Source of the DNA: an uncultured Candidatus Poseidoniales archaeon
GTDB lineage: Archaea > Thermoplasmatota > Poseidoniia > Poseidoniales > Poseidoniaceae
Assembly (NCBI GenBank): GCA_963997415.1
Contig: CAXEMN010000003.1
Coordinates: 804 to 64,803 of the forward strand
Reading direction: 5' to 3'
Length of the DNA stretch: 64,000 nt
The notes beneath the pieces were generated by a model. That model searched no databases. It saw only the letters and a program-made list of their open reading frames with translations, and was not told where the DNA came from. Shown here in pieces: positions 1 through 64,000 of this stretch. Position 1 is the first letter of the stretch. Every line of letters begins with the position of its first letter. The position numbers and the translations under genes were made by a program.

Positions 1-1016
1 GGCATTCGAGATGCCAATTTTTGGAAGGCGATTGCAGCTTCAGCCCAAGATTCCAGCCCCAATGCCTCAAACCCTTGCTGAAGCGTAGATTCCAATTCGG
101 GAAGACCGTCTAGGCGAACGCTGAGGGCTTGTGCTGGATGAAGATCAAGAGAAATGACACCCATCGGTTCCATGTCGGTAATTTCGGTAGAATCATGGGC
201 GTACATCGTAGGTTCTGCATCCATGGTGTGAACCACTTCGACGACCTGATCTTCTTCGGAGTAAATTTGCTCCATGTTTGGTGGTGCAGCGTCGATGCGC
301 CACATGGCAGGAACACCGGAATCAAATTCGGTTTCTGAAGCAACGTATTCTGCAGACGCAGATGGTGTCGATTCAACTTGCACAGCATCGATTCGAGGCA
401 TTGGTTCAGGTGCCACTGGCATGGCTTCAAGACGTGGCAATTCACTTGCTTTAGGTTGTGAAGCCAAAGGAGGGGGTTGCGATGCCGCAGGTGGCAAAGG
501 CATGGAATGTGCCGTCTCTGGCTTAGGAAGGTTCGGTGCTTCGAGGGGAAGGGGTTCTGGGACAGAAGCAACATCCGGCTCGGTTTGAACAGGATCGGCA
601 GAGGGTTCAGTTGCAGGTTCAGAATCTGAAGGAGGTTGCTCCGCAAGACCAGATGACTGAGCACTTACCAGCGGGAGTTGCTCCCCTTCTTCGGCTTCAT
701 CAAATGGCATGCCTGCTGCAGAACTACCAATTCCAAATGGTAGTCTAGAGATGTTGGTGTTTGAGGCACCAGAGAAGCCGAACGGAAGGCTCCCTTGAGG
801 TGCAGGCGCAGGCTCAGGTTGTTCGTCGATTTCTTCTTGAGCCTCAATGCCTTCAAGGTCATTCCACGAAGCGACCGCTTCATCGAGTCCTGGGACTTCT
901 GCGGGCAAAGGAGAACCATCATCGTGTTCGGTCAAATCGACTCGAATTTGGCTGCCACATGCTGGACAAGCGTTGCCTCCAAGGGAGAGCAAACCACAAA
1001 TCGTGCATTCAAACAT
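1..1016 (-). CDS. Zn-ribbon / Pro-rich acidic protein, probably continuing into a TPR-like region (3' end outside window)
   Basis: Not in the ORF track because it has no stop in the window. Manual translation from ATG 1016: MFECTICGLLSLGGNACPACGSQIRVDL (two CxxC), a long P/E/A-rich linker, then ...GFEALGLESWAEAAIAFQKLASRMP to the edge. Confidence 0.8.
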   Translation of the reverse strand, partial: MFECTICGLLSLGGNACPACGSQIRVDLTEHDDGSPLPAEVPGLDEAVASWNDLEGIEAQEEIDEQPEPAPAPQGSLPFGFSGASNTNISRLPFGIGSSAAGMPFDEAEEGEQLPLVSAQSSGLAEQPPSDSEPATEPSADPVQTEPDVASVPEPLPLEAPNLPKPETAHSMPLPPAASQPPPLASQPKASELPRLEAMPVAPEPMPRIDAVQVESTPSASAEYVASETEFDSGVPAMWRIDAAPPNMEQIYSEEDQVVEVVHTMDAEPTMYAHDSTEITDMEPMGVISLDLHPAQALSVRLDGLPELESTLQQGFEALGLESWAEAAIAFQKLASRM

Positions 1017-1080
1017 AACGGCCCTCTACCCATTGGTGTGGGCCGTGGCTCTTCAATACAGCGCAAAGAAGCGTAGAGAA

Positions 1081-2811
1081 TCACTCTTCAGAGGTAGCAA
1101 GACCCTTGATTCGATCGACGGCATTCTCTGCCATTTCTGTGAACGCCTCGAGGTCATCATCAACAAGAGAATCTGCGAAACTCTTACCCTTCGAACGTCC
1201 ACGTGCTACCTGCCAGATGATGCCAAACATGGTCACACCGATACAGACCAACTTCCAAACTGTGCCTCCTCCATCAGCGCCGACCACATAGACGAGAACC
1301 ATGTAGAGTGAAACGATCGCCGTTGTCAAGATCATGATTGGGAAACCAGCCTTGAAGAACTCATTGAATGAGATGGGGTAGCCTGCCTCCTCAGACATTC
1401 CAGCAGTGACAACGTTTGCTGAAGCACCAATGAGCGTACCATTACCACCAAGGCAGGCGCCGAAAGCAAGAGCCCAAATCATAGGAGAGAGATCGATTGA
1501 CAATTCGTGCGAAATTTGCATCACCACTGGAATCATGGTTGCGGTGTAGGGAATATTGTCAATGAACGCCGAAGCAATGGCTGAGACCCAGAGGATAATC
1601 AAAACTGCTGCTGCAAGTCGAACCACATCTCCCTCGGCGTCTGTGCCAAAGTATTCAATGCCCTTCGTGACGTAATCGCCGATCACCGAAATAACACCGA
1701 GATGTTGGAGTGCGTGGACAAGAACAAACAGACCTGCAAAGAACAACAGCGTTGTCCATTCGACGTGTTCCAATGGCTTTTCCAACTCATGTCGGTCTGT
1801 GGCCAAGAGCATAATGACGGCCCCAACCAGTGCAATCCATGAGACTGCAATTTCAGTGATGGGGTGGAGGAAGAAATTCAAAACGACCAGGAACAAAATG
1901 CTACCGCTAACTGTGAGCATTTGAGCATCCTTGATGCCGTATTTTGACTCGAGTTCTGCAATATCACGAACACGGCTGCCGGAGAATTCTTCTGCATAGA
2001 ACCACTTGATGAACATGAAACTCGGAACGATGGTCATGAGAATACCCGGTGCCATCTCGATGATGAAATCGTTGAATGTTACACCGGCACCCACAAGGTC
2101 GGGGTAACCGGCCTTTTCAATCGCTGCTGCGGAAAGACCGGAACCAATCATGATGTTTGGTGGATCACCAATCATGGTTGCAGCGCCACCGATGTTCGAA
2201 AAGAGGACCTCTGATATGAGCAGTGGGACAGGTTTCAAGTCCAGCACTTTAGCAAGTTGTATCGTCACTGGAGTTAACAGCAACATTGTTGTGACATTAT
2301 CCAAAAATGCAGACAGGACTGCGGTGACTGAACAAAGAATCACAACAAGGGTCCAGACTGAACCACCGCTGCGCTTGTAGGCCTGAACGGCAAACCATTC
2401 GAACAAACCTGTATGGGAAAGGATGCCAACCATGACCATCATTCCAAGAAGGAGACCAATCGTTTCCCAGTCGATGAGGGTTGTGACCGCACCAAGGCTG
2501 AAGGACACATCGGCGGTATCAGGAGTGTAATATGCAAGGGCCAAGATGGCCAAGAGGCCACCGATGGCAGCTGCGAGAGTCCTGTGTACCACTTCGGTGA
2601 TGATCAGAGCATAGACGCCAAGTAAAATACCAAGACCAACAAGAACCGCTTCGGAATTTTCAATGTCTTGAAAAGCCGCTGCAGATGATGAACCCCCAGC
2701 TGCAAGAGACTGGGATGTAAACATCATCGTTCCAGTAAATGCCAAAAGCCCCAACGCGATGTATTGGGAGGGGTGTCGTCGTCGTGGTCGTAGCAATCCA
2801 GCGGCGCTCAT
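1081..2811 (-). CDS. ArsB/NhaD-family (ion transporter superfamily, P-protein-like) permease
   Basis: Many TM helices; duplicated motifs SAFLDNVTT / SAFIDNIPY, NIGGAATMIGDPPNIMI, GACLGGNGTLIGASANVV. ATG 2811 preferred over GTG 2823. Confidence 0.9.
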   Translation of the reverse strand: MSAAGLLRPRRRHPSQYIALGLLAFTGTMMFTSQSLAAGGSSSAAAFQDIENSEAVLVGLGILLGVYALIITEVVHRTLAAAIGGLLAILALAYYTPDTADVSFSLGAVTTLIDWETIGLLLGMMVMVGILSHTGLFEWFAVQAYKRSGGSVWTLVVILCSVTAVLSAFLDNVTTMLLLTPVTIQLAKVLDLKPVPLLISEVLFSNIGGAATMIGDPPNIMIGSGLSAAAIEKAGYPDLVGAGVTFNDFIIEMAPGILMTIVPSFMFIKWFYAEEFSGSRVRDIAELESKYGIKDAQMLTVSGSILFLVVLNFFLHPITEIAVSWIALVGAVIMLLATDRHELEKPLEHVEWTTLLFFAGLFVLVHALQHLGVISVIGDYVTKGIEYFGTDAEGDVVRLAAAVLIILWVSAIASAFIDNIPYTATMIPVVMQISHELSIDLSPMIWALAFGACLGGNGTLIGASANVVTAGMSEEAGYPISFNEFFKAGFPIMILTTAIVSLYMVLVYVVGADGGGTVWKLVCIGVTMFGIIWQVARGRSKGKSFADSLVDDDLEAFTEMAENAVDRIKGLATSEE

Positions 2812-2862
2812 ACCGAAATCCACCTTAGGGGGATTATTGAGTATTTCCTATGAGTGAATTGG

Positions 2863-3129
2863 TTAACGCCACAGTACGCCAACATTTCCTCGTGCCAAAA
2901 CCAAAGTTGAGTTCGTCTCTTGGGCTAAGTGCGCCCAAACATCATCGATGTCTTTTCGTTCGAACAATCCTCGATTAATTTTGATCTTAACAAGTGTTCT
3001 CTTTGAGAGTTGTCCATCAATCTCTTCGATCAAATTTTCAGTGATGCCGGATTTACCAATACGGATGCTGGGTTGAAATTCCCTTGATTGAGCCTCACGA
3101 CGGATTGAGGCAGGAATGTCTCGACTCAT
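2863..3129 (-). CDS. yhbY: YhbY/CRM-domain RNA-binding protein
   Basis: PSIRIGKSGITENLIEEI...LVKIKI...ARGNVGVLWR; adjacent to Rpp21 as is common in archaea. Confidence 0.88.
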   Translation of the reverse strand: MSRDIPASIRREAQSREFQPSIRIGKSGITENLIEEIDGQLSKRTLVKIKINRGLFERKDIDDVWAHLAQETNSTLVLARGNVGVLWR

Positions 3130-3193
3130 GGGGCTCAACTGGCCCTGCAAGCGATTGTTCAAGAACATGCTCCCGAGTTAAATGATGCACTCT

Positions 3194-3535
3194 TCAAGAA
3201 GAACGGTGTGATTTTGGACCACCACCAAACCTTCGAATGGAAGAACATTCGAGGCAAGTGATGATGCGCTGACCATGTTTGATTCGCACACGTGCGTTTT
3301 TACCGAATTGATACCTCACATGGCATTTACGACACACGAGGTGTCGTGCCTTTCTTGGGATGTGCAAACGATGTTTGCGAGACAATTTGACCAGATGGCG
3401 TGCTGATGTTGCCAACAAGCGATCATCGGTCGTTGAAGGGTGATTCAGAAGATCAATGAGACGCTCTTGGCCTTCTTGCGCCATGGCTCGCCGTTGTTGA
3501 CCCTTTTTTCGTCGGGAACGTTGACGGTTAGCCAC
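3194..3535 (-). CDS. rnp4: Ribonuclease P protein component 4 (Rpp21)
   Basis: Basic protein with VCRKCH...RVRIKHG..IITCLECSSIRRF zinc ribbon; SD GAGGTGG overlaps the adk stop. Confidence 0.85.
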   Translation of the reverse strand: MANRQRSRRKKGQQRRAMAQEGQERLIDLLNHPSTTDDRLLATSARHLVKLSRKHRLHIPRKARHLVCRKCHVRYQFGKNARVRIKHGQRIITCLECSSIRRFGGGPKSHRSS

Positions 3536-3544
3536 ATAACCACC

Positions 3545-4171
3545 TCATTGAAGCGCTGAAAGGATGTCTGCAGTGATGTCATCAATCGCACGGTCGCCAT
3601 TGATGCGGTGAAATATACCTGCTGATTCATACCAGTCTGCAAGAGGTGAGGTTTGGTCATGATACGCCCCTAAGCGAGACAATACCGTGTCTTCATTGTC
3701 ATCTGCGCGGCGCTTTTCTACAAATCGATCACAGCCACAGCCATCTGGCCCCAGTGGATTGAAAATATCGTGGAAGACATTTCCACAGCCAGCGCAGGAG
3801 TACCGCCCACAAATCCGTTCCACAATGCGCTCATCAGGAACCTCAATAGCGATCACATGCGTTACTGCCGTGATGTCTGCAAGCGCTTCAGCTTGCGGAA
3901 TGGTTCGCGGGAATCCATCGAACATGACTCCGTTTTTGGCATCTGGGTGGGTGATTCGTTCCTTGATGAGATCGATGATCACTTCGTCTGGAACCAACTG
4001 CCCAGCATCCATGTATGTCTTGGCAAGAATACCAGTTTCTGTTCCAGCCTTCACTGCAGCACGAAGCATATCACCCGTGGAAATTTGAGGAAGTCCCGTC
4101 TGTTGGGTGATTCGCTCTGCTTGAGTGCCTTTGCCCGCACCAGGGGGTCCAAAGAGAACAATACTGCTCAT
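3545..4171 (-). CDS. adk: Adenylate kinase (bacterial type)
   Basis: P-loop GPPGAGKGT, ISTGDMLR, DGFPRT, RADD motifs. Confidence 0.96.
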   Translation of the reverse strand: MSSIVLFGPPGAGKGTQAERITQQTGLPQISTGDMLRAAVKAGTETGILAKTYMDAGQLVPDEVIIDLIKERITHPDAKNGVMFDGFPRTIPQAEALADITAVTHVIAIEVPDERIVERICGRYSCAGCGNVFHDIFNPLGPDGCGCDRFVEKRRADDNEDTVLSRLGAYHDQTSPLADWYESAGIFHRINGDRAIDDITADILSALQ

Positions 4172-4211
4172 GTACCTTCCAAAGGGTAGTCGGTTTTAGA
4201 CATGCGCCAAA

Positions 4212-7200
4212 CTATTGTCCATTTTGTTGGAGCCATTGATGGCCATAGTGTTGCCATTGCTCCATCGTCCAACCCGCTGGCAGACCTGTAGCTGGCAAAG
4301 GTGGTCCCACGGCTGGCGCTGGTGCTGGTGCGGGTGCTGGTGCGGGTGCTGGTGCGGGTGCGGGCATAGGTGTTGGAAGTGGTAGTTTTGGAAGGGGTTT
4401 GGGTGGCATTCCTGCTGGTGGCAAACCCGCTGGTAGGGCGCCCTTGGGAGGTAGGCCTCGAGGAGGCATGCCTTTGGGCACTGCAGCAGGGGCCGCTGGC
4501 AAATTAAGTGATTGAGCAAGAGCCGCCGCAATTTCATCTTTCGAGACTTCCCCACTTGCTATTTCATTGACTGCATGACCGATGTCAAGCGCTTCGTCGC
4601 GGCGGGTTCCAAGGTGATCAGGATTCACAAATGCATCTGGTGCAACAAGTTCGCTCCCATCATCTTCCAATTCCCCACTGCGCTTCATACGAAGAGCCAG
4701 AACCATTCCGATTGCAATCAATACTCCGATGAGTGGAATCGAAACGTAGAGTGGTAGAACGGCAAACAAACCACCATTGCTGTCCACGGATGAAACGGTG
4801 GTTTCTATTTCAAAAATTCCAATTTCATTCTCGCCGCTGGTCAAGGTGATTTGAGTGTACATGAGACCCTTGCTTGCAGAAGCCTTTGGCGTCACGGTGA
4901 CCTCAACAGTAAGGCTTTCACCAACGCCTAGGTTCTCAATTGAGGCATCGGAAAAAGAGACGCTCCAGTCAGAAGAAGCGTTGCCATCACTGTCGACAAC
5001 CGAAGCACCAAGGGTGCCATCGATCGGTAGATTGCCATCGTTACGAACGACGATTGATTGAGTTGCACCCTCTTCCTTGCCGATGCTTCTGTATGGGCGA
5101 ATCGTGTCGTCTGCAACAGTCAAGTTGGCAAATTCGGAGGGAAGAACAGCAATATCAACTCGTACAGAAGACTCGACAAGACGGCCATTATTTCCACCAG
5201 TTACCGTGATGAGTAAATCAAAGGCCTTATCCTCAGCAGGTGCATTTGCAGGGGGAATGAGACCAAACCGAATCGTCTTTTCTTCCCGTGGCTCAAGGTA
5301 AGTGACTGGATTGGCGAAACCAACGGTCCAGCCATCTGGGGCGAGTCCATTGGACCAGGCCAGAGTAAGCGGTGCATTTCCAGTGTTGGTGACGTTGAAG
5401 TTGCCATAACTAAAGGTCGAGCCAATGACGGTTTCAATCATGTTGTCCTCAGGCCCCTCAAGCGCAACAGCAAGTTCATCCTTCACCTTAAGCACTGTAG
5501 TGTTGGAGATGAAGACCTGAGCTGTAAATTCTGTACGGATGACAAAACTGTTGGCCTCACCTTCCTCAGCGACGCTGGGGACGCCAAAGAGGAAGTTCAC
5601 AGAAATCGAGACACCAGGTGCAATTTCGATCGTAACTTGTCGAGCATCGGTTTGCCCATCCACGGTTACTTCGATTGGCCATGTTGGGTTCGAAGGTTGA
5701 ACCTTCACCAGGAGTTCAAGGTCAGTGTTCCCTGTGTTTTCAACAGTGAGGTTCATGCTGACCTGTTCGCCGCTGTCCACGAGGACTTCTCGATTCGATG
5801 AAGAAGGCCCAATAGCCCCAAGATCATCATACAGATCAGCATCAAATGATTGTTGAGGCAGAACTGTGATGGTCGCTGACTCACTGAAGTTCATGGAAGC
5901 ATCGGTGCCAGAGGTCACATAGCAGGTCACAGTATCTGTCGACCCAGTGAGCGGCACGCCATTCACCACTGGTGGCACAAAGAGGTCAATCTTAATCGCA
6001 CGGTATTCAAGAATGCCAATGGCTTCAATTTCTAAGGTTGAGGAATTGGTATCCTTAAGCATAATCTGCCATCGGTTTTCCGATTCGCAACTGATCGAAT
6101 ACTGAGCAGGAGAATTCCCTATGTTGGCAACTGAGATTCTAAATCCGGCTGAGTCGCCAGGCTCTGCCTCCAAACCTTCAGTACCAAGAGGCGTGATGAG
6201 GACTTCATCCAGTTGTTCGATGACGAAGGTCATTCGCTGCGTATGGGCCACAGTAGGGTTGTCTTGGTACCTCGCAGTCACATCAACGACGAATGTGCCT
6301 GCGCGAGCGTATCGCGGCGAGGAGGGGTCGTCGAGGTTGGCGTCTTCGTCTTCAAGGTGGATGGTGAGCAATTGGAAATCACCTGCTTCGCCTTGCCCTT
6401 GAACAGTGTAGGGTCCTAATTGTGAGACGCTCTTTGACCATGTATCGACTGGTGAAAGCAGGAAATCTGGTCGCCCCGGTTGTGGAACTTGAACATTGGT
6501 TACGCTCAGTGTTACGTTCTTCTCGCCAGTGCCTTCATGAAGAATATGAATTGGAATATCGATACCAGTTTGATTTCGAACGTCAAATGTACGCAGGGCT
6601 GCAGCTTCTCTGTCTTCTGCTGTGATTGGAACGGTACCATCACTATTGAGCGCAACAACACGAACGCCAAGAGCTGTGACCTCGATATCTTGCTCCCAGA
6701 TGTTATTGTCAACACCAGTGGTTCCATCATTCATTTCTGCCACTTGATCATTGGTATCTACCCGCAACCTCATGCTGTGAGTGCCGGTGGTCAAAAACTG
6801 ATGTTGAATCAATAATGAATCAATTGTACCTGCTGCCAAACCTGGTCGGTCGCCTTCAAAGAGTGTCTCGCCTGAAGTTAAGTCTTCGAAAATCACTCGG
6901 AAGGTGCTTGTTGCTAGTGTCCCTTGGTTGATCCATCCTATGCGAATGGCGATCAAGTCATTGCGAAGTGGTTCAGGGGACGAAGGGATGATGCTACCGT
7001 CATACAAGGCCAAATCGGCTTGAGGGTTTGGTGTTGCATCAGCTGTGACGACGAGTCCGAAATCTTGAGTCGTACCGCCGCGGTGAAGCACTTTCACCAA
7101 CCATTGTCCGGTTTGTGTCAGGCTGCCAGGGGCGATTTTGATTCGTTCTACGTTGTTGATGGCATCCGACGACTGACCGCTCGAGGTGAACCCATTTGCG

Positions 7201-9179
7201 AAATTATTGCCGTACCACTCATTGCCTGATGGGTCGACAAGCACCAAATCAAGATTATTTACGAGCCTCGAATCACTCTGCGCAGCATTGGCAGAACCTG
7301 CAACATCAGACCAGACGAGGGTGATGTCAACGCCATGACTCGCATCCATCTCGAACGCGTAAAGCAGACCAAATCCTGCATCCAGTGGCGTGTTGTCATC
7401 CATGAAAGTGGTAAGTGCACTTGTGCTTGGCGAGGATGGATCCCAGACTGGAAGAACCGTGCGTTCAAGGTCGACTTGCCCCCAACCTTCAGCATCGTTT
7501 GGTATATCTGCAGCCCCGAGGTCTCTGGCGCCATTGATCATGGCTGCTTTGACGAGGGAGCCTGATGGTGAGTTGATTCCAACTTCTTCACGTATGAATT
7601 CTCGAGTGAGCGCAGCGACTCCCCCTGCGATGGCTGTGGCTTGAGAAGTACCAGAAAGCGAGGTGTAGACATCATCTCCATTGGCATGGGTTTCACTTGC
7701 ACATGCCGTCCCAGGCGATGTTTTTGCTTCTTCAGCTCGACCTGAACACAGGTCGACCCCAGGAGCCACTAAATCTGGCTTGATTCGACCATCAAGGCTC
7801 GGGCCGTTGCTGGAAAAAGAAGCCACGGTATCGAGGGTTGTACCCGTACCAGAGGCACCGATAGCGAGCACGTTCTTGGCCGTGCTCGGTGGCGTGATTT
7901 GTGAAGCACCTTGGGCTCCACGATCGCCAACCGAGAACAGTGGTAGCATTGCAGGCTTGTCATGCACGAGGATGTCAACCGAACGTGAGTCAGCAGAGTA
8001 TTGCCCATAGTTTCCATTTGCACCCCATGCATTGATGGCAACTCGAGCCGTCATTTGTTCTGCATCTCTAAGCAAATCGTAAATTGAACCAATTCGGCCA
8101 AAGACTCCAGTCGGGTCGTGTTCTAGAGCATACATGACAAGGTCGGCACTCGGCGCCATACCGGTCGAACTCGCGTTGCTTTGGCCACTACCAAGGGCAG
8201 AAACGGCAATATGAGTCCCGTGACCGGTGTTGGAATCAGCTGGCGATGAATCGAGTCCATATTGTGTGTAAACGCCTGCCACCCTACCAGATAAATCGGG
8301 ATGATCTTGATCCAACCCGGTGTCAGCAATCGCAATCATCTCACCGGAACCATCGAGTGTGAAGGTGGCGTTGTTCCCAACATTCAAAACACCTGAAGCA
8401 GCTGCTGCCGCAGCGTTATGAAGTGAAAATTCCACTGTTGGCTCAATCCAAATGATTCGCCCATCACTGGCTGCTGAGGCAATAAATGATGGTGCAAATT
8501 GTGCTGGGAGTTCGACTTCACACACACCAACGCCACACCAAGCATTGTGGGCGCCCATGCGGATGAGGTCAAGGCTGAGAGATTCAAATCCACCATAGGC
8601 CAAGTCTGCGGCTGGCACTAAAGCAAGACGTTCAATGGCGGGATCGAACAGCAGCGTAGAGTCAATTCGCCAGCCAGGGTGTTGGGCTCCAATCCAACGA
8701 ACATCATCGTCGGCATACAATTGACGGATCGACTCAGTTGGCGGGTCGGCCAAACGAACCAACCATGCTTCATCTCCGATGAAATCAATGGGGGTGAAGG
8801 AATGGCGTTCGACCAGTTGTTCCAACATCACGCCATCATGGGCATGGAGTTGTACAATAGCCAGCCCTGTCTTGACAAAATCATTCGAATCATAGAGGCC
8901 TACTGCTGGCAGTGGATGGTCGTCTGCAAGTGGATCGAAACTACCGATGTTCATCCTGAGGATGCCGGTTGATGGTTGGAGGGGAACTTGAATCAATTCC
9001 TCTGGACTGAGGACATGCCACATTGAGGCTGCGAGGGCGAGACGTTGCTCCTCAGTCATGATGGCATCATCAGAGGGTGTACCAGATTCAACAGGCATTG
9101 AACTGACCGTCAGCATTGGTGAAAGCGAGGTAAACACCAACAGAACAAGCATGAAAAGCGGTCGGCGTAGTGCTTGCAT
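4212..9179 (-). CDS. Large membrane-anchored S8 (subtilisin, KP-43-like) serine peptidase with CARDB / Ig-like (NEW3-type) repeats
   Basis: Signal peptide; triad motifs IADTG, GHGTH, SGTSQA; GRIKPDLVAPG; LVNNLDL..NNVE beta domain; repeated NxGN Ig-like units; C-terminal TM helix followed by a Pro-rich tail. Confidence 0.9.
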   Translation of the reverse strand: MQALRRPLFMLVLLVFTSLSPMLTVSSMPVESGTPSDDAIMTEEQRLALAASMWHVLSPEELIQVPLQPSTGILRMNIGSFDPLADDHPLPAVGLYDSNDFVKTGLAIVQLHAHDGVMLEQLVERHSFTPIDFIGDEAWLVRLADPPTESIRQLYADDDVRWIGAQHPGWRIDSTLLFDPAIERLALVPAADLAYGGFESLSLDLIRMGAHNAWCGVGVCEVELPAQFAPSFIASAASDGRIIWIEPTVEFSLHNAAAAAASGVLNVGNNATFTLDGSGEMIAIADTGLDQDHPDLSGRVAGVYTQYGLDSSPADSNTGHGTHIAVSALGSGQSNASSTGMAPSADLVMYALEHDPTGVFGRIGSIYDLLRDAEQMTARVAINAWGANGNYGQYSADSRSVDILVHDKPAMLPLFSVGDRGAQGASQITPPSTAKNVLAIGASGTGTTLDTVASFSSNGPSLDGRIKPDLVAPGVDLCSGRAEEAKTSPGTACASETHANGDDVYTSLSGTSQATAIAGGVAALTREFIREEVGINSPSGSLVKAAMINGARDLGAADIPNDAEGWGQVDLERTVLPVWDPSSPSTSALTTFMDDNTPLDAGFGLLYAFEMDASHGVDITLVWSDVAGSANAAQSDSRLVNNLDLVLVDPSGNEWYGNNFANGFTSSGQSSDAINNVERIKIAPGSLTQTGQWLVKVLHRGGTTQDFGLVVTADATPNPQADLALYDGSIIPSSPEPLRNDLIAIRIGWINQGTLATSTFRVIFEDLTSGETLFEGDRPGLAAGTIDSLLIQHQFLTTGTHSMRLRVDTNDQVAEMNDGTTGVDNNIWEQDIEVTALGVRVVALNSDGTVPITAEDREAAALRTFDVRNQTGIDIPIHILHEGTGEKNVTLSVTNVQVPQPGRPDFLLSPVDTWSKSVSQLGPYTVQGQGEAGDFQLLTIHLEDEDANLDDPSSPRYARAGTFVVDVTARYQDNPTVAHTQRMTFVIEQLDEVLITPLGTEGLEAEPGDSAGFRISVANIGNSPAQYSISCESENRWQIMLKDTNSSTLEIEAIGILEYRAIKIDLFVPPVVNGVPLTGSTDTVTCYVTSGTDASMNFSESATITVLPQQSFDADLYDDLGAIGPSSSNREVLVDSGEQVSMNLTVENTGNTDLELLVKVQPSNPTWPIEVTVDGQTDARQVTIEIAPGVSISVNFLFGVPSVAEEGEANSFVIRTEFTAQVFISNTTVLKVKDELAVALEGPEDNMIETVIGSTFSYGNFNVTNTGNAPLTLAWSNGLAPDGWTVGFANPVTYLEPREEKTIRFGLIPPANAPAEDKAFDLLITVTGGNNGRLVESSVRVDIAVLPSEFANLTVADDTIRPYRSIGKEEGATQSIVVRNDGNLPIDGTLGASVVDSDGNASSDWSVSFSDASIENLGVGESLTVEVTVTPKASASKGLMYTQITLTSGENEIGIFEIETTVSSVDSNGGLFAVLPLYVSIPLIGVLIAIGMVLALRMKRSGELEDDGSELVAPDAFVNPDHLGTRRDEALDIGHAVNEIASGEVSKDEIAAALAQSLNLPAAPAAVPKGMPPRGLPPKGALPAGLPPAGMPPKPLPKLPLPTPMPAPAPAPAPAPAPAPAPAVGPPLPATGLPAGWTMEQWQHYGHQWLQQNGQ
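4321..4362. repeat. Coding tandem repeat (GGTGCTGGTGCG)x3 plus a partial copy, encoding a (PA)n linker
   Basis: Three exact 12-mers at 4321, 4333 and 4345; translate to PAPAPAPA in the S8 protease tail. Confidence 0.9.
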
Positions 9180-9254
9180 ACGATAGCGACTTGTGGGACC
9201 TTTTTGAAAACGCCCCTTGATTGTGCCCCTACGGGGCACGACCGATTGCTCTGC

Positions 9255-10292
9255 TCAGAGGTTATTGTAAGCAGAAATTGCATCGTCTGTCTTTGCCACA
9301 GACACCAGCCAATCCGCTTCAGCATCCATCAAAGCCCGAATGGCATCAACATTTTCAGGGATGACGTCAGACTCTTGGTGAATGGCTTGGAAATAGTAAA
9401 GGGTATTTCCTTCTAACTTCACACCATCTTCCCATACAAAAATCTCGTGCAAATCACCCCACTTTCGCCCAATGTCTCGTGCGAATTCCATAACTTCTGC
9501 AGTCGTAGTGATGCCAGTTTCAGAACCGTTCATAATGACGATTCTTGGGCGTTGGGACCACATTGAGAGAACCGATTCCGTTGTGAGTCCATGACCCTCT
9601 GGTAGTGTTGCAACGATCACGTGGACGTGCATGATGGTTGTTGGAACGGCTACAGCCATCGAATTGATTTGGATTTCAGGTTTTACCGTCATGACGTCAG
9701 GCCCGTGATGAGATGGTACTTTGAGCACTGGTTTGATGGCGTTGATGGGTCCTTTGTTGGAATCGCCGGGATCAGCAGCACGGCGAATCATTGTGCATTC
9801 AACCGAAAGGGAGCCACAGTGTTCGTACAATGGCACAAGGGTGCGCGATAGACCCGTTGTGTTGCATGACACGACACGAGTACCTTCGACACCGAGATTC
9901 GCAGCGTGATTTGCTGAAGAGGTGTAGGACATTTCGGTCATCGCATGCTTTTCGCCACCTTGGAAAATCCATTTTACACCAGCAGCCTGGTATTTTTCCT
10001 TGTTCGAAGCACCGACTTTGCCGGGTGAACAATCGACCACAATATCTGCAATTTCAAGCAAGTCGCTCAATCCACCGTGACAGGTATAACCAGCCGCAGC
10101 AAATGCAGCAATTCGGTCCGCATCGTCATAGGTGCAGAAAATAGGGTAGCCCTTTCGAACAGCTAAATCACAACCGAATGCTGGACGGGTCTTCGTCACA
10201 CCGACAATTTCCATATCGTTTTGAGCATCGACAGCATCAGCCACTCGCTTCCCAATAGTTCCATATCCGTTGATTGCCACTTTGATGGTCAT
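9255..10292 (-). CDS. gap: Glyceraldehyde-3-phosphate dehydrogenase, archaeal type II
   Basis: VAINGYGTIGKRVADAV, FQGGEK, catalytic VVSCNTTGL, SHHGPDV, AIHQESDVIPENVDAIRA. Confidence 0.97.
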   Translation of the reverse strand: MTIKVAINGYGTIGKRVADAVDAQNDMEIVGVTKTRPAFGCDLAVRKGYPIFCTYDDADRIAAFAAAGYTCHGGLSDLLEIADIVVDCSPGKVGASNKEKYQAAGVKWIFQGGEKHAMTEMSYTSSANHAANLGVEGTRVVSCNTTGLSRTLVPLYEHCGSLSVECTMIRRAADPGDSNKGPINAIKPVLKVPSHHGPDVMTVKPEIQINSMAVAVPTTIMHVHVIVATLPEGHGLTTESVLSMWSQRPRIVIMNGSETGITTTAEVMEFARDIGRKWGDLHEIFVWEDGVKLEGNTLYYFQAIHQESDVIPENVDAIRALMDAEADWLVSVAKTDDAISAYNNL

Positions 10293-10452
10293 GATTCTCA
10301 GCATTGGTGCCCTTGAAGACCCTCTATTAACACATCGTTGATTTTGATGGTTTTAGAAATTTGATTTCGCTCGTTTATTGTCATTAAAGAAATGGAATTT
10401 CCAGTGCATCTAAACGGGAGCCTATTTGGATAGGAAGCGACAGCGTTTCATC
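10293..10452. promoter_or_regulatory. AT-rich divergent promoter region (gap and the gltB-like operon)
   Basis: Non-coding gap between divergent genes; TTAATA on the minus strand at 10325-10330 upstream of gap. Confidence 0.5.
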
Positions 10453-12033
10453 ATGGCCGATGCCCAAGATGTCGTTGAACGCTCTTTCAACATCAATTCT
10501 AAACTCGGTCCGCGACTGATCGCCGCCGCCGAACAGAACGCTATTTTGCGAATTGGGTGGACAAATGCTGGCGAACCTGTGCCAAAGAATGGGGAACTTG
10601 GGCTCTGCCCAAACCTCCCCGAAGGGGCACGAATGCGAGCATTGGGTGTCCTTGGTTCTTGGACTGCGCCGTTTGGCAGCGGTGGAACATTCACAATTCA
10701 GGGAGATTCAGGCGCATTTTTAGGTGCGGGAAACAGAGGGAATACGATCGTATGTGAACGCCTAGCAGGCGACTACGCTGGTTATGCCATGCGGGATGGG
10801 AAAATCAGCATCCTCGATGGTGCTGGCAGTGACGCTGGCGCTTACATGGAAGGGGGACTGTTGATCGTTCGGGGGGCAACCGGAGCGCGTGTCGGTGGTG
10901 GTATGCGTGATGGACTGATCGTCATTCATGGTGACGTTGGAAGCGACCCGGGAGCCGGTATGCAAGGTGGCCGAATTGTCATCAACGGACGATGCCCAAC
11001 ACCTCCAAACGGAGTTTCACTTCGTCCGCTTACGGCTGCAGAGGTCAAATCCATCAACAAGCAACTGAACGATGAAGAACTCGAAATCCCTTCAGATGCC
11101 GTTTGCCTTACGCCTACTGAAATCATTGAAGTTGAACGGGAAGGTGGCCAAGTTTCTGCTTCTGACCTCTCAATGATTGGCCTCGTTCCAAACGATCGCC
11201 AACACCAGCAATCCTACGCGACATATGACACGGTCACTCTTGTTGGCGAGCGAGGTGATATGGGCACACCAGTTGCTTTGCCATTACCGCTCATGGCCAT
11301 TCTTCCGGATGGAAAGGAATTGTCCCTTCCAAAGGACGCTTCACCCCACGCAGCATCGATTCTCGCCCAACAACCATTCCTCACCCGTTCGAATCCTCGA
11401 AGCATTGACTTCGCCCTTGTCGATGAACATAATCTTGCGGATGCGCCCGAACTTTTGGAGGCGTCTGCTGGTGCCGTGTTTGACTTTGACCATTTGCCTG
11501 CAATGAATTCCGAACAACTGGATGGATTCTTTGTCGCTGTTCGGACCCTCATGGGTAAAGAAAAGCCATTTGGCATCATTAATGGCTTAGGTCGCACCAC
11601 CAACCTCCATGTGCGAGCCGCTCATCACAAAGCGGACCTTGCTATTTCGAGAATCGAAGACGGAAGTGGAGTCCCAGAAGCTGCAGCATTACCGATCATA
11701 GGTCGTTCAGCAAAATCCAACCTCGAAGGAACTCATACCGACGTAGGCGTTTTACTCGGACTTTCTGCAACCGCTCATGACCTTGCCGTCCTCAAGGCAT
11801 CTGGAATCAAAATCATTGCCTGTGAAGTACCGATGGCTGATGCCAGTGATCTTGTGCACTGGTTGCAGACTCTTCACCAAGATATGGCTGGTGTCCTCTC
11901 AAGACTCGGGCTTGATTCAATCGATCGACTGCAACGAGCGAATTTGCGTGCACTCGACCACGAAACTGCTGCAATTGGTGGATTACGCTTGGTAGGATAC
12001 GAACGACCGCTGCCACATTGGTTTGCTCGCTGA
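10453..12033 (+). CDS. Glutamate synthase-related protein: GXGXG (GltB domain 3 / FwdC-like) beta-helix fused to a degenerate FMN-domain-like C-terminus
   Basis: Repeats GDSGAFLGAGNRG, AGDYAGYAMRDG, AGSDAGAYMEGG, GARVGGGMRDG, GSDPGAGMQGG; C-terminal LGLDSIDRLQRANLRALDHETAAIGGLRLVG resembles the end of stand-alone GltB FMN subunits. Confidence 0.75.
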   Translation: MADAQDVVERSFNINSKLGPRLIAAAEQNAILRIGWTNAGEPVPKNGELGLCPNLPEGARMRALGVLGSWTAPFGSGGTFTIQGDSGAFLGAGNRGNTIVCERLAGDYAGYAMRDGKISILDGAGSDAGAYMEGGLLIVRGATGARVGGGMRDGLIVIHGDVGSDPGAGMQGGRIVINGRCPTPPNGVSLRPLTAAEVKSINKQLNDEELEIPSDAVCLTPTEIIEVEREGGQVSASDLSMIGLVPNDRQHQQSYATYDTVTLVGERGDMGTPVALPLPLMAILPDGKELSLPKDASPHAASILAQQPFLTRSNPRSIDFALVDEHNLADAPELLEASAGAVFDFDHLPAMNSEQLDGFFVAVRTLMGKEKPFGIINGLGRTTNLHVRAAHHKADLAISRIEDGSGVPEAAALPIIGRSAKSNLEGTHTDVGVLLGLSATAHDLAVLKASGIKIIACEVPMADASDLVHWLQTLHQDMAGVLSRLGLDSIDRLQRANLRALDHETAAIGGLRLVGYERPLPHWFAR

Positions 12034-12042
12034 GGTGATACG

Positions 12043-13788
12043 ATGCCAACGATTTCTATTGACCAAAGTCTCATCGCCCAACTCTTGAACCGACACGGGC
12101 TGGACAATGACGTCACGAGAATGGCTGATGAACTTCCTTTATTGGGTACAGATGTTGATGCTTGCAATGATCAAACCCTCGACATTGAAATCTTTCCAGA
12201 TCGACCCGACCTGCTCTCTGGCGAGACATTGACAAGAGCGATGAGGCCTTTCTTGTACAAGCAGAAGGCCAAACCAAATCTTGATGTCGCCAAGGGAAAG
12301 ATTACGATGACTGTTGATGCATCGCTTGAGCATGTTCGACCGGTCATCCTAGGCGCTGTTGTACGAGGTGTTCAATCGGGTACAGGTGCTGAAAATGAAG
12401 CGTTCATCAAGGCACTTATGGACCACCAAGAGAAATTGCACTTTGCACTCGGACGAGGAAGAAAGCGTGCCTCAATAGGTGTCCACGATCTTGCCACTCT
12501 TTCTCCACCATTCCGGGTCAAAACCGTGCCAGGAAGCACAAGCTTTACGCCTTTAGCAATGGATGAAAAAATGAGCATCGATGAAATCCTCACCAAGCAC
12601 CCAAAAGGCATAGATTACGCACACCTGCTTGAAGGGATGGACACATATCCAGTCATTGTAGACAAAAATGAAGCCGTGCTTTCATTCCCTCCAATTATCA
12701 ACGGGAATCACACCACGGTCACCTCAGCAACGAAGGATTTCTTCATCGATGTCACCGGCTGGGACCGTCGGGCATGTGAAGCCAGTTTGATGCTCATCGC
12801 GAGTCAACTTGAAGAGCGAGGCGGAACGATCGAATCCGTTGAGGTGACCTGTTTTGATGGGAAAGTCGAACATCTGCCAAACCCAGAACCACTCCGCCAC
12901 GACGTCACGGAGCGTTTGCTCAATGGATTGCTCGGCAGAGCGCTCACCGATGAGGAAATCCAAACCGCAATCAACCGAATGGGTGGTGTTTTTCTCGGCC
13001 GTAAAGCAGCAGAAAATGCGCCTTCTCGGGAACCAATGAATATGGCAGATGTCGTTGATGGCGATGTTGTCCTCACCTTCATGATGCCCCGGTGGAGGTT
13101 CGACATCTTGCACCCCATTGATTTGGTCGAAGATGTGGCCATCGGGCATGGCTATGAAGACCTTGGCACGGATGTTCCTCGTGCGCCATTGACTGCGTTG
13201 CCAAGAACGGATGGTCATATTCGCCGAAGAATTCGTGATTCACTTCAGGGCCTTGGACTTATGCAGATTCAGTCACTCACCCTTTCCAATGACACCGACC
13301 AATTTGAGGCAATGCGGTGGCCTGCTATGGGTGAAGTCACGAGAATCACGAACCCCATCACCATCGATCATACGCTGCTTCGTCAGTACCTTTTACCCGG
13401 ACTTTTCCGATTGCTTGCCTCAAATAGGCACCACGAACTGCCTCAGGCCGTTTACGAATTAGGAACGGTAGTACGCGACCATGTCAACAGCGACCGGTTT
13501 GCCTTCCTCGTGGCAGAGCAAAATGGTGGATTCGCTGCCGTCCGTGGCCGTATTCAAGCCATCATGAGGGACCTTGGTGCGACGGACTACACCATTGAGC
13601 CACTCGGTGGAAAAATGGGACCGTGGTTGACTGGACGGTCCGCAAAAGTCATTGTTGATGGCATCCACGTCGGATGTTTTGGAGAAATGGACCCCCATGT
13701 TGGACACCATTACGAACTCAAAGTGCCGTTAAGTGGCGCAGAATTTGATATTCAGGAATTGGAACGAGCACTCCCAGATCCAGTTTGA
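12043..13788 (+). CDS. pheT: Phenylalanine--tRNA ligase beta subunit (archaeal type)
   Basis: EIFPDRPDLLS, QEKLH..LGRGRKRASIGVHDL, LSFPPIING, RFDILHPIDLVEDVAIGHGY; SD GAGGTGA. Confidence 0.96.
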   Translation: MPTISIDQSLIAQLLNRHGLDNDVTRMADELPLLGTDVDACNDQTLDIEIFPDRPDLLSGETLTRAMRPFLYKQKAKPNLDVAKGKITMTVDASLEHVRPVILGAVVRGVQSGTGAENEAFIKALMDHQEKLHFALGRGRKRASIGVHDLATLSPPFRVKTVPGSTSFTPLAMDEKMSIDEILTKHPKGIDYAHLLEGMDTYPVIVDKNEAVLSFPPIINGNHTTVTSATKDFFIDVTGWDRRACEASLMLIASQLEERGGTIESVEVTCFDGKVEHLPNPEPLRHDVTERLLNGLLGRALTDEEIQTAINRMGGVFLGRKAAENAPSREPMNMADVVDGDVVLTFMMPRWRFDILHPIDLVEDVAIGHGYEDLGTDVPRAPLTALPRTDGHIRRRIRDSLQGLGLMQIQSLTLSNDTDQFEAMRWPAMGEVTRITNPITIDHTLLRQYLLPGLFRLLASNRHHELPQAVYELGTVVRDHVNSDRFAFLVAEQNGGFAAVRGRIQAIMRDLGATDYTIEPLGGKMGPWLTGRSAKVIVDGIHVGCFGEMDPHVGHHYELKVPLSGAEFDIQELERALPDPV

Positions 13789-13797
13789 GGTGGTGAG

Positions 13798-14469
13798 ATG
13801 TGTGGAAGGTTTGCCCTCGGCACACCGATAGAGGAAGTGGCCAATACAATCCAATCCGAACCACTTTCGCCATTGACTCCATTTACCCCCTCATGGAATA
13901 TTGCCCCAACTCATTGGGTGCCTGTGGTCACTGAAAATGGAATTGATCGCCGCTCAACAGCTCCACGACACATGCGATTGATGCGTTGGGGTCTACGCCC
14001 AAACTGGTCGAAACCATCGACGCATGAGCCAAACAATGCCCGTGCTGAAACCGTCGATCAAAAACCCATGTTCAAGCAAGCTTGGGCCAATCGAAGATGT
14101 ATCGTACCAGCCGATGGCTGGTATGAATGGATGACAACTGTGCAGGGCAAGGTGCCATGGTACCATTACAGAATCAATGGTGGCCCGTGCTGGCTTGGCG
14201 GCATATGGGAGTCTTGGTCGTCCGCAGATGGTGATCATGTCGAATCTTTTGCATTGTTGACGGTTGAATCGAACGATGATGTGCGCGAGGTACACCACCG
14301 CATGCCATTGGTACTCGAAGAACACCAGATTTCCGATTTTCTAGGAGGAAAGGACATCCGCTCCCAACCCCAAAATGCTTTGATTGACAGGCATGTTGTG
14401 GATCGTGAAGTCAATGCGTCTACAAGTGAGGGAAGCCACCTCATCAATCCAGTCCCGACACTGTGGTGA
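13798..14469 (+). CDS. SOS response-associated peptidase family protein (SRAP; YedK/HMCES-like abasic-site shielding protein)
   Basis: N-terminal MCGRF (catalytic Cys2), WNIAPT, MRWGL, NARAET, RRCIVPADGWYEW, HHRMPLVL; SD GAGGTGG. Confidence 0.93.
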   Translation: MCGRFALGTPIEEVANTIQSEPLSPLTPFTPSWNIAPTHWVPVVTENGIDRRSTAPRHMRLMRWGLRPNWSKPSTHEPNNARAETVDQKPMFKQAWANRRCIVPADGWYEWMTTVQGKVPWYHYRINGGPCWLGGIWESWSSADGDHVESFALLTVESNDDVREVHHRMPLVLEEHQISDFLGGKDIRSQPQNALIDRHVVDREVNASTSEGSHLINPVPTLW

Positions 14470-14844
14470 TTAGGAATAAGGGGTATATTTCCCATCTTGA
14501 CTTCGAACATAGGGCACTGGATCAAACGCACCATCTGGTAATTTTTTGTAATGGTAGCCATCCGTGTGGTGATGCCAATCAACGACTTCTTTGATGGCCG
14601 GTGTGGCTGGTTGACTTGACGCAACAACTCCATCATAGTGCTTTGATTGGTCCGTGGCTCGTTCCACGGTCTCATTTCCACTTCCAAAAAAGGAAAGCGC
14701 TGCCTTGTAATCTTCTTTCTGTTGATCTGTGGAACCTGAACTAATGCCTTGATCTCCTGTTTTTCGATAGATGACAGGTGCAGGAGGTTCTTCTGCCAAT
14801 TGTAATGGCTGCTTCTTTTTTCCAAATGGCCAAATGGGGGGCAT
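14470..14844 (-). CDS. Hypothetical protein, about 124 aa, with aromatic-rich C-terminus
   Basis: Fills the gap exactly. Start MPPIWPFGKKK avoids overlap with the divergent gene and has a promoter-like TTCATC at -29. Confidence 0.7.
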   Translation of the reverse strand: MPPIWPFGKKKQPLQLAEEPPAPVIYRKTGDQGISSGSTDQQKEDYKAALSFFGSGNETVERATDQSKHYDGVVASSQPATPAIKEVVDWHHHTDGYHYKKLPDGAFDPVPYVRSQDGKYTPYS

Positions 14845-14938
14845 AGCCTTGCGAAATCGACCACCTTGATGAACAATCCGAACCACCATTGACGCATGAG
14901 AGGAGGCATCTTGAAGGAGGTCAAGGCTTGCACGAATC

Positions 14939-17419
14939 ATGCGCTGGCATATCATCCTCGTGATGCTGTTGCTTCACAGCGCGTCTCCACTCATTGGCAA
15001 TGCCGAGGGTGAACAACAACCAACGGCACGAACAACGGAGGCAACGCTCATCGGTCTGGAAGAGACTGTCGTTCATAGAAATGAACTGTGTGAAGTCCAT
15101 TTTACCCTACACAACATGGGATCAGAAGAGCAAACCTTCACCATTGATGCGACAAACATACCATCAGAACTTTTGATCTCTGGACTCCCTCTAACCCACA
15201 CACTCGAAGCAGGCTACCTGAAGAGTTTGAAGTTCAATCTCAGTGCGATTTCATCAGCAAGTTATGGAACCCAAACCATTCAACTCCAACTTTCCTCAGC
15301 CGATGACCAAGATTGGGAGTCGAACCATGACCTCACTGTCATCGTCGCTCCATATTCGAGACTGGATTTTGGCAACCAAGGCATCTCATCCTTCATCAGT
15401 GACGCAGGCACACGAACTTCAGTTGCTGTCAACATTACCAACAATGCATCCTATGATGATGATGTGACGTTCAATTTGTACACCACCAGTGGATGGAATT
15501 GGGGATGGACAATGAATGACACAGACGGTGTGAATGCATACGAAACCCTCGCACCAGGCCAACTTGCTTACGTCTATTTGTGGGTTGATATACCGGAAAT
15601 TATCGATGGAAGTCCGCTCGCCCAAACAGGCCCTAGGTTCCAACTCAAGGCCGTTTCAAGCATCGACAAAGCAGTATCACAATGGTCGTTTGATTTGCTC
15701 TTAGACTCATATCGTAATGCCTCGATAGATGCAAAGGGCGATGATTTGGTATTGGACCCTGGAGCAAATGGTCGAATTGTGGTTGATGTACGCAATGTCG
15801 GAAACACATACAATCGGCTCAACATTACCCTACAAGCCATCGATGAACAAGGACAGCCGATCCCTGGACTCGCTCTGGAGGACCGCATTGCGAGGAATGG
15901 CTGGACTATGGCTTTGTTCAAGGGACTCGAAAGTGTTGAACTCGCGCCAAATGAATCACGCTCAATTGAAATCGGATTTCAGGCACCAGGGGATTATTTT
16001 GGTTCAATCGATGTGAGGGTCCGAGTGTTTGCACAAGGAGCACAAGAGCGAGTGAGGACCATTGATGTTGGAGCGTCAATCGATTGGCAACGAAACGCAA
16101 CCGTAGCGATTCAAACCGATGAGTGCCAGTACCTTTTACCAAACGCCACATGTTCAGCCTCGGTGCTGATTGAAAACACTGGGAATGCAAGGGACACCTT
16201 TTCGATTCATCTCATTTCTGCCCCCGATTCAGTCGCTGCTACTTTGCTGGTGAGTTCTGTAAGTCTCGACCCGTTTGAGTCCACCCTTGTTGAGATGGTT
16301 CAGGTTGTGGCCAATGCAGATGCATTGGCGTTTGAAACAGGAGATGTGGCCCTTGAGGTCCGCTTAGATGGAACTGAGATCCCTGTTGGACAAGTGGCCG
16401 TACCAACAAAAATTGCACCTGTCATTCTGTGGGTGTTTGAAGACATTGAGGAAACAATCGACAAAAATGGCCGGTTATCAATTTCAATGACTGCACGAAA
16501 TGAAGGAAACGCAGTCGATGGTTTGCTCGTTCAATTACAATCTTCACATTCCACGCCAATGTCGTTCATACCCCCGTTTATCGCCGTGTACGAGGAGAAT
16601 ATTGAGTACCCGAGATCGTATGAAATTTCGGACATACCAATTGGATTCAACTTCACAATAGAAGCATGGGTCGACTTACCACAAGATCAGCAAAGCAATG
16701 GCACAGTGTATGTGAACACCACGGTCCGTTCGCAATTTGCCCCTGATGAACCGTTCATTCAAACCAGCGTAGGAAGTTATCTTGGTGTACCATGGCAGGA
16801 AGTTGAGGAATCAACGAGCTGGTTTGAGCCTTCAGAGATCATCAATACAATCATAGAAATCGCGCTCGCATGGTTCTGGGTGATTCTTTCACTGGTCGTA
16901 TCTGTGGCGATTATTCAACGTGCAGTGATCGCTCGAAAGGAACGCACCAAGGAGCGGTTGCTCTACCAGCAGATGCACGCGCCAGCACCCAAAGAAGAGG
17001 CGCAAGACTGGATGGAGAAATTCCAAGAAAAACAAGTCGTTGAGGTCAAAGAAGTCGTCATGGCAGTGTCACCTGAGCACTTCCAAGAGGCGTTCACAAA
17101 CCGTGCAGGTAGCCCCACTCCAGCACCTGCACCAGTCGAAGCTGCGGTCCACAGTGCTGCTGCGAAAGCACTCGATGCGCAGGATAATCTTCGAACCATC
17201 GCCAAGGCTGATGATTTACTGCTCGACATCAACACAGGGAACATTGCCCAATCTGTGAGCGATGAGAGCATTCTCCCCGATGTTGAAGTGCAACCCAACA
17301 TGACTGTTCGAAACGACCCAAAGGAGATTCTTGGGCCAACTGAATCACAGGCGGAGAAAAGCAGTGTCCCGCTCCCAAGAACACCTTCAATGATTGACTT
17401 GGATGATTTGGATGTGTGA
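14939..17419 (+). CDS. Single-pass membrane protein with Ig-like (COG1470/NEW3-type) extracellular repeats
   Basis: Signal peptide; repeated N-x-G-[N/S] units (HNMGS, RNVGN, ENTGN, RNEGN); TM LAWFWVILSLVVSVAII; acidic tail. Confidence 0.75.
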   Translation: MRWHIILVMLLLHSASPLIGNAEGEQQPTARTTEATLIGLEETVVHRNELCEVHFTLHNMGSEEQTFTIDATNIPSELLISGLPLTHTLEAGYLKSLKFNLSAISSASYGTQTIQLQLSSADDQDWESNHDLTVIVAPYSRLDFGNQGISSFISDAGTRTSVAVNITNNASYDDDVTFNLYTTSGWNWGWTMNDTDGVNAYETLAPGQLAYVYLWVDIPEIIDGSPLAQTGPRFQLKAVSSIDKAVSQWSFDLLLDSYRNASIDAKGDDLVLDPGANGRIVVDVRNVGNTYNRLNITLQAIDEQGQPIPGLALEDRIARNGWTMALFKGLESVELAPNESRSIEIGFQAPGDYFGSIDVRVRVFAQGAQERVRTIDVGASIDWQRNATVAIQTDECQYLLPNATCSASVLIENTGNARDTFSIHLISAPDSVAATLLVSSVSLDPFESTLVEMVQVVANADALAFETGDVALEVRLDGTEIPVGQVAVPTKIAPVILWVFEDIEETIDKNGRLSISMTARNEGNAVDGLLVQLQSSHSTPMSFIPPFIAVYEENIEYPRSYEISDIPIGFNFTIEAWVDLPQDQQSNGTVYVNTTVRSQFAPDEPFIQTSVGSYLGVPWQEVEESTSWFEPSEIINTIIEIALAWFWVILSLVVSVAIIQRAVIARKERTKERLLYQQMHAPAPKEEAQDWMEKFQEKQVVEVKEVVMAVSPEHFQEAFTNRAGSPTPAPAPVEAAVHSAAAKALDAQDNLRTIAKADDLLLDINTGNIAQSVSDESILPDVEVQPNMTVRNDPKEILGPTESQAEKSSVPLPRTPSMIDLDDLDV

Positions 17420-18150
17420 CCATGTGGTCTGCTGGTGTGGATGAAGCAGGGCGAGGGCCTGTTCTTGGCCCCTTGGTTGTTGGTGCGGTGGCTATTCCCA
17501 CGAAAGATCTCCACATGCTCATCGAACATGGGATTCGTGATTCAAAAGACCTCACGCACACCAAGCGTCTGGAAATGGTGAATTGGTTTCACCTCAACGC
17601 TGATCAGCGTGGATGGAAACACCAGCTGATTGAGTGCATGCCACCACGGATTGACGCTGCTGTCATGAACAATGGACTCAACCTCTTGGAGGTGGAATTG
17701 TTCGCCGAAGCTTTGAATCCAATTCGCCACCATGTGGGGGATGGCGTCTCTATTCTCAATGACGCATGCGACGTTAATGCTCAGCGATTTACAGACCGAA
17801 TCGCAGCACGTTTGACAGACTGGCCCTGGAACAATTCGACGATGTCCTCAGAACATAAAGCAGATACAAATCATGCCATCGTAGGGATGGCAAGTATCCT
17901 TGCTAAAGTGAGGAGGGATGAAATCATCGACGCTTTGGAGAACGAAATCGGATTTCCTATTGGTTCAGGCTACCCTTCAGATCCACACACAAAGGCAGCA
18001 CTACCAGCACTGCTCAAAGGAAAAACACCGCATGATGCTTTGCGCTGGTCATGGAAAACTGTCAAGCGTGAATGGAATGCACTCCATGGCGAAGATCCAC
18101 CTGTTCGCAGATTCACAGACAAGAAACAACGTACATTGTTTGGGCCCTGA
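17416..18150 (+). CDS. rnhB: Ribonuclease HII
   Basis: GVDEAGRGPVLGPLVV, RDSK, HKAD, ASILAKVRRD, GSGYPSDP, RWSW. Confidence 0.96.
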   Translation: MTMWSAGVDEAGRGPVLGPLVVGAVAIPTKDLHMLIEHGIRDSKDLTHTKRLEMVNWFHLNADQRGWKHQLIECMPPRIDAAVMNNGLNLLEVELFAEALNPIRHHVGDGVSILNDACDVNAQRFTDRIAARLTDWPWNNSTMSSEHKADTNHAIVGMASILAKVRRDEIIDALENEIGFPIGSGYPSDPHTKAALPALLKGKTPHDALRWSWKTVKREWNALHGEDPPVRRFTDKKQRTLFGP

Positions 18151-18207
18151 GCCATCTCAACCGCCACTCAATTGATGAAGGAAAGGCGACAGCGTGAGTT
18201 GAACCCC

Positions 18208-19920
18208 ATGTCATGGTCACCCGATGAAGCAACCCTCGCTGCCTTCAGACATCTGGCGTTGCAAAACGCAATTGAGTATGAAGGAAAAGCAGCACCGGGC
18301 TCTGTCATTGGCCGACTTATGGGCACCAGAGCAGATTTGCGCCCTCATGGAAAGGTGATTTCACCCCTGATCGCAAAGGCCGTGGCCGAAGCAAATGCTA
18401 TGGCTGCGTCTGATGGCCTTGATGCATTACGGGACATTTTGGAAAAGGAAGCACCTCACCTTTTGGAAAAGAGGGAGAAAAAGGAACGCCGAGTCGGACT
18501 ACCAGAATTGAAAAATGCTGAGAAAGGTAAGGTTGTTCTCCGCTTTGCACCGAATCCAAATGGGTCGCTTAGTTTTGGTCATGCGCGCGGGATTGTCATC
18601 AATGGAGAGTACGCCAAAGAATGGGATGGTGAACTGATTCTACGCTTTGATGACACTGACACTGTTGTGAAACCGCCCTTGCCTGATGCCTATGGAGAGA
18701 TACCAAAAGAAGCCGAATGGCTCCTTGGTTTTGCACCACATCGAATCGTCATTGCAAGTGACCGTATACCGCAATATTATGAGCACGCAGAAATGATGCT
18801 TAAGCGAGGTTTTGGTTATGTGTGCCAATGCACTGGTGAAGAATTCAAGGTGTTCCGAGTTGACAAAACAGAATGCCCTTGCAGACCTAACTCCTCAGAA
18901 TTAAACATGGAATTGTGGGGCAAAATGCTCGATGGCACCTTCAAGCCTGGCGATGCAGTTGTGAGGGTGAAGACCGACATGACGCTCAAAAATCCCGCAT
19001 TAAGGGATTGGCCAGCGCTCCGAATGCAAGACACTGCTCATCACCCCCACCCCCGCCCCGGCATTGGATCGAAGTATCGAGTTTGGCCTCTTCTCGACTT
19101 TCAGAGTGCAGTTGAAGATCATCTCCAAGGCGTTACACACATCATACGTGGCAAGGATTTGATGGATTCGACTCGTAAGCAGACCTTGCTTTACGGCCAC
19201 TTTGGTTGGACCTATCCAGAGACAATGTATTGGGGCCGAGTCAAAGTCCATGAGTGGGGTGGATTTTCAACTTCGCAAATGCGAAGAGACATTGAGGCCG
19301 GGAAGTTCTCTGGCTGGGATGACCCGAGGTTGCCGACCCTGCAAGCACTCAAACGAAGAGGCATTACTTCCGAAGCATTACGCTCTTTTTGGGTCGAACT
19401 GGGCGTCACACAAAAGGACATTTCAGTTCCACTCTCATCGCTTTTTTCACATAACACAAAGCAGGTGGATGATGAAGCACCACGGCTCGCTTTCGTACGA
19501 AGCCCTGTTTCGGTTCAACTCAAGGGACAACATCCCGAATTCATTGAAATCGATGTGCATCCAAATCACGAAACTATGGGGAAGCGCACATTTGATTTGC
19601 ATTCGAAAACTGTTTGGATTGAGGATGAAGACCTTGGAAAAGGAAACTTACGCTTGAAAGGTTTCGCTGACCTTGACATCGAAGGACTCGAGGCAACAGT
19701 CGTGTCCATCGATCGCAGTGACAACCGTCCAATCATTCACTGGTTAAGTGAGGAACAGAGCCGTCAAGGAAAACTCATCATTGCTCAGGATGGAGAAATC
19801 ATTGAACATGTTGGCCAAATGGAAAGTCATGCCTACCCCGAAGGAACCATCGTTCAGTTGGAACGAATTGGTTATGGTCGAGTCATCGATGAAACCACAA
19901 TTTTGTTCAGTCACTCTTGA
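18208..19920 (+). CDS. gltX: Glutamate--tRNA ligase (archaeal type)
   Basis: RFAPNPNGSLSFGH (HIGH variant), LRFDDTD, VTHIIRGKD, GWDDPRLPTL, QLERIGYGR. Confidence 0.96.
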   Translation: MSWSPDEATLAAFRHLALQNAIEYEGKAAPGSVIGRLMGTRADLRPHGKVISPLIAKAVAEANAMAASDGLDALRDILEKEAPHLLEKREKKERRVGLPELKNAEKGKVVLRFAPNPNGSLSFGHARGIVINGEYAKEWDGELILRFDDTDTVVKPPLPDAYGEIPKEAEWLLGFAPHRIVIASDRIPQYYEHAEMMLKRGFGYVCQCTGEEFKVFRVDKTECPCRPNSSELNMELWGKMLDGTFKPGDAVVRVKTDMTLKNPALRDWPALRMQDTAHHPHPRPGIGSKYRVWPLLDFQSAVEDHLQGVTHIIRGKDLMDSTRKQTLLYGHFGWTYPETMYWGRVKVHEWGGFSTSQMRRDIEAGKFSGWDDPRLPTLQALKRRGITSEALRSFWVELGVTQKDISVPLSSLFSHNTKQVDDEAPRLAFVRSPVSVQLKGQHPEFIEIDVHPNHETMGKRTFDLHSKTVWIEDEDLGKGNLRLKGFADLDIEGLEATVVSIDRSDNRPIIHWLSEEQSRQGKLIIAQDGEIIEHVGQMESHAYPEGTIVQLERIGYGRVIDETTILFSHS

Positions 19921-19967
19921 AATTCAAAAAAGGAAGGCTCATAGAGCCAACCCTATGTCCTCAAGGT

Positions 19968-20378
19968 ATGGCAAAGACCGTGGCAGACTTGAACCTTGAC
20001 GATGAACATATGACCATCGGTATTGAAGACACACTGCAGGAAGGGGCTCGACGAATGTTGACCATCTCTGGTGGAATCGTTGTCGTCCTATCGGATGAGA
20101 ACAAGGTGAGAGGCGTTCTTGGACATACTCAATTCCTCAAAGCAATGGCGGAGGCGGCCGACGTGACAAGTTCCAAATGTGCTGAGTGGATGGAAATGGA
20201 TTTTCTTCAGGTTGAACATACTGACACATTGAAGCATGTGCTTTCCGAAATCAAAAAGCGATCGCCTCAGGCAGTCGTTGCCGTTGACGAGCATGGTGAA
20301 TTCAGCGGGTATTTTTCCCCAGGAGACTACCATGAAGCAAGCAGTTTGGTCTCCACCATGCGCTCAATCGGTCTTTGA
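19968..20378 (+). CDS. CBS-domain pair protein
   Basis: Two CBS-like units (DTLQEGARRM..VVVLSDENKVRGVL; DTLKHVLSEI..VVAVDEHGEFSGYF). Confidence 0.8.
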   Translation: MAKTVADLNLDDEHMTIGIEDTLQEGARRMLTISGGIVVVLSDENKVRGVLGHTQFLKAMAEAADVTSSKCAEWMEMDFLQVEHTDTLKHVLSEIKKRSPQAVVAVDEHGEFSGYFSPGDYHEASSLVSTMRSIGL

Positions 20379-20379
20379 A

Positions 20380-22428
20380 TCAAGCCACGAGTTTGATGAC
20401 GCGTTCACAACCAGCACACGCAAAGCGGAATGGTCGCTCGTCGCTGAGCACGGCATTATTTGTCCCACAAGCTGGGCAAGGTATGCTTGGCGTATCGACC
20501 AAAGCCATCGCATCTTCGCTTAAGCGTATTCTTGGGCTCGATACCGCCGTTATCCACCACAACAAAATTGTGAAACCAACAGCACCACCTACGAACACGG
20601 CAGGATAGGCGAAGAAATGAATCAGAGCAATGATTGGCACCATGATCAATTCAAGCATAAGGATCCTTCGAGATTTTGTCCTCGTCATTCTCAAAGCGAT
20701 GACAAGGCCAGCGAAGAGAGCAAGACCAACACCCAAAGCAAGCGGCATCGGAGCATTGAGTGGGGAATTGGAAGGGATGAAGCTGATGGTGAAATCTTCG
20801 TCTTGATTGAGTCCATCACCCTCAACGGAGACAAATTCGCCCCAAGGATAACGCGATTGTGACACTTTCACCTCTTCAGTTTCCAAGACCTTAGCATCAA
20901 TAAAGGAGGCAAATCCAGAGGATGTGCCTTCAAGCGTGAGAGTGAGGTCTGACCAGAAAGGTGCAGGTTGAACGGTAATGAAACTCCTCAAAAGGACCAT
21001 TTTTTCGTTGCTTTGGATGTTCTCAGAAGTACGGAAAATAAGAGACACTGGGTGGTTGACCACATCTGGTTCACCATGCAAGTCCAATTCAATATCGATG
21101 TTTTCAAAGGCTTTGAAACTCCCAAGAAGTTCCTCAGCATCGATCCCAAGGCCCACGTTGAGGTAATAGGAGCACAGTCCTGATTGAGTCGTTGCTCCAG
21201 TCAGCATTTGCCGTTCGAATTCATTGACTTCAGTTGGTTCAATCGAACGACTGATTCGATCATCATCAGTCACTGCGCCTTCATCGAAACTTTGGAGCAC
21301 TTGTGACAATTCTGTGACTTCATCGCCGATGTGGTCAAGCCCCCAACGCATCCAGAATGCCATTTCATCATCAATGGTTACTGTTGTTTCTCGTGTGAGT
21401 TTCAGAACGCCATCTGCAGAGTCGAGTTCGAAGGTTCCAGTGACGGTGAGTTGACTTCCTTCGCCGTTGGTTTGTAGAGGCTCATCAGGAGGGTAATACG
21501 TACCTGTGCCCCCGGTCGAATCAAAGGTCTCGATCACAAACGATGCCATACCAGAAAGCGTACTGCTCCCTGCTTGTAGAACGAGTTCTACTTTTGCCTC
21601 AACGGTTTCCTCACCGCCTGCAGCATCAAGCCATGTCCATGTGATACGAACGCCATCGCCCTGTGATGTTTCAATTGGATCCCCGTCTAAGAGCACTCCA
21701 TTCACCCTCATATTGAGTGATTCTGAATTTGAGAGAATTTTCGTGCCCCATGAAGAATCGAGGACGACTGAAAAGTACACCTCGGAGCCTTCAACCTCAG
21801 GCTCGAGCAATGTGAGTGACATCAATGGCATTTCCCCTTCAAGCACTGAATCACTGTCTTCACTGCCCCATTGGAATTCAAGTTGGGCCTCTCCAGCAGG
21901 TAGACTGAACACTACGCTTCGAGCAGTGACCGTCAAGACCACATTGCTTGAGGAAGAAATTGTGGTCGTGTCGACATCGATATCGAAACTTAAGGTGCCT
22001 TTGCCTTGGGCCAAAAAGGAACTTCCTGGAGCGGTTTCTGCTGTGAAGGTTTGGGAGCCGATCTGTAATGAGGCAGTTGCGTTGACTTGAGCTCCTGCGG
22101 CATTGGTCACTTCATAGACCATGTCAAAAGTCCACGTTGATGCGGGAACTGTTCCGGGCCAGACATCGGGTAAGGCCCAAGTCCCGACGGTTTCTTCAGA
22201 TGTCACTGCAGTAGCGATGGTTTTCGACATCGTCGTTTCGGACAAATCTTGCATAAAGGGTGAGAGGGTACCGCTGCTTTCAGAGCCGATCAAATGGAGC
22301 GATACATCGACTGAATCACAACAAACGACAGTGTCTTCTGCTTGGGTAAAACCCACCAATGAACTGTTCATTGGCGCCATGATTGCAACCAAAAAAATCG
22401 AAGCAAACAACAATGGACGCCAAGACAT
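20380..22428 (-). CDS. Hypothetical membrane protein: signal peptide, large beta-rich ectodomain, about 3 C-terminal TM helices, terminal Zn ribbon
   Basis: Long ORF ending CPACGTNN...FACAGCERVIKLVA. Confidence 0.75.
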   Translation of the reverse strand: MSWRPLLFASIFLVAIMAPMNSSLVGFTQAEDTVVCCDSVDVSLHLIGSESSGTLSPFMQDLSETTMSKTIATAVTSEETVGTWALPDVWPGTVPASTWTFDMVYEVTNAAGAQVNATASLQIGSQTFTAETAPGSSFLAQGKGTLSFDIDVDTTTISSSSNVVLTVTARSVVFSLPAGEAQLEFQWGSEDSDSVLEGEMPLMSLTLLEPEVEGSEVYFSVVLDSSWGTKILSNSESLNMRVNGVLLDGDPIETSQGDGVRITWTWLDAAGGEETVEAKVELVLQAGSSTLSGMASFVIETFDSTGGTGTYYPPDEPLQTNGEGSQLTVTGTFELDSADGVLKLTRETTVTIDDEMAFWMRWGLDHIGDEVTELSQVLQSFDEGAVTDDDRISRSIEPTEVNEFERQMLTGATTQSGLCSYYLNVGLGIDAEELLGSFKAFENIDIELDLHGEPDVVNHPVSLIFRTSENIQSNEKMVLLRSFITVQPAPFWSDLTLTLEGTSSGFASFIDAKVLETEEVKVSQSRYPWGEFVSVEGDGLNQDEDFTISFIPSNSPLNAPMPLALGVGLALFAGLVIALRMTRTKSRRILMLELIMVPIIALIHFFAYPAVFVGGAVGFTILLWWITAVSSPRIRLSEDAMALVDTPSIPCPACGTNNAVLSDERPFRFACAGCERVIKLVA

Positions 22429-22496
22429 GGTTGTCACTTGGCACGACCAAACGCACATGGCTCATAACATGCACGATGATTCGTGAGTTAAATTGA

Positions 22497-22847
22497 CTAA
22501 AGCGCCTTCTCTAACAATGCACCGAGTTCCTTCTCGAACAGGGATACAACTGCTTCTCCAACTTCGCCTTGAAGGTCATCGGGAAGCAGGCGCAATCCGA
22601 GTCTGGTTGCAGCCCTTGTTGCCTTCAACTCTGCGTACACTGTTCGGGCTTTGGTGTGGAAGTAGTAGGCTACTGCTTCCTTGATTTCTGCTTTGAGTTC
22701 AGGGTCTTCATCGACCTTATTTCGAATATGGGCCTTCAATTCATCCTTGACAAGATCACGGAATGCCTCGATGACGAGGTCCTCTGTTGACATCAATTCC
22801 TGCACTTGGTCGCGGATGCTTCCTGTCAATAGTCGTTCGATGGCCAT
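22497..22847 (-). CDS. Hypothetical alpha-helical protein (116 aa)
   Basis: Clean ORF co-oriented downstream of rps15 and the DHH-like gene; amphipathic helical composition. Confidence 0.75.
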   Translation of the reverse strand: MAIERLLTGSIRDQVQELMSTEDLVIEAFRDLVKDELKAHIRNKVDEDPELKAEIKEAVAYYFHTKARTVYAELKATRAATRLGLRLLPDDLQGEVGEAVVSLFEKELGALLEKAL

Positions 22848-22872
22848 GCTTCAGCCAAGGGGCATCGAGGTT

Positions 22873-23805
22873 TCAATCCGTCGATGGCGATGAAGGAACC
22901 AACGCGCCGTTCATCAGGAAGAAATCTGCTAGTTTGGAAGCATGTACTTTGGCGGCATCTGCTTGTTTTGGCCAATCGTTCATTGCAGTATGAATTTGGC
23001 TCACAACATCGACTGGATGATCCCCATAGAGCAACCGATGCCAGATCAGTTCTTCCAATCGCGGTGTCGAGAGATTTGAATCGGTGAGGCATGGCAAAAC
23101 CAATTCCGATAATGCTTGGGTCCGAGCATCGACATCCATCGTCGGCCATGCTTTTCGTAGACGCTTGAGCATTCGCTCTGAAAGATTTGGAATCATCGCA
23201 TTCGATGGCTGCTCCACATCAGGAAGCGCTACAACACGCAGCGAACCTTCCTCGCTTAATACATCACGAATCGCAGTGTGCACGGGATCAAATGTGGTGT
23301 CGAGTGCCTCCCTCAGCCATAGGCCAGAGCCAGCGAAAGGACGTAGACGCCGAACACGTTGTCCATTCGGTGCCAATGATGCTGCAATTGCCGCGCATTG
23401 AGCGACAACATCAAGCGCTCCTTGTCGACCTTTTTTGCTGGTGCCAAGTCGAACACTCACCGAAAGTGGAGTGATATGGGTCGGTGACCGTTGGGCAATA
23501 TCACCGAGTGCCCAAGTGTCTTCAAACGGATCGAGAAACATCAAACATCCGTTGTCAATGCTTTGAGGCTTGATGACTTCATCCCTTGGTAGCGTCGCTT
23601 GAGGAGGCATAAACCTGCGGACATAGGGAAGACCAACATCGAGGCATGCAGCCTCAATGAAGCACAGACTCAGCACACCAGCTGCATCCGCAGGAGCGTG
23701 AATGTGAATCTGTGGTGCCGTACGCATGAGGTCACAAATCGTGGAGATGAGGGGGCGTATATCCTCGAAAGTCGGTGATGCTAACATGTCCTTCAAAAGC
23801 GCCAC
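22873..23805 (-). CDS. Degenerate DHH/RecJ-like (GAN/Cdc45-related) protein
   Basis: IHIHAPADAAGVLS resembles DHH motif I (H-x-D-x-D-G) with substitutions; directly downstream of rps15, the conserved position of archaeal GAN. Confidence 0.55.
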   Translation of the reverse strand: MALLKDMLASPTFEDIRPLISTICDLMRTAPQIHIHAPADAAGVLSLCFIEAACLDVGLPYVRRFMPPQATLPRDEVIKPQSIDNGCLMFLDPFEDTWALGDIAQRSPTHITPLSVSVRLGTSKKGRQGALDVVAQCAAIAASLAPNGQRVRRLRPFAGSGLWLREALDTTFDPVHTAIRDVLSEEGSLRVVALPDVEQPSNAMIPNLSERMLKRLRKAWPTMDVDARTQALSELVLPCLTDSNLSTPRLEELIWHRLLYGDHPVDVVSQIHTAMNDWPKQADAAKVHASKLADFFLMNGALVPSSPSTD

Positions 23806-23863
23806 CACACATAAGCAAAGGGTGGCTGTTCATCAGCCTGTCGCGTGAACCAGTCGTTTGACT

Positions 23864-24322
23864 TCACTCAACCATCAGGCGGAGTTCGTCACGCTTGTAT
23901 CGCCAGTCAGCAGGCAAGCGGCCTTCACCGATGTAATAGTTGGACAATCGGCGAATTTTTGATTCAGTAATTTCGAGAGAGCGCTTGTTGTGCAGATCCT
24001 TGTGGTTGCCGCTGCCCAAGTGGTTGATGATTGCAACAGCTTGTCGCATGAGGTTCATCATGTCCTCTGGGTAGGTTCCACCGATGTCGTTCTCAGCGAG
24101 AACCGCACCGATGCGCTTTCCAAGAACCAGACGCACATTTGGCACAGCGTGTTGGTCACGGAGAATGGTACCGATTTCAGCAGTGGAATGGCCGGCTCGT
24201 GCAAGGTCGAGAATGAGTTCTGTGACAGCCTTAGCATCAGTGTTTGACCACTCTGGCGCTTCGCTAACAAACGGTCTGTTTGAACCGCTCTTTCCTTTCC
24301 GTGACTTGTACATACGTGCCAT
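23864..24322 (-). CDS. rps15: 30S ribosomal protein S15 (S15P/S13e)
   Basis: MARMYKSRKGKSGS, IGTILRDQH, PEDMMNLM, ESKIRRLSNYY..LPADWRY. Confidence 0.97.
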   Translation of the reverse strand: MARMYKSRKGKSGSNRPFVSEAPEWSNTDAKAVTELILDLARAGHSTAEIGTILRDQHAVPNVRLVLGKRIGAVLAENDIGGTYPEDMMNLMRQAVAIINHLGSGNHKDLHNKRSLEITESKIRRLSNYYIGEGRLPADWRYKRDELRLMVE

Positions 24323-24435
24323 AAGGACAACTCCAAGGAAAACGGCGACTTGTCACCCCTTCTTAATCGCTCCGCTTGTAGCCATCGACAGACGAACACG
24401 ACAAACGATGTACTGCTTGGCCACGTGACGACAAT

Positions 24436-26211
24436 TCATAGACGCTGATGTGACTTTGCGAGGCGGCCGGGCGTGGTTGGCCATTCCCAACCGGGGGCAT
24501 GGGCCCGTGCAAGACCGAGGACTTCTCCGTCTTGATACACCAAGAGATCTGCACCGTTTCGCAGGTCCGCATCAAATCGCTCAACGATCGCTCCAAAAAT
24601 ATCGCCCTTCCATTTCACTCCTGGTTTGAGATGCACAGAGGCGAGTGCATTCGTCTCGGCAAGGGTCTTCACCACTGATTTTGAAAGGGAAAATCCGCCA
24701 CGGTCAATCGACCAAAGAGCAACTTGCTTCCCATTGGATTCCAATCGATAGCGAGGTGGTTTTCCACGGACCTTGAGTTCATTCACCCAGGCATCGGTGT
24801 TCATGGTTTTTCGAGCAACACTCGCAAACGTATCGAGTAACATTCGTTCATTCTTTCGACCACGCGCACTGAATTCGTCAACAGCATCTCTTACTGCCAT
24901 CGATAGCCGTTCCAGTGCATCGTGTCCGCCAGCCCCATCGCCTTGACGAGTATCGATGATCGGAACCGTTGGATGGTGCAAATCCATACCAGAGTGATTG
25001 ATGATCCGCTTGTACTGATGACGTTCAACAAGGGCAGAAAACATCCGTTCTATTCTTGCTTTTTCATCACCAGTCCAATCACCGGTCACTGGAACGTCGT
25101 AATGAGCGGCTGGCCAAACCTCTTCAAGGTCGCGAGGGACCAAGCCAAGCGGAGAAGTTACCATGACTTCGTGACATGCGCTGGTGCCAATAGCACGAAT
25201 AAATCGACCATGAGATTTCGAAAGGCGATATGGTTTACGAGCAGAGCATGGGAGAAGAACAAGAATGGTATCGAGTCCCTTTGGTGCATTGTAAGAATCA
25301 CTCATGAAGGCTTCCCAGTCTGCAATGATTGGATCTGTTTGAATCGAGGCGCTGTGACAGGGGAAGGAATGAGTGCGCGCCACATGAGATGTCAACAAGC
25401 CTGGAACTGTGGCACAAAGTGCATCATGGCGCCTCAAGTGTTCAACAGAACGGGCACTGTTCAACGATTGGCGGTCGACAAGTGCCCGCATTTGATCGCT
25501 GTTCATCGCTGAACGAACCTCTGCAATTGCGGCCTTCCAGTGAGCGACTTGAGCATCCATTGAGGATTCTTCATCCAACGTGGACACACAATGCCGAGGT
25601 CCTTGACTCGTCAAAAGAACGCCGGCTGCCGATGCTTGTCGGCTCCTTGACAGATCGAACAAGTCCACTCCAAACCATGTCAGTAAGGCCACATTATCTG
25701 GCCCGCCAAGACCGGGTGCCCACAATAGAGCTCCGGGGAAACGACGCTTGAGCACCGTGATGGCTTCAACAAGACGGCCGGGTTGGGCGGCAAGTTGGAG
25801 TGCATCGACGAGAACGACAATGTCAGGAAGTAACTCTGGATTCATCAACTCGTCATCGTGATTTAGCCTTTGCCAAGACACAGGCAAAAGTTGGGCTGTA
25901 CCAGCAGGCTCCCCTGCGTCAGCCTCCTCAAGAGACGGTGGGAGGACATGGCCCACAGAGACCTCGTAGCTTGGCCCATTGGTTTCAAAATTTGGTGGGG
26001 CAAGCGGTAGACGGCTCACGAGGCTCAAGGTTGATGGTATGTCTGTGGTACTCGACGAAGAAAAAGGAGCAAATGAGGCATCAACTTCTGGATCACCATC
26101 CAATACGACAAGTGCTGGAGTAAACGCACAGGGGTTTTTCCGATCACCCAAGCCCCAAAGGCGAGCGAAGCGATGTCGAGCGAGAACGCTCCTACCCAAA
26201 CCCTCGCCCAT
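24436..26211 (-). CDS. arcS: Archaeosine synthase alpha subunit (ArcS/TgtA2) with C-terminal PUA-like domain
   Basis: LLPCSARKPYRLSKSH, VTSPLGLVPRDLEEVWPAAHYDVPVTGDW; degenerate TGT-like N-terminus (FGVDLFD). Confidence 0.88.
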   Translation of the reverse strand: MGEGLGRSVLARHRFARLWGLGDRKNPCAFTPALVVLDGDPEVDASFAPFSSSSTTDIPSTLSLVSRLPLAPPNFETNGPSYEVSVGHVLPPSLEEADAGEPAGTAQLLPVSWQRLNHDDELMNPELLPDIVVLVDALQLAAQPGRLVEAITVLKRRFPGALLWAPGLGGPDNVALLTWFGVDLFDLSRSRQASAAGVLLTSQGPRHCVSTLDEESSMDAQVAHWKAAIAEVRSAMNSDQMRALVDRQSLNSARSVEHLRRHDALCATVPGLLTSHVARTHSFPCHSASIQTDPIIADWEAFMSDSYNAPKGLDTILVLLPCSARKPYRLSKSHGRFIRAIGTSACHEVMVTSPLGLVPRDLEEVWPAAHYDVPVTGDWTGDEKARIERMFSALVERHQYKRIINHSGMDLHHPTVPIIDTRQGDGAGGHDALERLSMAVRDAVDEFSARGRKNERMLLDTFASVARKTMNTDAWVNELKVRGKPPRYRLESNGKQVALWSIDRGGFSLSKSVVKTLAETNALASVHLKPGVKWKGDIFGAIVERFDADLRNGADLLVYQDGEVLGLARAHAPGWEWPTTPGRLAKSHQRL

Positions 26212-26295
26212 GGTTTGCCCTGTGGCCTGTGCTTCTTGAAAGATTGGAAACAAATACAGCCCTAAGTTCAAATCAAGTTCCACGCAGCCAAGTCC

Positions 26296-28524
26296 ATGCT
26301 CGGGCGCCATTCATCAGTTCGCGCATGCAGCCTTGTCCTGATTGTGCTGACGATGAATCTAGCAATGCTGCCTGTGACTGCAGAGAGTGAAGGGGGCGAA
26401 CATGCAACTGAAACCCTACGTGACGGGCGCGTCATTGGCATCTTAACCTCCCCAGATCAGACCTATGAGCGTACATGGTTCATTGAACAAGATGAATGGA
26501 TGAGTTTGAGTGTTGATTGCGACCAGTGCACGGTTTTGCTCGAAGTCGATGGCATGACGACAGAAATAACCAATCAAGTGACCTATCAAGCGATTCAAAA
26601 TGGAACAGCGAGCATGAGAATTTCATCACCTGTTGCCGAATTTGTAAGTTATTCCCTGATCGAAAGAATTGACGAGACGAACCCAACCGTTCGCCCAAGT
26701 CCTGGACAAGCGATTGACAGCCAAGATGCTTGGCTTTGCGCTGAAGACAACGGATGCGCAGATCTTCAATCTGGCCTCGAAGCAGTGCCTTCCACGGAAT
26801 TCATCGATGGAGAGTTTGTCTTAGGCGTTGTAGAAAATAATCAAGCAGAATATGTCGCAGTGCCTGCGAATGCAGGTCAAACACTCGAACTCCAATTATT
26901 GCATGCGACCCAAGATTTGTCGGTCCACGTCTACTTCCAAACCGAAACTGAAGTTCAATTGAATGGAAGTTTGTCACAACCTACGGCTTTGGAAACAAAT
27001 TTGCGGCCAGATGCAGAATTCTGGCATGCAGAAGTTGAGGGACGTTTTATTCTCAAAATAGAAAGCGAATCACCTCAAACTGCATACGCTTTGAAGCGAG
27101 TGCTTCACGCACCAGCGCCTTCATCTCAAATGGTGAACATATCACAACAACCGGTTATTGATGGGCATCACCAAGCAGTGGTTATCGTCGAAACAACCGA
27201 TACCGAATCATTCAGCATCCTAGCCCTTCATCGAAATGTCTCTGCCAATGTAGAACAGCTGGTTGATGGGACGTGGCTGTCAGCGAAAGGGTTTGAATTC
27301 ACTGTTGGAACCATGGAGAGGCTCTATCCATATCCAAACGCATCGGCTTTCCGATTCTCCTTCCAAGGTGATCGGTTTGCAGTTGAGGTTTCCACAAGCC
27401 AATTTGATGATCTCGGATCACATCTCGAGGCCCCATCGCAGCGACCGAGCACCCCATTCATGAACAACGAGTCGTGGCCAACCCTTCTAAGGGATACAGA
27501 GCCCATTCAAGGTGAACTTACCCTCGCCATCCACGACACTGCAGATGTGTACAAATTGGAAATCACAGGCTATGAAGATTCGATTCATTTGGTACAAGTC
27601 AGTCTGGTTGGAGCAAATTTAGAAGTTCTACAAATCGATATGTGGGAGCTCGACCAGACCACTTGGGAAACCATCGACACACGCAACGCCCTTCGGGTGA
27701 ATGGTAAGGTCCAGACAGCGCTGGAATTACCTCCGGGGACCCACTTTGTGCGTGTATCCCACAACGATGTGAGCAACGTAACCAATCACTCATGGGGTTT
27801 CCAAGTCGATTCAATCCCTTACATGATCACCACCGCATCGCAAGTGATCGACGAGGGTTATGAGCCGTACTTCCCACCCGATGAAAGCACTGTGAAATGG
27901 GGAGAAGTCGCTCGTTGGTTCATGGGATTGTTGTTCTTAGCACCGTGCATTTATTTCGCAGTGAACTTTTCATCTCAACGCAAGCGTGCATTAGAGATGT
28001 CAACGAAAACCGAACAATTAGCCTGGTTCAAACAACAAATGGACACCGGTGAAATCGAGCCAAACACGTTGCGCAAAACTTTGGATAAATCGTTGCAAGC
28101 CATCGCACAATTGGATTGGGCCACCGCATGCACAACATGGGGGCCAACCGATGGAGAACATCGAACCGATGGGATCGCTATGGCTGCATGGGTCCTCGAC
28201 CAAAGGCTTGCCAAGAGTGAAAATACGCTCCCTGTCATGGTTGGAATTCATGTTGTTGAAGGCCAATGGGAGTTGGCAGCATTACGATTTGATGCTCCAG
28301 AAGGCGAGGCTTACACCATCAAGCGAGTCGAGCCACGATTCTTACACCGTGGCGAGGAGATCTTCCTCGACACCATGAGTGAAGGTAATATCACGTTCTT
28401 GACCGTTGAATTAAGCGGAACGGCAACCTCAGTTGATATCGAGATGAATGGTCGGTGCGATGGGGTTCCATCAGCTGCCAGAATGCCACAGTCGCTCGTC
28501 ATGAACGCTCATGAAGAAGAATGA
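26296..28524 (+). CDS. Hypothetical single-pass membrane protein with PPC-like extracellular domains and a C-terminal domain of about 180 aa
   Basis: Signal peptide; HDTADVYKLEI PPC-like motif; TM WFMGLLFLAPCIYFAVNF. Confidence 0.7.
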   Translation: MLGRHSSVRACSLVLIVLTMNLAMLPVTAESEGGEHATETLRDGRVIGILTSPDQTYERTWFIEQDEWMSLSVDCDQCTVLLEVDGMTTEITNQVTYQAIQNGTASMRISSPVAEFVSYSLIERIDETNPTVRPSPGQAIDSQDAWLCAEDNGCADLQSGLEAVPSTEFIDGEFVLGVVENNQAEYVAVPANAGQTLELQLLHATQDLSVHVYFQTETEVQLNGSLSQPTALETNLRPDAEFWHAEVEGRFILKIESESPQTAYALKRVLHAPAPSSQMVNISQQPVIDGHHQAVVIVETTDTESFSILALHRNVSANVEQLVDGTWLSAKGFEFTVGTMERLYPYPNASAFRFSFQGDRFAVEVSTSQFDDLGSHLEAPSQRPSTPFMNNESWPTLLRDTEPIQGELTLAIHDTADVYKLEITGYEDSIHLVQVSLVGANLEVLQIDMWELDQTTWETIDTRNALRVNGKVQTALELPPGTHFVRVSHNDVSNVTNHSWGFQVDSIPYMITTASQVIDEGYEPYFPPDESTVKWGEVARWFMGLLFLAPCIYFAVNFSSQRKRALEMSTKTEQLAWFKQQMDTGEIEPNTLRKTLDKSLQAIAQLDWATACTTWGPTDGEHRTDGIAMAAWVLDQRLAKSENTLPVMVGIHVVEGQWELAALRFDAPEGEAYTIKRVEPRFLHRGEEIFLDTMSEGNITFLTVELSGTATSVDIEMNGRCDGVPSAARMPQSLVMNAHEEE

Positions 28525-29646
28525 TCAGGAACGGCGGTCTTTTGCATCTTCCTTGATCCGTTCAATCATATCAACGGGAGCGAGGTTTTCTCGAATCTCT
28601 TGAAGAGTTTTCTTGGTTTTCTTGTCCACTTTCTTGGGGATGTGGAGTTTCACCAATACGATGACATCCCCACGGCCACCCGATCGACGACCAGGTAGCC
28701 CTCGCTTTCGAATCTCAAGCGTCTCTCCAGAGGTTGTGCCAGCTGGTACTTTAATTGTCAAATCCTTACCATCGAGGTGTTCGATTGTGATCGATGTGCC
28801 AAGAACCAAATCTGCATAACCAAGCGGTAGAGACATGATGAGGTCGGGGCCTGATCGCTCAAACCATGGATGCTCTTCGACTTCGATTTCAATGAAAAGA
28901 TCGCCTTGCTGACCGTTCCCTTGGGGTGCTGGAGAACCTCGACCACGCATTCTGAGCCTGGTTCCTTCTTCAGCACCTGCTGGTATCGAAAATCGTAGAG
29001 TCGTCGATTTCATGGTTTGACCGGTGCCATCACATGCAGCACAAGAAGCAGCAGATGTTTGCCCCGTTCCATTGCACGTTGGGCACTCGCGTACAACATC
29101 TTGTACGAACGGTCCTACTTGTTGACGCATCCGGACTCGACCTTGGCCATTACAATCACTGCACGATTCTGTCTGACCGCCTTCAGCACCCGTCCCCTCA
29201 CATGCATCACACTGAGTTGGAAGGTCGAGTTCAATCTCCTCGGTGCTGCCATTGTAAATATCGAGTAAACTTACTGTGTGGATAATTCGTATATCGTTGC
29301 CTCTACGACGGTTTGAACGTCCACCACCGCTACCGAACATGCTTGAGAAAAAGTCACCACCGAGGATGTCTTCGAGGTTGATGTTGAAACCTCCACCGCC
29401 AAAACCACCAAATGGCGAGCCAGAAGGCCCATTGTGGCCAAACCGATCGTACTGTGCTCGCTTTTCTGCATCTGAAAGAACAGCATATGCTTCCTGAATT
29501 TCTTTGAATTTATCTTCAGCATTTTCCTCACTGCTTCGATCAGGGTGATACTTTCGTGCCAAACTACGAAACGCATTCTTGAGGTCCCGCTCACTCGCTG
29601 ATTTTTCAACACCGAGCACTTCGTAATAGTCACGCTTGTCAGACAT
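28525..29646 (-). CDS. dnaJ: Chaperone DnaJ
   Basis: J domain with HPD, G/F-rich region, four CxxCxGxG repeats. Confidence 0.96.
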   Translation of the reverse strand: MSDKRDYYEVLGVEKSASERDLKNAFRSLARKYHPDRSSEENAEDKFKEIQEAYAVLSDAEKRAQYDRFGHNGPSGSPFGGFGGGGFNINLEDILGGDFFSSMFGSGGGRSNRRRGNDIRIIHTVSLLDIYNGSTEEIELDLPTQCDACEGTGAEGGQTESCSDCNGQGRVRMRQQVGPFVQDVVRECPTCNGTGQTSAASCAACDGTGQTMKSTTLRFSIPAGAEEGTRLRMRGRGSPAPQGNGQQGDLFIEIEVEEHPWFERSGPDLIMSLPLGYADLVLGTSITIEHLDGKDLTIKVPAGTTSGETLEIRKRGLPGRRSGGRGDVIVLVKLHIPKKVDKKTKKTLQEIRENLAPVDMIERIKEDAKDRRS

Positions 29647-29709
29647 TACCAGCACCCAGTAAACTGCCCTAACAGAGCACCTCTTTCAACTTCTCGTATC
29701 GATTTAGCA

Positions 29710-30687
29710 TTAGAGGTCAAGCCCGCAGTGGGGGCAAAAGCGTTCACCGATGGTGACTTGTTGGCCACAACCTCTGCAGATTGGCGCCTGCTCTGCGACC
29801 GGTTGCACAAGGGGTGCTGAGGTACGAATTGGTGTTGAGAGCATCGCCATGTCTTCGATGCTGTGTTCTGGCGAAGCACCTGTTGGTTGGTCCCACGCAT
29901 ACACTTTCTCGGCTTCAGTAGGCTCACTAGGTGCGTCTATTGCTTCACCAGAAGCATTGACAGCGGAGTCGATGCCACCACCATCACTCATGGAAGTCAC
30001 CCTGAGTTGGGTCTCTTCTTTGGATTGGCTTTTCGTTCGAATCGGTGCAACTGGTCGTTGAGCTGTGACGGGATCGGCCTGAGATGCTGCAGAAAGGCGT
30101 GCCTGTTTTCTCAACGCCCTTTGCTCTGCGGCATCACCACGTCCAAAGAGGCTCCCAATTGAATCGAGAAGAGCGTCCATTGGGGAACTTTTCCGAACGG
30201 CTCCAATGGTTGAATCAACGGCCTGATCATCAAACGCCTCATCGCCACTCATTCGCCTGTTCGCTTTCTGAATGTGAGAGGCATCCATAAGCATGGTTAC
30301 ATCAACGCGGTCGTCTTCGCCGAGGTTCATTTCAGGTGCCTCTGCATCAATGGTGCCTACCTGTCCTTTGAGTTTCAATTGCGCCTCAGCAGAAAGTTCA
30401 GAACCAAGGATAGCATTGCTCTGCCAGACGCCTTCTTCCTCAGCCTGGTAGACTTTTTTCATCTCTTTCATCACTTTGGAACGATGGTATTCGTGATCTT
30501 TCACCTGGGAGGTACGCTTCAACAAGAACACACCCACTCCGAAGGCACCTCCATAGCAGATGTACATCAACAAGGGCTCGACACGGAACATATCCCGTAG
30601 AGGCGTAACGGTGACATGAATCATCGCCATGACCAATATGGGAAGGGCAGCAATACCTTTGGAGACTGCACTGCGTTCGCCTGCCAT
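29710..30687 (-). CDS. Hypothetical membrane protein: 2 N-terminal TM helices, C-terminal Zn ribbon
   Basis: Ends CRGCGQQVTIGERFCPHCGLDL. Confidence 0.75.
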   Translation of the reverse strand: MAGERSAVSKGIAALPILVMAMIHVTVTPLRDMFRVEPLLMYICYGGAFGVGVFLLKRTSQVKDHEYHRSKVMKEMKKVYQAEEEGVWQSNAILGSELSAEAQLKLKGQVGTIDAEAPEMNLGEDDRVDVTMLMDASHIQKANRRMSGDEAFDDQAVDSTIGAVRKSSPMDALLDSIGSLFGRGDAAEQRALRKQARLSAASQADPVTAQRPVAPIRTKSQSKEETQLRVTSMSDGGGIDSAVNASGEAIDAPSEPTEAEKVYAWDQPTGASPEHSIEDMAMLSTPIRTSAPLVQPVAEQAPICRGCGQQVTIGERFCPHCGLDL

Positions 30688-30748
30688 TGTTCTCCCCACG
30701 TTGTGTTTTGCAGTTTCCCTCAAGTATGTTGCCTAAGCATGCTTCGGT

Positions 30749-31786
30749 TTAAGCACGGTCACTGGGGGCCTTTCCACGTCGAATAAAGCCATCAAGGAGT
30801 CCGACTGAGAAACTCACGTGGAGCATGAAAAGACACATCGGCACACCAAAGATCATTGAAAATCGACCGAATTTAAGGCTCATACGGACTGCTTCAATGG
30901 CCAATACACAAGCATAAGCCATTGGTGGTAGCACCCACGAATCCATATTTGCAAGAGCAAGTGAAAGCGTGAGGAAAAGACCCAACCAAGGTAAATACTC
31001 TCGTAAGCTGATTCTTTTTGGATGCTTGATGACGGTTTTTGTTCGCCAAAAACCATAGCGGTGCCCCATCTTTAGCCACCGTATCAATCCAGTGCGTTTG
31101 GTCATGTAAACCACAGTTTTCGGCGTCCTCCAAAGTGCATAACCATTGGCTGCAAGGCGCATTGAAAGGTCGCTGTCTTGACTGGAGATGAAGGATTCAT
31201 CCCAGCCTCCAACATCAACCACAGCATGTCGAGAGTGGAGCACAAATGCTGGAATCTTGCACGGTGCTGATGTCGTAAATCGGTCAAATTGGCCACCGCC
31301 ACTTCCGAGGGGCGAGCCAAGGGCACCTTCAACCCATGATTCAACTGTATCCAACTCACCTTTTCGTGGTAAGACTCGACTTCCGAGTGCTCCAAGTTGC
31401 TGATGCTCCATTGTTGAAATACGGCTCCACTCTTCGACCAGAACTTCGAGATGATGAGCATCAACCGTGCTATGTCCAATCAATTCCAGAACATGTGTGA
31501 TTGTACTCGGCATGAGTTCAAGCGCTTTATTACGCCCCTGTGCGACGAATTTTCCTGGGTTTGAATGCAATTCGATTTTAGGCCCATTGGCTTGGGCAGA
31601 ACGAAGAATTGCTTCCTCGACAAGTTCAGTGGTGTTATCGCTTGATCCTCCATCAAGAATGAAAATCATGTGGCGTGAGGCGGGATAGGTCTGAGCGATC
31701 AATGAATCGAGGCAAGCGGTGATGTACTCAGATTCATTCAATACGGGGATTACTGTAGCAATCATCGGTTGTTCCGTGGCCCCCAT
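30749..31786 (-). CDS. Glycosyltransferase family 2 (ExoA-like) with C-terminal TM helices
   Basis: VIPVLNES, LDGGSSDNT, GRNKAL, VGGWDESF..SQDSDLSMRL; alternative start at 31765. Confidence 0.9.
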   Translation of the reverse strand: MGATEQPMIATVIPVLNESEYITACLDSLIAQTYPASRHMIFILDGGSSDNTTELVEEAILRSAQANGPKIELHSNPGKFVAQGRNKALELMPSTITHVLELIGHSTVDAHHLEVLVEEWSRISTMEHQQLGALGSRVLPRKGELDTVESWVEGALGSPLGSGGGQFDRFTTSAPCKIPAFVLHSRHAVVDVGGWDESFISSQDSDLSMRLAANGYALWRTPKTVVYMTKRTGLIRWLKMGHRYGFWRTKTVIKHPKRISLREYLPWLGLFLTLSLALANMDSWVLPPMAYACVLAIEAVRMSLKFGRFSMIFGVPMCLFMLHVSFSVGLLDGFIRRGKAPSDRA

Positions 31787-31876
31787 GTGGGTTGGGTTTT
31801 AGTGAAAGATATTCACCTCTTCGCTTCCCATCATCGAGAAAGGCATGTTCATGTGCATGAATCAACTGGGCGGGAT

Positions 31877-32392
31877 ATGGACCAACCCCTTGTCAAGCTC
31901 AACGGGGTGAATGAAGGCATTGAGATTCACATCAAAACAGAACTTCAGGGTGCAGACGACCCGAACAAGGTTGCGAATTCGATTCAAACATTATTCCCCG
32001 AGTTCCCACTTCCAGAGGAAGTCCAAGGACCCGAATTTGGAGCAGCGAGCAACCATATTTGGCAGGCCGATCAGGTACCGATTGGGCAATTTTTGACCAT
32101 GCTCCACACTCAACGGATATTGGATACCGCATTGGATGCAATGGGGCGCCATTTGAAAGGAGACACAACCGTATTCCAAATCGCAAGGCAAGCTGCTTTG
32201 GCTTCGAAAGTGGCGTTTCCACTGCCTGGAGAAATGCCACTTGGTGGCGTGATTGAAGTGACATTACGTTCACCAAATTTGACCGATTGGTTGCATGCAG
32301 CGACATGGCACAAAGGTAGAGACAGTGTGCCACGCACCATTGATGATGAACGAGCGATGGCCAGCGATGGTGATGCAAGCACCTGGGTTTAG
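31877..32392 (+). CDS. UPF0201/DUF54-like putative RNA-binding protein
   Basis: DDPNKVANSIQTLFP, QRILDTA, FQIARQAALASKVAF, PLGGVIEVTL resemble the archaeal UPF0201 pattern. Confidence 0.65.
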   Translation: MDQPLVKLNGVNEGIEIHIKTELQGADDPNKVANSIQTLFPEFPLPEEVQGPEFGAASNHIWQADQVPIGQFLTMLHTQRILDTALDAMGRHLKGDTTVFQIARQAALASKVAFPLPGEMPLGGVIEVTLRSPNLTDWLHAATWHKGRDSVPRTIDDERAMASDGDASTWV

Positions 32393-33402
32393 TCGATCAA
32401 ATCCAATTGTTTGATTTGTGCGACGACCTCATCGTCCGACCCAGTAAAAGTGAGAAAGCCACAGGTCGTAGATGTATGCCACTGAACAGAATCGTGAGAA
32501 GTCCACCGAACATCGGGTTGATAGGATGGGTGTTGTCCAATGAAAGAGCACGACAAAATATCGAGTGCGATGATGACATCCTCCAATTCATGGTGCCATC
32601 TTCCGATTGAAGATCCTGCAGTGACGGACCAGCCAAATTCTTCCTTGACCTCACGAACAATGGCCGATTGCATAGATTCTCCTCGTTCCAATTTTCCACC
32701 TGGAAATTCCCATGTGCCCGGATGGCGTTCATGTTCAGCTCGACGGGCAACCAGGAATTTTCCATCCTCGGTGAAAAGAGATCCAACCACATGGACCACT
32801 GGCTTGAACAGCATACGAGCAATGACATCGTTCACAACCTTGATACTTTTTTCAATTGGATAGACCTCTGCAGGTGGTAGGTGTAAGAAGAGAATTGGAA
32901 TGGATTTTTCTCGATTGGCTTCGAGGCTTCGATACAATGTCTCATTGCACAAATACGCCCCAGCATCGATGGAAACTTCAGCGTCAGTCACCCATGACTG
33001 AAACCAATGCTTTGTTGAACAGGTAATCCTCAAATCACCGTCACCAGAAAGGGTCGATCCGGCTACTTGCCTGCCGCCATTGTCGGGAATTCTCATCGCC
33101 AGACGATCTTCAGCTACTGTTTCAATTCGAGGCACTGAGCATGATCCACAGACGCCCAAGTGCAAGATTGCAGACCATGACTCACCATTGTCAATTCTTT
33201 TTGCAACCTTGAGCGACCCCTCGCGGTCAACAGACAGAATGGACCGTTCTACATCGACGGTAAGTGATGGTCGTGACGGGCCCAAATCCTTCCAAGGATC
33301 TTCAATCAATATCCGTTTCTCAAATGCATTGACAACATCCATTGAAACGTTCACATCTGAGCCACCAAATGGCTCGAAGCCTGTGAGAAGGATGCCGACC
33401 AC
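32389..33402 (-). CDS. Pyroglutamyl-peptidase I (C15) fused to a MutT-like NUDIX hydrolase
   Basis: LLTGFEPFGG, RIETVA, IPDNGG, DAGAYLCNETLY, FLHLP, followed by WEFPGGKLERGESMQSAIVREVKEEFG. GTG start preceded by GGAGG. Confidence 0.9.
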   Translation of the reverse strand: MVGILLTGFEPFGGSDVNVSMDVVNAFEKRILIEDPWKDLGPSRPSLTVDVERSILSVDREGSLKVAKRIDNGESWSAILHLGVCGSCSVPRIETVAEDRLAMRIPDNGGRQVAGSTLSGDGDLRITCSTKHWFQSWVTDAEVSIDAGAYLCNETLYRSLEANREKSIPILFLHLPPAEVYPIEKSIKVVNDVIARMLFKPVVHVVGSLFTEDGKFLVARRAEHERHPGTWEFPGGKLERGESMQSAIVREVKEEFGWSVTAGSSIGRWHHELEDVIIALDILSCSFIGQHPSYQPDVRWTSHDSVQWHTSTTCGFLTFTGSDDEVVAQIKQLDLID

Positions 33403-33458
33403 GGCCCTCCCTGAGGGTGGAGGTTTTTCATCCCAATGCACCACAAGGAGGCGTCATC

Positions 33459-33836
33459 TTGACAAAGCCAACCACTCAGCATGGACCAAGACGCGGAGGT
33501 GAGCAATTGGAAGATATGGTCGTACAGTTCCCTTCTGAAGAAAAAAGAGACCTCAGCGATCGCAGGGAAGTTCGGTTCATTCGAGAAGTATGGCGCCAAA
33601 TTACCTTTGGAGTAGGGGCATGGGGGACGCTCAGGCCATTGGTCGCAGCGCTTCTTGCGGCAGTGCCGTTCCTTTTCCTCGGCCAACATTTCACTCGAAA
33701 ACACCGCCGTGGCTTCGATTGGTTTCTCTTGCAAATCCCACTCGCATTGACGCTGATCCTTTGGGCAGGGCTCTATCTGTACTCAATTTACGATGCGTGG
33801 AGCGAGGCGACAAAAGTTGGCGCCAACACTGACTAA
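33459..33836 (+). CDS. Small hypothetical membrane protein (2-3 TM helices)
   Basis: TTG start with AAGGAGG upstream; hydrophobic segments; stop overlaps the stop of the convergent gene. Confidence 0.65.
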   Translation: MTKPTTQHGPRRGGEQLEDMVVQFPSEEKRDLSDRREVRFIREVWRQITFGVGAWGTLRPLVAALLAAVPFLFLGQHFTRKHRRGFDWFLLQIPLALTLILWAGLYLYSIYDAWSEATKVGANTD

Positions 33837-34624
33837 GGTCGCCACAGTTGGTTCTCTGTAGGAATTGACCCATCGGCCATTCCTGAAAGGTCATTAAGGT
33901 CATCTTGATCAAATTCTGTTGGTAAATCACCTGAGAAGAATGAGCCTACGGAGCGTGAGTTGATGGCCCAATACATGACAGAGTCTTCATTGTTGGAGTG
34001 ACCCTTGTTCTCGCTGTCTTCGTGGTCTGCGGGTGATGTGTAGACGAGGTTGACAAGACCCAAAAGGTGGCCAACTTCGTGAACCATCACACTGTTCTCA
34101 ACTTCTTCAGCAGACGGGCGATTAAACCACCCTGCCGAATCATCGACAGTTTCACCAAAAATAGCAATCGTCGAGGCATCGACTGCGACACCCAGCACAT
34201 TGTCATCTTCGTAAGTGTTTGAAGGGAAGATCAATTGCCATGTGAGTGTTGAGCCGTCGCGAGGTTCGGTTTCTTTTGCATCCCTGCTTTTGTCGCGAAC
34301 ATCTTCTGCAGTCCACGTGCCTTGGTGATTGAATTCAGACAGCGTGAATTTCACATCGATGCCGTTCGGTTTGTCACACACGGCTTCGAGCCGTTCGACC
34401 AGCATATCGGTGCTCGAAGTTTCTGGTTTGTAGCCCTCCTCATAATCGATTTCAAGGACAAGTCGCGTGTACGAACTGTCATCAAGACAAGCGAGGGCAA
34501 GACCACCCGGTATCCCGTAATTTTCGAACAAATCATTCGCAGCATTTGTTGCACCAGTGCAACCGGAAAGTGGCGCCAAGAGAAGGAGAAGGAACAGTAT
34601 CACTCCAGTTTTGAACCTCTTCAT
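33833..34624 (-). CDS. Lipoprotein zinc metalloprotease (metzincin-like)
   Basis: Lipobox LAPLSGC; HEVGHLLGLVN zinc motif; Met-turn-like SVMYW. Confidence 0.82.
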   Translation of the reverse strand: MKRFKTGVILFLLLLLAPLSGCTGATNAANDLFENYGIPGGLALACLDDSSYTRLVLEIDYEEGYKPETSSTDMLVERLEAVCDKPNGIDVKFTLSEFNHQGTWTAEDVRDKSRDAKETEPRDGSTLTWQLIFPSNTYEDDNVLGVAVDASTIAIFGETVDDSAGWFNRPSAEEVENSVMVHEVGHLLGLVNLVYTSPADHEDSENKGHSNNEDSVMYWAINSRSVGSFFSGDLPTEFDQDDLNDLSGMADGSIPTENQLWRP

Positions 34625-34661
34625 GAATTCCCCTCCAGCTCCATATTTTCAAACCCATGCA

Positions 34662-35114
34662 TTACCAGTCTTCAGGAATTTCCAATGGAGAGAACAGTTG
34701 TCCTGGCCCCTGTGCTCTAGCCAATTGAGATCTCGATAGGGCCTCCCATGGGCGTAAAGCGAGCAAACCCTCTGCAAGGGTCGCTTCAATTTCGACCAAG
34801 GTGACTCTGATCAAGGTTGAAAGAATATCCATGCGGTCTTCATCGATAATCTTGAAGACCTTTTCAAGATCAAATGTCGCACTTACATCGCCAGAAGTGC
34901 CCTCTTCAATGGGCCATGGCGCTGTGATTCGCTCATTATATGCTTGACCAGTGGCTTCGATGTGAGCATCAAGTGAGCGAGAGAGGCCCGCTATGTGGCG
35001 ACCAATCACAAGGCTCACCTCGATAAGAGGCATGTTCAACTGGTTGATCAAATTGACAACACGCTCTTGCATGGTGACCATGCCGTCAACAGCACTGTCT
35101 TGTTCATCCGACAT
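34662..35114 (-). CDS. Hypothetical protein, about 150 aa
   Basis: Clean ORF directly after the stop of the upstream giant gene; SD-like GTGAGG before ATG 35114. Confidence 0.7.
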   Translation of the reverse strand: MSDEQDSAVDGMVTMQERVVNLINQLNMPLIEVSLVIGRHIAGLSRSLDAHIEATGQAYNERITAPWPIEEGTSGDVSATFDLEKVFKIIDEDRMDILSTLIRVTLVEIEATLAEGLLALRPWEALSRSQLARAQGPGQLFSPLEIPEDW

Positions 35115-35125
35115 TGAGAAAAGCC

Positions 35126-38100
35126 TCACTTCATCATTGACTCAACGTACTGCCAACCAAAGTGGTTCCACTGTTCTTGTGTCCAACCTTCAGGTAAGCC
35201 CGTTGGCGGTAGAGGTGGTGGGGCACGCTGGCCGGGAACCGTTGGTGATGGAGCAGGTGCAGCCACCGGTGCAGGTTGGGGAGCAGGCGCCGGTGGTTGT
35301 TGAGGCTCATTGCTGAACACTTCAGGCACCTCTTTCTTTGAATTCATTTCATCAACAACAGACTGGGTTTCATCGCTGATTCCGCCTTCAAGCCCTTCAG
35401 TACGAATCCTTCTGTTCATAACAAGCATCCACATTGCAAGCGATAATGAAAGCAGAGCAACGAGGTAAAGGACAATGGCAAAGGTGCTTTCTGAAGCCTG
35501 TTGAGCAAGCGCATCACCGTCACGGACGGTTTCGCCCTTCACAATCAAAGGATCAACGGTGCGACGGTCCATCTCGACTTCATCGACAAGAACCACCAAA
35601 CGGTACTCGACGCTTTGGCCTTGAGGAACATCGGCCACTGTACCAAGTTGAACTTCGGCGAATGCACCAGCTGAGGCAACAACATCGACTCGAACGACTT
35701 CTGCCCAGAAGCCACCTTCGACGGCCCGTTGGAGCACATAAGCGACATCACCCTTACCACCTTGGTTCAGAACTGCGACATTGAGGTTGACAGCCTCGCC
35801 TTCAACTGGTGAAGGGTTGCTCCATGAAATCATTGTGTCCTCATGGCTGAGATCAAGCGATGGCCCAAGCAGAGCCAGTGGCCATGAAGCAATTGGTGTT
35901 AACAGAGAATTGTCCATGGTATCAAACGGATTACCAGCGTCGTCAGAGCCCGAGACCCAGACATCGACCATATAGGAAGGTAGGAGCATTGTGGCACCGG
36001 CATCGGTCAAGTCAAGGTAGCCAGTCCAGAAGAATTGTTCACCGAACGGGGTGGTGTCAGGTAGAGGTACACTTCCGCGCGAAATCTCAGCCTCACCAGC
36101 CCTCACGCGGTAATGCAGCACCGCTGGCTCATCAAGATTGAAACCGTAATCGTCGAGTGTTTCCAGCATGACCAGAAGGTCTCCAGCATCACCAATCGAG
36201 AGTGGGTCACCGGGTGAAACCTCATTGAGGGAGATGGCCGAAATGGTTGGACGGGAACTGTCAACAGCAAGTCGAACCCGAGGGATAATCGGTGTCTCGT
36301 CGAGAGCAATTCCAGGTAAATCATCAAGATCTAATCTCAAATCGAGGTGTCCCGAACGAACGGATGGAATCAACAGATCCAAACTGAATTCGCCACCATC
36401 CCTTGTGGAGGTTCGCCATTGGTAATCGTAATCCCCAAACACAACGTCAAATGCACCTGCAGGAGCAGGCGTGTCGTCTTCTGAGAACAAGACACGGCCA
36501 GTCACTCTCAGTGCTTGTCCTGCCCCGATGAGGGTTTCACTGAATTCATTGTTGTAGTGATTGGTACCATCACGGAGTTCAACCGCACGAATGTGTCCAT
36601 CCATTGTATCGAATCGGAAATCATTGTCGAGGCTCCATGCATCATTACCGAGTCCTGCCTTTGCTTCAAAACAAGGGGTGACTTCGCCATCATTACAAGG
36701 TAAATCCGTCACCAAAACCTTCGGAATGATTCGATTTTCGCCATTGGTATCAAACAGTTCAGGGAAGGTCCATGTGAGTTGGAACCGTGCTAGAATCTTG
36801 ATGATGCTGTTGTTGTTTTCATCGATTGAAACAGATGAATAGAGGTTTGACACAGCAATGTAGCTGGAACCTGCTTCCATGATGGCCGTTGGCATTCCGT
36901 CTTCATCTGCCATCAAGGAGATGAACAGTGAAGTGTCTTCATCCTCATAATCGCCTCCAAGAGCGAGTTGAACATATTGGATGTCTTGCCAACCGTTGCG
37001 ATCCGAAAGAACAATTTGAGCTGAATATGGAATACCTGGATGCAATGGAGCTTTGTCATCGTGTCCTAGAATCGTTGAATTATCAAGATCTAATTCTGGT
37101 TCAAATTCGACGCGGATTTTGTATGTACCCAAATCATTGTCCCAGTCTGGAACGGTTTCTCCAGGAGCATAACCGCATGAAATTGTAGAATCGGGGCACA
37201 CTGGACCCTTCCCCATGGCGACAGCATTGTTTTGTGCATCTTTACCAGTGACATAGTACGAAACTCGTTCTCCGTGGTCGAGCATCGAGTCGTCAATAAG
37301 TCCTTGGAAGATGTTGAGACCGCCAGCTCTTGTTTCTGGTGAGGAGAGGGTTTTCATCTCATATTCATCTTCATTTGGCAATCCGTCAAAATTGTAATCA
37401 CTGCATCCGATTGCCTTACTGGCTTTACATCCAATCCAATAGTGCAGTGAGATTTGATTTGGTGGATCGACTGAGTCTTGAATGAGCACGCTCAACGATT
37501 GGCCACCGGGCGCAGGTGGCCCAGCATGGCGTTCTTCTCCATCACCAGGCGTTGAAGAAAGAACGAGAGGTGAATTTCCGTCAAGAATCAATCGAAGCGT
37601 GTTGTAGCCTGGATTGGCATAGGTGGAGCCATTTGGTAAATCACTTGCAATGACATAGAAAATCATTCCACCTGGTGCGGATTCTAACGGTGCGGTGAAT
37701 GTGATGTTGTATTCGCCAAAGCCGGGGTTCTGTTCGACTGCGAGCACAACAGGCTCACCGATTGGGTCGCCATCATAGGTGACATTTTGTCCGATAATGG
37801 TCAAATTAAATTGACCAGCGAGTGGCGAAAGTTGGGAATTTTGGAAATGGATGCCGCCAGTAAAGGTCAGATTAAATCCACCACGCACCCAATCTTGGTT
37901 GTACAACTGCCGACCTGTTTCTTCAAACACTCGAACGCCATCGAGTTGAATGTCATTTTCGACAACGAGATCCAGCGAACTGGTTTCCCATGCCGCAACA
38001 GCAAGGCCAAGATCATCTTCGACTGAAATCAAGGCTTCAGTTCCAGCTTCATCGTCCCAAGTCCAATCGACTCGCATCGGCATTCGAATCGATACGACAT

Positions 38101-40540
38101 CGCCCGCATCGGTGGTCGAAGTGCAATTGGCTGCATCGAAGTGAACCGCACCATCACCGTTGCTGATAACGGAACAAACATCGCCACGTTCCCAACTGAA
38201 GGCTGGATTTTCGCCATGCGAATTGTTCAGCGCAATGAGCGCATCAGTGACATAATCTACATCGTCACCAGGAGCAACACGAGTTACCAAGTTTCGGTAC
38301 ACGCCATCAGGTGCCACGAGACCACCCTCAAGGGATGCATCAACCGCCCGGGTTTGCATCTTGTAAGCCACGTCGATGTTTGTGATTTTTACTCGTCCTG
38401 AACTTGCTGCTTTGATGGCGATTGGCACGATCACATCGCCGTCACCATTCTCTGGAACGGCGTCATTAAAGGCTGCGATCAGTGATGGTGCATATTTGAC
38501 ATCGACGCCAATCTGAGACTCATCGCTTGCCTCAACCGCTGATTCATTGAGGAAGAGAAGAGACTCCCACTCCCAAGTCTGATCGTTGCCTATGTCGATT
38601 CTGGGCCGATCAGGATAGCCTTCTTCATATTCCAGAAGCATAGAATCAACGGTCGGAGTGTGGCTTGGGTCACTGGTTGACATCGTCACGGCATAGCGAA
38701 CTTTTGAACCTGCTTCGTCGGCGGTGAAACTTACTTCTTGACCGTTGGTTGCCGGCAGCCAAGTGGTGCCGTTGTCGTTTGACACTTGAATTTGGAGCGA
38801 AGTGCCTGCTGGTTCAGTCGATGTCCATTGCGGACGAACTTTTCCGACCTTCGTACCGGCCGTGAATGGGTCAGAAGTCCACGAACCACTCGCGAGGTAG
38901 GACGTTGCCATTTCAACATCAACCCACCAAGATACTGCGGTGGAGCCAATCAGTTGTGCCTTCCAAACGAGTTCAGTGCCTGGATAGGCAAAGTGGATTG
39001 TTTCATTTGAAGTCACTGACTCCCAGTGAGTCCCATTGTCAGCAGAGATCCAGTAATCGACGCGATCGCCAGTTGATGCTGCAGACCAGTACGTCTGCAT
39101 ATTCGCAGCCACAATGTCCTCGCCAGAAGTTGTCACTGGGCCATACCAAGTGGTCGTACCTGGTGCAGGCGTGGTTTTGTATTGCCAACCTGTCCCATAT
39201 TCTCGGTAGTAAAGTGTGGATGATGACCAGGTCGAATAGCCGCAATCGACGGTGACAAATCGGTTGCCATCAAATTGGAGGCCATAGCCAAGGGCGGAGA
39301 GAAGGCGAGTGCCCAACTGTGGAACCAGTGAGGAGGAGGAACCAGAGATTGCCCATGCCTCAAGTTGGTCTTTGTCTTGGCTCGTACTTCCTTTTTGGCA
39401 TCGCATGAAAAAGGTCGTTGAATTCACTTCCAATCCGCGAACTTGTTGCCCAGTCTTACCACATTCAAATGATGTGCCAGATGAAGATGAATAGGAGTAC
39501 ATGTTGGTACCGCGTTGATATTGGCCATCACCTGTTGTTGAGAATGTGTATGGCACGATGCGGCGTTGGGTATTGTGAACAATCCAAACTTCTTCTGTCG
39601 AACGATCATAGGCAATCGCAGTATAATCCGAGTATTGCGGTGATACATCATAGGTATCTAAGCACGTCCAAATGTCGTCTCTTGAGATATCCATCTCGAC
39701 CACACGATGGTATTGAGTTGGTGCAGAGGAACTGTAGTGGTATCGATAACCAGAGAGAATGGCAAACATACGTTCATCATCAGTCACCGTCCAATCACGG
39801 AAGCCATACGAACCGTAGTATGTGCTCGGGTGAAGGAAATTAATATTGCAATCCGCTTCTTCAAGATGAATGGTCGATTCGCGAGTGAGATTGTTTGGGT
39901 ATAATCGTTGAACGATGTTGTTGAAATTGGAGGTGCTCCATGTGGACATGAACAGCCAATCATGGTGCTTGAGAACTGCACCTTGAGATTGCTTGACAAG
40001 GCTGGATGCTGTTTTCAGATTTTGTTGAGAAAATCTATTCTCTGTCGCATTCGAAGTGTGTGGTTGTCGTAATGCATACGAGCCGTTATCCAACCAAGCA
40101 TCGGAATTTGAATCTGTAATTTCGTCATAGCCATGGGGGAAGAACGATTCACTCGTGTTTGAAAACGCCAGACTCAAATCCCCAGACCTTGCATCAACTG
40201 AAGATGAAAGTCCAGCCATCCAGTCCGAACGGTCATCGTCAATAAGCTGCGACCAACCTGTGGCAGATGCCCCTGAGAGGGTCATGCTCACATCCGTGAT
40301 CTTGGCACCTCGTGGCAAAGCAACCTCTGCACCGGCATCAGCATTACCGCCTTGGTATAGAGCCACATATTCAGTTGAACCATCAGCGAATTCGTAAACA
40401 TGACGAGCAACGCCAGATGCATCGCTTGGCTGAACCAAAACATCAGCAAAAGGCGACATCGGAGACAACACCATGATGGTGAAGAGCAAGAACATCACGC
40501 CGCGGCCGGCAGGAATATTGTCATGCACAACGCGTCCCAT
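35126..40540 (-). CDS. Giant (about 1800 aa) membrane-anchored surface protein with propeller-like/Asp-box and Ig-like regions
   Basis: Signal peptide; SADNGTHW and SNDNGTTW Asp-box-like motifs; C-terminal TM helix, Pro-rich linker and LPEGWTQEQW tail. Confidence 0.8.
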   Translation of the reverse strand: MGRVVHDNIPAGRGVMFLLFTIMVLSPMSPFADVLVQPSDASGVARHVYEFADGSTEYVALYQGGNADAGAEVALPRGAKITDVSMTLSGASATGWSQLIDDDRSDWMAGLSSSVDARSGDLSLAFSNTSESFFPHGYDEITDSNSDAWLDNGSYALRQPHTSNATENRFSQQNLKTASSLVKQSQGAVLKHHDWLFMSTWSTSNFNNIVQRLYPNNLTRESTIHLEEADCNINFLHPSTYYGSYGFRDWTVTDDERMFAILSGYRYHYSSSAPTQYHRVVEMDISRDDIWTCLDTYDVSPQYSDYTAIAYDRSTEEVWIVHNTQRRIVPYTFSTTGDGQYQRGTNMYSYSSSSGTSFECGKTGQQVRGLEVNSTTFFMRCQKGSTSQDKDQLEAWAISGSSSSLVPQLGTRLLSALGYGLQFDGNRFVTVDCGYSTWSSSTLYYREYGTGWQYKTTPAPGTTTWYGPVTTSGEDIVAANMQTYWSAASTGDRVDYWISADNGTHWESVTSNETIHFAYPGTELVWKAQLIGSTAVSWWVDVEMATSYLASGSWTSDPFTAGTKVGKVRPQWTSTEPAGTSLQIQVSNDNGTTWLPATNGQEVSFTADEAGSKVRYAVTMSTSDPSHTPTVDSMLLEYEEGYPDRPRIDIGNDQTWEWESLLFLNESAVEASDESQIGVDVKYAPSLIAAFNDAVPENGDGDVIVPIAIKAASSGRVKITNIDVAYKMQTRAVDASLEGGLVAPDGVYRNLVTRVAPGDDVDYVTDALIALNNSHGENPAFSWERGDVCSVISNGDGAVHFDAANCTSTTDAGDVVSIRMPMRVDWTWDDEAGTEALISVEDDLGLAVAAWETSSLDLVVENDIQLDGVRVFEETGRQLYNQDWVRGGFNLTFTGGIHFQNSQLSPLAGQFNLTIIGQNVTYDGDPIGEPVVLAVEQNPGFGEYNITFTAPLESAPGGMIFYVIASDLPNGSTYANPGYNTLRLILDGNSPLVLSSTPGDGEERHAGPPAPGGQSLSVLIQDSVDPPNQISLHYWIGCKASKAIGCSDYNFDGLPNEDEYEMKTLSSPETRAGGLNIFQGLIDDSMLDHGERVSYYVTGKDAQNNAVAMGKGPVCPDSTISCGYAPGETVPDWDNDLGTYKIRVEFEPELDLDNSTILGHDDKAPLHPGIPYSAQIVLSDRNGWQDIQYVQLALGGDYEDEDTSLFISLMADEDGMPTAIMEAGSSYIAVSNLYSSVSIDENNNSIIKILARFQLTWTFPELFDTNGENRIIPKVLVTDLPCNDGEVTPCFEAKAGLGNDAWSLDNDFRFDTMDGHIRAVELRDGTNHYNNEFSETLIGAGQALRVTGRVLFSEDDTPAPAGAFDVVFGDYDYQWRTSTRDGGEFSLDLLIPSVRSGHLDLRLDLDDLPGIALDETPIIPRVRLAVDSSRPTISAISLNEVSPGDPLSIGDAGDLLVMLETLDDYGFNLDEPAVLHYRVRAGEAEISRGSVPLPDTTPFGEQFFWTGYLDLTDAGATMLLPSYMVDVWVSGSDDAGNPFDTMDNSLLTPIASWPLALLGPSLDLSHEDTMISWSNPSPVEGEAVNLNVAVLNQGGKGDVAYVLQRAVEGGFWAEVVRVDVVASAGAFAEVQLGTVADVPQGQSVEYRLVVLVDEVEMDRRTVDPLIVKGETVRDGDALAQQASESTFAIVLYLVALLSLSLAMWMLVMNRRIRTEGLEGGISDETQSVVDEMNSKKEVPEVFSNEPQQPPAPAPQPAPVAAPAPSPTVPGQRAPPPLPPTGLPEGWTQEQWNHFGWQYVESMMK

Positions 40541-40598
40541 GATTGAGCACACGGGCTTGAGGTTTTAGACAATACGCAGTCATGTCACTGAACTGTTA

Positions 40599-43500
40599 TC
40601 ATCCAGTTTGACGAGAATCGTACCGAATTGGTGAAGAATCGCCACGAATACCGTCTTCTTCATCATCATGAACTTCAAACCAATCAACCATCCAATCACC
40701 GTCTGTATCCCAATTGGTTGGGTCGGTACCTTCGGCGATATGATCATTGTCGAAGTCAAGTAGATACCAGCCATATTCGTGTTCTCCGACAGCGCGAACG
40801 GGTGCTGAGAACGGAGAGCCTTCGTAGTAAATGTCCCACGCATCAGTCCAGTTGCCTGCAAGATGAACTTCATCATCTCCGGCATCCAAAACCAAGAAAT
40901 TGGTATCTTTGTCATCAACAATGTAGGCAAAACGAATGTCATTGGAAAACGATTGATCCATCTTGAGGTAGTTTTCCGTACTCGCACCGTTTTCATCCAG
41001 ACCCAACATGGCAGCTCTAAATTGCCACCACTCGAGAACAATCTCGCCATCATAGATCAGTCCACTCAGCCGTACAGCGTTCGGCGAGGCGTAGTCAGAA
41101 TCGGTAATGGCGTAGAATTCCTGGAAGTTGGTATAAGGTTCGTAAACACAACCCGCTCCAGTGCAATCCCAATTGCCATCTTGGTCGGGGTCAAGGTTTG
41201 CATCGAGGGGATCTGCAGGGTCCATGGTGAACCATGTGAACGTCAGATCAGGGCGACTTAGGGTGCCACCTGCACCTTGTTGCGACAATGGCAGACAGGA
41301 GTTCGTGTCAGTGTCACATTCACCACCGGTTGCTGCATCAATCCATACGACCTGGATTCTGAGGAACGAACTGAAATTATCGTTTGATTCATTCCATGCT
41401 TTGGCATATTCATACCAATCAGGAATCATGTCACCATCGGTATCGTTGTCGCTTGGATTTATTCCGTACTTGAACACCTCACGGCCATCCGATAGATTGT
41501 AATCACGGTCGTGTGCAACGACTGCACCGTTGACCACTGTCGTGGTGTAAGAGATGCTATCGCCATCTGTGTCATTCATGTCCGGGCGAGTTTGGTTGTC
41601 CCATTCCATCCAGTTCGTGAACGGAAGATCACCAAGACCTGATTGGATCACGTTTGGTGATGGCGTGAACACTCTTCCAGACCATGTGCCCTGTTCGGCC
41701 GGAATATCGAATGCAGTACGCCCATACCAGCCATCTCGGTCGCCATCGTAATCCACATCCCAAGGATTGATTGGATTCGAAGCCCAGTGGTTTGTGGTTG
41801 TTGGATCGTCCATTCCATACACAGCATAGCAGTATTCCCAACCATCAGGGATGCCATCGCCATCCGAGTCATCGCTTGTTGGATCTGCCACTCCGAGTAA
41901 TGTTCGGTTGAAATTATCGAAATTGTTCTCATTGATTTTTTGCATGCGGTCGGCGCTTGATGTTGACTTTTGGATGAAGTCATTGTAGAGTGCATCTTTA
42001 GCTTGCACCAGACTCATACCGGTTTCTTCCATGTATGCATTCATCGCATCTTCGCCAAAGTCGATGATGCCTAACGCTGCTGGAACTGAAGAGCGTTCGA
42101 GGTATTTACCCCATGTCCGAGATTCCCATTCTCTCAAATTGCTGAAGGTTTCGTTTTCTGTAATTGCTCCATCTCCATTGCAATCAAAACTATCGCCATC
42201 GGTGTCCAAATTCACGTCATTGTCGATCAATGGATTCATGCTCCAACGGTTTTGGTCGAGGTTCCAATCCGTGAACCAATACTCAAATCCATCATACATG
42301 CCATCGCCATCAGTATCTGGATTGGTTGGGTCCGTCATTCCAAGAAGAATAGAGATGATGGCGTTTGGCGGTTCACCTTGTTGCCAACCGTTGAAATCTG
42401 TAAGCAAACGCTTGCCTCGTGTTTCCTTCGTGATGAGAATGTTGAACACACGTTGTGCTTTTTCGGTGGATTGTTGTGCATCGCCGTCAATGTGCAGAAG
42501 AGGTGCATCATTTGGATGGTCGATACCGTTTTCAGGATTGGAGATGGCGAGAGCGAATTCTTGGGCATCGATAAGACCGTCTTCATCACCATCGAAATCA
42601 CCGTCACCTGCGACAAGTGGGTTGAGTGTCCAAGTTTCAGCAGAGAGATTCCATGCGGTAAAGAGGTGTTCAATTCCATCAAGCATGCCATCTCCATCGG
42701 TGTCGACGTTGTTTGGATCCGAAGTCCAACCGCTGATGTTGATCTGCTCTTGAGTGATGAATGAACCGAAGGATTCCGTCGTCGAAATACTCGGCCATTG
42801 CTGTAAAGCGAATGCTGAGCCTACGGTGGTGACAAACCATTGCGGAGAAGAGCGATTTTGATTGGTCTCACTGTATTCTGGAGCAATCGCATTGTACTCC
42901 TCCCAATTGGCCATTCCATCTTCATCCGCATCTTGCCATCGGTCGCTGGCATCGAGTGGATTAAGGGTCCAAGCATCGTCAAGGATGGCCCATCGAGCAA
43001 ACCAAATTTCCCAACCGTCCGGCATCCCATCGTCATCGGTATCTGCGCTGAATGGATTTGCCGCACCAACGCTGGTGATCGGCTGTGCCGCTGTGACCGC
43101 ACCAGACGCTCGCTCTCCAAACGTGGCTTCGGGCATTCCATAATCGCCAACATCGTTGAAAAGGTCAGTCGTGAATCCATCTGGAAGAGGAAGGCCAGAC
43201 ATCGTGGTGTTCGAAGTAAACAAGTCTGAGCGAATGTGGAATTCGAGCCAATTGACAAAAGCCTCGTTTTGGTCGAGAATTCCATCATGGTTGACGTCAT
43301 ATCCGTCACCATCAGGATTCTCAAACAAGTCAGAACCGTTCAGGGGATTGACGCCGACTCGGGACGGGTCCCAGTCACAAGCACCGTTTGATTCCCATCC
43401 ATCAGGCAAAGAGTCTCCATCTGAATCGACATCGTTTGGATCTGCGGTCGACCATGTTGCAGCTGATTCAGCAGATTCGCCATGGCTCTCAAACAGAAGG

Positions 43501-46352
43501 CCTTCCATGGCCGCTCCTTTGACAAGGGACCATTGATACTCACACAAATTGGCAAGGCCATCTTGGTCAGCATCCCAATTGGCGTCCTCAGCACGGTTAG
43601 GATCAAGGGACCAATTGTTCCCACCAGTGAAACTGGAACCAACCCACCTGCGGTGAGTGATTTCCCATCCATCAGGCATTCCGTCGCCGTCAGAGTCGAA
43701 ATTTGTTGGGTCCGTCCCTACATCCGTCGATGAGAGGCCAAGGTACGTAGCGTTGGCAGCCATACCAGCAGCATCATCACAAATGTATTCCAATTGAACA
43801 GTGTAATGGCACCACAGGTTGCTGGTTGTGTAGAAGAAACCGAAGTATTCCTCACCATCACCAAGACCATCGCCGTCGGTATCGCCCTCTTTTGGATTCG
43901 TAGAATTGTAACCAAGGGGCGTGGTTTCAACATAGCGGAATTCGTCAAGATTGGTCCAAAGCCGTTCTAGGAAGCCGTCGGGCGCTTGGTCGAGATCAAG
44001 TCCATCTCCATCCATGTCAAGCAACGCATCCCAAGGATCTGTTGGATCAAGTCCGTTAGCGACCTCCCAACCGTCTGGCATGCCATCATTATCTGAATCA
44101 TTGGCCCCAGGATTCATCAATTCGAGATTGGCATAACGACCTGGAGCAGACCCTGCTAAGATGGTGATGTTTCCATCCACATTGACCCAGTTGAGCGTGG
44201 CCAGTTCCCCATAAATCGGTTCTTGGTTTTGTAAACCGTAGACTGCGGTATAATCACCAGATATCGCCCAAAGGCCACGCTGCGATCCAATGAGCAGTTC
44301 ATCTCCCGTTGGGAATATGGAGTGGATGTTGTTGAGCTCTCTCGTGTATTGACCTTCGTCGCCAGGGTGTTCAAGCAATCCGCTATGCGAGATGCTGGCA
44401 TCAAGGAGGTTCATTCGATGGAGTCCCGACGGCGTCCCAAACCACAACACTTGGGCGTTGTTTGAATTTGGACCATCAAGAACCAATGTTCGCACCTCGG
44501 CAGGATTCGCCACCATGCCAAGGGAAAGTGAACGAAGTTCATCGATACTCGTCGGGATTGGGGTTGTTTCTGTCGTGTAGTGGAATCGCCAAGACGGAGT
44601 AAATTCATCCCGCACTGTGGCCGTTTCGGCCATAATGAGCCCCCTGTCTGTACCGACATAGAGCATTTTCGCACCCCCACCTGCTGCACCATGAGCAATG
44701 GAAGTCACGCTTGAATTCGATTCACTGAGGGCAGTGGATAGAGAAGAAGATATGTCATAACTTTGGACGATTGAACCCGCTGAATTGATCTCGATGATGG
44801 AGCCAACACCTGCATCACCCAAGGCAATTAACTGCTGGTTCTGACCCTCGATATCGAGTTCCTCCAAAGCATTGAGGCCATCTCCCATCTGCCACGACCA
44901 CGTTTCCAATGCGGCAAATGAACCATCTGCTTGCAGTGGCGCTACGGCCATTCCGATGCTTGTGCTCAGTGCCAATGCATAGGCGTCATCGCCACTTTTT
45001 AGGAGGAAGGAATCACGTAATTCAACGCCCTGAGGCATCCATTGGTCAACGCTCGTTTCTGCGTTCATGTCCATGAAGGTCAGTCCATAGCGAGTGGAAA
45101 CATAGACGTTGGTCCCGTCGGTTTCGATATCACGTAAATCGTAGTGTAAAACGCTCAATTCATCCGGAGATGCAGTGAATGTGAGTGGAATCAGATTTGA
45201 TGTTCCTTCTTTGTCACCATAGGCTACTGATTTCAATCCTGCAATGACCGTATTGCCATCATCTTCGTGCACCATATACTCTTCCAGTGTAGACAATGCT
45301 TCGCCGAGCTTGATCGCAGTTAATGTCCGACTCACATCAGGTGATACGCCACCGTCCCTATTTGCATCCCATCCATCGTTGTCGTGATCGATCAGAGCAT
45401 TTGTTCGATTCAGTGGGTCGAGACCGAAATGAACCTCCCATCCATCGGGAATGCCATCTCCAAAGGATGGGAACAAACGGCGAATTGAGAATCCATCCCA
45501 GTGGTATCGATCCGAATCATCGAGCAAGGGATCGGTACCCAACCATAGGTCTTCATCAATGACATTGGTCGCATTCGTTGTACAGGCAGTGAGAAGATTT
45601 TGGAAGGTCGCGTTCGCACCGGTCGGAATGAAAGGCCAGTTGAGAAGGACTGAGCCTTCCGGCAGTGATGCTGAACACCAAAGGCCATCCAATTCAGTGG
45701 TATGATTGGCAGGAGCGCCTTGGATATACTCTTCTGGAGAGGTGAATCTCTCTGTGACAGAAAGCACACCATCACGATTCACATCAAAGCCATCTTCATC
45801 GGGATCGTCTGTCAAATCGCTCGCATTGAGTGGATCGAATGCAGGGCATACATACCGTAGGGTAAAAATGTCGAATCCGCCAGTCCTGTGGCACATGTAA
45901 GCCTCATAACCATCCGGCATCCCATCGCCATCGGTGTCGGACAAACGAGGGTCGAGATAACTGCGTTCACCAGATTCATCCACCGTTCCTGTCAATCCTC
46001 TGGGGAACCCAGACGCCGTACAATTCGCTGGATAAGGCCAGCAATACTCTTCAGTTGCGTTGAGGCCATCGCGATCGTTATCGACGTATGCGTCAGATGC
46101 ATCTTCTTTGTCCATCCCCGGCATGTAGACGTCACGTCCATCAACGGTTGTCCAATTCATCCATTCTTCGAAGAGATTCTCATGAACATCAGGGATTTTA
46201 TCGCCATCGGTATCCGTTGAGGGTGGTTTCTCCCCCTCAGTGGTCTTTGGGTGAACGCTTGAAACCGATGAAATAGCAGGGAATTGCGACATAAAGAGCA
46301 GGCTTGCAATCACAGCAAGCGTTGTGAGAAGGGTGGTTAGGCTTCGTCGCAT
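40599..46352 (-). CDS. Giant (about 1917 aa) secreted or N-anchored protein with thrombospondin type-3-like Ca-binding repeats and a central beta-propeller-like domain
   Basis: More than 20 DxDxDG-type motifs (e.g. DTDGDGMPDGYE, DSDNDGMPDGWE); central blades VYVSTRYGL, LYVGTDRGL, LWFGTPSGL, LLIGSQRGL. Confidence 0.85.
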   Translation of the reverse strand: MRRSLTTLLTTLAVIASLLFMSQFPAISSVSSVHPKTTEGEKPPSTDTDGDKIPDVHENLFEEWMNWTTVDGRDVYMPGMDKEDASDAYVDNDRDGLNATEEYCWPYPANCTASGFPRGLTGTVDESGERSYLDPRLSDTDGDGMPDGYEAYMCHRTGGFDIFTLRYVCPAFDPLNASDLTDDPDEDGFDVNRDGVLSVTERFTSPEEYIQGAPANHTTELDGLWCSASLPEGSVLLNWPFIPTGANATFQNLLTACTTNATNVIDEDLWLGTDPLLDDSDRYHWDGFSIRRLFPSFGDGIPDGWEVHFGLDPLNRTNALIDHDNDGWDANRDGGVSPDVSRTLTAIKLGEALSTLEEYMVHEDDGNTVIAGLKSVAYGDKEGTSNLIPLTFTASPDELSVLHYDLRDIETDGTNVYVSTRYGLTFMDMNAETSVDQWMPQGVELRDSFLLKSGDDAYALALSTSIGMAVAPLQADGSFAALETWSWQMGDGLNALEELDIEGQNQQLIALGDAGVGSIIEINSAGSIVQSYDISSSLSTALSESNSSVTSIAHGAAGGGAKMLYVGTDRGLIMAETATVRDEFTPSWRFHYTTETTPIPTSIDELRSLSLGMVANPAEVRTLVLDGPNSNNAQVLWFGTPSGLHRMNLLDASISHSGLLEHPGDEGQYTRELNNIHSIFPTGDELLIGSQRGLWAISGDYTAVYGLQNQEPIYGELATLNWVNVDGNITILAGSAPGRYANLELMNPGANDSDNDGMPDGWEVANGLDPTDPWDALLDMDGDGLDLDQAPDGFLERLWTNLDEFRYVETTPLGYNSTNPKEGDTDGDGLGDGEEYFGFFYTTSNLWCHYTVQLEYICDDAAGMAANATYLGLSSTDVGTDPTNFDSDGDGMPDGWEITHRRWVGSSFTGGNNWSLDPNRAEDANWDADQDGLANLCEYQWSLVKGAAMEGLLFESHGESAESAATWSTADPNDVDSDGDSLPDGWESNGACDWDPSRVGVNPLNGSDLFENPDGDGYDVNHDGILDQNEAFVNWLEFHIRSDLFTSNTTMSGLPLPDGFTTDLFNDVGDYGMPEATFGERASGAVTAAQPITSVGAANPFSADTDDDGMPDGWEIWFARWAILDDAWTLNPLDASDRWQDADEDGMANWEEYNAIAPEYSETNQNRSSPQWFVTTVGSAFALQQWPSISTTESFGSFITQEQINISGWTSDPNNVDTDGDGMLDGIEHLFTAWNLSAETWTLNPLVAGDGDFDGDEDGLIDAQEFALAISNPENGIDHPNDAPLLHIDGDAQQSTEKAQRVFNILITKETRGKRLLTDFNGWQQGEPPNAIISILLGMTDPTNPDTDGDGMYDGFEYWFTDWNLDQNRWSMNPLIDNDVNLDTDGDSFDCNGDGAITENETFSNLREWESRTWGKYLERSSVPAALGIIDFGEDAMNAYMEETGMSLVQAKDALYNDFIQKSTSSADRMQKINENNFDNFNRTLLGVADPTSDDSDGDGIPDGWEYCYAVYGMDDPTTTNHWASNPINPWDVDYDGDRDGWYGRTAFDIPAEQGTWSGRVFTPSPNVIQSGLGDLPFTNWMEWDNQTRPDMNDTDGDSISYTTTVVNGAVVAHDRDYNLSDGREVFKYGINPSDNDTDGDMIPDWYEYAKAWNESNDNFSSFLRIQVVWIDAATGGECDTDTNSCLPLSQQGAGGTLSRPDLTFTWFTMDPADPLDANLDPDQDGNWDCTGAGCVYEPYTNFQEFYAITDSDYASPNAVRLSGLIYDGEIVLEWWQFRAAMLGLDENGASTENYLKMDQSFSNDIRFAYIVDDKDTNFLVLDAGDDEVHLAGNWTDAWDIYYEGSPFSAPVRAVGEHEYGWYLLDFDNDHIAEGTDPTNWDTDGDWMVDWFEVHDDEEDGIRGDSSPIRYDSRQTG

Positions 46353-46577
46353 TGTATCACCGGAGTGCAAGCCATAGGCTTCGCTGACCTTCAACCCTAA
46401 ATCGACACTTATGAGGATGATGGAGCGATGTTCGTACATATCGTGCTTCAAGGCACGGATTTCGGGCACGGTTGGACGGATGAACCGTTCCCTCGAAGAC
46501 TCGAATCTGTTGAAAAAAAGGACACTTCTCGGAAAATTGAATCGCTTTGTTCAAAGTCCCGCCGCGATGCGCTCGCT

Positions 46578-47405
46578 ATGTTCACCATGTCAATGAGCAT
46601 CACGCACCTTGGAACTGGCAGTCGCGGCAACGCGACCCTGCTGGAGACCGAGGGCGCCAAAGTCCTGATTGACCAGGGTTTCAGTGGGGCGCAACTGCAG
46701 AAACGATTGAATCGTTTAGGGATTGAACCGACAGAAATTGATTGCATTTTCATCAGCCACCACCATGGCGATCACGGAGGAGGTGCATGCATCGCCCAGA
46801 AGCGTTGGGGTCTGCACATCTTAGCAAATGAACGTACAGCACAAGAACTCGGTTTGGATCCTAAACTCACATCATATTTTGAAGCACTCGACATGGTCAG
46901 AGTTGGCGATGATTTGGCGGTCTTACCCGTACCTGTCCCCCACTCTGGTTCGGACAATGTGGCCTTTGTAGCAAGCCATGCTGGCGAACGTGCTGCAATC
47001 ATCACCGATTTAGGGTCGTGGACTGATGAATTGGTAACGCATGTGCGGGGTTGTGAACATATTGCAATTGAAGCGAATTATGACCATGACCGCTTGATGA
47101 ACGGGCCCTATCCCTACTCGCTCAAGGACCGAATTAGTGGAAGGGGTGGGCACTTGTCCAATGATCAAACTGGAGAATTCCTTGCGCAGGTGTGCACCTC
47201 AGCGACCCGAAGCATCAGCCTCACTCACTTGTCTGAAAAGAACAACCGTCCGCATCTTGCAGAATCGACCGTACTCTACCATATTGACGAAGTGTTCACT
47301 GGCGACATCACAATATCTCTGCAGGATGGTCCAGAGTACACGCACTACATCGGAAAGGGCGACGAAATGGAAACCTCCGCACCCAACGATTCCCTCGAGG
47401 CTTAA
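46578..47405 (+). CDS. MBL-fold metallo-hydrolase (YycJ/WalJ-like)
   Basis: LGTGSRGN, SHHHGDH, ITDLG, EANYD, GHLSNDQ, HLSEKNN. Confidence 0.88.
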   Translation: MFTMSMSITHLGTGSRGNATLLETEGAKVLIDQGFSGAQLQKRLNRLGIEPTEIDCIFISHHHGDHGGGACIAQKRWGLHILANERTAQELGLDPKLTSYFEALDMVRVGDDLAVLPVPVPHSGSDNVAFVASHAGERAAIITDLGSWTDELVTHVRGCEHIAIEANYDHDRLMNGPYPYSLKDRISGRGGHLSNDQTGEFLAQVCTSATRSISLTHLSEKNNRPHLAESTVLYHIDEVFTGDITISLQDGPEYTHYIGKGDEMETSAPNDSLEA

Positions 47406-47512
47406 CCCCTTGATTTTGGCTCGTTCAAGTGCACTTGAAGGTGAAGGGCTAAATGGTACCGAGCCTTGTCTCGTTCGTGAACAGTCGAGCCTGCTACGCA
47501 TCTCGTCCCGCC

Positions 47513-48538
47513 ATGCGCAGGGATGACCGAGCGGTAAGCGAAGTTCTTGGCGTCGTTATGCTGTTGGCCATGGTCATCACAATCATGGGCGGAGTGTGGA
47601 TTTTCTTGAACCCATACCTCACCGATTTCGAGGACAATACCAATTGGAACAGTGCTGTCGGAATTTCTGAGCGTTTCCAAGATCGAATCGATGTCGCTGG
47701 TGCAGCACCTGAAGGGACTGGAATTCGGCACACATTGGCATTACAATCGACCTTTATCCGCCCGATTGACAAGGTTGAGACATGGACGATAGCAGCAGAT
47801 CTCGTCCCCAATGAACAGATCACAATCGAGCATCTGAATTTGACAGCTTTGAGTGTCCAGGCCATCAATGAATCGGCTCGCTCCATCACGATTGAGACAC
47901 CCTATGGCATCGAAAGTTCATCATTCGACGGGACCCATGAAGAAGTGATTGTTCGCCACAACGCCTCCCGAGACCATTGGATGATGGTAACCGTACTCGA
48001 TGAGGACGCAACACCACTTCATCGAAGCCTAAGCTACTCCCTTTCGGGCATTCAAATCACAACATCACTCGGCCAAGGTGAACACGAATTAGCGTTGATG
48101 AACAACGCAAGAGTCGAACATTTCCCAAATGAACCATGGGCGGTCACATCATACCCAAGCATGAGCCTCGATCGGCTCGTCGATGGAGAATACAGACTCT
48201 CTATGCTTCTTTCAGACGTCACAATCAATGGATCACTGGGCACTGGAAATAGTATTGGCATGAACATGATTTCACTCGGCCCAATGACACTTTTCAGCGG
48301 AGAAGCATACAATGTACGGTTCACCGTTCTCAATGAACTGAATGACCTCATCACCCCACAATACCACGACAAGTGGCTCGATGAATACAACCTGAACCGA
48401 GCTTCCGGTACGCTGGATAGTTTCGTAGGCTATGGCCCATACGAAAGGGCCAGTGGAGCAGACGGATTCACCGTCGACACACACGGCATCCAGTTGTACC
48501 TCGAAGTTGATGTTCAGCGAGTGGAGGTGAGTCGATGA
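47513..48538 (+). CDS. Archaeal type IV pilin-like protein (class III signal peptide)
   Basis: MRRDDRA|VSEVLGVVMLLAMVITIMGG prepilin-like N-terminus. Confidence 0.82.
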   Translation: MRRDDRAVSEVLGVVMLLAMVITIMGGVWIFLNPYLTDFEDNTNWNSAVGISERFQDRIDVAGAAPEGTGIRHTLALQSTFIRPIDKVETWTIAADLVPNEQITIEHLNLTALSVQAINESARSITIETPYGIESSSFDGTHEEVIVRHNASRDHWMMVTVLDEDATPLHRSLSYSLSGIQITTSLGQGEHELALMNNARVEHFPNEPWAVTSYPSMSLDRLVDGEYRLSMLLSDVTINGSLGTGNSIGMNMISLGPMTLFSGEAYNVRFTVLNELNDLITPQYHDKWLDEYNLNRASGTLDSFVGYGPYERASGADGFTVDTHGIQLYLEVDVQRVEVSR

Positions 48539-50766
48539 GGTCAACACTCAAGCGAGACGAGGACGCTGTTTCAGCAGCTGTTGCCACAGTGTTGATGTTT
48601 GGTGGTGTCCTGTCCATCATTGGCATCATGATGGTTTCAATGATTCCTGTGATCGAAGAATTGGAAGGATCTGTAGAACGCCACGACATGTCTTCACAAA
48701 TGTCACTGCTTGCTCACCAAACTTCTGCACTGAGCGAGAAAGGCATGCCAGGTGATTCGACATCGATTGAACTGATTCCTGTTGATGGAAGTCTTGAATG
48801 GCAGCATTTGCAGAGTGGAATGTGGTACGCAGCAACCTGGCACGAAGACATGTCATTCAGAATGCGGGGTGCGCTCAATTTCGATGATGAGTTAGAAGTG
48901 CGGCATCCCGAATCTGTAAACACCGCTCTTTGCATCGATGATCTCCGCCTTGGGCCTGCAAACCCATTCTATTACACCGTACCAGACTGGGCCGAAAGGG
49001 TGCTGTTCACAGTAGCCCCTGGACTGGCAATCCCACTTGGCCCTGTGGATGTTGACCTCCTCGAGGCGGGTGAGGTAACCGACAACATCCAACTTCGCGT
49101 CGATGGTATGCATGAAATCAATGCCGCCGACTATCAATTGTTCACCCTCGCTTCGAGTCATGAACTCAACGTGTTTGTTGAACGGGGCGACGGAGGCAGT
49201 ACAATGGTGACCCCCAATGATGCGAGCCCGATCGACAACACCGGCCGATCGTGGTCTGTACCGCTACCTGCTGGCACCAGTCGGTTGCACCTCATCAGTG
49301 AAGATGCAAACCAAATCGAATTGAATGATGGTGCATCGACAACGACCCACTACGCACTCCCAAGTGGTCAAAACCAAGTTGGAGTCGCCTTCACACACAC
49401 CATTGTACAGCAAACTGCTGGCGTAGTCCATATTTCCTCAAGCGATGCCTCAAGGCTGATCGTTCAGACCTCATTAGAGAGCGACCAAGGCATAACTCCG
49501 ATCCCGAGCACAGATGGTCAATTCCTTGGTCATGCCTTCATCGCACCGTCTCTTGAGGGAGAAATGGTCTTCACGAATCCGGGAACAACATCGGTCACAG
49601 TGACATGGCGTGGTGGAGGCATATCTGTAGCACCCAATCAGAGTCTTGGATTTGATTGGCCACCTGCAGGATCAAGCGGCGCACCTATTGTTGAAGCAGA
49701 GGGTGATGTGTTCATGACATGGCGGTCTGCAACTTCTGGACAGGGTGCGAATACATCTGGAATGTTTGTTCTTGCTGCTGATGATACCGGAGCTCGAACT
49801 GGCCAACATCACACCTTCCATATCGATGATTCAACCGAACCTCAGTCGGTTCAAATCATGCGTGCGGGACAACTTGTTGAATACAACCTTACAGGTGCCA
49901 GTCAAGCAAGCGGTACGATGTTTGATGACGACGGCATGGCCTTGCTGAATTTGAGTTCGGGCACCTCCACACTCTTGGTGACTGAGGGGCATACATTACG
50001 AGCCACCAGAATAAGCGGCGCACATGGACTCCAGCATATTCAACACGATGGAGAAGAGCGATGCTTGACCATTGGCGTTGAAGCAAGTGGATGGATTGCG
50101 ATGTCACTTCCGTGGACAACGATGAGTGGACGAGGGGAAATTGATGTCAAGAACGCTTGGCGAACTGGCGCCCACCCCTCAAGCATGCAAATCACCCTCA
50201 TTGGAGGAAATGGTCAGTCGACCCACGCGACCATTGGAACGGTTTGGGGATTCCATCTATCGAGACTAGCCTACGGCTTTTCATCATCAATCATGGGCAT
50301 GGAGGTCGCCTACTCGGGTGGAGCAGTGCTGACAAATCATCCTGAATTCGAAGCCTTCGTTGTCGTCCCACCAAGCGATAGAGGTGGTCCTGGACCTAGG
50401 TTTGCCGCAACTGTACCTGCCCTTCACCCGACTGCTGACAGCACGACTGGAGCAGGAGCAATGCATCTTGACATCGAGCTTGTCGATCGCTCATCACTCG
50501 CTTCGACAATCGCCTATGAGATTCGGCGTGGATGGTCAGAGCCTTACGGAACAGCCATTGCCACTGCTTCCGCAGATGGACTGGAATCAAGTGAAGATTG
50601 GACCATATATCCTGGCCGTATTGACCTCTTGACAGATTATGTCGGATGGGTGCCAGATCCAAGTTATGGAACCAGTGAAGCCGTGTGGCATACCAACGGG
50701 GAACCGATTCAATTCACATTGCAGATGTCATCGCTTGACGTCCATATGACGGAGGCGATTTCATGA
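48535..50766 (+). CDS. Large type IV pilin-like protein (putative minor pilin/adhesin, 743 aa)
   Basis: KRDEDA|VSAAVATVLMFGGVLSIIGIMMV; ATGA overlap with the previous gene; SD GGAGGTGA. Confidence 0.78.
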   Translation: MRSTLKRDEDAVSAAVATVLMFGGVLSIIGIMMVSMIPVIEELEGSVERHDMSSQMSLLAHQTSALSEKGMPGDSTSIELIPVDGSLEWQHLQSGMWYAATWHEDMSFRMRGALNFDDELEVRHPESVNTALCIDDLRLGPANPFYYTVPDWAERVLFTVAPGLAIPLGPVDVDLLEAGEVTDNIQLRVDGMHEINAADYQLFTLASSHELNVFVERGDGGSTMVTPNDASPIDNTGRSWSVPLPAGTSRLHLISEDANQIELNDGASTTTHYALPSGQNQVGVAFTHTIVQQTAGVVHISSSDASRLIVQTSLESDQGITPIPSTDGQFLGHAFIAPSLEGEMVFTNPGTTSVTVTWRGGGISVAPNQSLGFDWPPAGSSGAPIVEAEGDVFMTWRSATSGQGANTSGMFVLAADDTGARTGQHHTFHIDDSTEPQSVQIMRAGQLVEYNLTGASQASGTMFDDDGMALLNLSSGTSTLLVTEGHTLRATRISGAHGLQHIQHDGEERCLTIGVEASGWIAMSLPWTTMSGRGEIDVKNAWRTGAHPSSMQITLIGGNGQSTHATIGTVWGFHLSRLAYGFSSSIMGMEVAYSGGAVLTNHPEFEAFVVVPPSDRGGPGPRFAATVPALHPTADSTTGAGAMHLDIELVDRSSLASTIAYEIRRGWSEPYGTAIATASADGLESSEDWTIYPGRIDLLTDYVGWVPDPSYGTSEAVWHTNGEPIQFTLQMSSLDVHMTEAIS

Positions 50767-51236
50767 AGCAAACCTCACTGCGTCGCGATACATCTGCTGC
50801 TGCAACCGAACTTGGATACATTTTCACGTTCCTCCTCGGTGTGATGTTGTTGACCATGTTCAGTTTGTGGGCGTGGGACATTGAGACAGCCACTCGAGAA
50901 CGCTGGAATGAAAATGCAATCCAGGCAAATATGGATGACTTGGCTGCTGCGGTAGAGCGAGCAGATGAAGCAAGTCGAATGGGTTCAATCGACTATGCTG
51001 AAAAAGTCGAATGGCGACCAACTGAAGCGGATGAATCAAGATTCACTCTGGTGCTCACCGACACGAACATCGAACTGATCCACGATGCAGGTGATTTGGA
51101 CACAAACATATCCATTTCAGGCACTGGCGCTGGGACCCATGAAGGTACACTTACTCTTGCTGGTATTGACAGCATTTGGGTGGTTCACTACAACGGCGTG
51201 ACATCGATTGAATACGATCGTCCTCAGCATCAATGA
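50763..51236 (+). CDS. Small type IV pilin-like protein (157 aa)
   Basis: RRDTSA|AATELGYIFTFLLGVMLLTMF; ATGA overlap; SD GGAGG. Confidence 0.72.
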   Translation: MKQTSLRRDTSAAATELGYIFTFLLGVMLLTMFSLWAWDIETATRERWNENAIQANMDDLAAAVERADEASRMGSIDYAEKVEWRPTEADESRFTLVLTDTNIELIHDAGDLDTNISISGTGAGTHEGTLTLAGIDSIWVVHYNGVTSIEYDRPQHQ

Positions 51237-51238
51237 GG

Positions 51239-53764
51239 TCAGCGACCCATGACAGCTGCGTGCACTTGAGCCTGCACTTCCTTCATTCGAGATTTAGCGC
51301 CCAATTCGCGGAAAACAGCCAATGCACGTTGCAGGTATTCCATTCGACGTGGTTTGTCGGGTGCAACACCACCAAGGCGGGAAAGCAATTCACCGATTTG
51401 CATACGAAGGTCATTGGCCTCAGCGATGACGAGTGCTTCTCGGTAATGCTCCATGGCATCCTCTGCTCGTCCAGCATCTTGGAGAACTTCACCTAACAGA
51501 ATGGTAATTTCTACGAGGGAAAGTAAGTCGCCCGCCTCACTCATTGTCTCAAGCGCTGTAGAATAATGATGTGAAGCCACGTCAGCATCGCCAACCTTCG
51601 CATAATATCGACCAAGAACAGCTTGTGCACGTGCATGAAGAACTGCATCCTCATCACCGTCTGTCCGCTCAAAAGCTTCCAATGCATGGTCTCGTGCACG
51701 ATCGATTTCACCAAGGTCAAGGAATGAGCGTGCAAGAATTAATTGTGAACCAATCAAATCTGTGCCGTCTGATTCTTTCAAAATGGCTTCAACCTCGCCA
51801 TAGGCTTCCAGCGCTTTGACTCGATCGTTCTTACGACGCAGGAGGTAACCCATGTTGTTGTATGAGCGAGCTGCCCCTTTTGCATCTTCAAGTTCAATGA
51901 ATTTCTCTAGAGCCTCACGGTGCATACTCAACGCCTTGTCTGCATTGCCTTGCTTGAGAGAAATGTCAGCGAGGGCTGCAAGAATTTCTGCCTCAACAAG
52001 GGTGGATTTAGAGGCTGAAGCAAGTTCCTGTGCTTGGTTGAACACTTCTTCGGCTTCAGAGAATCGGCCGAGGAGCACCAAGACCTCACCTTGCAATTGA
52101 GAGACACGCATGTAGACATTCGAATCGATATCGGAGCCATCGACATTCTCCATAAGTGGAAGAAGTTCCATGTGGCCCTGAGCAACAAGGTTGCGTCCTT
52201 CACCAGCAATGAGTTCAGATGCAGCTTCGTGATCATCAGAGCGGATCAAGTGGTGAATATGTTCGATGGTCAAATCTGCATTCTTTGGCTGTTTAGCGTA
52301 CCATGAACAGCATTTGGAGTGGAACGATTTTCGCGTCGCATCATCTAAACTTCGAAGTAAAAATTCACGGATCAAATCGTGGACGTCGTACGTCTCAGTA
52401 TCAGCTTGCCTTGCAAGACCTTGTTCAACAAGTGAATCCAATTCGTCAGTATCGAGATCTTGTTCTGCGAGTGCAGCAAGTTCAACAGGCTCCCTGTAGA
52501 TGGCCAATGCAGATAGAACTCGCTTCTGTTCAGCACTGAGTTTGGAAAAGATTTCCACGGTGACATAATTCTCCAGTGTTTCGTGGAAGGCACCTGCGGA
52601 TGCACCACGATTAATGAGTTCAAGGACGAGTGGATGGCCACGCGATAATCCGTGAATATGGAGCCACTGTTCCTCGGCAAGTTCATCGAAACTGCTGAGC
52701 AATTTCCGTCCAGCATCCGAATCCAGTCCATCGAGAGGCAGAACAAGACTTGCAATTCGACCCTCTGCATCTTTTGTTGGTACGACTGGCTTGAACGACC
52801 TCGAAAACAATACGAGGGCAATTTCTTCTTCGCTCCCCAGAAGCGCCAACGACATGGCTTGAAACGTTTGGTGAAGGGTTACATCCGCAACTTTGTGGAA
52901 GTCATCAATGACGATCAGTGAGGGGGTACCTTCGAGTGCATCGACAAGAAGTCGAGCAGCATCAGCTGGTTGTGGGACAGGCGTTGCAGCAAGGTAGTCT
53001 GCAAAAGTGGAATTGCCAATGTTGGCCAACCAATCTGCAACTGATTCGAAAAAGGAACGAGAGCCCTCCCAATCCTGACAGCGATGGTAGAGCAAATTTC
53101 TGCGATGCATGAATCGCTCGATGAGTTTCGACGCGACCGTTGTTTTACCGATGCCAGCAATACCGGGAACCAAAAGCGTCGTTGCACGTGCTTCAATCAA
53201 GTTCGCCATGTTGTCAAGTTCTTTTTCTCGACCGTAGAAGTGACGCAAACGCGGAAGGTCGCCCAACGAAGTGACCAATTGCTTTTCCACATGCTTTGAC
53301 AAGTCACGTTCAATGAGATCAGCAGAAAGGGCGCGCGCATCCAGAACGCAATTGTCGTCCATATAGCGAATGATATCGACAGGTCGCATCGAAAAAGGAA
53401 GCTTTTCGTTCACATCACCAAGGGTGGAATGAATCGTTTGTCCGTCGTTAAGAATGGCTCGGAGTGGGAAGGAACGAAGCCTTCGCCATGTCTCTTCACT
53501 GAGGTTCATTCCTGGATCGGTGAGAAAGTAGGCTTTGCGCTTCCTTGAAACTCCTTTGACGTGAGCCTGACGTTCCACGAGAAGTCCTTGATCTTTCAAT
53601 CCAGCAATGGCTCTTGGAACATTTGAGCGAGCGATGGCAACAGCGTTAGCAATGCCCATTTGCGAGAGAGCAAATGGGACCTCGACGCTGTTCTTGAAGT
53701 CGGTGTAGTCGAGAAGATGCAAGAGAATCCTCTCTTGGACGCCGGGTTTAGGGTGAACCGCCAT
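51239..53764 (-). CDS. wHTH - STAND (NB-ARC/MalT-like) NTPase - TPR protein
   Basis: N-terminal winged helix (SQMGIANAVAIARSNVPRAI...RKRKAYFLT); Walker A GIAGIGKT; Walker B LIVIDD; GHP motif; TPR-like helices (ARSYNNMGYLL). Confidence 0.85.
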   Translation of the reverse strand: MAVHPKPGVQERILLHLLDYTDFKNSVEVPFALSQMGIANAVAIARSNVPRAIAGLKDQGLLVERQAHVKGVSRKRKAYFLTDPGMNLSEETWRRLRSFPLRAILNDGQTIHSTLGDVNEKLPFSMRPVDIIRYMDDNCVLDARALSADLIERDLSKHVEKQLVTSLGDLPRLRHFYGREKELDNMANLIEARATTLLVPGIAGIGKTTVASKLIERFMHRRNLLYHRCQDWEGSRSFFESVADWLANIGNSTFADYLAATPVPQPADAARLLVDALEGTPSLIVIDDFHKVADVTLHQTFQAMSLALLGSEEEIALVLFSRSFKPVVPTKDAEGRIASLVLPLDGLDSDAGRKLLSSFDELAEEQWLHIHGLSRGHPLVLELINRGASAGAFHETLENYVTVEIFSKLSAEQKRVLSALAIYREPVELAALAEQDLDTDELDSLVEQGLARQADTETYDVHDLIREFLLRSLDDATRKSFHSKCCSWYAKQPKNADLTIEHIHHLIRSDDHEAASELIAGEGRNLVAQGHMELLPLMENVDGSDIDSNVYMRVSQLQGEVLVLLGRFSEAEEVFNQAQELASASKSTLVEAEILAALADISLKQGNADKALSMHREALEKFIELEDAKGAARSYNNMGYLLRRKNDRVKALEAYGEVEAILKESDGTDLIGSQLILARSFLDLGEIDRARDHALEAFERTDGDEDAVLHARAQAVLGRYYAKVGDADVASHHYSTALETMSEAGDLLSLVEITILLGEVLQDAGRAEDAMEHYREALVIAEANDLRMQIGELLSRLGGVAPDKPRRMEYLQRALAVFRELGAKSRMKEVQAQVHAAVMGR

Positions 53765-53821
53765 ACATCATCATCTCCTCTTATCCTCTTCAACTCTTAC
53801 GGCTCATTGAGCATCAGTTGC

Positions 53822-56800
53822 TCACTGACCAGGCTTGTAGTTTGGATCTGGGACCCAACTGTTGCTGGTTTCATCCCATAGCCATCCCGGGTGAGTTGAT
53901 GCTGCAGGTGCTGCAGCGGGGGCCGTAGTGGCCACAGGATCAACAGTCTGGGCGATTGGAACTGGCTCTTGCCTTGCCTTGGCCCAAGCATAAGGATCTT
54001 CTTCTGGAGCAGCGCCTTGCGCTTCCATACCATCTTCTTCATCAAATTCTTCGTATTCGACTTGGAAGAAGAATGCACCAGCACCGAGCAGCACAATGAC
54101 GGCAACAACTGCAGCGATAATAATCATCAAATTTCCACCGTCAGATTCTGCAGAATCGGAACTCAGTTGGAATTGAGTGTCGGCAGTTGTTCCCGGAGCA
54201 GAGTAGACTTGTCCATCCATCTCAAAAATGATGGCTGCGTTATCCACACCAGACATTTGATTCTTGGCAATGTCCATCGTCCAAGTTCCGTCAGCTGCGA
54301 CTCGAGTTGAGTTCAATCGAACACCCTTTGCATCATCAAAGCGCGCTGCAACCATGCTGTTTGGCAAGCCCTGACCGCTAAACGTTGCCGGGTCAGTTGC
54401 CGACACAGCCCCTGAATCAACACGCTCTGCACTGAAAGCAACAGAGACAACAATGATGTTCACCTTGTATGAATAAGCAACAGAATCGTAAGAATCACGT
54501 GCTTCAAACATCAAACCAACGAGCGACCATTCTGAAATGACGGAAGTAGGTTGGACCCAAGGTGGATTGTAGGTCGCCACACCATCTGCGTTAATTGAGA
54601 CATAGTCTGCATAGAAATCGTCGTCAAGGTTGGTCGCATCATTGAAGATATCGAACAAGAGGTCATTTTCTGCTTCACCTGTACCATCAGGGTCGGAGAA
54701 GTATTTTGTCAAATCGATTGCAGCACCATCACCACATCGGTCGATAGCATTGGAATTAGCGTCACAGAAGACGGTGATCGTAGCGACCCAGCCCTCTTGA
54801 TCGAAGATCGGGGCAATGTTGTCGGCGTCCGTTGGGTTATCGATCGTGATACGAATTCGGCTTTCAGTGGAATAATCCTCACCATCATATGCTCGAATAA
54901 CGAGTTCGTATTGTTGATCATGAATCAACTTCGAAGTGTCCCATGATACAGCCCATGCGCCGTTCGGTGCAAAGTTGGTGACAGGGTTAGGACCGTTATT
55001 CAGCATGAGCCCGCTTGCAAGGTCTTGAATGTCGATTTCAACCCGAGTCACTTGTCCGTCGTTATCTCGAGCCACACCTTGAATCATGTATTCATCTGAG
55101 GCACGAATGACATCGCTTGGGACTGGTTGGCTCACTGAGACAAACGGTAGAGCGTTGTCGTTGTTGATGGTCAATGTACGAGTCTCTGCGGTGCAGATAC
55201 CAACGAGGTCAATGCAGAAGTCACTGTCAGCAGCCCAGATGTTGAAGACGTAAACACCCGAATCCAATTCTTCGAATGCCCAGTCATAGGACCACACCGT
55301 CGAGCCTTCAATAGCGAAGTGTGAGGTGTAGCCATTTGGACCAGTGATGTCAAACCAAATTGATTCAATATCACTGCCCCATGTACCTGTATAAGGATCA
55401 CTTGCAGTTCCTGTAAAGGACACCTTAGCATTACCGTGGGTTGTACCATCGTTTGGTGTTTCGACCAAGATCGTTGGTGCAACGAGGTTCAGTTTGTACT
55501 TTCGAACTTCGATTGGGGAGTAATCCAATCCGTCATAGGCACGGACACGGAAGGTGACATCGCCTTCACCTTCTGGGTGAGCCGACATGTCCCAATCAAA
55601 CGACCATGTCTTGAAGGGGTGATTGGCGAGGGTGATTTCTCCACCTGCACCGGACGTATCGATGGCAGAGTACCAATCAGTCGAACCAGGAGGTTGAATC
55701 TCAACACGCTTGACGAGACCAAATTGTTTCTCATAGGCGACGATATCGAGTGGGTATGGTCCTGCAATACCGTCCCATGCAGTACCTGTGAGTGTCACTG
55801 TGGTTGCGAATGACGCACCATCGCCTTGAGCCACATCCACACTTGGTTTGAGGTTGTCCAAATTGATGACTTCATCAATGCCACCATCGAGGATAATGTC
55901 GAAGGATTTGGTACCTTTTCCAAACTTCATAGCGCTGACACTGTAAAACGGCAGTTCACGGTTTCCTGCATCACAGTGAGAATTGTCCTCAGCGGTTTGA
56001 GAAGTATCTGCAGCATCAACGAACGTGTCACCATCGTTATCGTACCCATCTGAACAGGTATTTTCATCCATGAATTCGGTGATACCGGGAGAGATTGTCA
56101 CTTCTACGTTCGATTCTCCGACCAAGTGGTTCCAGTTTCGATCGATGTAGAAATCACTCGGGAGTGAAATTTCAGGTGTGAATCCGAAGGCATCGGTTTG
56201 TAGTGTGTAAAGCGGTAGCCCTGTTGCATCGCTAATGATGACTGTAGCGTCGGCCACATTGTTGTTCTGAGCTTTGACTTGGTAGCGAACAAGTTCACCT
56301 TCACGAACTTGACTTCCCCATGCTGAGTTTTGATTCTGCACGTGGACTTTACTTGCATCAAAGTTCTGAATATCAGCAAACGAAAAGACCGTTGAGTTGT
56401 CAATAACCTCGAGGGCCATTGGCATGAATGCTGGCGGTAGCGCAGCGGTTGATGGTACTTGCAGACATTCGTCGAGCACGTATGGGCACTCAGCACCTAA
56501 CCATTGAAGGTTGACCGGATAGAGTTCGCCAGCACCTGGATCGGGCATGTATTCGGATTGAACTGTGACCGTGGATTCGGTGATGTTGTAGACTTGAGAA
56601 GCGTTGGTGTAGGTGTTTCCTGAGAAGTAAGCAATCGAACCGTACTTGTTTCCATAGTTATCGTCGTACATGGAAACGTTTGCAGCAATTCCACCAACAG
56701 CAACTGTGTTTCGTTGTGCGTTGACAATACCGCCCTTGATTCGGAATCCATCACCATCATTGTTCATGATGGTATTATCGTAGAGCGTAGCAGAGGACAT

Positions 56801-58204
56801 GAACACGTGGACAGCAGGACAAGCAAAATCGCCTCCATACATCTGGGAATTGCACGTACCGGTGTTGTTGGAAATTTGGTTGTTTGCGAGGTACAATCGT
56901 GCAGCAGTCGGAGTCGGTACGTTCCATCCCTGGTCGTTGAAGTGGTACTCACCGATCAACACAGCCTCTTTTGCTGTGTCTTGAATGGTGTTGTTTTCTG
57001 CAATGACATCAGATGTTCCGTAGATCCATAGACCATTCCAACCACCGATTGGACCGATCACGTTGTTGTGAATGTGAACGGTTGAGGAACGGATACCAAA
57101 TCCAGAGGATTCAGATGCGCCTGAGATTACATTGTCTCGAGCCACCACAATAGCATCATCATAGGCAGTGATGCCAGCACCTTCAGCGGTAGTGATCACA
57201 TTGTTGACGACATTGAGTGTGTGGCGAATCGTCCCGGTTTCTTTGTGGGAGTTGGTGTCAATAGCATTGCACTTGACATCGAAGGTGGAGTTGGTGAGCC
57301 AACCTGATGTGCCCTTGAGGAACACACCGAAGGAATTCTCTCCAATGTCTAGATTATCGAGATTGATGTAGGAATCTTCCATGAACATCACCGTTCGGCC
57401 GCCACCTTGGGTGCTGCAGTCAGGCTCTGTATCGCCTGTGAACTTGGAATTCTTGACGTTCACAGTGGCTAGGATACCTGCACCAGCATTGTATGCTCGG
57501 ACTGCAGATGCGTCGTAGCCGTTCCCATCGATTCCGTTTTGGAACTCAGAATCTTGAAGGGTCGGTGCTGCGAAATCGACAGCTAGAACACTTGATGTGT
57601 TGACATCTTCGAAGGTGAGTCCTGTGGCAGTAATTGATGCGCCGTCGAATACGAGTGCACCATACTGAACTTGTTGGAGAGATGGAACATAGACTGGGTA
57701 TCCATAGGCATCTTGAATGTTAAGATAATTGATTGAAGTGGCGCTGGTGGATTGATCGACCGTGCTTCGAATGATCAGAGCCGAACCGCATGCCGCATCG
57801 GAATTGGTGTAGGTGTTGGACCCGTTGACCAAGCATCGACCTGCTCTCGACCAATCTGCTTCGCTTTGCGGCTTCTGCCAGACCATGCGCACAGGATTAG
57901 AAGATGAACCACCGCTTGCACCACATGCTGTGTCTGCGATACAGATTGCACCTTCAACGTCGATGAATGCACCGACTGGAAGGTTGACACTGGTACCTGC
58001 ATTGATAATGAGTTTAGATCCTTCAGAAACTGTCACATCACCGTTGAGGTTCATTGTTCCAGTCCATGTCTCTGTACCGGTGATGGTACCGGAGGTGGTT
58101 TCATTCACTGCAGTTGCAGAAGGGAGGGAAATCAAACCGGCCATGCTTGAGAGCAAAAGGAGCGCGACTAACGATAGGCTTTTTCGGGATGTATGTTTTG
58201 ACAT
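53822..58204 (-). CDS. Giant (about 1460 aa) surface protein with right-handed parallel beta-helix and Ig-like repeats, C-terminal TM helix
   Basis: Signal peptide; PbH1-like repeats (VVNNVI, IHNNVI, AENNTI, LANNQI); Ig units (LTGTAWD, FTGTASD, IQGVARD; VRAYDG); TM IIIAAVVAVIVLLGAGAFFF. Alternative GTG start at 58216. Confidence 0.82.
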   Translation of the reverse strand: MSKHTSRKSLSLVALLLLSSMAGLISLPSATAVNETTSGTITGTETWTGTMNLNGDVTVSEGSKLIINAGTSVNLPVGAFIDVEGAICIADTACGASGGSSSNPVRMVWQKPQSEADWSRAGRCLVNGSNTYTNSDAACGSALIIRSTVDQSTSATSINYLNIQDAYGYPVYVPSLQQVQYGALVFDGASITATGLTFEDVNTSSVLAVDFAAPTLQDSEFQNGIDGNGYDASAVRAYNAGAGILATVNVKNSKFTGDTEPDCSTQGGGRTVMFMEDSYINLDNLDIGENSFGVFLKGTSGWLTNSTFDVKCNAIDTNSHKETGTIRHTLNVVNNVITTAEGAGITAYDDAIVVARDNVISGASESSGFGIRSSTVHIHNNVIGPIGGWNGLWIYGTSDVIAENNTIQDTAKEAVLIGEYHFNDQGWNVPTPTAARLYLANNQISNNTGTCNSQMYGGDFACPAVHVFMSSATLYDNTIMNNDGDGFRIKGGIVNAQRNTVAVGGIAANVSMYDDNYGNKYGSIAYFSGNTYTNASQVYNITESTVTVQSEYMPDPGAGELYPVNLQWLGAECPYVLDECLQVPSTAALPPAFMPMALEVIDNSTVFSFADIQNFDASKVHVQNQNSAWGSQVREGELVRYQVKAQNNNVADATVIISDATGLPLYTLQTDAFGFTPEISLPSDFYIDRNWNHLVGESNVEVTISPGITEFMDENTCSDGYDNDGDTFVDAADTSQTAEDNSHCDAGNRELPFYSVSAMKFGKGTKSFDIILDGGIDEVINLDNLKPSVDVAQGDGASFATTVTLTGTAWDGIAGPYPLDIVAYEKQFGLVKRVEIQPPGSTDWYSAIDTSGAGGEITLANHPFKTWSFDWDMSAHPEGEGDVTFRVRAYDGLDYSPIEVRKYKLNLVAPTILVETPNDGTTHGNAKVSFTGTASDPYTGTWGSDIESIWFDITGPNGYTSHFAIEGSTVWSYDWAFEELDSGVYVFNIWAADSDFCIDLVGICTAETRTLTINNDNALPFVSVSQPVPSDVIRASDEYMIQGVARDNDGQVTRVEIDIQDLASGLMLNNGPNPVTNFAPNGAWAVSWDTSKLIHDQQYELVIRAYDGEDYSTESRIRITIDNPTDADNIAPIFDQEGWVATITVFCDANSNAIDRCGDGAAIDLTKYFSDPDGTGEAENDLLFDIFNDATNLDDDFYADYVSINADGVATYNPPWVQPTSVISEWSLVGLMFEARDSYDSVAYSYKVNIIVVSVAFSAERVDSGAVSATDPATFSGQGLPNSMVAARFDDAKGVRLNSTRVAADGTWTMDIAKNQMSGVDNAAIIFEMDGQVYSAPGTTADTQFQLSSDSAESDGGNLMIIIAAVVAVIVLLGAGAFFFQVEYEEFDEEDGMEAQGAAPEEDPYAWAKARQEPVPIAQTVDPVATTAPAAAPAASTHPGWLWDETSNSWVPDPNYKPGQ

Positions 58205-58240
58205 AACTGGCACCACTGCTCATGCTCATTCACACGAGAG

Positions 58241-58350
58241 ATATAACACTGCGCCTCTATTGCCCATTTAATTGTATCATTTGATATTAAAAATATCATC
58301 ATTTAGGGCTTAAAAATATCAATTCATACTTAAAATATCAATTTTAAGAT
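58241..58350. promoter_or_regulatory. AT-rich upstream region with TATA box and operator-like inverted/direct repeats
   Basis: TTATAT (minus strand) at 58241-58246; TGATATT-N3-AATATCA at 58282-58298; CTTAAAA(A)TATCAATT at 58309 and 58329. Confidence 0.6.
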
Positions 58351-58409
58351 GGATTTTTCAGGACAATTCAATCCTCAGTGACCCTTTAGTACCGCACGGA
58401 CGAGCGGCT

Positions 58410-59633
58410 TCAGCACGATGGTGCAGTCGCCGTGACCTCGTCAATCCAGTTGACAGCCCTCAACTCACCATAGCCAGAGCGATCGTCGTGAACACCTTCC
58501 TCATGGAGGGGCTCCACTGAATTCATCAGGGCGGTTTTGATCACATCGATGCATGTACCATCGCTCCCTGGCACGGGCTTATACTCAGGGTGGGCTTCTA
58601 ACAGCAAAGCAAGGGCTGCAGTGACAAATACAGTAGCATCAGAAGTCCCGGAGCTGGAATACCAAGCATTGTTGCTTCCAGTGCTTATGATTTGGACACC
58701 AGGTGCAACAACTTCTGGTTTCTGATGGGGGTGAGTTCTCATTTCTCCGTTTCCACGTTCTTGTGAACCCCGTGACGAATTTTCCCAAACTTGACCTTCA
58801 ATGTTTGTTGCCCCAACTGTGATGACGCGAGGGATATTTGCAGGAACCGAAACCAGACCGTCGTCCTCAGAACCACCGTCGTTACCGGCTGCAGCCACAA
58901 CAAAGATTCCAGAGTCAACTGCCCTACGTGTTGCAGAGGCGGTTGCGCCTTCTCGGGTGGCATCGAGGTCTTGCTCACCACCCAATGACAACGAAATGAT
59001 GTCAGCTTCGAATGAATCTTGGCACCATCGTATAGCTTCAGCAACCGTGCGTTCATCCCCGCTATTTCCTCCATCGTCATCTGCACCAAGGGCTGCTGCA
59101 ACCCCGAGTGAGATGCCCGGTGCCGCACCTGTTTGGTGACCATCTGCCACAAGAATGCCTGCCATTAACGTACCATGTGCGATGAGACCATAGTCAACTG
59201 GAGCAGTTGCTGCACCACGAAGATCCTTGAAGGTCAATTCAACACCAGAAAGCGCATCATGCGTGCTGTCGATACCAGTGTCAACCATGCAAACACGCAC
59301 ACCAACCCCTGTGAGTCCGGCATCTGAAGCGTCATTGAGTTGCGTTGTTTCATTCGCCCACTCCGATGTAGGTAGATTCAATTCTACGATGAGAAGGCCA
59401 GAATTCCAAATGGCAAACATAGCGGAAATGAAGATTGCGAACATGAAGCCATTGGCCAGAAGCGCACGTTGACGTCTCCTTCGCTGTATTGGTGCGGCTT
59501 GCAGTGGCGCCCAACCGGTCACTTCCGCTCTCCAAGCACCTTGGAAACCGACTGCTGCGGGGTCAATGGCAGAAAGAATGCGAGCGTCTTCCGGTTCAGG
59601 AAGAAATTCGACATGTTCCAATTCATCCATCAC
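58410..59633 (-). CDS. S8 family serine peptidase with N-terminal membrane anchor
   Basis: VDTG, HGTLMAG, AAAGNDG, KPEVVAPG, SGTSDA; TM helix after RRRRQR. Confidence 0.88.
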   Translation of the reverse strand: MMDELEHVEFLPEPEDARILSAIDPAAVGFQGAWRAEVTGWAPLQAAPIQRRRRQRALLANGFMFAIFISAMFAIWNSGLLIVELNLPTSEWANETTQLNDASDAGLTGVGVRVCMVDTGIDSTHDALSGVELTFKDLRGAATAPVDYGLIAHGTLMAGILVADGHQTGAAPGISLGVAAALGADDDGGNSGDERTVAEAIRWCQDSFEADIISLSLGGEQDLDATREGATASATRRAVDSGIFVVAAAGNDGGSEDDGLVSVPANIPRVITVGATNIEGQVWENSSRGSQERGNGEMRTHPHQKPEVVAPGVQIISTGSNNAWYSSSGTSDATVFVTAALALLLEAHPEYKPVPGSDGTCIDVIKTALMNSVEPLHEEGVHDDRSGYGELRAVNWIDEVTATAPSC

Positions 59634-59698
59634 ATCACCCTACAGGCTACGCCTGTACACCACATCGGGTTGGCGAGTGTATAATGGCTTGTTCCACA

Positions 59699-62600
59699 TC
59701 AGAACCGCTTGGCTCCGCTTCCGCTACGTGAAATCTTGACGCCACCATAGCCGATCAGAATCACAAGCAAAACGATAGCAATGGTTGTCCAAGGTCCATC
59801 TGTACTTTCAGTGACGATGTTGAATTCCACTGCGAAATCGCCATCTTCGACATTGTCAGCAACAAATGCTGCGTCCTCGCCTGCAACTTCAATGTGATAC
59901 TCGAACCGTTGGCTTCCTGCTGCTTTGGCTCCGACATTGAACTCTGCGTTCGATGTGGATTGTGCGCCAATGCTGATGGTGACCGGGTCGTAAACCGTTC
60001 CACTGGATTGGTGAGTTAGAGTCACGATAACGCTGTCTGCGTCAAGGTAGCCAAAGTTCTCAACCGGTATTACAATCTTCGAATTTGGCACGTCAGCAAC
60101 TTGATCACTCGCTAGGATTGCTTGCGCAGGGTCAAAGCGTAGAGAAATCATGGCTTGCTGGAGTTCCACATCGAAGCTTTCGGTCGTCGTACCATCTTCA
60201 CTGGTCACAGTGACGCTCACTGTCTTTGAATCGCCTTGCCATGTGCTTGGGGCGAAGACTGTGAAAGCCTGTGAACGTGTGTCATCCTTTGCAATGGTCA
60301 CCACTGATTCCATTGGCGTGACTTCCCAGCCTTCTGGGATGTTGTCTGCCAGTTGAATCGTGAATGAGTCGTCTCCATTTCCAGTGTTCTGGAGCATGAA
60401 ACTGAATTGGCGGTTTGATCCTGCAGCAATTCCGAGTTCAGTGACTTCTTCTGTAATCTCAAATCCAAAGGTCTGTGGAACTTGAACGTCCACTGCGATT
60501 TCACTTGATTCACCGGTGCTTGTGCTTATTCGAACCTTGACCATGTGCGCATCTTCGAGGTTCCAAGCCTCAGATTGATTCGCCAAGTGAACTCGTGCGG
60601 AAATCGTAGCGGTCTTGTCGACGCTGTCATCAGATGCATTCACACCGATTCCAAGAGTAAGGTCGTAGGATTCAACCCATGCAGTTCCGTTGTAGAATTC
60701 AACGGACCAGAGCGCACTGTCAGGTGCAACACCAATGCTTCCTGTGACGGTGAAAACATCACTGATTTCGGTGCCTTCGTACGCAACATCGAGGTTGAAC
60801 TCAATGGTCTTGTAAGCCTCTGCGAGAGGTTCAGCCATCAAATTCGTGTAGCTGCCATCGATGGTTGTAGCGTTGACAAGTGTGCTGTTTACCATACTCA
60901 AACTGCTGTCAGAATTTTCCGAACGTGTGTACGAGAGGGTCACAGGCGATCGGCCTTCGCCGACTGAAGTTCTGCTACCTGCAATGTAATCCATCTCAAG
61001 CATGTCATCATGCTGAATCGTTGTGAAGGTTGAATCGAAGTCGACATCATCGGCTGGCATGAGAAGAGTCAACGTTCCATCTGCTCCAATAGGCATGTTC
61101 CATACAATGTCGTCACCAATCGAAATGGTCACTTCGACAGGATCTTGAATCATACTCGAACCGTTGTCATCTGAACCTGCGTGGTGTTCGCCAAGTGCAA
61201 AGTCGTTCCAGACTGTATCGAGGTCAATCCATCCGCCAAGCGCCATTTCCATATCGATAGAGGAGCCGGTTGCGATGGTTGCATCGAGGAGTCCAACTGC
61301 GACACCGCCGCCGTTTTCGTCAGCATTTGCTTCAGACACAACAACAATCCATTCACCAGGAGCGATGGTTGCATCCCACGTCAAAACGTCGCCATCCATG
61401 GTACCTGTGATGGTCACAGGATCTCGAACGGCGTCGAGTGTCGGGTAAAGCACGATTGTGGCGCCATCAAGTCGGGAGGCGTCGTTAATGTCTGTGACGT
61501 TACCAGAAACTGCGACGTTTCCAGCGATGACCTCAATGTCATGGGATTCAGGTTCGTTTTCGACTGGGTAAGCGCTTGAGTTGCTCAAGTTGTATGATTC
61601 AGTGTCAAATCCATCCTTGCTTACTGTAACAGTGTAGTTGTCTTCAACAGGTACAAAGAGCGACCAAACACCAGAAGAATCAGTTGACACATTGGTGTCG
61701 ACGCCTGAGCTTGCACCCAGCACTTCAACAAGGAAGCCTTCGACACCCTCAGCCACACCAGGTTCATCGTCTTCGTTCAAATCCCAGAAGACCTTTCCAC
61801 CGATTTCAACTTCAAGATCTGCAGTGACAACACCAAGGTCTAGAGAGCCATTCACAGCATCATCGGTCGAGAATGGGGCGTTGGAAGTGTCCATCATCCA
61901 GTGGCGTTGCGGAGCTGTTTCGTTAAGGAAAAGGCTCCATGTACCCGGCATCATCTGTTCGCTTACCATACCAGTTTCATTGGACTTTGTCAAGGTGATG
62001 TTTCCATATCCATCGTGGCTTACTGCCGTGACGCGAATGTTGCTCATGTTGTTGCCGCTGGCAGTTTCTTGGAGTTGGAACATCACTTCGACTGTTTCCA
62101 CAGTCGCATAGGAGAGGCCAGTCCTTAGGCTGGAATCTTCACCAACGATGAGTCCAGAGCGGAGAACCTCAGTGGCGTTTTCATTGGCGATAAATGGTGC
62201 AACGATTGCGACCCAATCACCAGCAGGGACATAGCCTGAGAAGGTTCCATTCTCATCACTTTCAAGGTTGAAGTACAGGTCTTGGTCTGCCTCATAGAGC
62301 ATGAATTGCTTTTGGATCGCATCACCAGAAGCATTGGTGAGTGTTCCTGTGACCAAGTAATCGTTGCGCAATGGCATGTCCACTGCATCTTCAATCGAGT
62401 CGAGTCCAATCACAAGTGGTTGCAAGGCAGTAACACCACCAAGGGCATAATCGCTTGCGTTTTCACTGTCAGGTGTTGTGAAGTTGAGGAGCACCGAGTA
62501 GGTACCTGGCTCGAGCGTGATGGTGATCACACCAGGAGAGGTGTAGTCATCAGCCGTGTAGTTCATCTGCGTACCATGGTTGTTGAGTGGCACAGCTGAG

Positions 62601-64000
62601 AAGTCTGGGCTCACAAGGGTTCCATTCTCAAAGGAGGCGTCATTACCAGCATCCATGAAGAACTGGAGAGTGACCTCTTGATGAGCTGGGTTTGCAAACA
62701 ATTCAATCGGTGAAGGAGGTGTTCCACTTTCACGAGTGACGTTGAAGTTTTCAACCCCAGCAATGTTGAGTTCTGAATCAATAGCGTTGAAATCCCAGTT
62801 TCCATCTTGCAGGAAGAAGGTGAATTGTCCACCCTCTGTGATCTCTGTGCGCCATTCGAGTCCATCTTCATTGGTTGCAGTCAACGTTTGTGCTGCCCAA
62901 CCTGGCACCAAATTGTCCCACAGGGAAGTGTTATCGTAAAGGTAAACAAATCCATTGGTCGATGTCGCTGGTGCGAGGTACATGATGCCCATGTCCATCT
63001 CAAATTCACCATTAAGAGCAATCAATTGACCGCCCGTGTAGGTGGAGAAGGTGCTGATGGCAGTCATATGGAAGTCTGCACCGTTTGGTAGACGCATGCT
63101 GTAGTTTCCATCGACATCCGTCACGGTTGTGAATTCGAGATCGCCAGCCACAAAGTCAACGGTTAAGCCACTGGCAGGATCGCTTTCGGCCAACTTAATT
63201 TCATCTGTGCCCTGAGCCCACTGATCGTAGTTCGATGCATCCAAGTGGGTTCGTATTGTTCCATTCACCCATGTGGAGACAGCATAGTTGCCATCAAATT
63301 CGAGGTCTTCCTCTTCAAGTTCAAAGTGAGAGAAGAGAATGTATTCTCCGTCAGAATCATCCGACATGGTGTAAGCACCCATTGGTAATTCAATGTACAC
63401 AACACCTGTTTCATCAGATGTAGCGTTAATTGGAGCCATCATTGAATCGTCGTTGGTAAAGGTCACCACTCGGTCAGCAACCGAAATCACAGGCGTCTGT
63501 GTTTCAGAGTCAGTCGGTGCAATAAGTTGAACCGTCACATCGTGCATTTCAGGCACGCCCATACCCATCGAGAAGTTCTCGGAGTCGTCACGAACGAAGA
63601 GGCTCTCATTGACTTCATACCATCCATCGTTGTCAACGTCGACTCGATAGAAGTACTCGCCTGCAGCCAATGGACCATACGAGAAGCTACCGTTTTCATC
63701 TGTGATGATGTGTATAGCATACTCTTCACCAAGGCCTTCGTCGATCAGTTCAATGGTTTCATTGGCGTAGACTTCACCGAAGAAGTCTTCCAATACATCT
63801 TCGAACAACGAACCAGGCATGGTCATCTCAAGATCGTATGAAGGGTTGATTCCAACATCAACAGCGCTAGGAAGGAGCACTTCTTTTCCGTTGTCAAGTT
63901 GAGCAATCATGTTGTACATGCCCGGAACGAGACCAGTAATGTAGAAGGAACCAGGTTGGACCATTGAGCCAGCGAAGTGACCCTTTCCGATGAACAAACC
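59699..64000 (-). CDS. C-terminal part (>1430 aa) of a giant acidic membrane-anchored protein with carboxypeptidase-regulatory-like / Ig-like repeats (5' end outside window)
   Basis: Frame open to the window edge; repeats TDENGSFSY, TDVDGNYSM, SDENGTFSG, TDSSGVWSL; C-terminal TM helix plus short basic tail. Confidence 0.8.
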   Translation of the reverse strand, partial: GLFIGKGHFAGSMVQPGSFYITGLVPGMYNMIAQLDNGKEVLLPSAVDVGINPSYDLEMTMPGSLFEDVLEDFFGEVYANETIELIDEGLGEEYAIHIITDENGSFSYGPLAAGEYFYRVDVDNDGWYEVNESLFVRDDSENFSMGMGVPEMHDVTVQLIAPTDSETQTPVISVADRVVTFTNDDSMMAPINATSDETGVVYIELPMGAYTMSDDSDGEYILFSHFELEEEDLEFDGNYAVSTWVNGTIRTHLDASNYDQWAQGTDEIKLAESDPASGLTVDFVAGDLEFTTVTDVDGNYSMRLPNGADFHMTAISTFSTYTGGQLIALNGEFEMDMGIMYLAPATSTNGFVYLYDNTSLWDNLVPGWAAQTLTATNEDGLEWRTEITEGGQFTFFLQDGNWDFNAIDSELNIAGVENFNVTRESGTPPSPIELFANPAHQEVTLQFFMDAGNDASFENGTLVSPDFSAVPLNNHGTQMNYTADDYTSPGVITITLEPGTYSVLLNFTTPDSENASDYALGGVTALQPLVIGLDSIEDAVDMPLRNDYLVTGTLTNASGDAIQKQFMLYEADQDLYFNLESDENGTFSGYVPAGDWVAIVAPFIANENATEVLRSGLIVGEDSSLRTGLSYATVETVEVMFQLQETASGNNMSNIRVTAVSHDGYGNITLTKSNETGMVSEQMMPGTWSLFLNETAPQRHWMMDTSNAPFSTDDAVNGSLDLGVVTADLEVEIGGKVFWDLNEDDEPGVAEGVEGFLVEVLGASSGVDTNVSTDSSGVWSLFVPVEDNYTVTVSKDGFDTESYNLSNSSAYPVENEPESHDIEVIAGNVAVSGNVTDINDASRLDGATIVLYPTLDAVRDPVTITGTMDGDVLTWDATIAPGEWIVVVSEANADENGGGVAVGLLDATIATGSSIDMEMALGGWIDLDTVWNDFALGEHHAGSDDNGSSMIQDPVEVTISIGDDIVWNMPIGADGTLTLLMPADDVDFDSTFTTIQHDDMLEMDYIAGSRTSVGEGRSPVTLSYTRSENSDSSLSMVNSTLVNATTIDGSYTNLMAEPLAEAYKTIEFNLDVAYEGTEISDVFTVTGSIGVAPDSALWSVEFYNGTAWVESYDLTLGIGVNASDDSVDKTATISARVHLANQSEAWNLEDAHMVKVRISTSTGESSEIAVDVQVPQTFGFEITEEVTELGIAAGSNRQFSFMLQNTGNGDDSFTIQLADNIPEGWEVTPMESVVTIAKDDTRSQAFTVFAPSTWQGDSKTVSVTVTSEDGTTTESFDVELQQAMISLRFDPAQAILASDQVADVPNSKIVIPVENFGYLDADSVIVTLTHQSSGTVYDPVTISIGAQSTSNAEFNVGAKAAGSQRFEYHIEVAGEDAAFVADNVEDGDFAVEFNIVTESTDGPWTTIAIVLLVILIGYGGVKISRSGSGAKRF

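What the first reader, a model, noticed from the sequence alone, without database searches (positions are those of the whole stretch)
4212..4310. Conserved Trp-rich C-terminal tail shared by unrelated giant surface proteins: candidate cytoplasmic docking or sorting system (copy 1)
Seen: the S8 protease ends GPPLPATGLPAGWTMEQWQHYGHQWL and the otherwise unrelated ~1800 aa protein (35126-40540) ends PPPLPPTGLPEGWTQEQWNHFGWQYV. Both follow the same layout: ectodomain, single TM helix, acidic/Pro-rich flexible linker, then this ~26 aa module at the extreme C-terminus. Known: described archaeal sorting signals (PGF-CTERM etc.) have the motif before the TM helix and only a short basic tail, and LPxGW is how WW domains begin. 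Inference: this is a portable cytoplasmic module (PPLPxTGLPxGWTxEQWxH[YF]GxQ[WY]) that tethers or clusters diverse extracellular enzymes and adhesins on a common intracellular partner or on each other's Pro-rich linkers. I know of no functional description of it.
Basis: partly seen in the sequence, partly recalled or inferred. Interest (0 to 1): 0.78.

Follow-up and report, generated by a model that had tools for sequence, protein, structure and literature searches.

The report
Shared cytoplasmic tail cap, Poseidoniales
Many unrelated cell-surface proteins of the abundant ocean archaea Poseidoniales end, inside the cell, in the same small tryptophan-rich piece that no database describes; it probably plugs them into a still unknown internal partner.

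Summary
Both window proteins end in the same 26-residue module, PP[LVI]PxxGLPxGWTMEQWxxYGxQ[YW]L, followed by 5 more residues. It sits behind one membrane helix, a basic stop-transfer cluster and a disordered linker.

- **Copies:** this genome holds 10, on 10 different ectodomains.
- **Range:** all 151 Poseidoniales genomes searched have it. None of 28+2 sister-group genomes do. Of 237 other Thermoplasmatota, one gave a marginal hit.
- **Selection:** it acts on the protein, not the DNA (third codon positions 42% identical against 67% for residues).
- **Catalogues:** no match in Pfam, NCBIfam, solved-structure sequences or two fold searches, and nothing in the four literature searches.
- **Not a WW domain or a PGF-CTERM signal:** AlphaFold2 predicts a proline arm plus one aromatic helix.
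- **New here:** a profile link (80-85%) to a second, three-helix tail cap. Orthologues of one carrier swap the module for a different cap. The only carrier found in the most reduced genus searched lies directly upstream of the membrane protease LonB in 24 of 27 genomes.

Best reading: a docking handle for an unidentified cytoplasmic partner. A homodimer test gave no answer.

This scan has already reported the same module on other genomes at least eight times.

The parts
4212..9239 (-). Gene for a 1675-aa (from first GTG) membrane-anchored subtilisin-type (S8) surface protease with CARDB and NEW3 Ig-like domains; carrier 1 of the module. The likely true start is residue 21 (MQALRR...).
   Evidence: ORF. 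Pfam: Peptidase_S8 E 1.7e-41, CARDB 3.3e-08, NPCBM_assoc 9.5e-08. The Atlas record starts at residue 21.
4692..4757 (-). Single predicted transmembrane helix (LPLYVSIPLIGVLIAIGMVLAL), followed by the basic cluster RMKRS
   Evidence: Translation; hydropathy scan (score 2.46).
4308..4691 (-). Predicted cytoplasmic linker of about 129 residues: 22% Pro, 11% Asp+Glu, ending in an (Ala-Pro)n run
   Evidence: No Pfam or NCBIfam family at E <= 1 apart from low-complexity noise.
4230..4307 (-). Module copy 1: GPPLPATGLPAGWTMEQWQHYGHQWL (26 aa), followed by QQNGQ (4215-4229) and the stop codon (4212-4214)
   Evidence: AlphaFold2 predicts a helix over MEQWQHYGHQWLQQN with pLDDT 88-90.
35126..40552 (-). 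Gene for an 1808-aa surface protein with no significant Pfam domain; carrier 2 of the module
   Evidence: ORF. The best Pfam hit is only BNR at E 0.32.
35417..35482 (-). Single predicted transmembrane helix (FAIVLYLVALLSLSLAMWMLVM), followed by NRRIR
   Evidence: Translation; hydropathy scan (score 2.49).
35222..35416 (-). Predicted cytoplasmic linker of about 65 residues, acidic then Pro/Ala-rich
35144..35221 (-). Module copy 2: PPPLPPTGLPEGWTQEQWNHFGWQYV (26 aa), followed by ESMMK (35129-35143) and the stop codon

Best explanation
The module is a small, lineage-specific C-terminal "tail cap". A proline-rich arm (PP[LVI]PxxGLPxGW) leads into one amphipathic aromatic helix (TMEQWxxYGxQ[YW]L). 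It hangs on a flexible linker of 20-130 residues on the cytoplasmic side of the single membrane anchor of type-I surface proteins. I read it as a docking handle: one conserved cytoplasmic or inner-membrane-face partner recognises the same epitope on many different surface proteins, and so localises, organises or controls them.

Shown: the sequence, its near-C-terminal position behind a membrane helix, its spread over unrelated ectodomains, its restriction to and universality in Poseidoniales, and selection at the protein level.

Inferred: the cytoplasmic side (from signal peptides, extracellular domain types and basic residues after the helix), the fold (a prediction) and the docking role.

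Unknown: the partner.
For: **Portability**
- 10 carriers in this genome have different ectodomains: S8 protease, PKD/CARDB, NEW3, thrombospondin-type repeats, a propeller-like repeat, or none known.
- The two window carriers share nothing else.

**Position**
- 148 of the 150 listed representatives are true copies.
- Among all 150, the match ends within 10 residues of the protein end in 119 and within 30 in 131.
- A membrane-helix-like segment lies upstream in 31 of 32 representatives with at least 150 residues upstream. Median linker is 57 residues, range 20-129.

**Topology**
- All 10 carriers have at least 1 Arg/Lys within 10 residues after the helix, and 7 of 10 have at least 3.
- 9 of 10 have an N-terminal hydrophobic segment. 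The tenth is cut by a contig end.

**Conservation**
- Eight positions are invariant in 148 representatives: P-3, G0, P2, G4, W5, Q9, W10, G14.
- 10 of the 11 positions G-L-P-x-G-W-T-M-E-Q-W are at least 93% conserved or conservatively substituted, polar ones (T, E, Q) included. That is more than a 30-residue fold alone would need.

**Selection on the protein**
- Between the 10 paralogues, residues are 67% identical and third codon positions 42%.
- Identical residues use the same codon 37% of the time.

**Distribution**
- 151 of 151 genomes of the order and 22 of 22 genera have it.
- Sister families: 0 of 28 and 0 of 2.
- Other genomes of the phylum: 1 of 237, at E 0.005.

**Fold**
- AlphaFold2 gives mean pLDDT 81.4, with a helix at residues 29-43 of the 45 modelled and no strand.
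- A profile link (80-85% probability, E 6.6e-6 and 1.4e-5) joins the helix to the last helix of a second cap family predicted as a three-helix mini-domain.

**Interchangeability**
- Orthologues of one carrier in four genomes of three genera end in a different small cap at the same place.

**Precedent**
- Chemoreceptor C-terminal pentapeptides at the end of a linker form a high-affinity site for CheR and CheB (abstracts of 10.1101/2024.03.07.583918 and PMC8609364).
Against: - No partner was found. No gene family recurs next to the 10 carrier genes in this genome.
- Two order-specific candidate hubs do not share the module's universal distribution. With these queries they were not found in the streamlined genera that still carry the module.
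- No reader domain for proline-rich or helical peptides was detected in this 92%-complete genome: GYF_2, WW, MIT, Snf7.
- The invariant residues are largely Gly, Pro and Trp, the kind a mini-fold alone would fix.
- The existence of several different, interchangeable caps fits a generic physical role as well as it fits docking.
- Topology and fold are predictions.
Confidence: 0.5

Rival explanations
1. The module is a handle or degradation tag for the membrane-anchored AAA+ protease LonB. LonB would engage the long cytoplasmic tails of surface proteins through it, for turnover or quality control.
For: - The only carrier found in the most reduced genus searched (g13, one match per genome) is a ~1030-1180-aa protein, here C1:11346-14876.
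- Its gene lies directly upstream of LonB on the same strand in 24 of 27 Poseidoniales genomes where both positions were seen, covering 10 of 13 genera.
- LonB identity: Lon_C E 1.2e-33 and the LonB LID domain.
- LonB is the membrane-bound ATP-dependent protease of archaea (abstracts of PMC4343526 and PMC9263693).
- From established knowledge of Lon (recalled): it favours aromatic-rich tags on unstructured termini.
Against: - The wider region is syntenic too. The MFS transporter downstream and the methyltransferase-like gene upstream are also conserved, so the adjacency may be inherited gene order.
- In three genera the carrier has moved away from LonB.
- LonB is equally present in the sister group, which lacks the module.
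- I saw no conserved order-specific insertion in a 13-sequence LonB alignment.
- A degradation tag would not need 26 conserved residues.
Confidence: 0.15
2. The module is a generic structural end-cap: a tiny stable fold that closes the free end of a long disordered tail, for example to keep processive proteases from starting there. It would have no specific partner.
For: - Several unrelated small caps close similar tails in the same genome: a three-helix cap, Trp-rich beta-type caps, zinc ribbons and Tyr-rich helical caps.
- One orthologue swaps the module for another cap.
- The invariant residues are mostly Gly, Pro and Trp.
- AlphaFold2 is fairly confident of a defined conformation, including the proline arm (pLDDT 75-88).
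Against: - Polar positions T, E and Q are also conserved at 93-100% across 148 representatives and across all paralogues. A bare fold rarely demands that.
- 2 of 10 copies in this genome carry 18-35 further residues after the module, so there it is not the end.
Confidence: 0.1
3. The module is a self-association unit that clusters surface proteins through contacts between modules.
For: The helix has one aromatic face (W, Y, W/Y, L) with an invariant Gly in its middle. That pattern is compatible with close helix-helix packing. This is inference only.
Against: There is no positive evidence. The module is net acidic (0 to -5), which does not favour self-association.
Confidence: 0.07
4. The module is an in-plane membrane anchor: the aromatic amphipathic helix folds back onto the inner membrane surface.
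For: The helix is rich in Trp and Tyr.
Against: - The core has almost no Lys or Arg, and the module is neutral to acidic.
- The conserved Pro, Gly and polar positions have no role in such a helix.
Confidence: 0.05
5. The module is a truncated WW-type domain that binds the proline-rich linkers of neighbouring tails.
For: - It opens with GLPxGW.
- A profile search of solved structures ranks the second WW domain of Salvador first (7bqg E 0.012, 2dwv E 0.093).
- PPLP-type stretches lie in the module and in the linkers.
Against: - Those E-values are below significance, and the alignments rest on GLPxGW and G..Y only.
- The Pfam WW model hits none of the 10 tails.
- The second signature Trp-Pro is missing, because the protein ends.
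- AlphaFold2 predicts a helix, not strands.
- The related three-helix cap is helical.
Confidence: 0.05
6. The module is a nascent-chain regulatory or arrest peptide acting inside the ribosome tunnel (Pro-Pro plus Trp, as in known arrest peptides; recalled).
For: The PP[LVI]P and invariant W/G/P pattern. This is inference only.
Against: - The distance to the membrane helix (20-129 residues) and to the stop codon (3-50 residues) varies widely.
- The conserved amphipathic helix is not explained.
Confidence: 0.03

Closest known systems
[quoted passage not shown]
   Same: A very short domain, predominantly C-terminal, found behind many unrelated domains. Its function is still unknown. In that paper oligomerisation was proposed and not supported by the authors' first experiments.
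   Different: No sequence match: the Pfam SHOCT model hits none of the tails. The module is restricted to one archaeal order, has a proline arm and Trp residues, and always follows a membrane anchor.
WW domain (Pfam PF00397), nearest the second WW domain of Salvador/SAV1 (7bqg, 2dwv)
   Same: It opens with GLPxGW and has an aromatic G..Y further on. The size class is similar, and it sits in a proline-rich context.
   Different: It is below every significance threshold. It lacks the second Trp-Pro and the third strand. It is predicted helical.
PGF-CTERM signal with archaeosortase A (TIGR04126 / TIGR04125)
   Same: A shared C-terminal element on diverse archaeal surface proteins. Both systems coexist in this genome: archaeosortase A at C2:60909-61760 (95.2 bits) and one PGF-CTERM match over the cut-off.
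   Different: The order of parts is reversed: here it is helix, basic cluster, long tail, then motif. None of the 10 carriers matches the PGF-CTERM model. The module would stay in the cytoplasm and is not a cleavage signal of that kind.
Chemoreceptor C-terminal pentapeptide tether (NWETF type) for CheR and CheB (abstracts of 10.1101/2024.03.07.583918 and PMC8609364)
   Same: A conserved aromatic C-terminal element at the end of a flexible linker on a membrane protein, acting as a docking site for cytoplasmic proteins. This is what I think the module works like.
   Different: That tether is five residues, not 26. It sits on one receptor family, not on many unrelated ectodomains. Its partners are known.
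Acidic proline-rich domains with EAGR boxes, and proline-rich adhesin tails, of the Mycoplasma attachment organelle (PMC9262362, passages read)
   Same: A wall-less cell type, acidic and proline-rich segments combined with a short box rich in aromatic and glycine residues, and a link between surface adhesins and an internal scaffold.
   Different: No sequence relation: no Pfam family at E <= 1 or <= 10 on the tails. EAGR boxes sit in cytoskeletal proteins rather than at the end of adhesin tails. Whether Poseidoniales lack a wall is not known to me.
Second, uncatalogued tail cap of the same genomes (consensus ...PGWDEAMVQxYLDQGWTMDQLxEYYQEQV)
   Same: The same position on giant type-I proteins. 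There is a profile-profile link over 22-23 columns, LPxGWTMEQWxxYG to LDQGWTMDQLxxYY (84.8% with E 6.6e-6; 80% with E 1.4e-5).
   Different: It is predicted as a three-helix mini-domain (pLDDT 86.9) without the proline arm. It was found in 66 of 101 genomes of the order, not in all. Neither HMM finds the other family at its threshold.

Membership tests
WW domain (PF00397) | Match to the family model at or above its curated cut-off | tested here: not met
   No WW hit at E <= 1 on the two window tails or at E <= 10 on the 45-residue tail. The whole-genome six-frame scan gave one unrelated hit at E 0.26 and none on the 10 tails.
WW domain (PF00397) | Two signature Trp about 20-22 residues apart, the second followed by Pro (recalled definition) | tested here: not met
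   The sequence shows 12 residues from the first Trp to the last aromatic. In 8 of 10 copies the protein ends 3-9 residues later.
WW domain (PF00397) | Three-stranded antiparallel sheet | tested here: not met
   AlphaFold2 predicts one helix (residues 29-43) and no strand, at pLDDT 88-90 there. This is a prediction, not a structure.
PGF-CTERM / archaeosortase A substrates (TIGR04126) | Motif, then membrane helix, then short basic tail at the extreme C-terminus, and a match to the model | tested here: not met
   The order here is helix, basic cluster, 25-129-residue linker, then module. The two model matches in the genome lie in other ORFs.
SHOCT (PF09851) | Match to the family model | tested here: not met
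   Five weak genome hits (best E 0.0064), none in a carrier tail. No hit in the hmmscan of tails at E <= 10.
UBA (PF00627) | Match to the family model | tested here: not met
   No hit for the module. Only the separate Tyr-rich tail class scores just below the cut-off (21.0 bits against 22.4, E 3.1e-4, and E 0.008). That class shows no profile link to the module (2% probability).
Three-helix tail cap of Poseidoniales (uncatalogued; alignment A4) | Profile-profile similarity over the GW-helix unit | tested here: inconclusive
   hhalign gives 84.8% (213 against 30 sequences) and 80.0% (A1 against A4) over 22-23 columns. HMM searches do not cross-detect.
Tethered C-terminal docking peptide (chemoreceptor pentapeptide type) | Conserved aromatic element at the end of a flexible linker on a membrane protein | tested here: met
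Tethered C-terminal docking peptide (chemoreceptor pentapeptide type) | Binds a defined cytoplasmic protein | not testable with these tools
   No partner is known.

The most novel reading that the evidence does not exclude
Poseidoniales run a "tail-cap code". A repertoire of small, interchangeable cytoplasmic end domains sits on flexible tails: this Trp-helix cap, a related three-helix cap, Trp-rich beta-type caps, zinc ribbons and Tyr-rich helical caps. Together they wire much of the cell's surface proteome to a submembrane hub or to the LonB protease. That would give these planktonic archaea a eukaryote-like way to position, cluster or remove adhesins and exo-enzymes from the inside.
Probability: 0.2. 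Interest if true: 0.85.

Novelty: new variant of a known kind. Interest (0 to 1): 0.62.

Why it matters
Poseidoniales are among the most abundant archaea of the surface ocean and have never been grown in culture. Their giant surface proteases and adhesins are thought to drive their use of proteins and particles.

A single conserved handle on the inner end of about ten such proteins per cell, universal in the order and not found outside it, points to an unrecognised layer of organisation between the cell surface and the cytoplasm. It could concern positioning, clustering or regulated removal.

It also gives a concrete 26-residue bait for finding the partner, and a clean marker for annotating Poseidoniales surface proteins.

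Tried and rejected
**Binding and fold**
- Homodimer prediction of the module (residues 13-45 of alignment A2, two copies): "no answer", score 0.00 in both runs, controls not run. This counts neither for nor against.
- Fold searches of the module model: Foldseek against PDB gave 0 matches at E <= 10, and VIA-align wide gave 0 chains at Z >= 2.
- Fold search of the three-helix cap model: nothing at E <= 0.001, only generic three-helix hits at E >= 2.
- ESM Atlas on the tail: three unnamed clusters at 0.78-0.84, below the level of a lead.

**Other collections**
- Viral contigs: 97 pattern matches, none confirmed by tblastn.
- NCBIfam on six tails: only low-complexity noise, for example GltJ at 20.9 bits against a cut-off of 450.

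**Candidate reader domains in this 92%-complete genome**
- GYF_2: none.
- WW: one unrelated hit.
- MIT: best E 0.69.
- Snf7: none.

**Candidate partners**
- Shared neighbours of the 10 carrier genes: none, apart from the two tandem paralogues on C39.
- Roadblock/coiled-coil giant (C6:52437-55616): found in 19 of 19 genomes of the own family and 4 of 11 Thalassarchaeaceae.
- Zinc-ribbon/TPR protein of this window: the same distribution.
- With these queries neither was found in genera g12-g15 and g17, which do carry the module. Neither fits as a universal partner, though divergence could hide them.
- LonB: I saw no conserved order-specific insertion in a 13-sequence alignment.
- FtsZ-type C-terminal mimicry: the one FtsZ/CetZ-like ORF found does not end in a similar motif.

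**Family links**
- Link of the module to the Tyr-rich, UBA-like tails: hhalign 2% (module) and 8% (three-helix cap).

**RNA**
- Parts of window 4000-6000 had no contig cover, and the depth spike at 4268-4401 falls on the (Ala-Pro)n repeat. Neither is evidence of anything.

**Literature**
- Four searches found no description: Poseidoniales + C-terminal + transmembrane + motif; Marine Group II + adhesion + surface proteins + cytoplasmic tail; archaea + type I membrane protein + cytoplasmic tail + conserved C-terminal; Poseidoniales + S-layer.
- I saw only the listings and abstract starts of those hits.
A mention in a supplement cannot be excluded.
Full report
**What is in the window.**
On the minus strand, the ORF 4212-9239 encodes a 1675-residue protein. 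It has a subtilase domain (Peptidase_S8, E 1.7e-41) plus CARDB and NEW3 Ig-like domains. The ORF 35126-40552 encodes an 1808-residue protein without any significant Pfam domain.

The module lies at 4230-4307 and 35144-35221.

Each protein has the same layout:
- an N-terminal hydrophobic segment;
- one strongly hydrophobic helix near the end (about 4692-4757 and 35417-35482);
- a basic cluster right after it (RMKRS, NRRIR);
- a linker of 129 or 66 residues that is proline-rich and acidic.

BLASTP of the two proteins aligns nothing at E <= 0.01 but the module (E 0.001).

**It is not chance and not a DNA repeat.**
- A strict pattern found 10 hits in the six-frame translation of the 1.97-Mb genome. 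All lie 18-50 residues from the end of ORFs of 388-1812 residues.
- The same pattern gave 0 hits in each of 20 shuffles of all 19,229 ORFs.
- An HMM of the ten scored them at E 1.6e-17 to 1.6e-14, and the next ORF at 0.16.
- Across the ten paralogues the 26 codons are 67% identical as residues and 76% at codon positions 1+2, but only 42% at position 3.
- Identical residues share the codon in 37% of 665 comparisons. Selection therefore acts on the peptide.
- Contigs from RNA libraries of three studies cover the module region at 95% identity or more. Examples are 4076-4342, 4107-4343 and 4188-4337. Such libraries can hold DNA, so this is only a weak sign of transcription.

**Anatomy across the ten carriers.**
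- All ten have one late membrane helix followed by at least one Arg/Lys within ten residues. Seven have three or more.
- Nine have an N-terminal hydrophobic segment. The tenth is cut by a contig end.
- Linkers are 25-129 residues long, 7-22% proline, with net charge +2 to -15.
- The module itself is neutral to acidic (0 to -5).
- 3-9 residues follow it in eight copies, and 18 and 35 in two.
- Ectodomains differ: S8 protease; PKD plus CARDB (two tandem paralogues); NEW3/CARDB; thrombospondin type 3 repeats; a propeller-type repeat; a weak Ig hit; or nothing.

These domain types, the signal-like N-termini and the positive-inside rule put the tail in the cytoplasm. This is an inference. Nothing here measures topology.

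**Distribution.**
- The 10-row profile found the module in 151 of 151 genomes of the order and in 22 of 22 genera.
- The window's own family has about 5-12 matches per genome. The second large family has mostly 3 (range 1-8).
- At phylum level, 301 genomes were searched. All 63 other genomes of the order matched. None of 8 genomes of the sister family did. Of all 237 genomes outside the order, one matched, marginally (E 0.005).
- A class-level sample gave 30 of 30 for the order, and 0 of 28 and 0 of 2 for the two sister families.
- Among 1.84 billion representative proteins, 640 match at E <= 0.001 and 369 at <= 1e-10.
- Of the 150 listed, 148 are true copies. The other two are unrelated GLPxG[WF] repeat proteins.
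- Among all 150, the match ends within 10 residues of the protein end in 119 and within 30 in 131. Many of these are gene fragments from short contigs.
- Among true copies with at least 150 residues upstream, 31 of 32 have a membrane-helix-like segment there. With at least 200 residues upstream it is 20 of 21. The median linker is 57 residues.
- The only names any source gives to full-length relatives are "hypothetical protein", some from Poseidonia sp. No precomputed Pfam domain covers the tail.

**Conservation pattern.**
Anchored on the first Gly of GLPxGW, eight positions are invariant in 148 representatives: P-3, G0, P2, G4, W5, Q9, W10 and G14. Other positions are nearly fixed:
- L1 in 146;
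- T6 in 138, otherwise Ser;
- M7 in 137;
- E8 in 134, otherwise Asp;
- Y13 in 144;
- L18 in 139.

Positions 3, 11, 12, 15, 16 and 19 onwards vary. Lys and Arg are rare throughout.

**Fold.**
With an 81-row alignment, AlphaFold2 gives mean pLDDT 81.4 and pTM 0.48. It predicts one helix over MEQWQHYGHQWLQQN and no strand. Block means are 75 for the PPLP stretch and 88-90 for GLPAGW plus the helix.

On a helix, W10, Y13/G14 and W/Y17-L18 fall on one face, with the invariant Gly in its middle. Thr6 with Glu8/Gln9 looks like a helix cap. A proline arm packed against that aromatic face would resemble the pancreatic-polypeptide or Trp-cage type of mini-fold. That comparison is recalled, and I could not check it, because the tool returns no coordinates. 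Neither fold search returned a match.

**What it is not.**
- No Pfam family at E <= 1 (or <= 10) and no NCBIfam family other than low-complexity noise covers the tails.
- A profile search of solved-structure sequences ranks the second WW domain of Salvador first, but at E 0.012-0.093 and resting on GLPxGW and G..Y.
- The Pfam WW model finds none of the ten tails. The second Trp-Pro is absent and the prediction is helical, so it is not a WW domain.
- The genome does have archaeosortase A and a PGF-CTERM protein. The module proteins do not match that signal, and their order of parts is reversed.
- The SHOCT and UBA models do not hit the module.

**A relative inside the same genomes.**
Three other giants of this genome end in ...PGWDEAMVRSYLDQGWTMDQLVEYYQEQV-type tails.
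- This second family occurs in 66 of 101 genomes of the order. It is in all 49 genomes of the own family and in 14 of 49 of the second family.
- AlphaFold2 models it as three short helices (pLDDT 86.9, pTM 0.61).
- Profile-profile comparison aligns the module's LPxGWTMEQWxxYG with the start of its third helix, LDQGWTMDQLxxYY. The probability is 84.8% (E 6.6e-6) and 80% (E 1.4e-5).

I take the module to be a probable derivative of this cap, in which a proline arm replaces the first two helices. The link is moderate, not proven.

**Caps can be swapped.**
The carrier at C1:11346-14876 (1177 residues, weak CARDB) has orthologues in four genomes of three genera (G002, G005, G015, G017). They are 37-41% identical over about 855-950 aligned residues. 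These orthologues sit elsewhere in the genome. After their membrane anchor they end in a different small cap (...DYTHLPAGGNYVTGEGGETVYLAPDGTAWAMQADNSFVRTQ type) instead of the module.

A crude scan of this genome shows several other recurrent tail endings on single-pass giants: Trp-rich beta-type repeats, CPxC...CPxC zinc ribbons and Tyr-rich GYPxDYA helices. The module is therefore one member of a repertoire of cytoplasmic end pieces.

**Search for the partner.**
- No gene family recurs beside the ten carrier genes.
- In the streamlined second family, three carriers are syntenic with this genome: the S8 protease (followed by adenylate kinase, as in the window), a protein next to the thermosome gene, and the 1030-1180-residue protein above.
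- The last of these is the only carrier found in genus g13 (one match per genome).
- It lies directly upstream of the membrane protease LonB, on the same strand, in 24 of 27 genomes where I saw both positions. That covers 10 of 13 genera.
- It does not lie there in G002, G005 and G015.
- In ten sister-group genomes, other genes precede LonB.
- Because neighbouring genes are syntenic too, this is a lead and not evidence of binding. I saw no order-specific conserved insertion in a LonB alignment.
With these queries they were not found in the genera g12-g15 and g17, which do carry the module. They therefore fit poorly as a universal partner. Their distribution instead matches that of the three-helix cap.
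- No GYF, WW, MIT or Snf7 domain was detected in this genome.
- The one complex job, a homodimer of the module, returned no answer.

**Conclusion.**
The finding is a real, uncatalogued, order-wide C-terminal module on the predicted cytoplasmic tails of diverse surface proteins. The strict conservation of a contiguous epitope that includes polar residues, on a flexible tether and on many unrelated carriers, fits a docking handle best (confidence 0.5).

The main rivals are a LonB-related handle or tag (0.15) and a partner-less structural end cap (0.1). The partner and the function remain open.

Earlier notes of this scan describe the same module on other genomes and reach the same "docking handle, partner unknown" reading.
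- the codon-level test;
- the class- and phylum-level census;
- the profile link to the three-helix cap;
- the cap swap in orthologues;
- the LonB synteny;
- the exclusion of several candidate readers.

Noticed in passing
window 53825-58219 (-) and 20383-22461 (-); also G000 contigs listed: Other single-pass giants end in different recurrent cytoplasmic caps. One is a Trp-rich beta-type ending (...HPGWLWDETSNSWVPDPNY) on the 1465-aa protein. Another is a CPxC...CxxC zinc ribbon on the 693-aa protein. Elsewhere in the genome there are Tyr-rich GYPxDYA helical tails, which score just under the Pfam UBA cut-off (21.0 against 22.4 bits).
   Followed up: partly
G000 C39:4394-8227 (locus L008) and proteins P0028, P0032, P0033, P0115 and others; G000 C6:52437-55616: A subfamily carries 30-70 further residues after the module, ending in a second short motif at the extreme C-terminus (...LSGLLDDFDL / LLDDLDL/F). 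The Roadblock/coiled-coil giant of the same genomes ends in a similar conserved ...LE..LS.LD[LF] in 23 of 24 orthologues seen. The two may share a docking motif.
   Followed up: partly
window 3-1016 (-), whole gene G000 C3:416-1828: A cytoplasmic 468-aa protein with an N-terminal zinc ribbon, a long acidic and proline-rich disordered region with repeated LPFG[IF] motifs, and a TPR-like helical C-terminal domain. It was found in 19 of 19 genomes of the own family and 4 of 11 of the second family, and in none of 30 sister-group genomes.
   Followed up: partly
window 34662-35129 (-): A 155-aa ORF without any Pfam family starts with a GTG that overlaps the stop codon of the 1808-aa carrier by 4 bases. 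It is therefore probably translationally coupled to the end of the tail.
   Followed up: no
G000 C1:9193-14876 and loci L022, L025, L027, L028, L030, L048-L054: The module carrier of about 1030-1180 aa, LonB and an MFS transporter form a conserved co-directional block. In the own family a zinc-ribbon-capped giant lies just upstream, beyond a divergent methyltransferase-like gene.
   Followed up: yes
loci L035-L043 (sister-group genomes), about 1.7-3.0 kb: A 409-419-aa sister-group protein ends in a SHOCT-like sequence (...LAEMRESGILSEEEF...KSKLL). The 435-aa protein at the same place in G306 ends in Cys-rich zinc-ribbon-like repeats instead. End pieces may be swapped in the sister group too. 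Homology between the two proteins was not tested.
   Followed up: no
order-level tallies: The three-helix cap, the Roadblock/coiled-coil giant and the zinc-ribbon/TPR protein share one distribution in the genomes sampled. All are present in the own family and in genera g10, g11 and g16, and were not found in g12-g15 and g17. This could reflect a functional set, or simply genome streamlining.
   Followed up: partly
window 40599-46469 (-): The 1956-aa protein just upstream of carrier 2 is rich in Asp-Gly calcium-binding-type repeats. It has no late membrane helix and no tail, so not all giants here are anchored this way.
   Followed up: no
window 4268-4401: RNA-library contig depth rises 10-100-fold exactly over the (Ala-Pro)n-coding repeat. 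Many short unrelated contigs pile up there, so it is a low-complexity artefact and not expression.
   Followed up: yes
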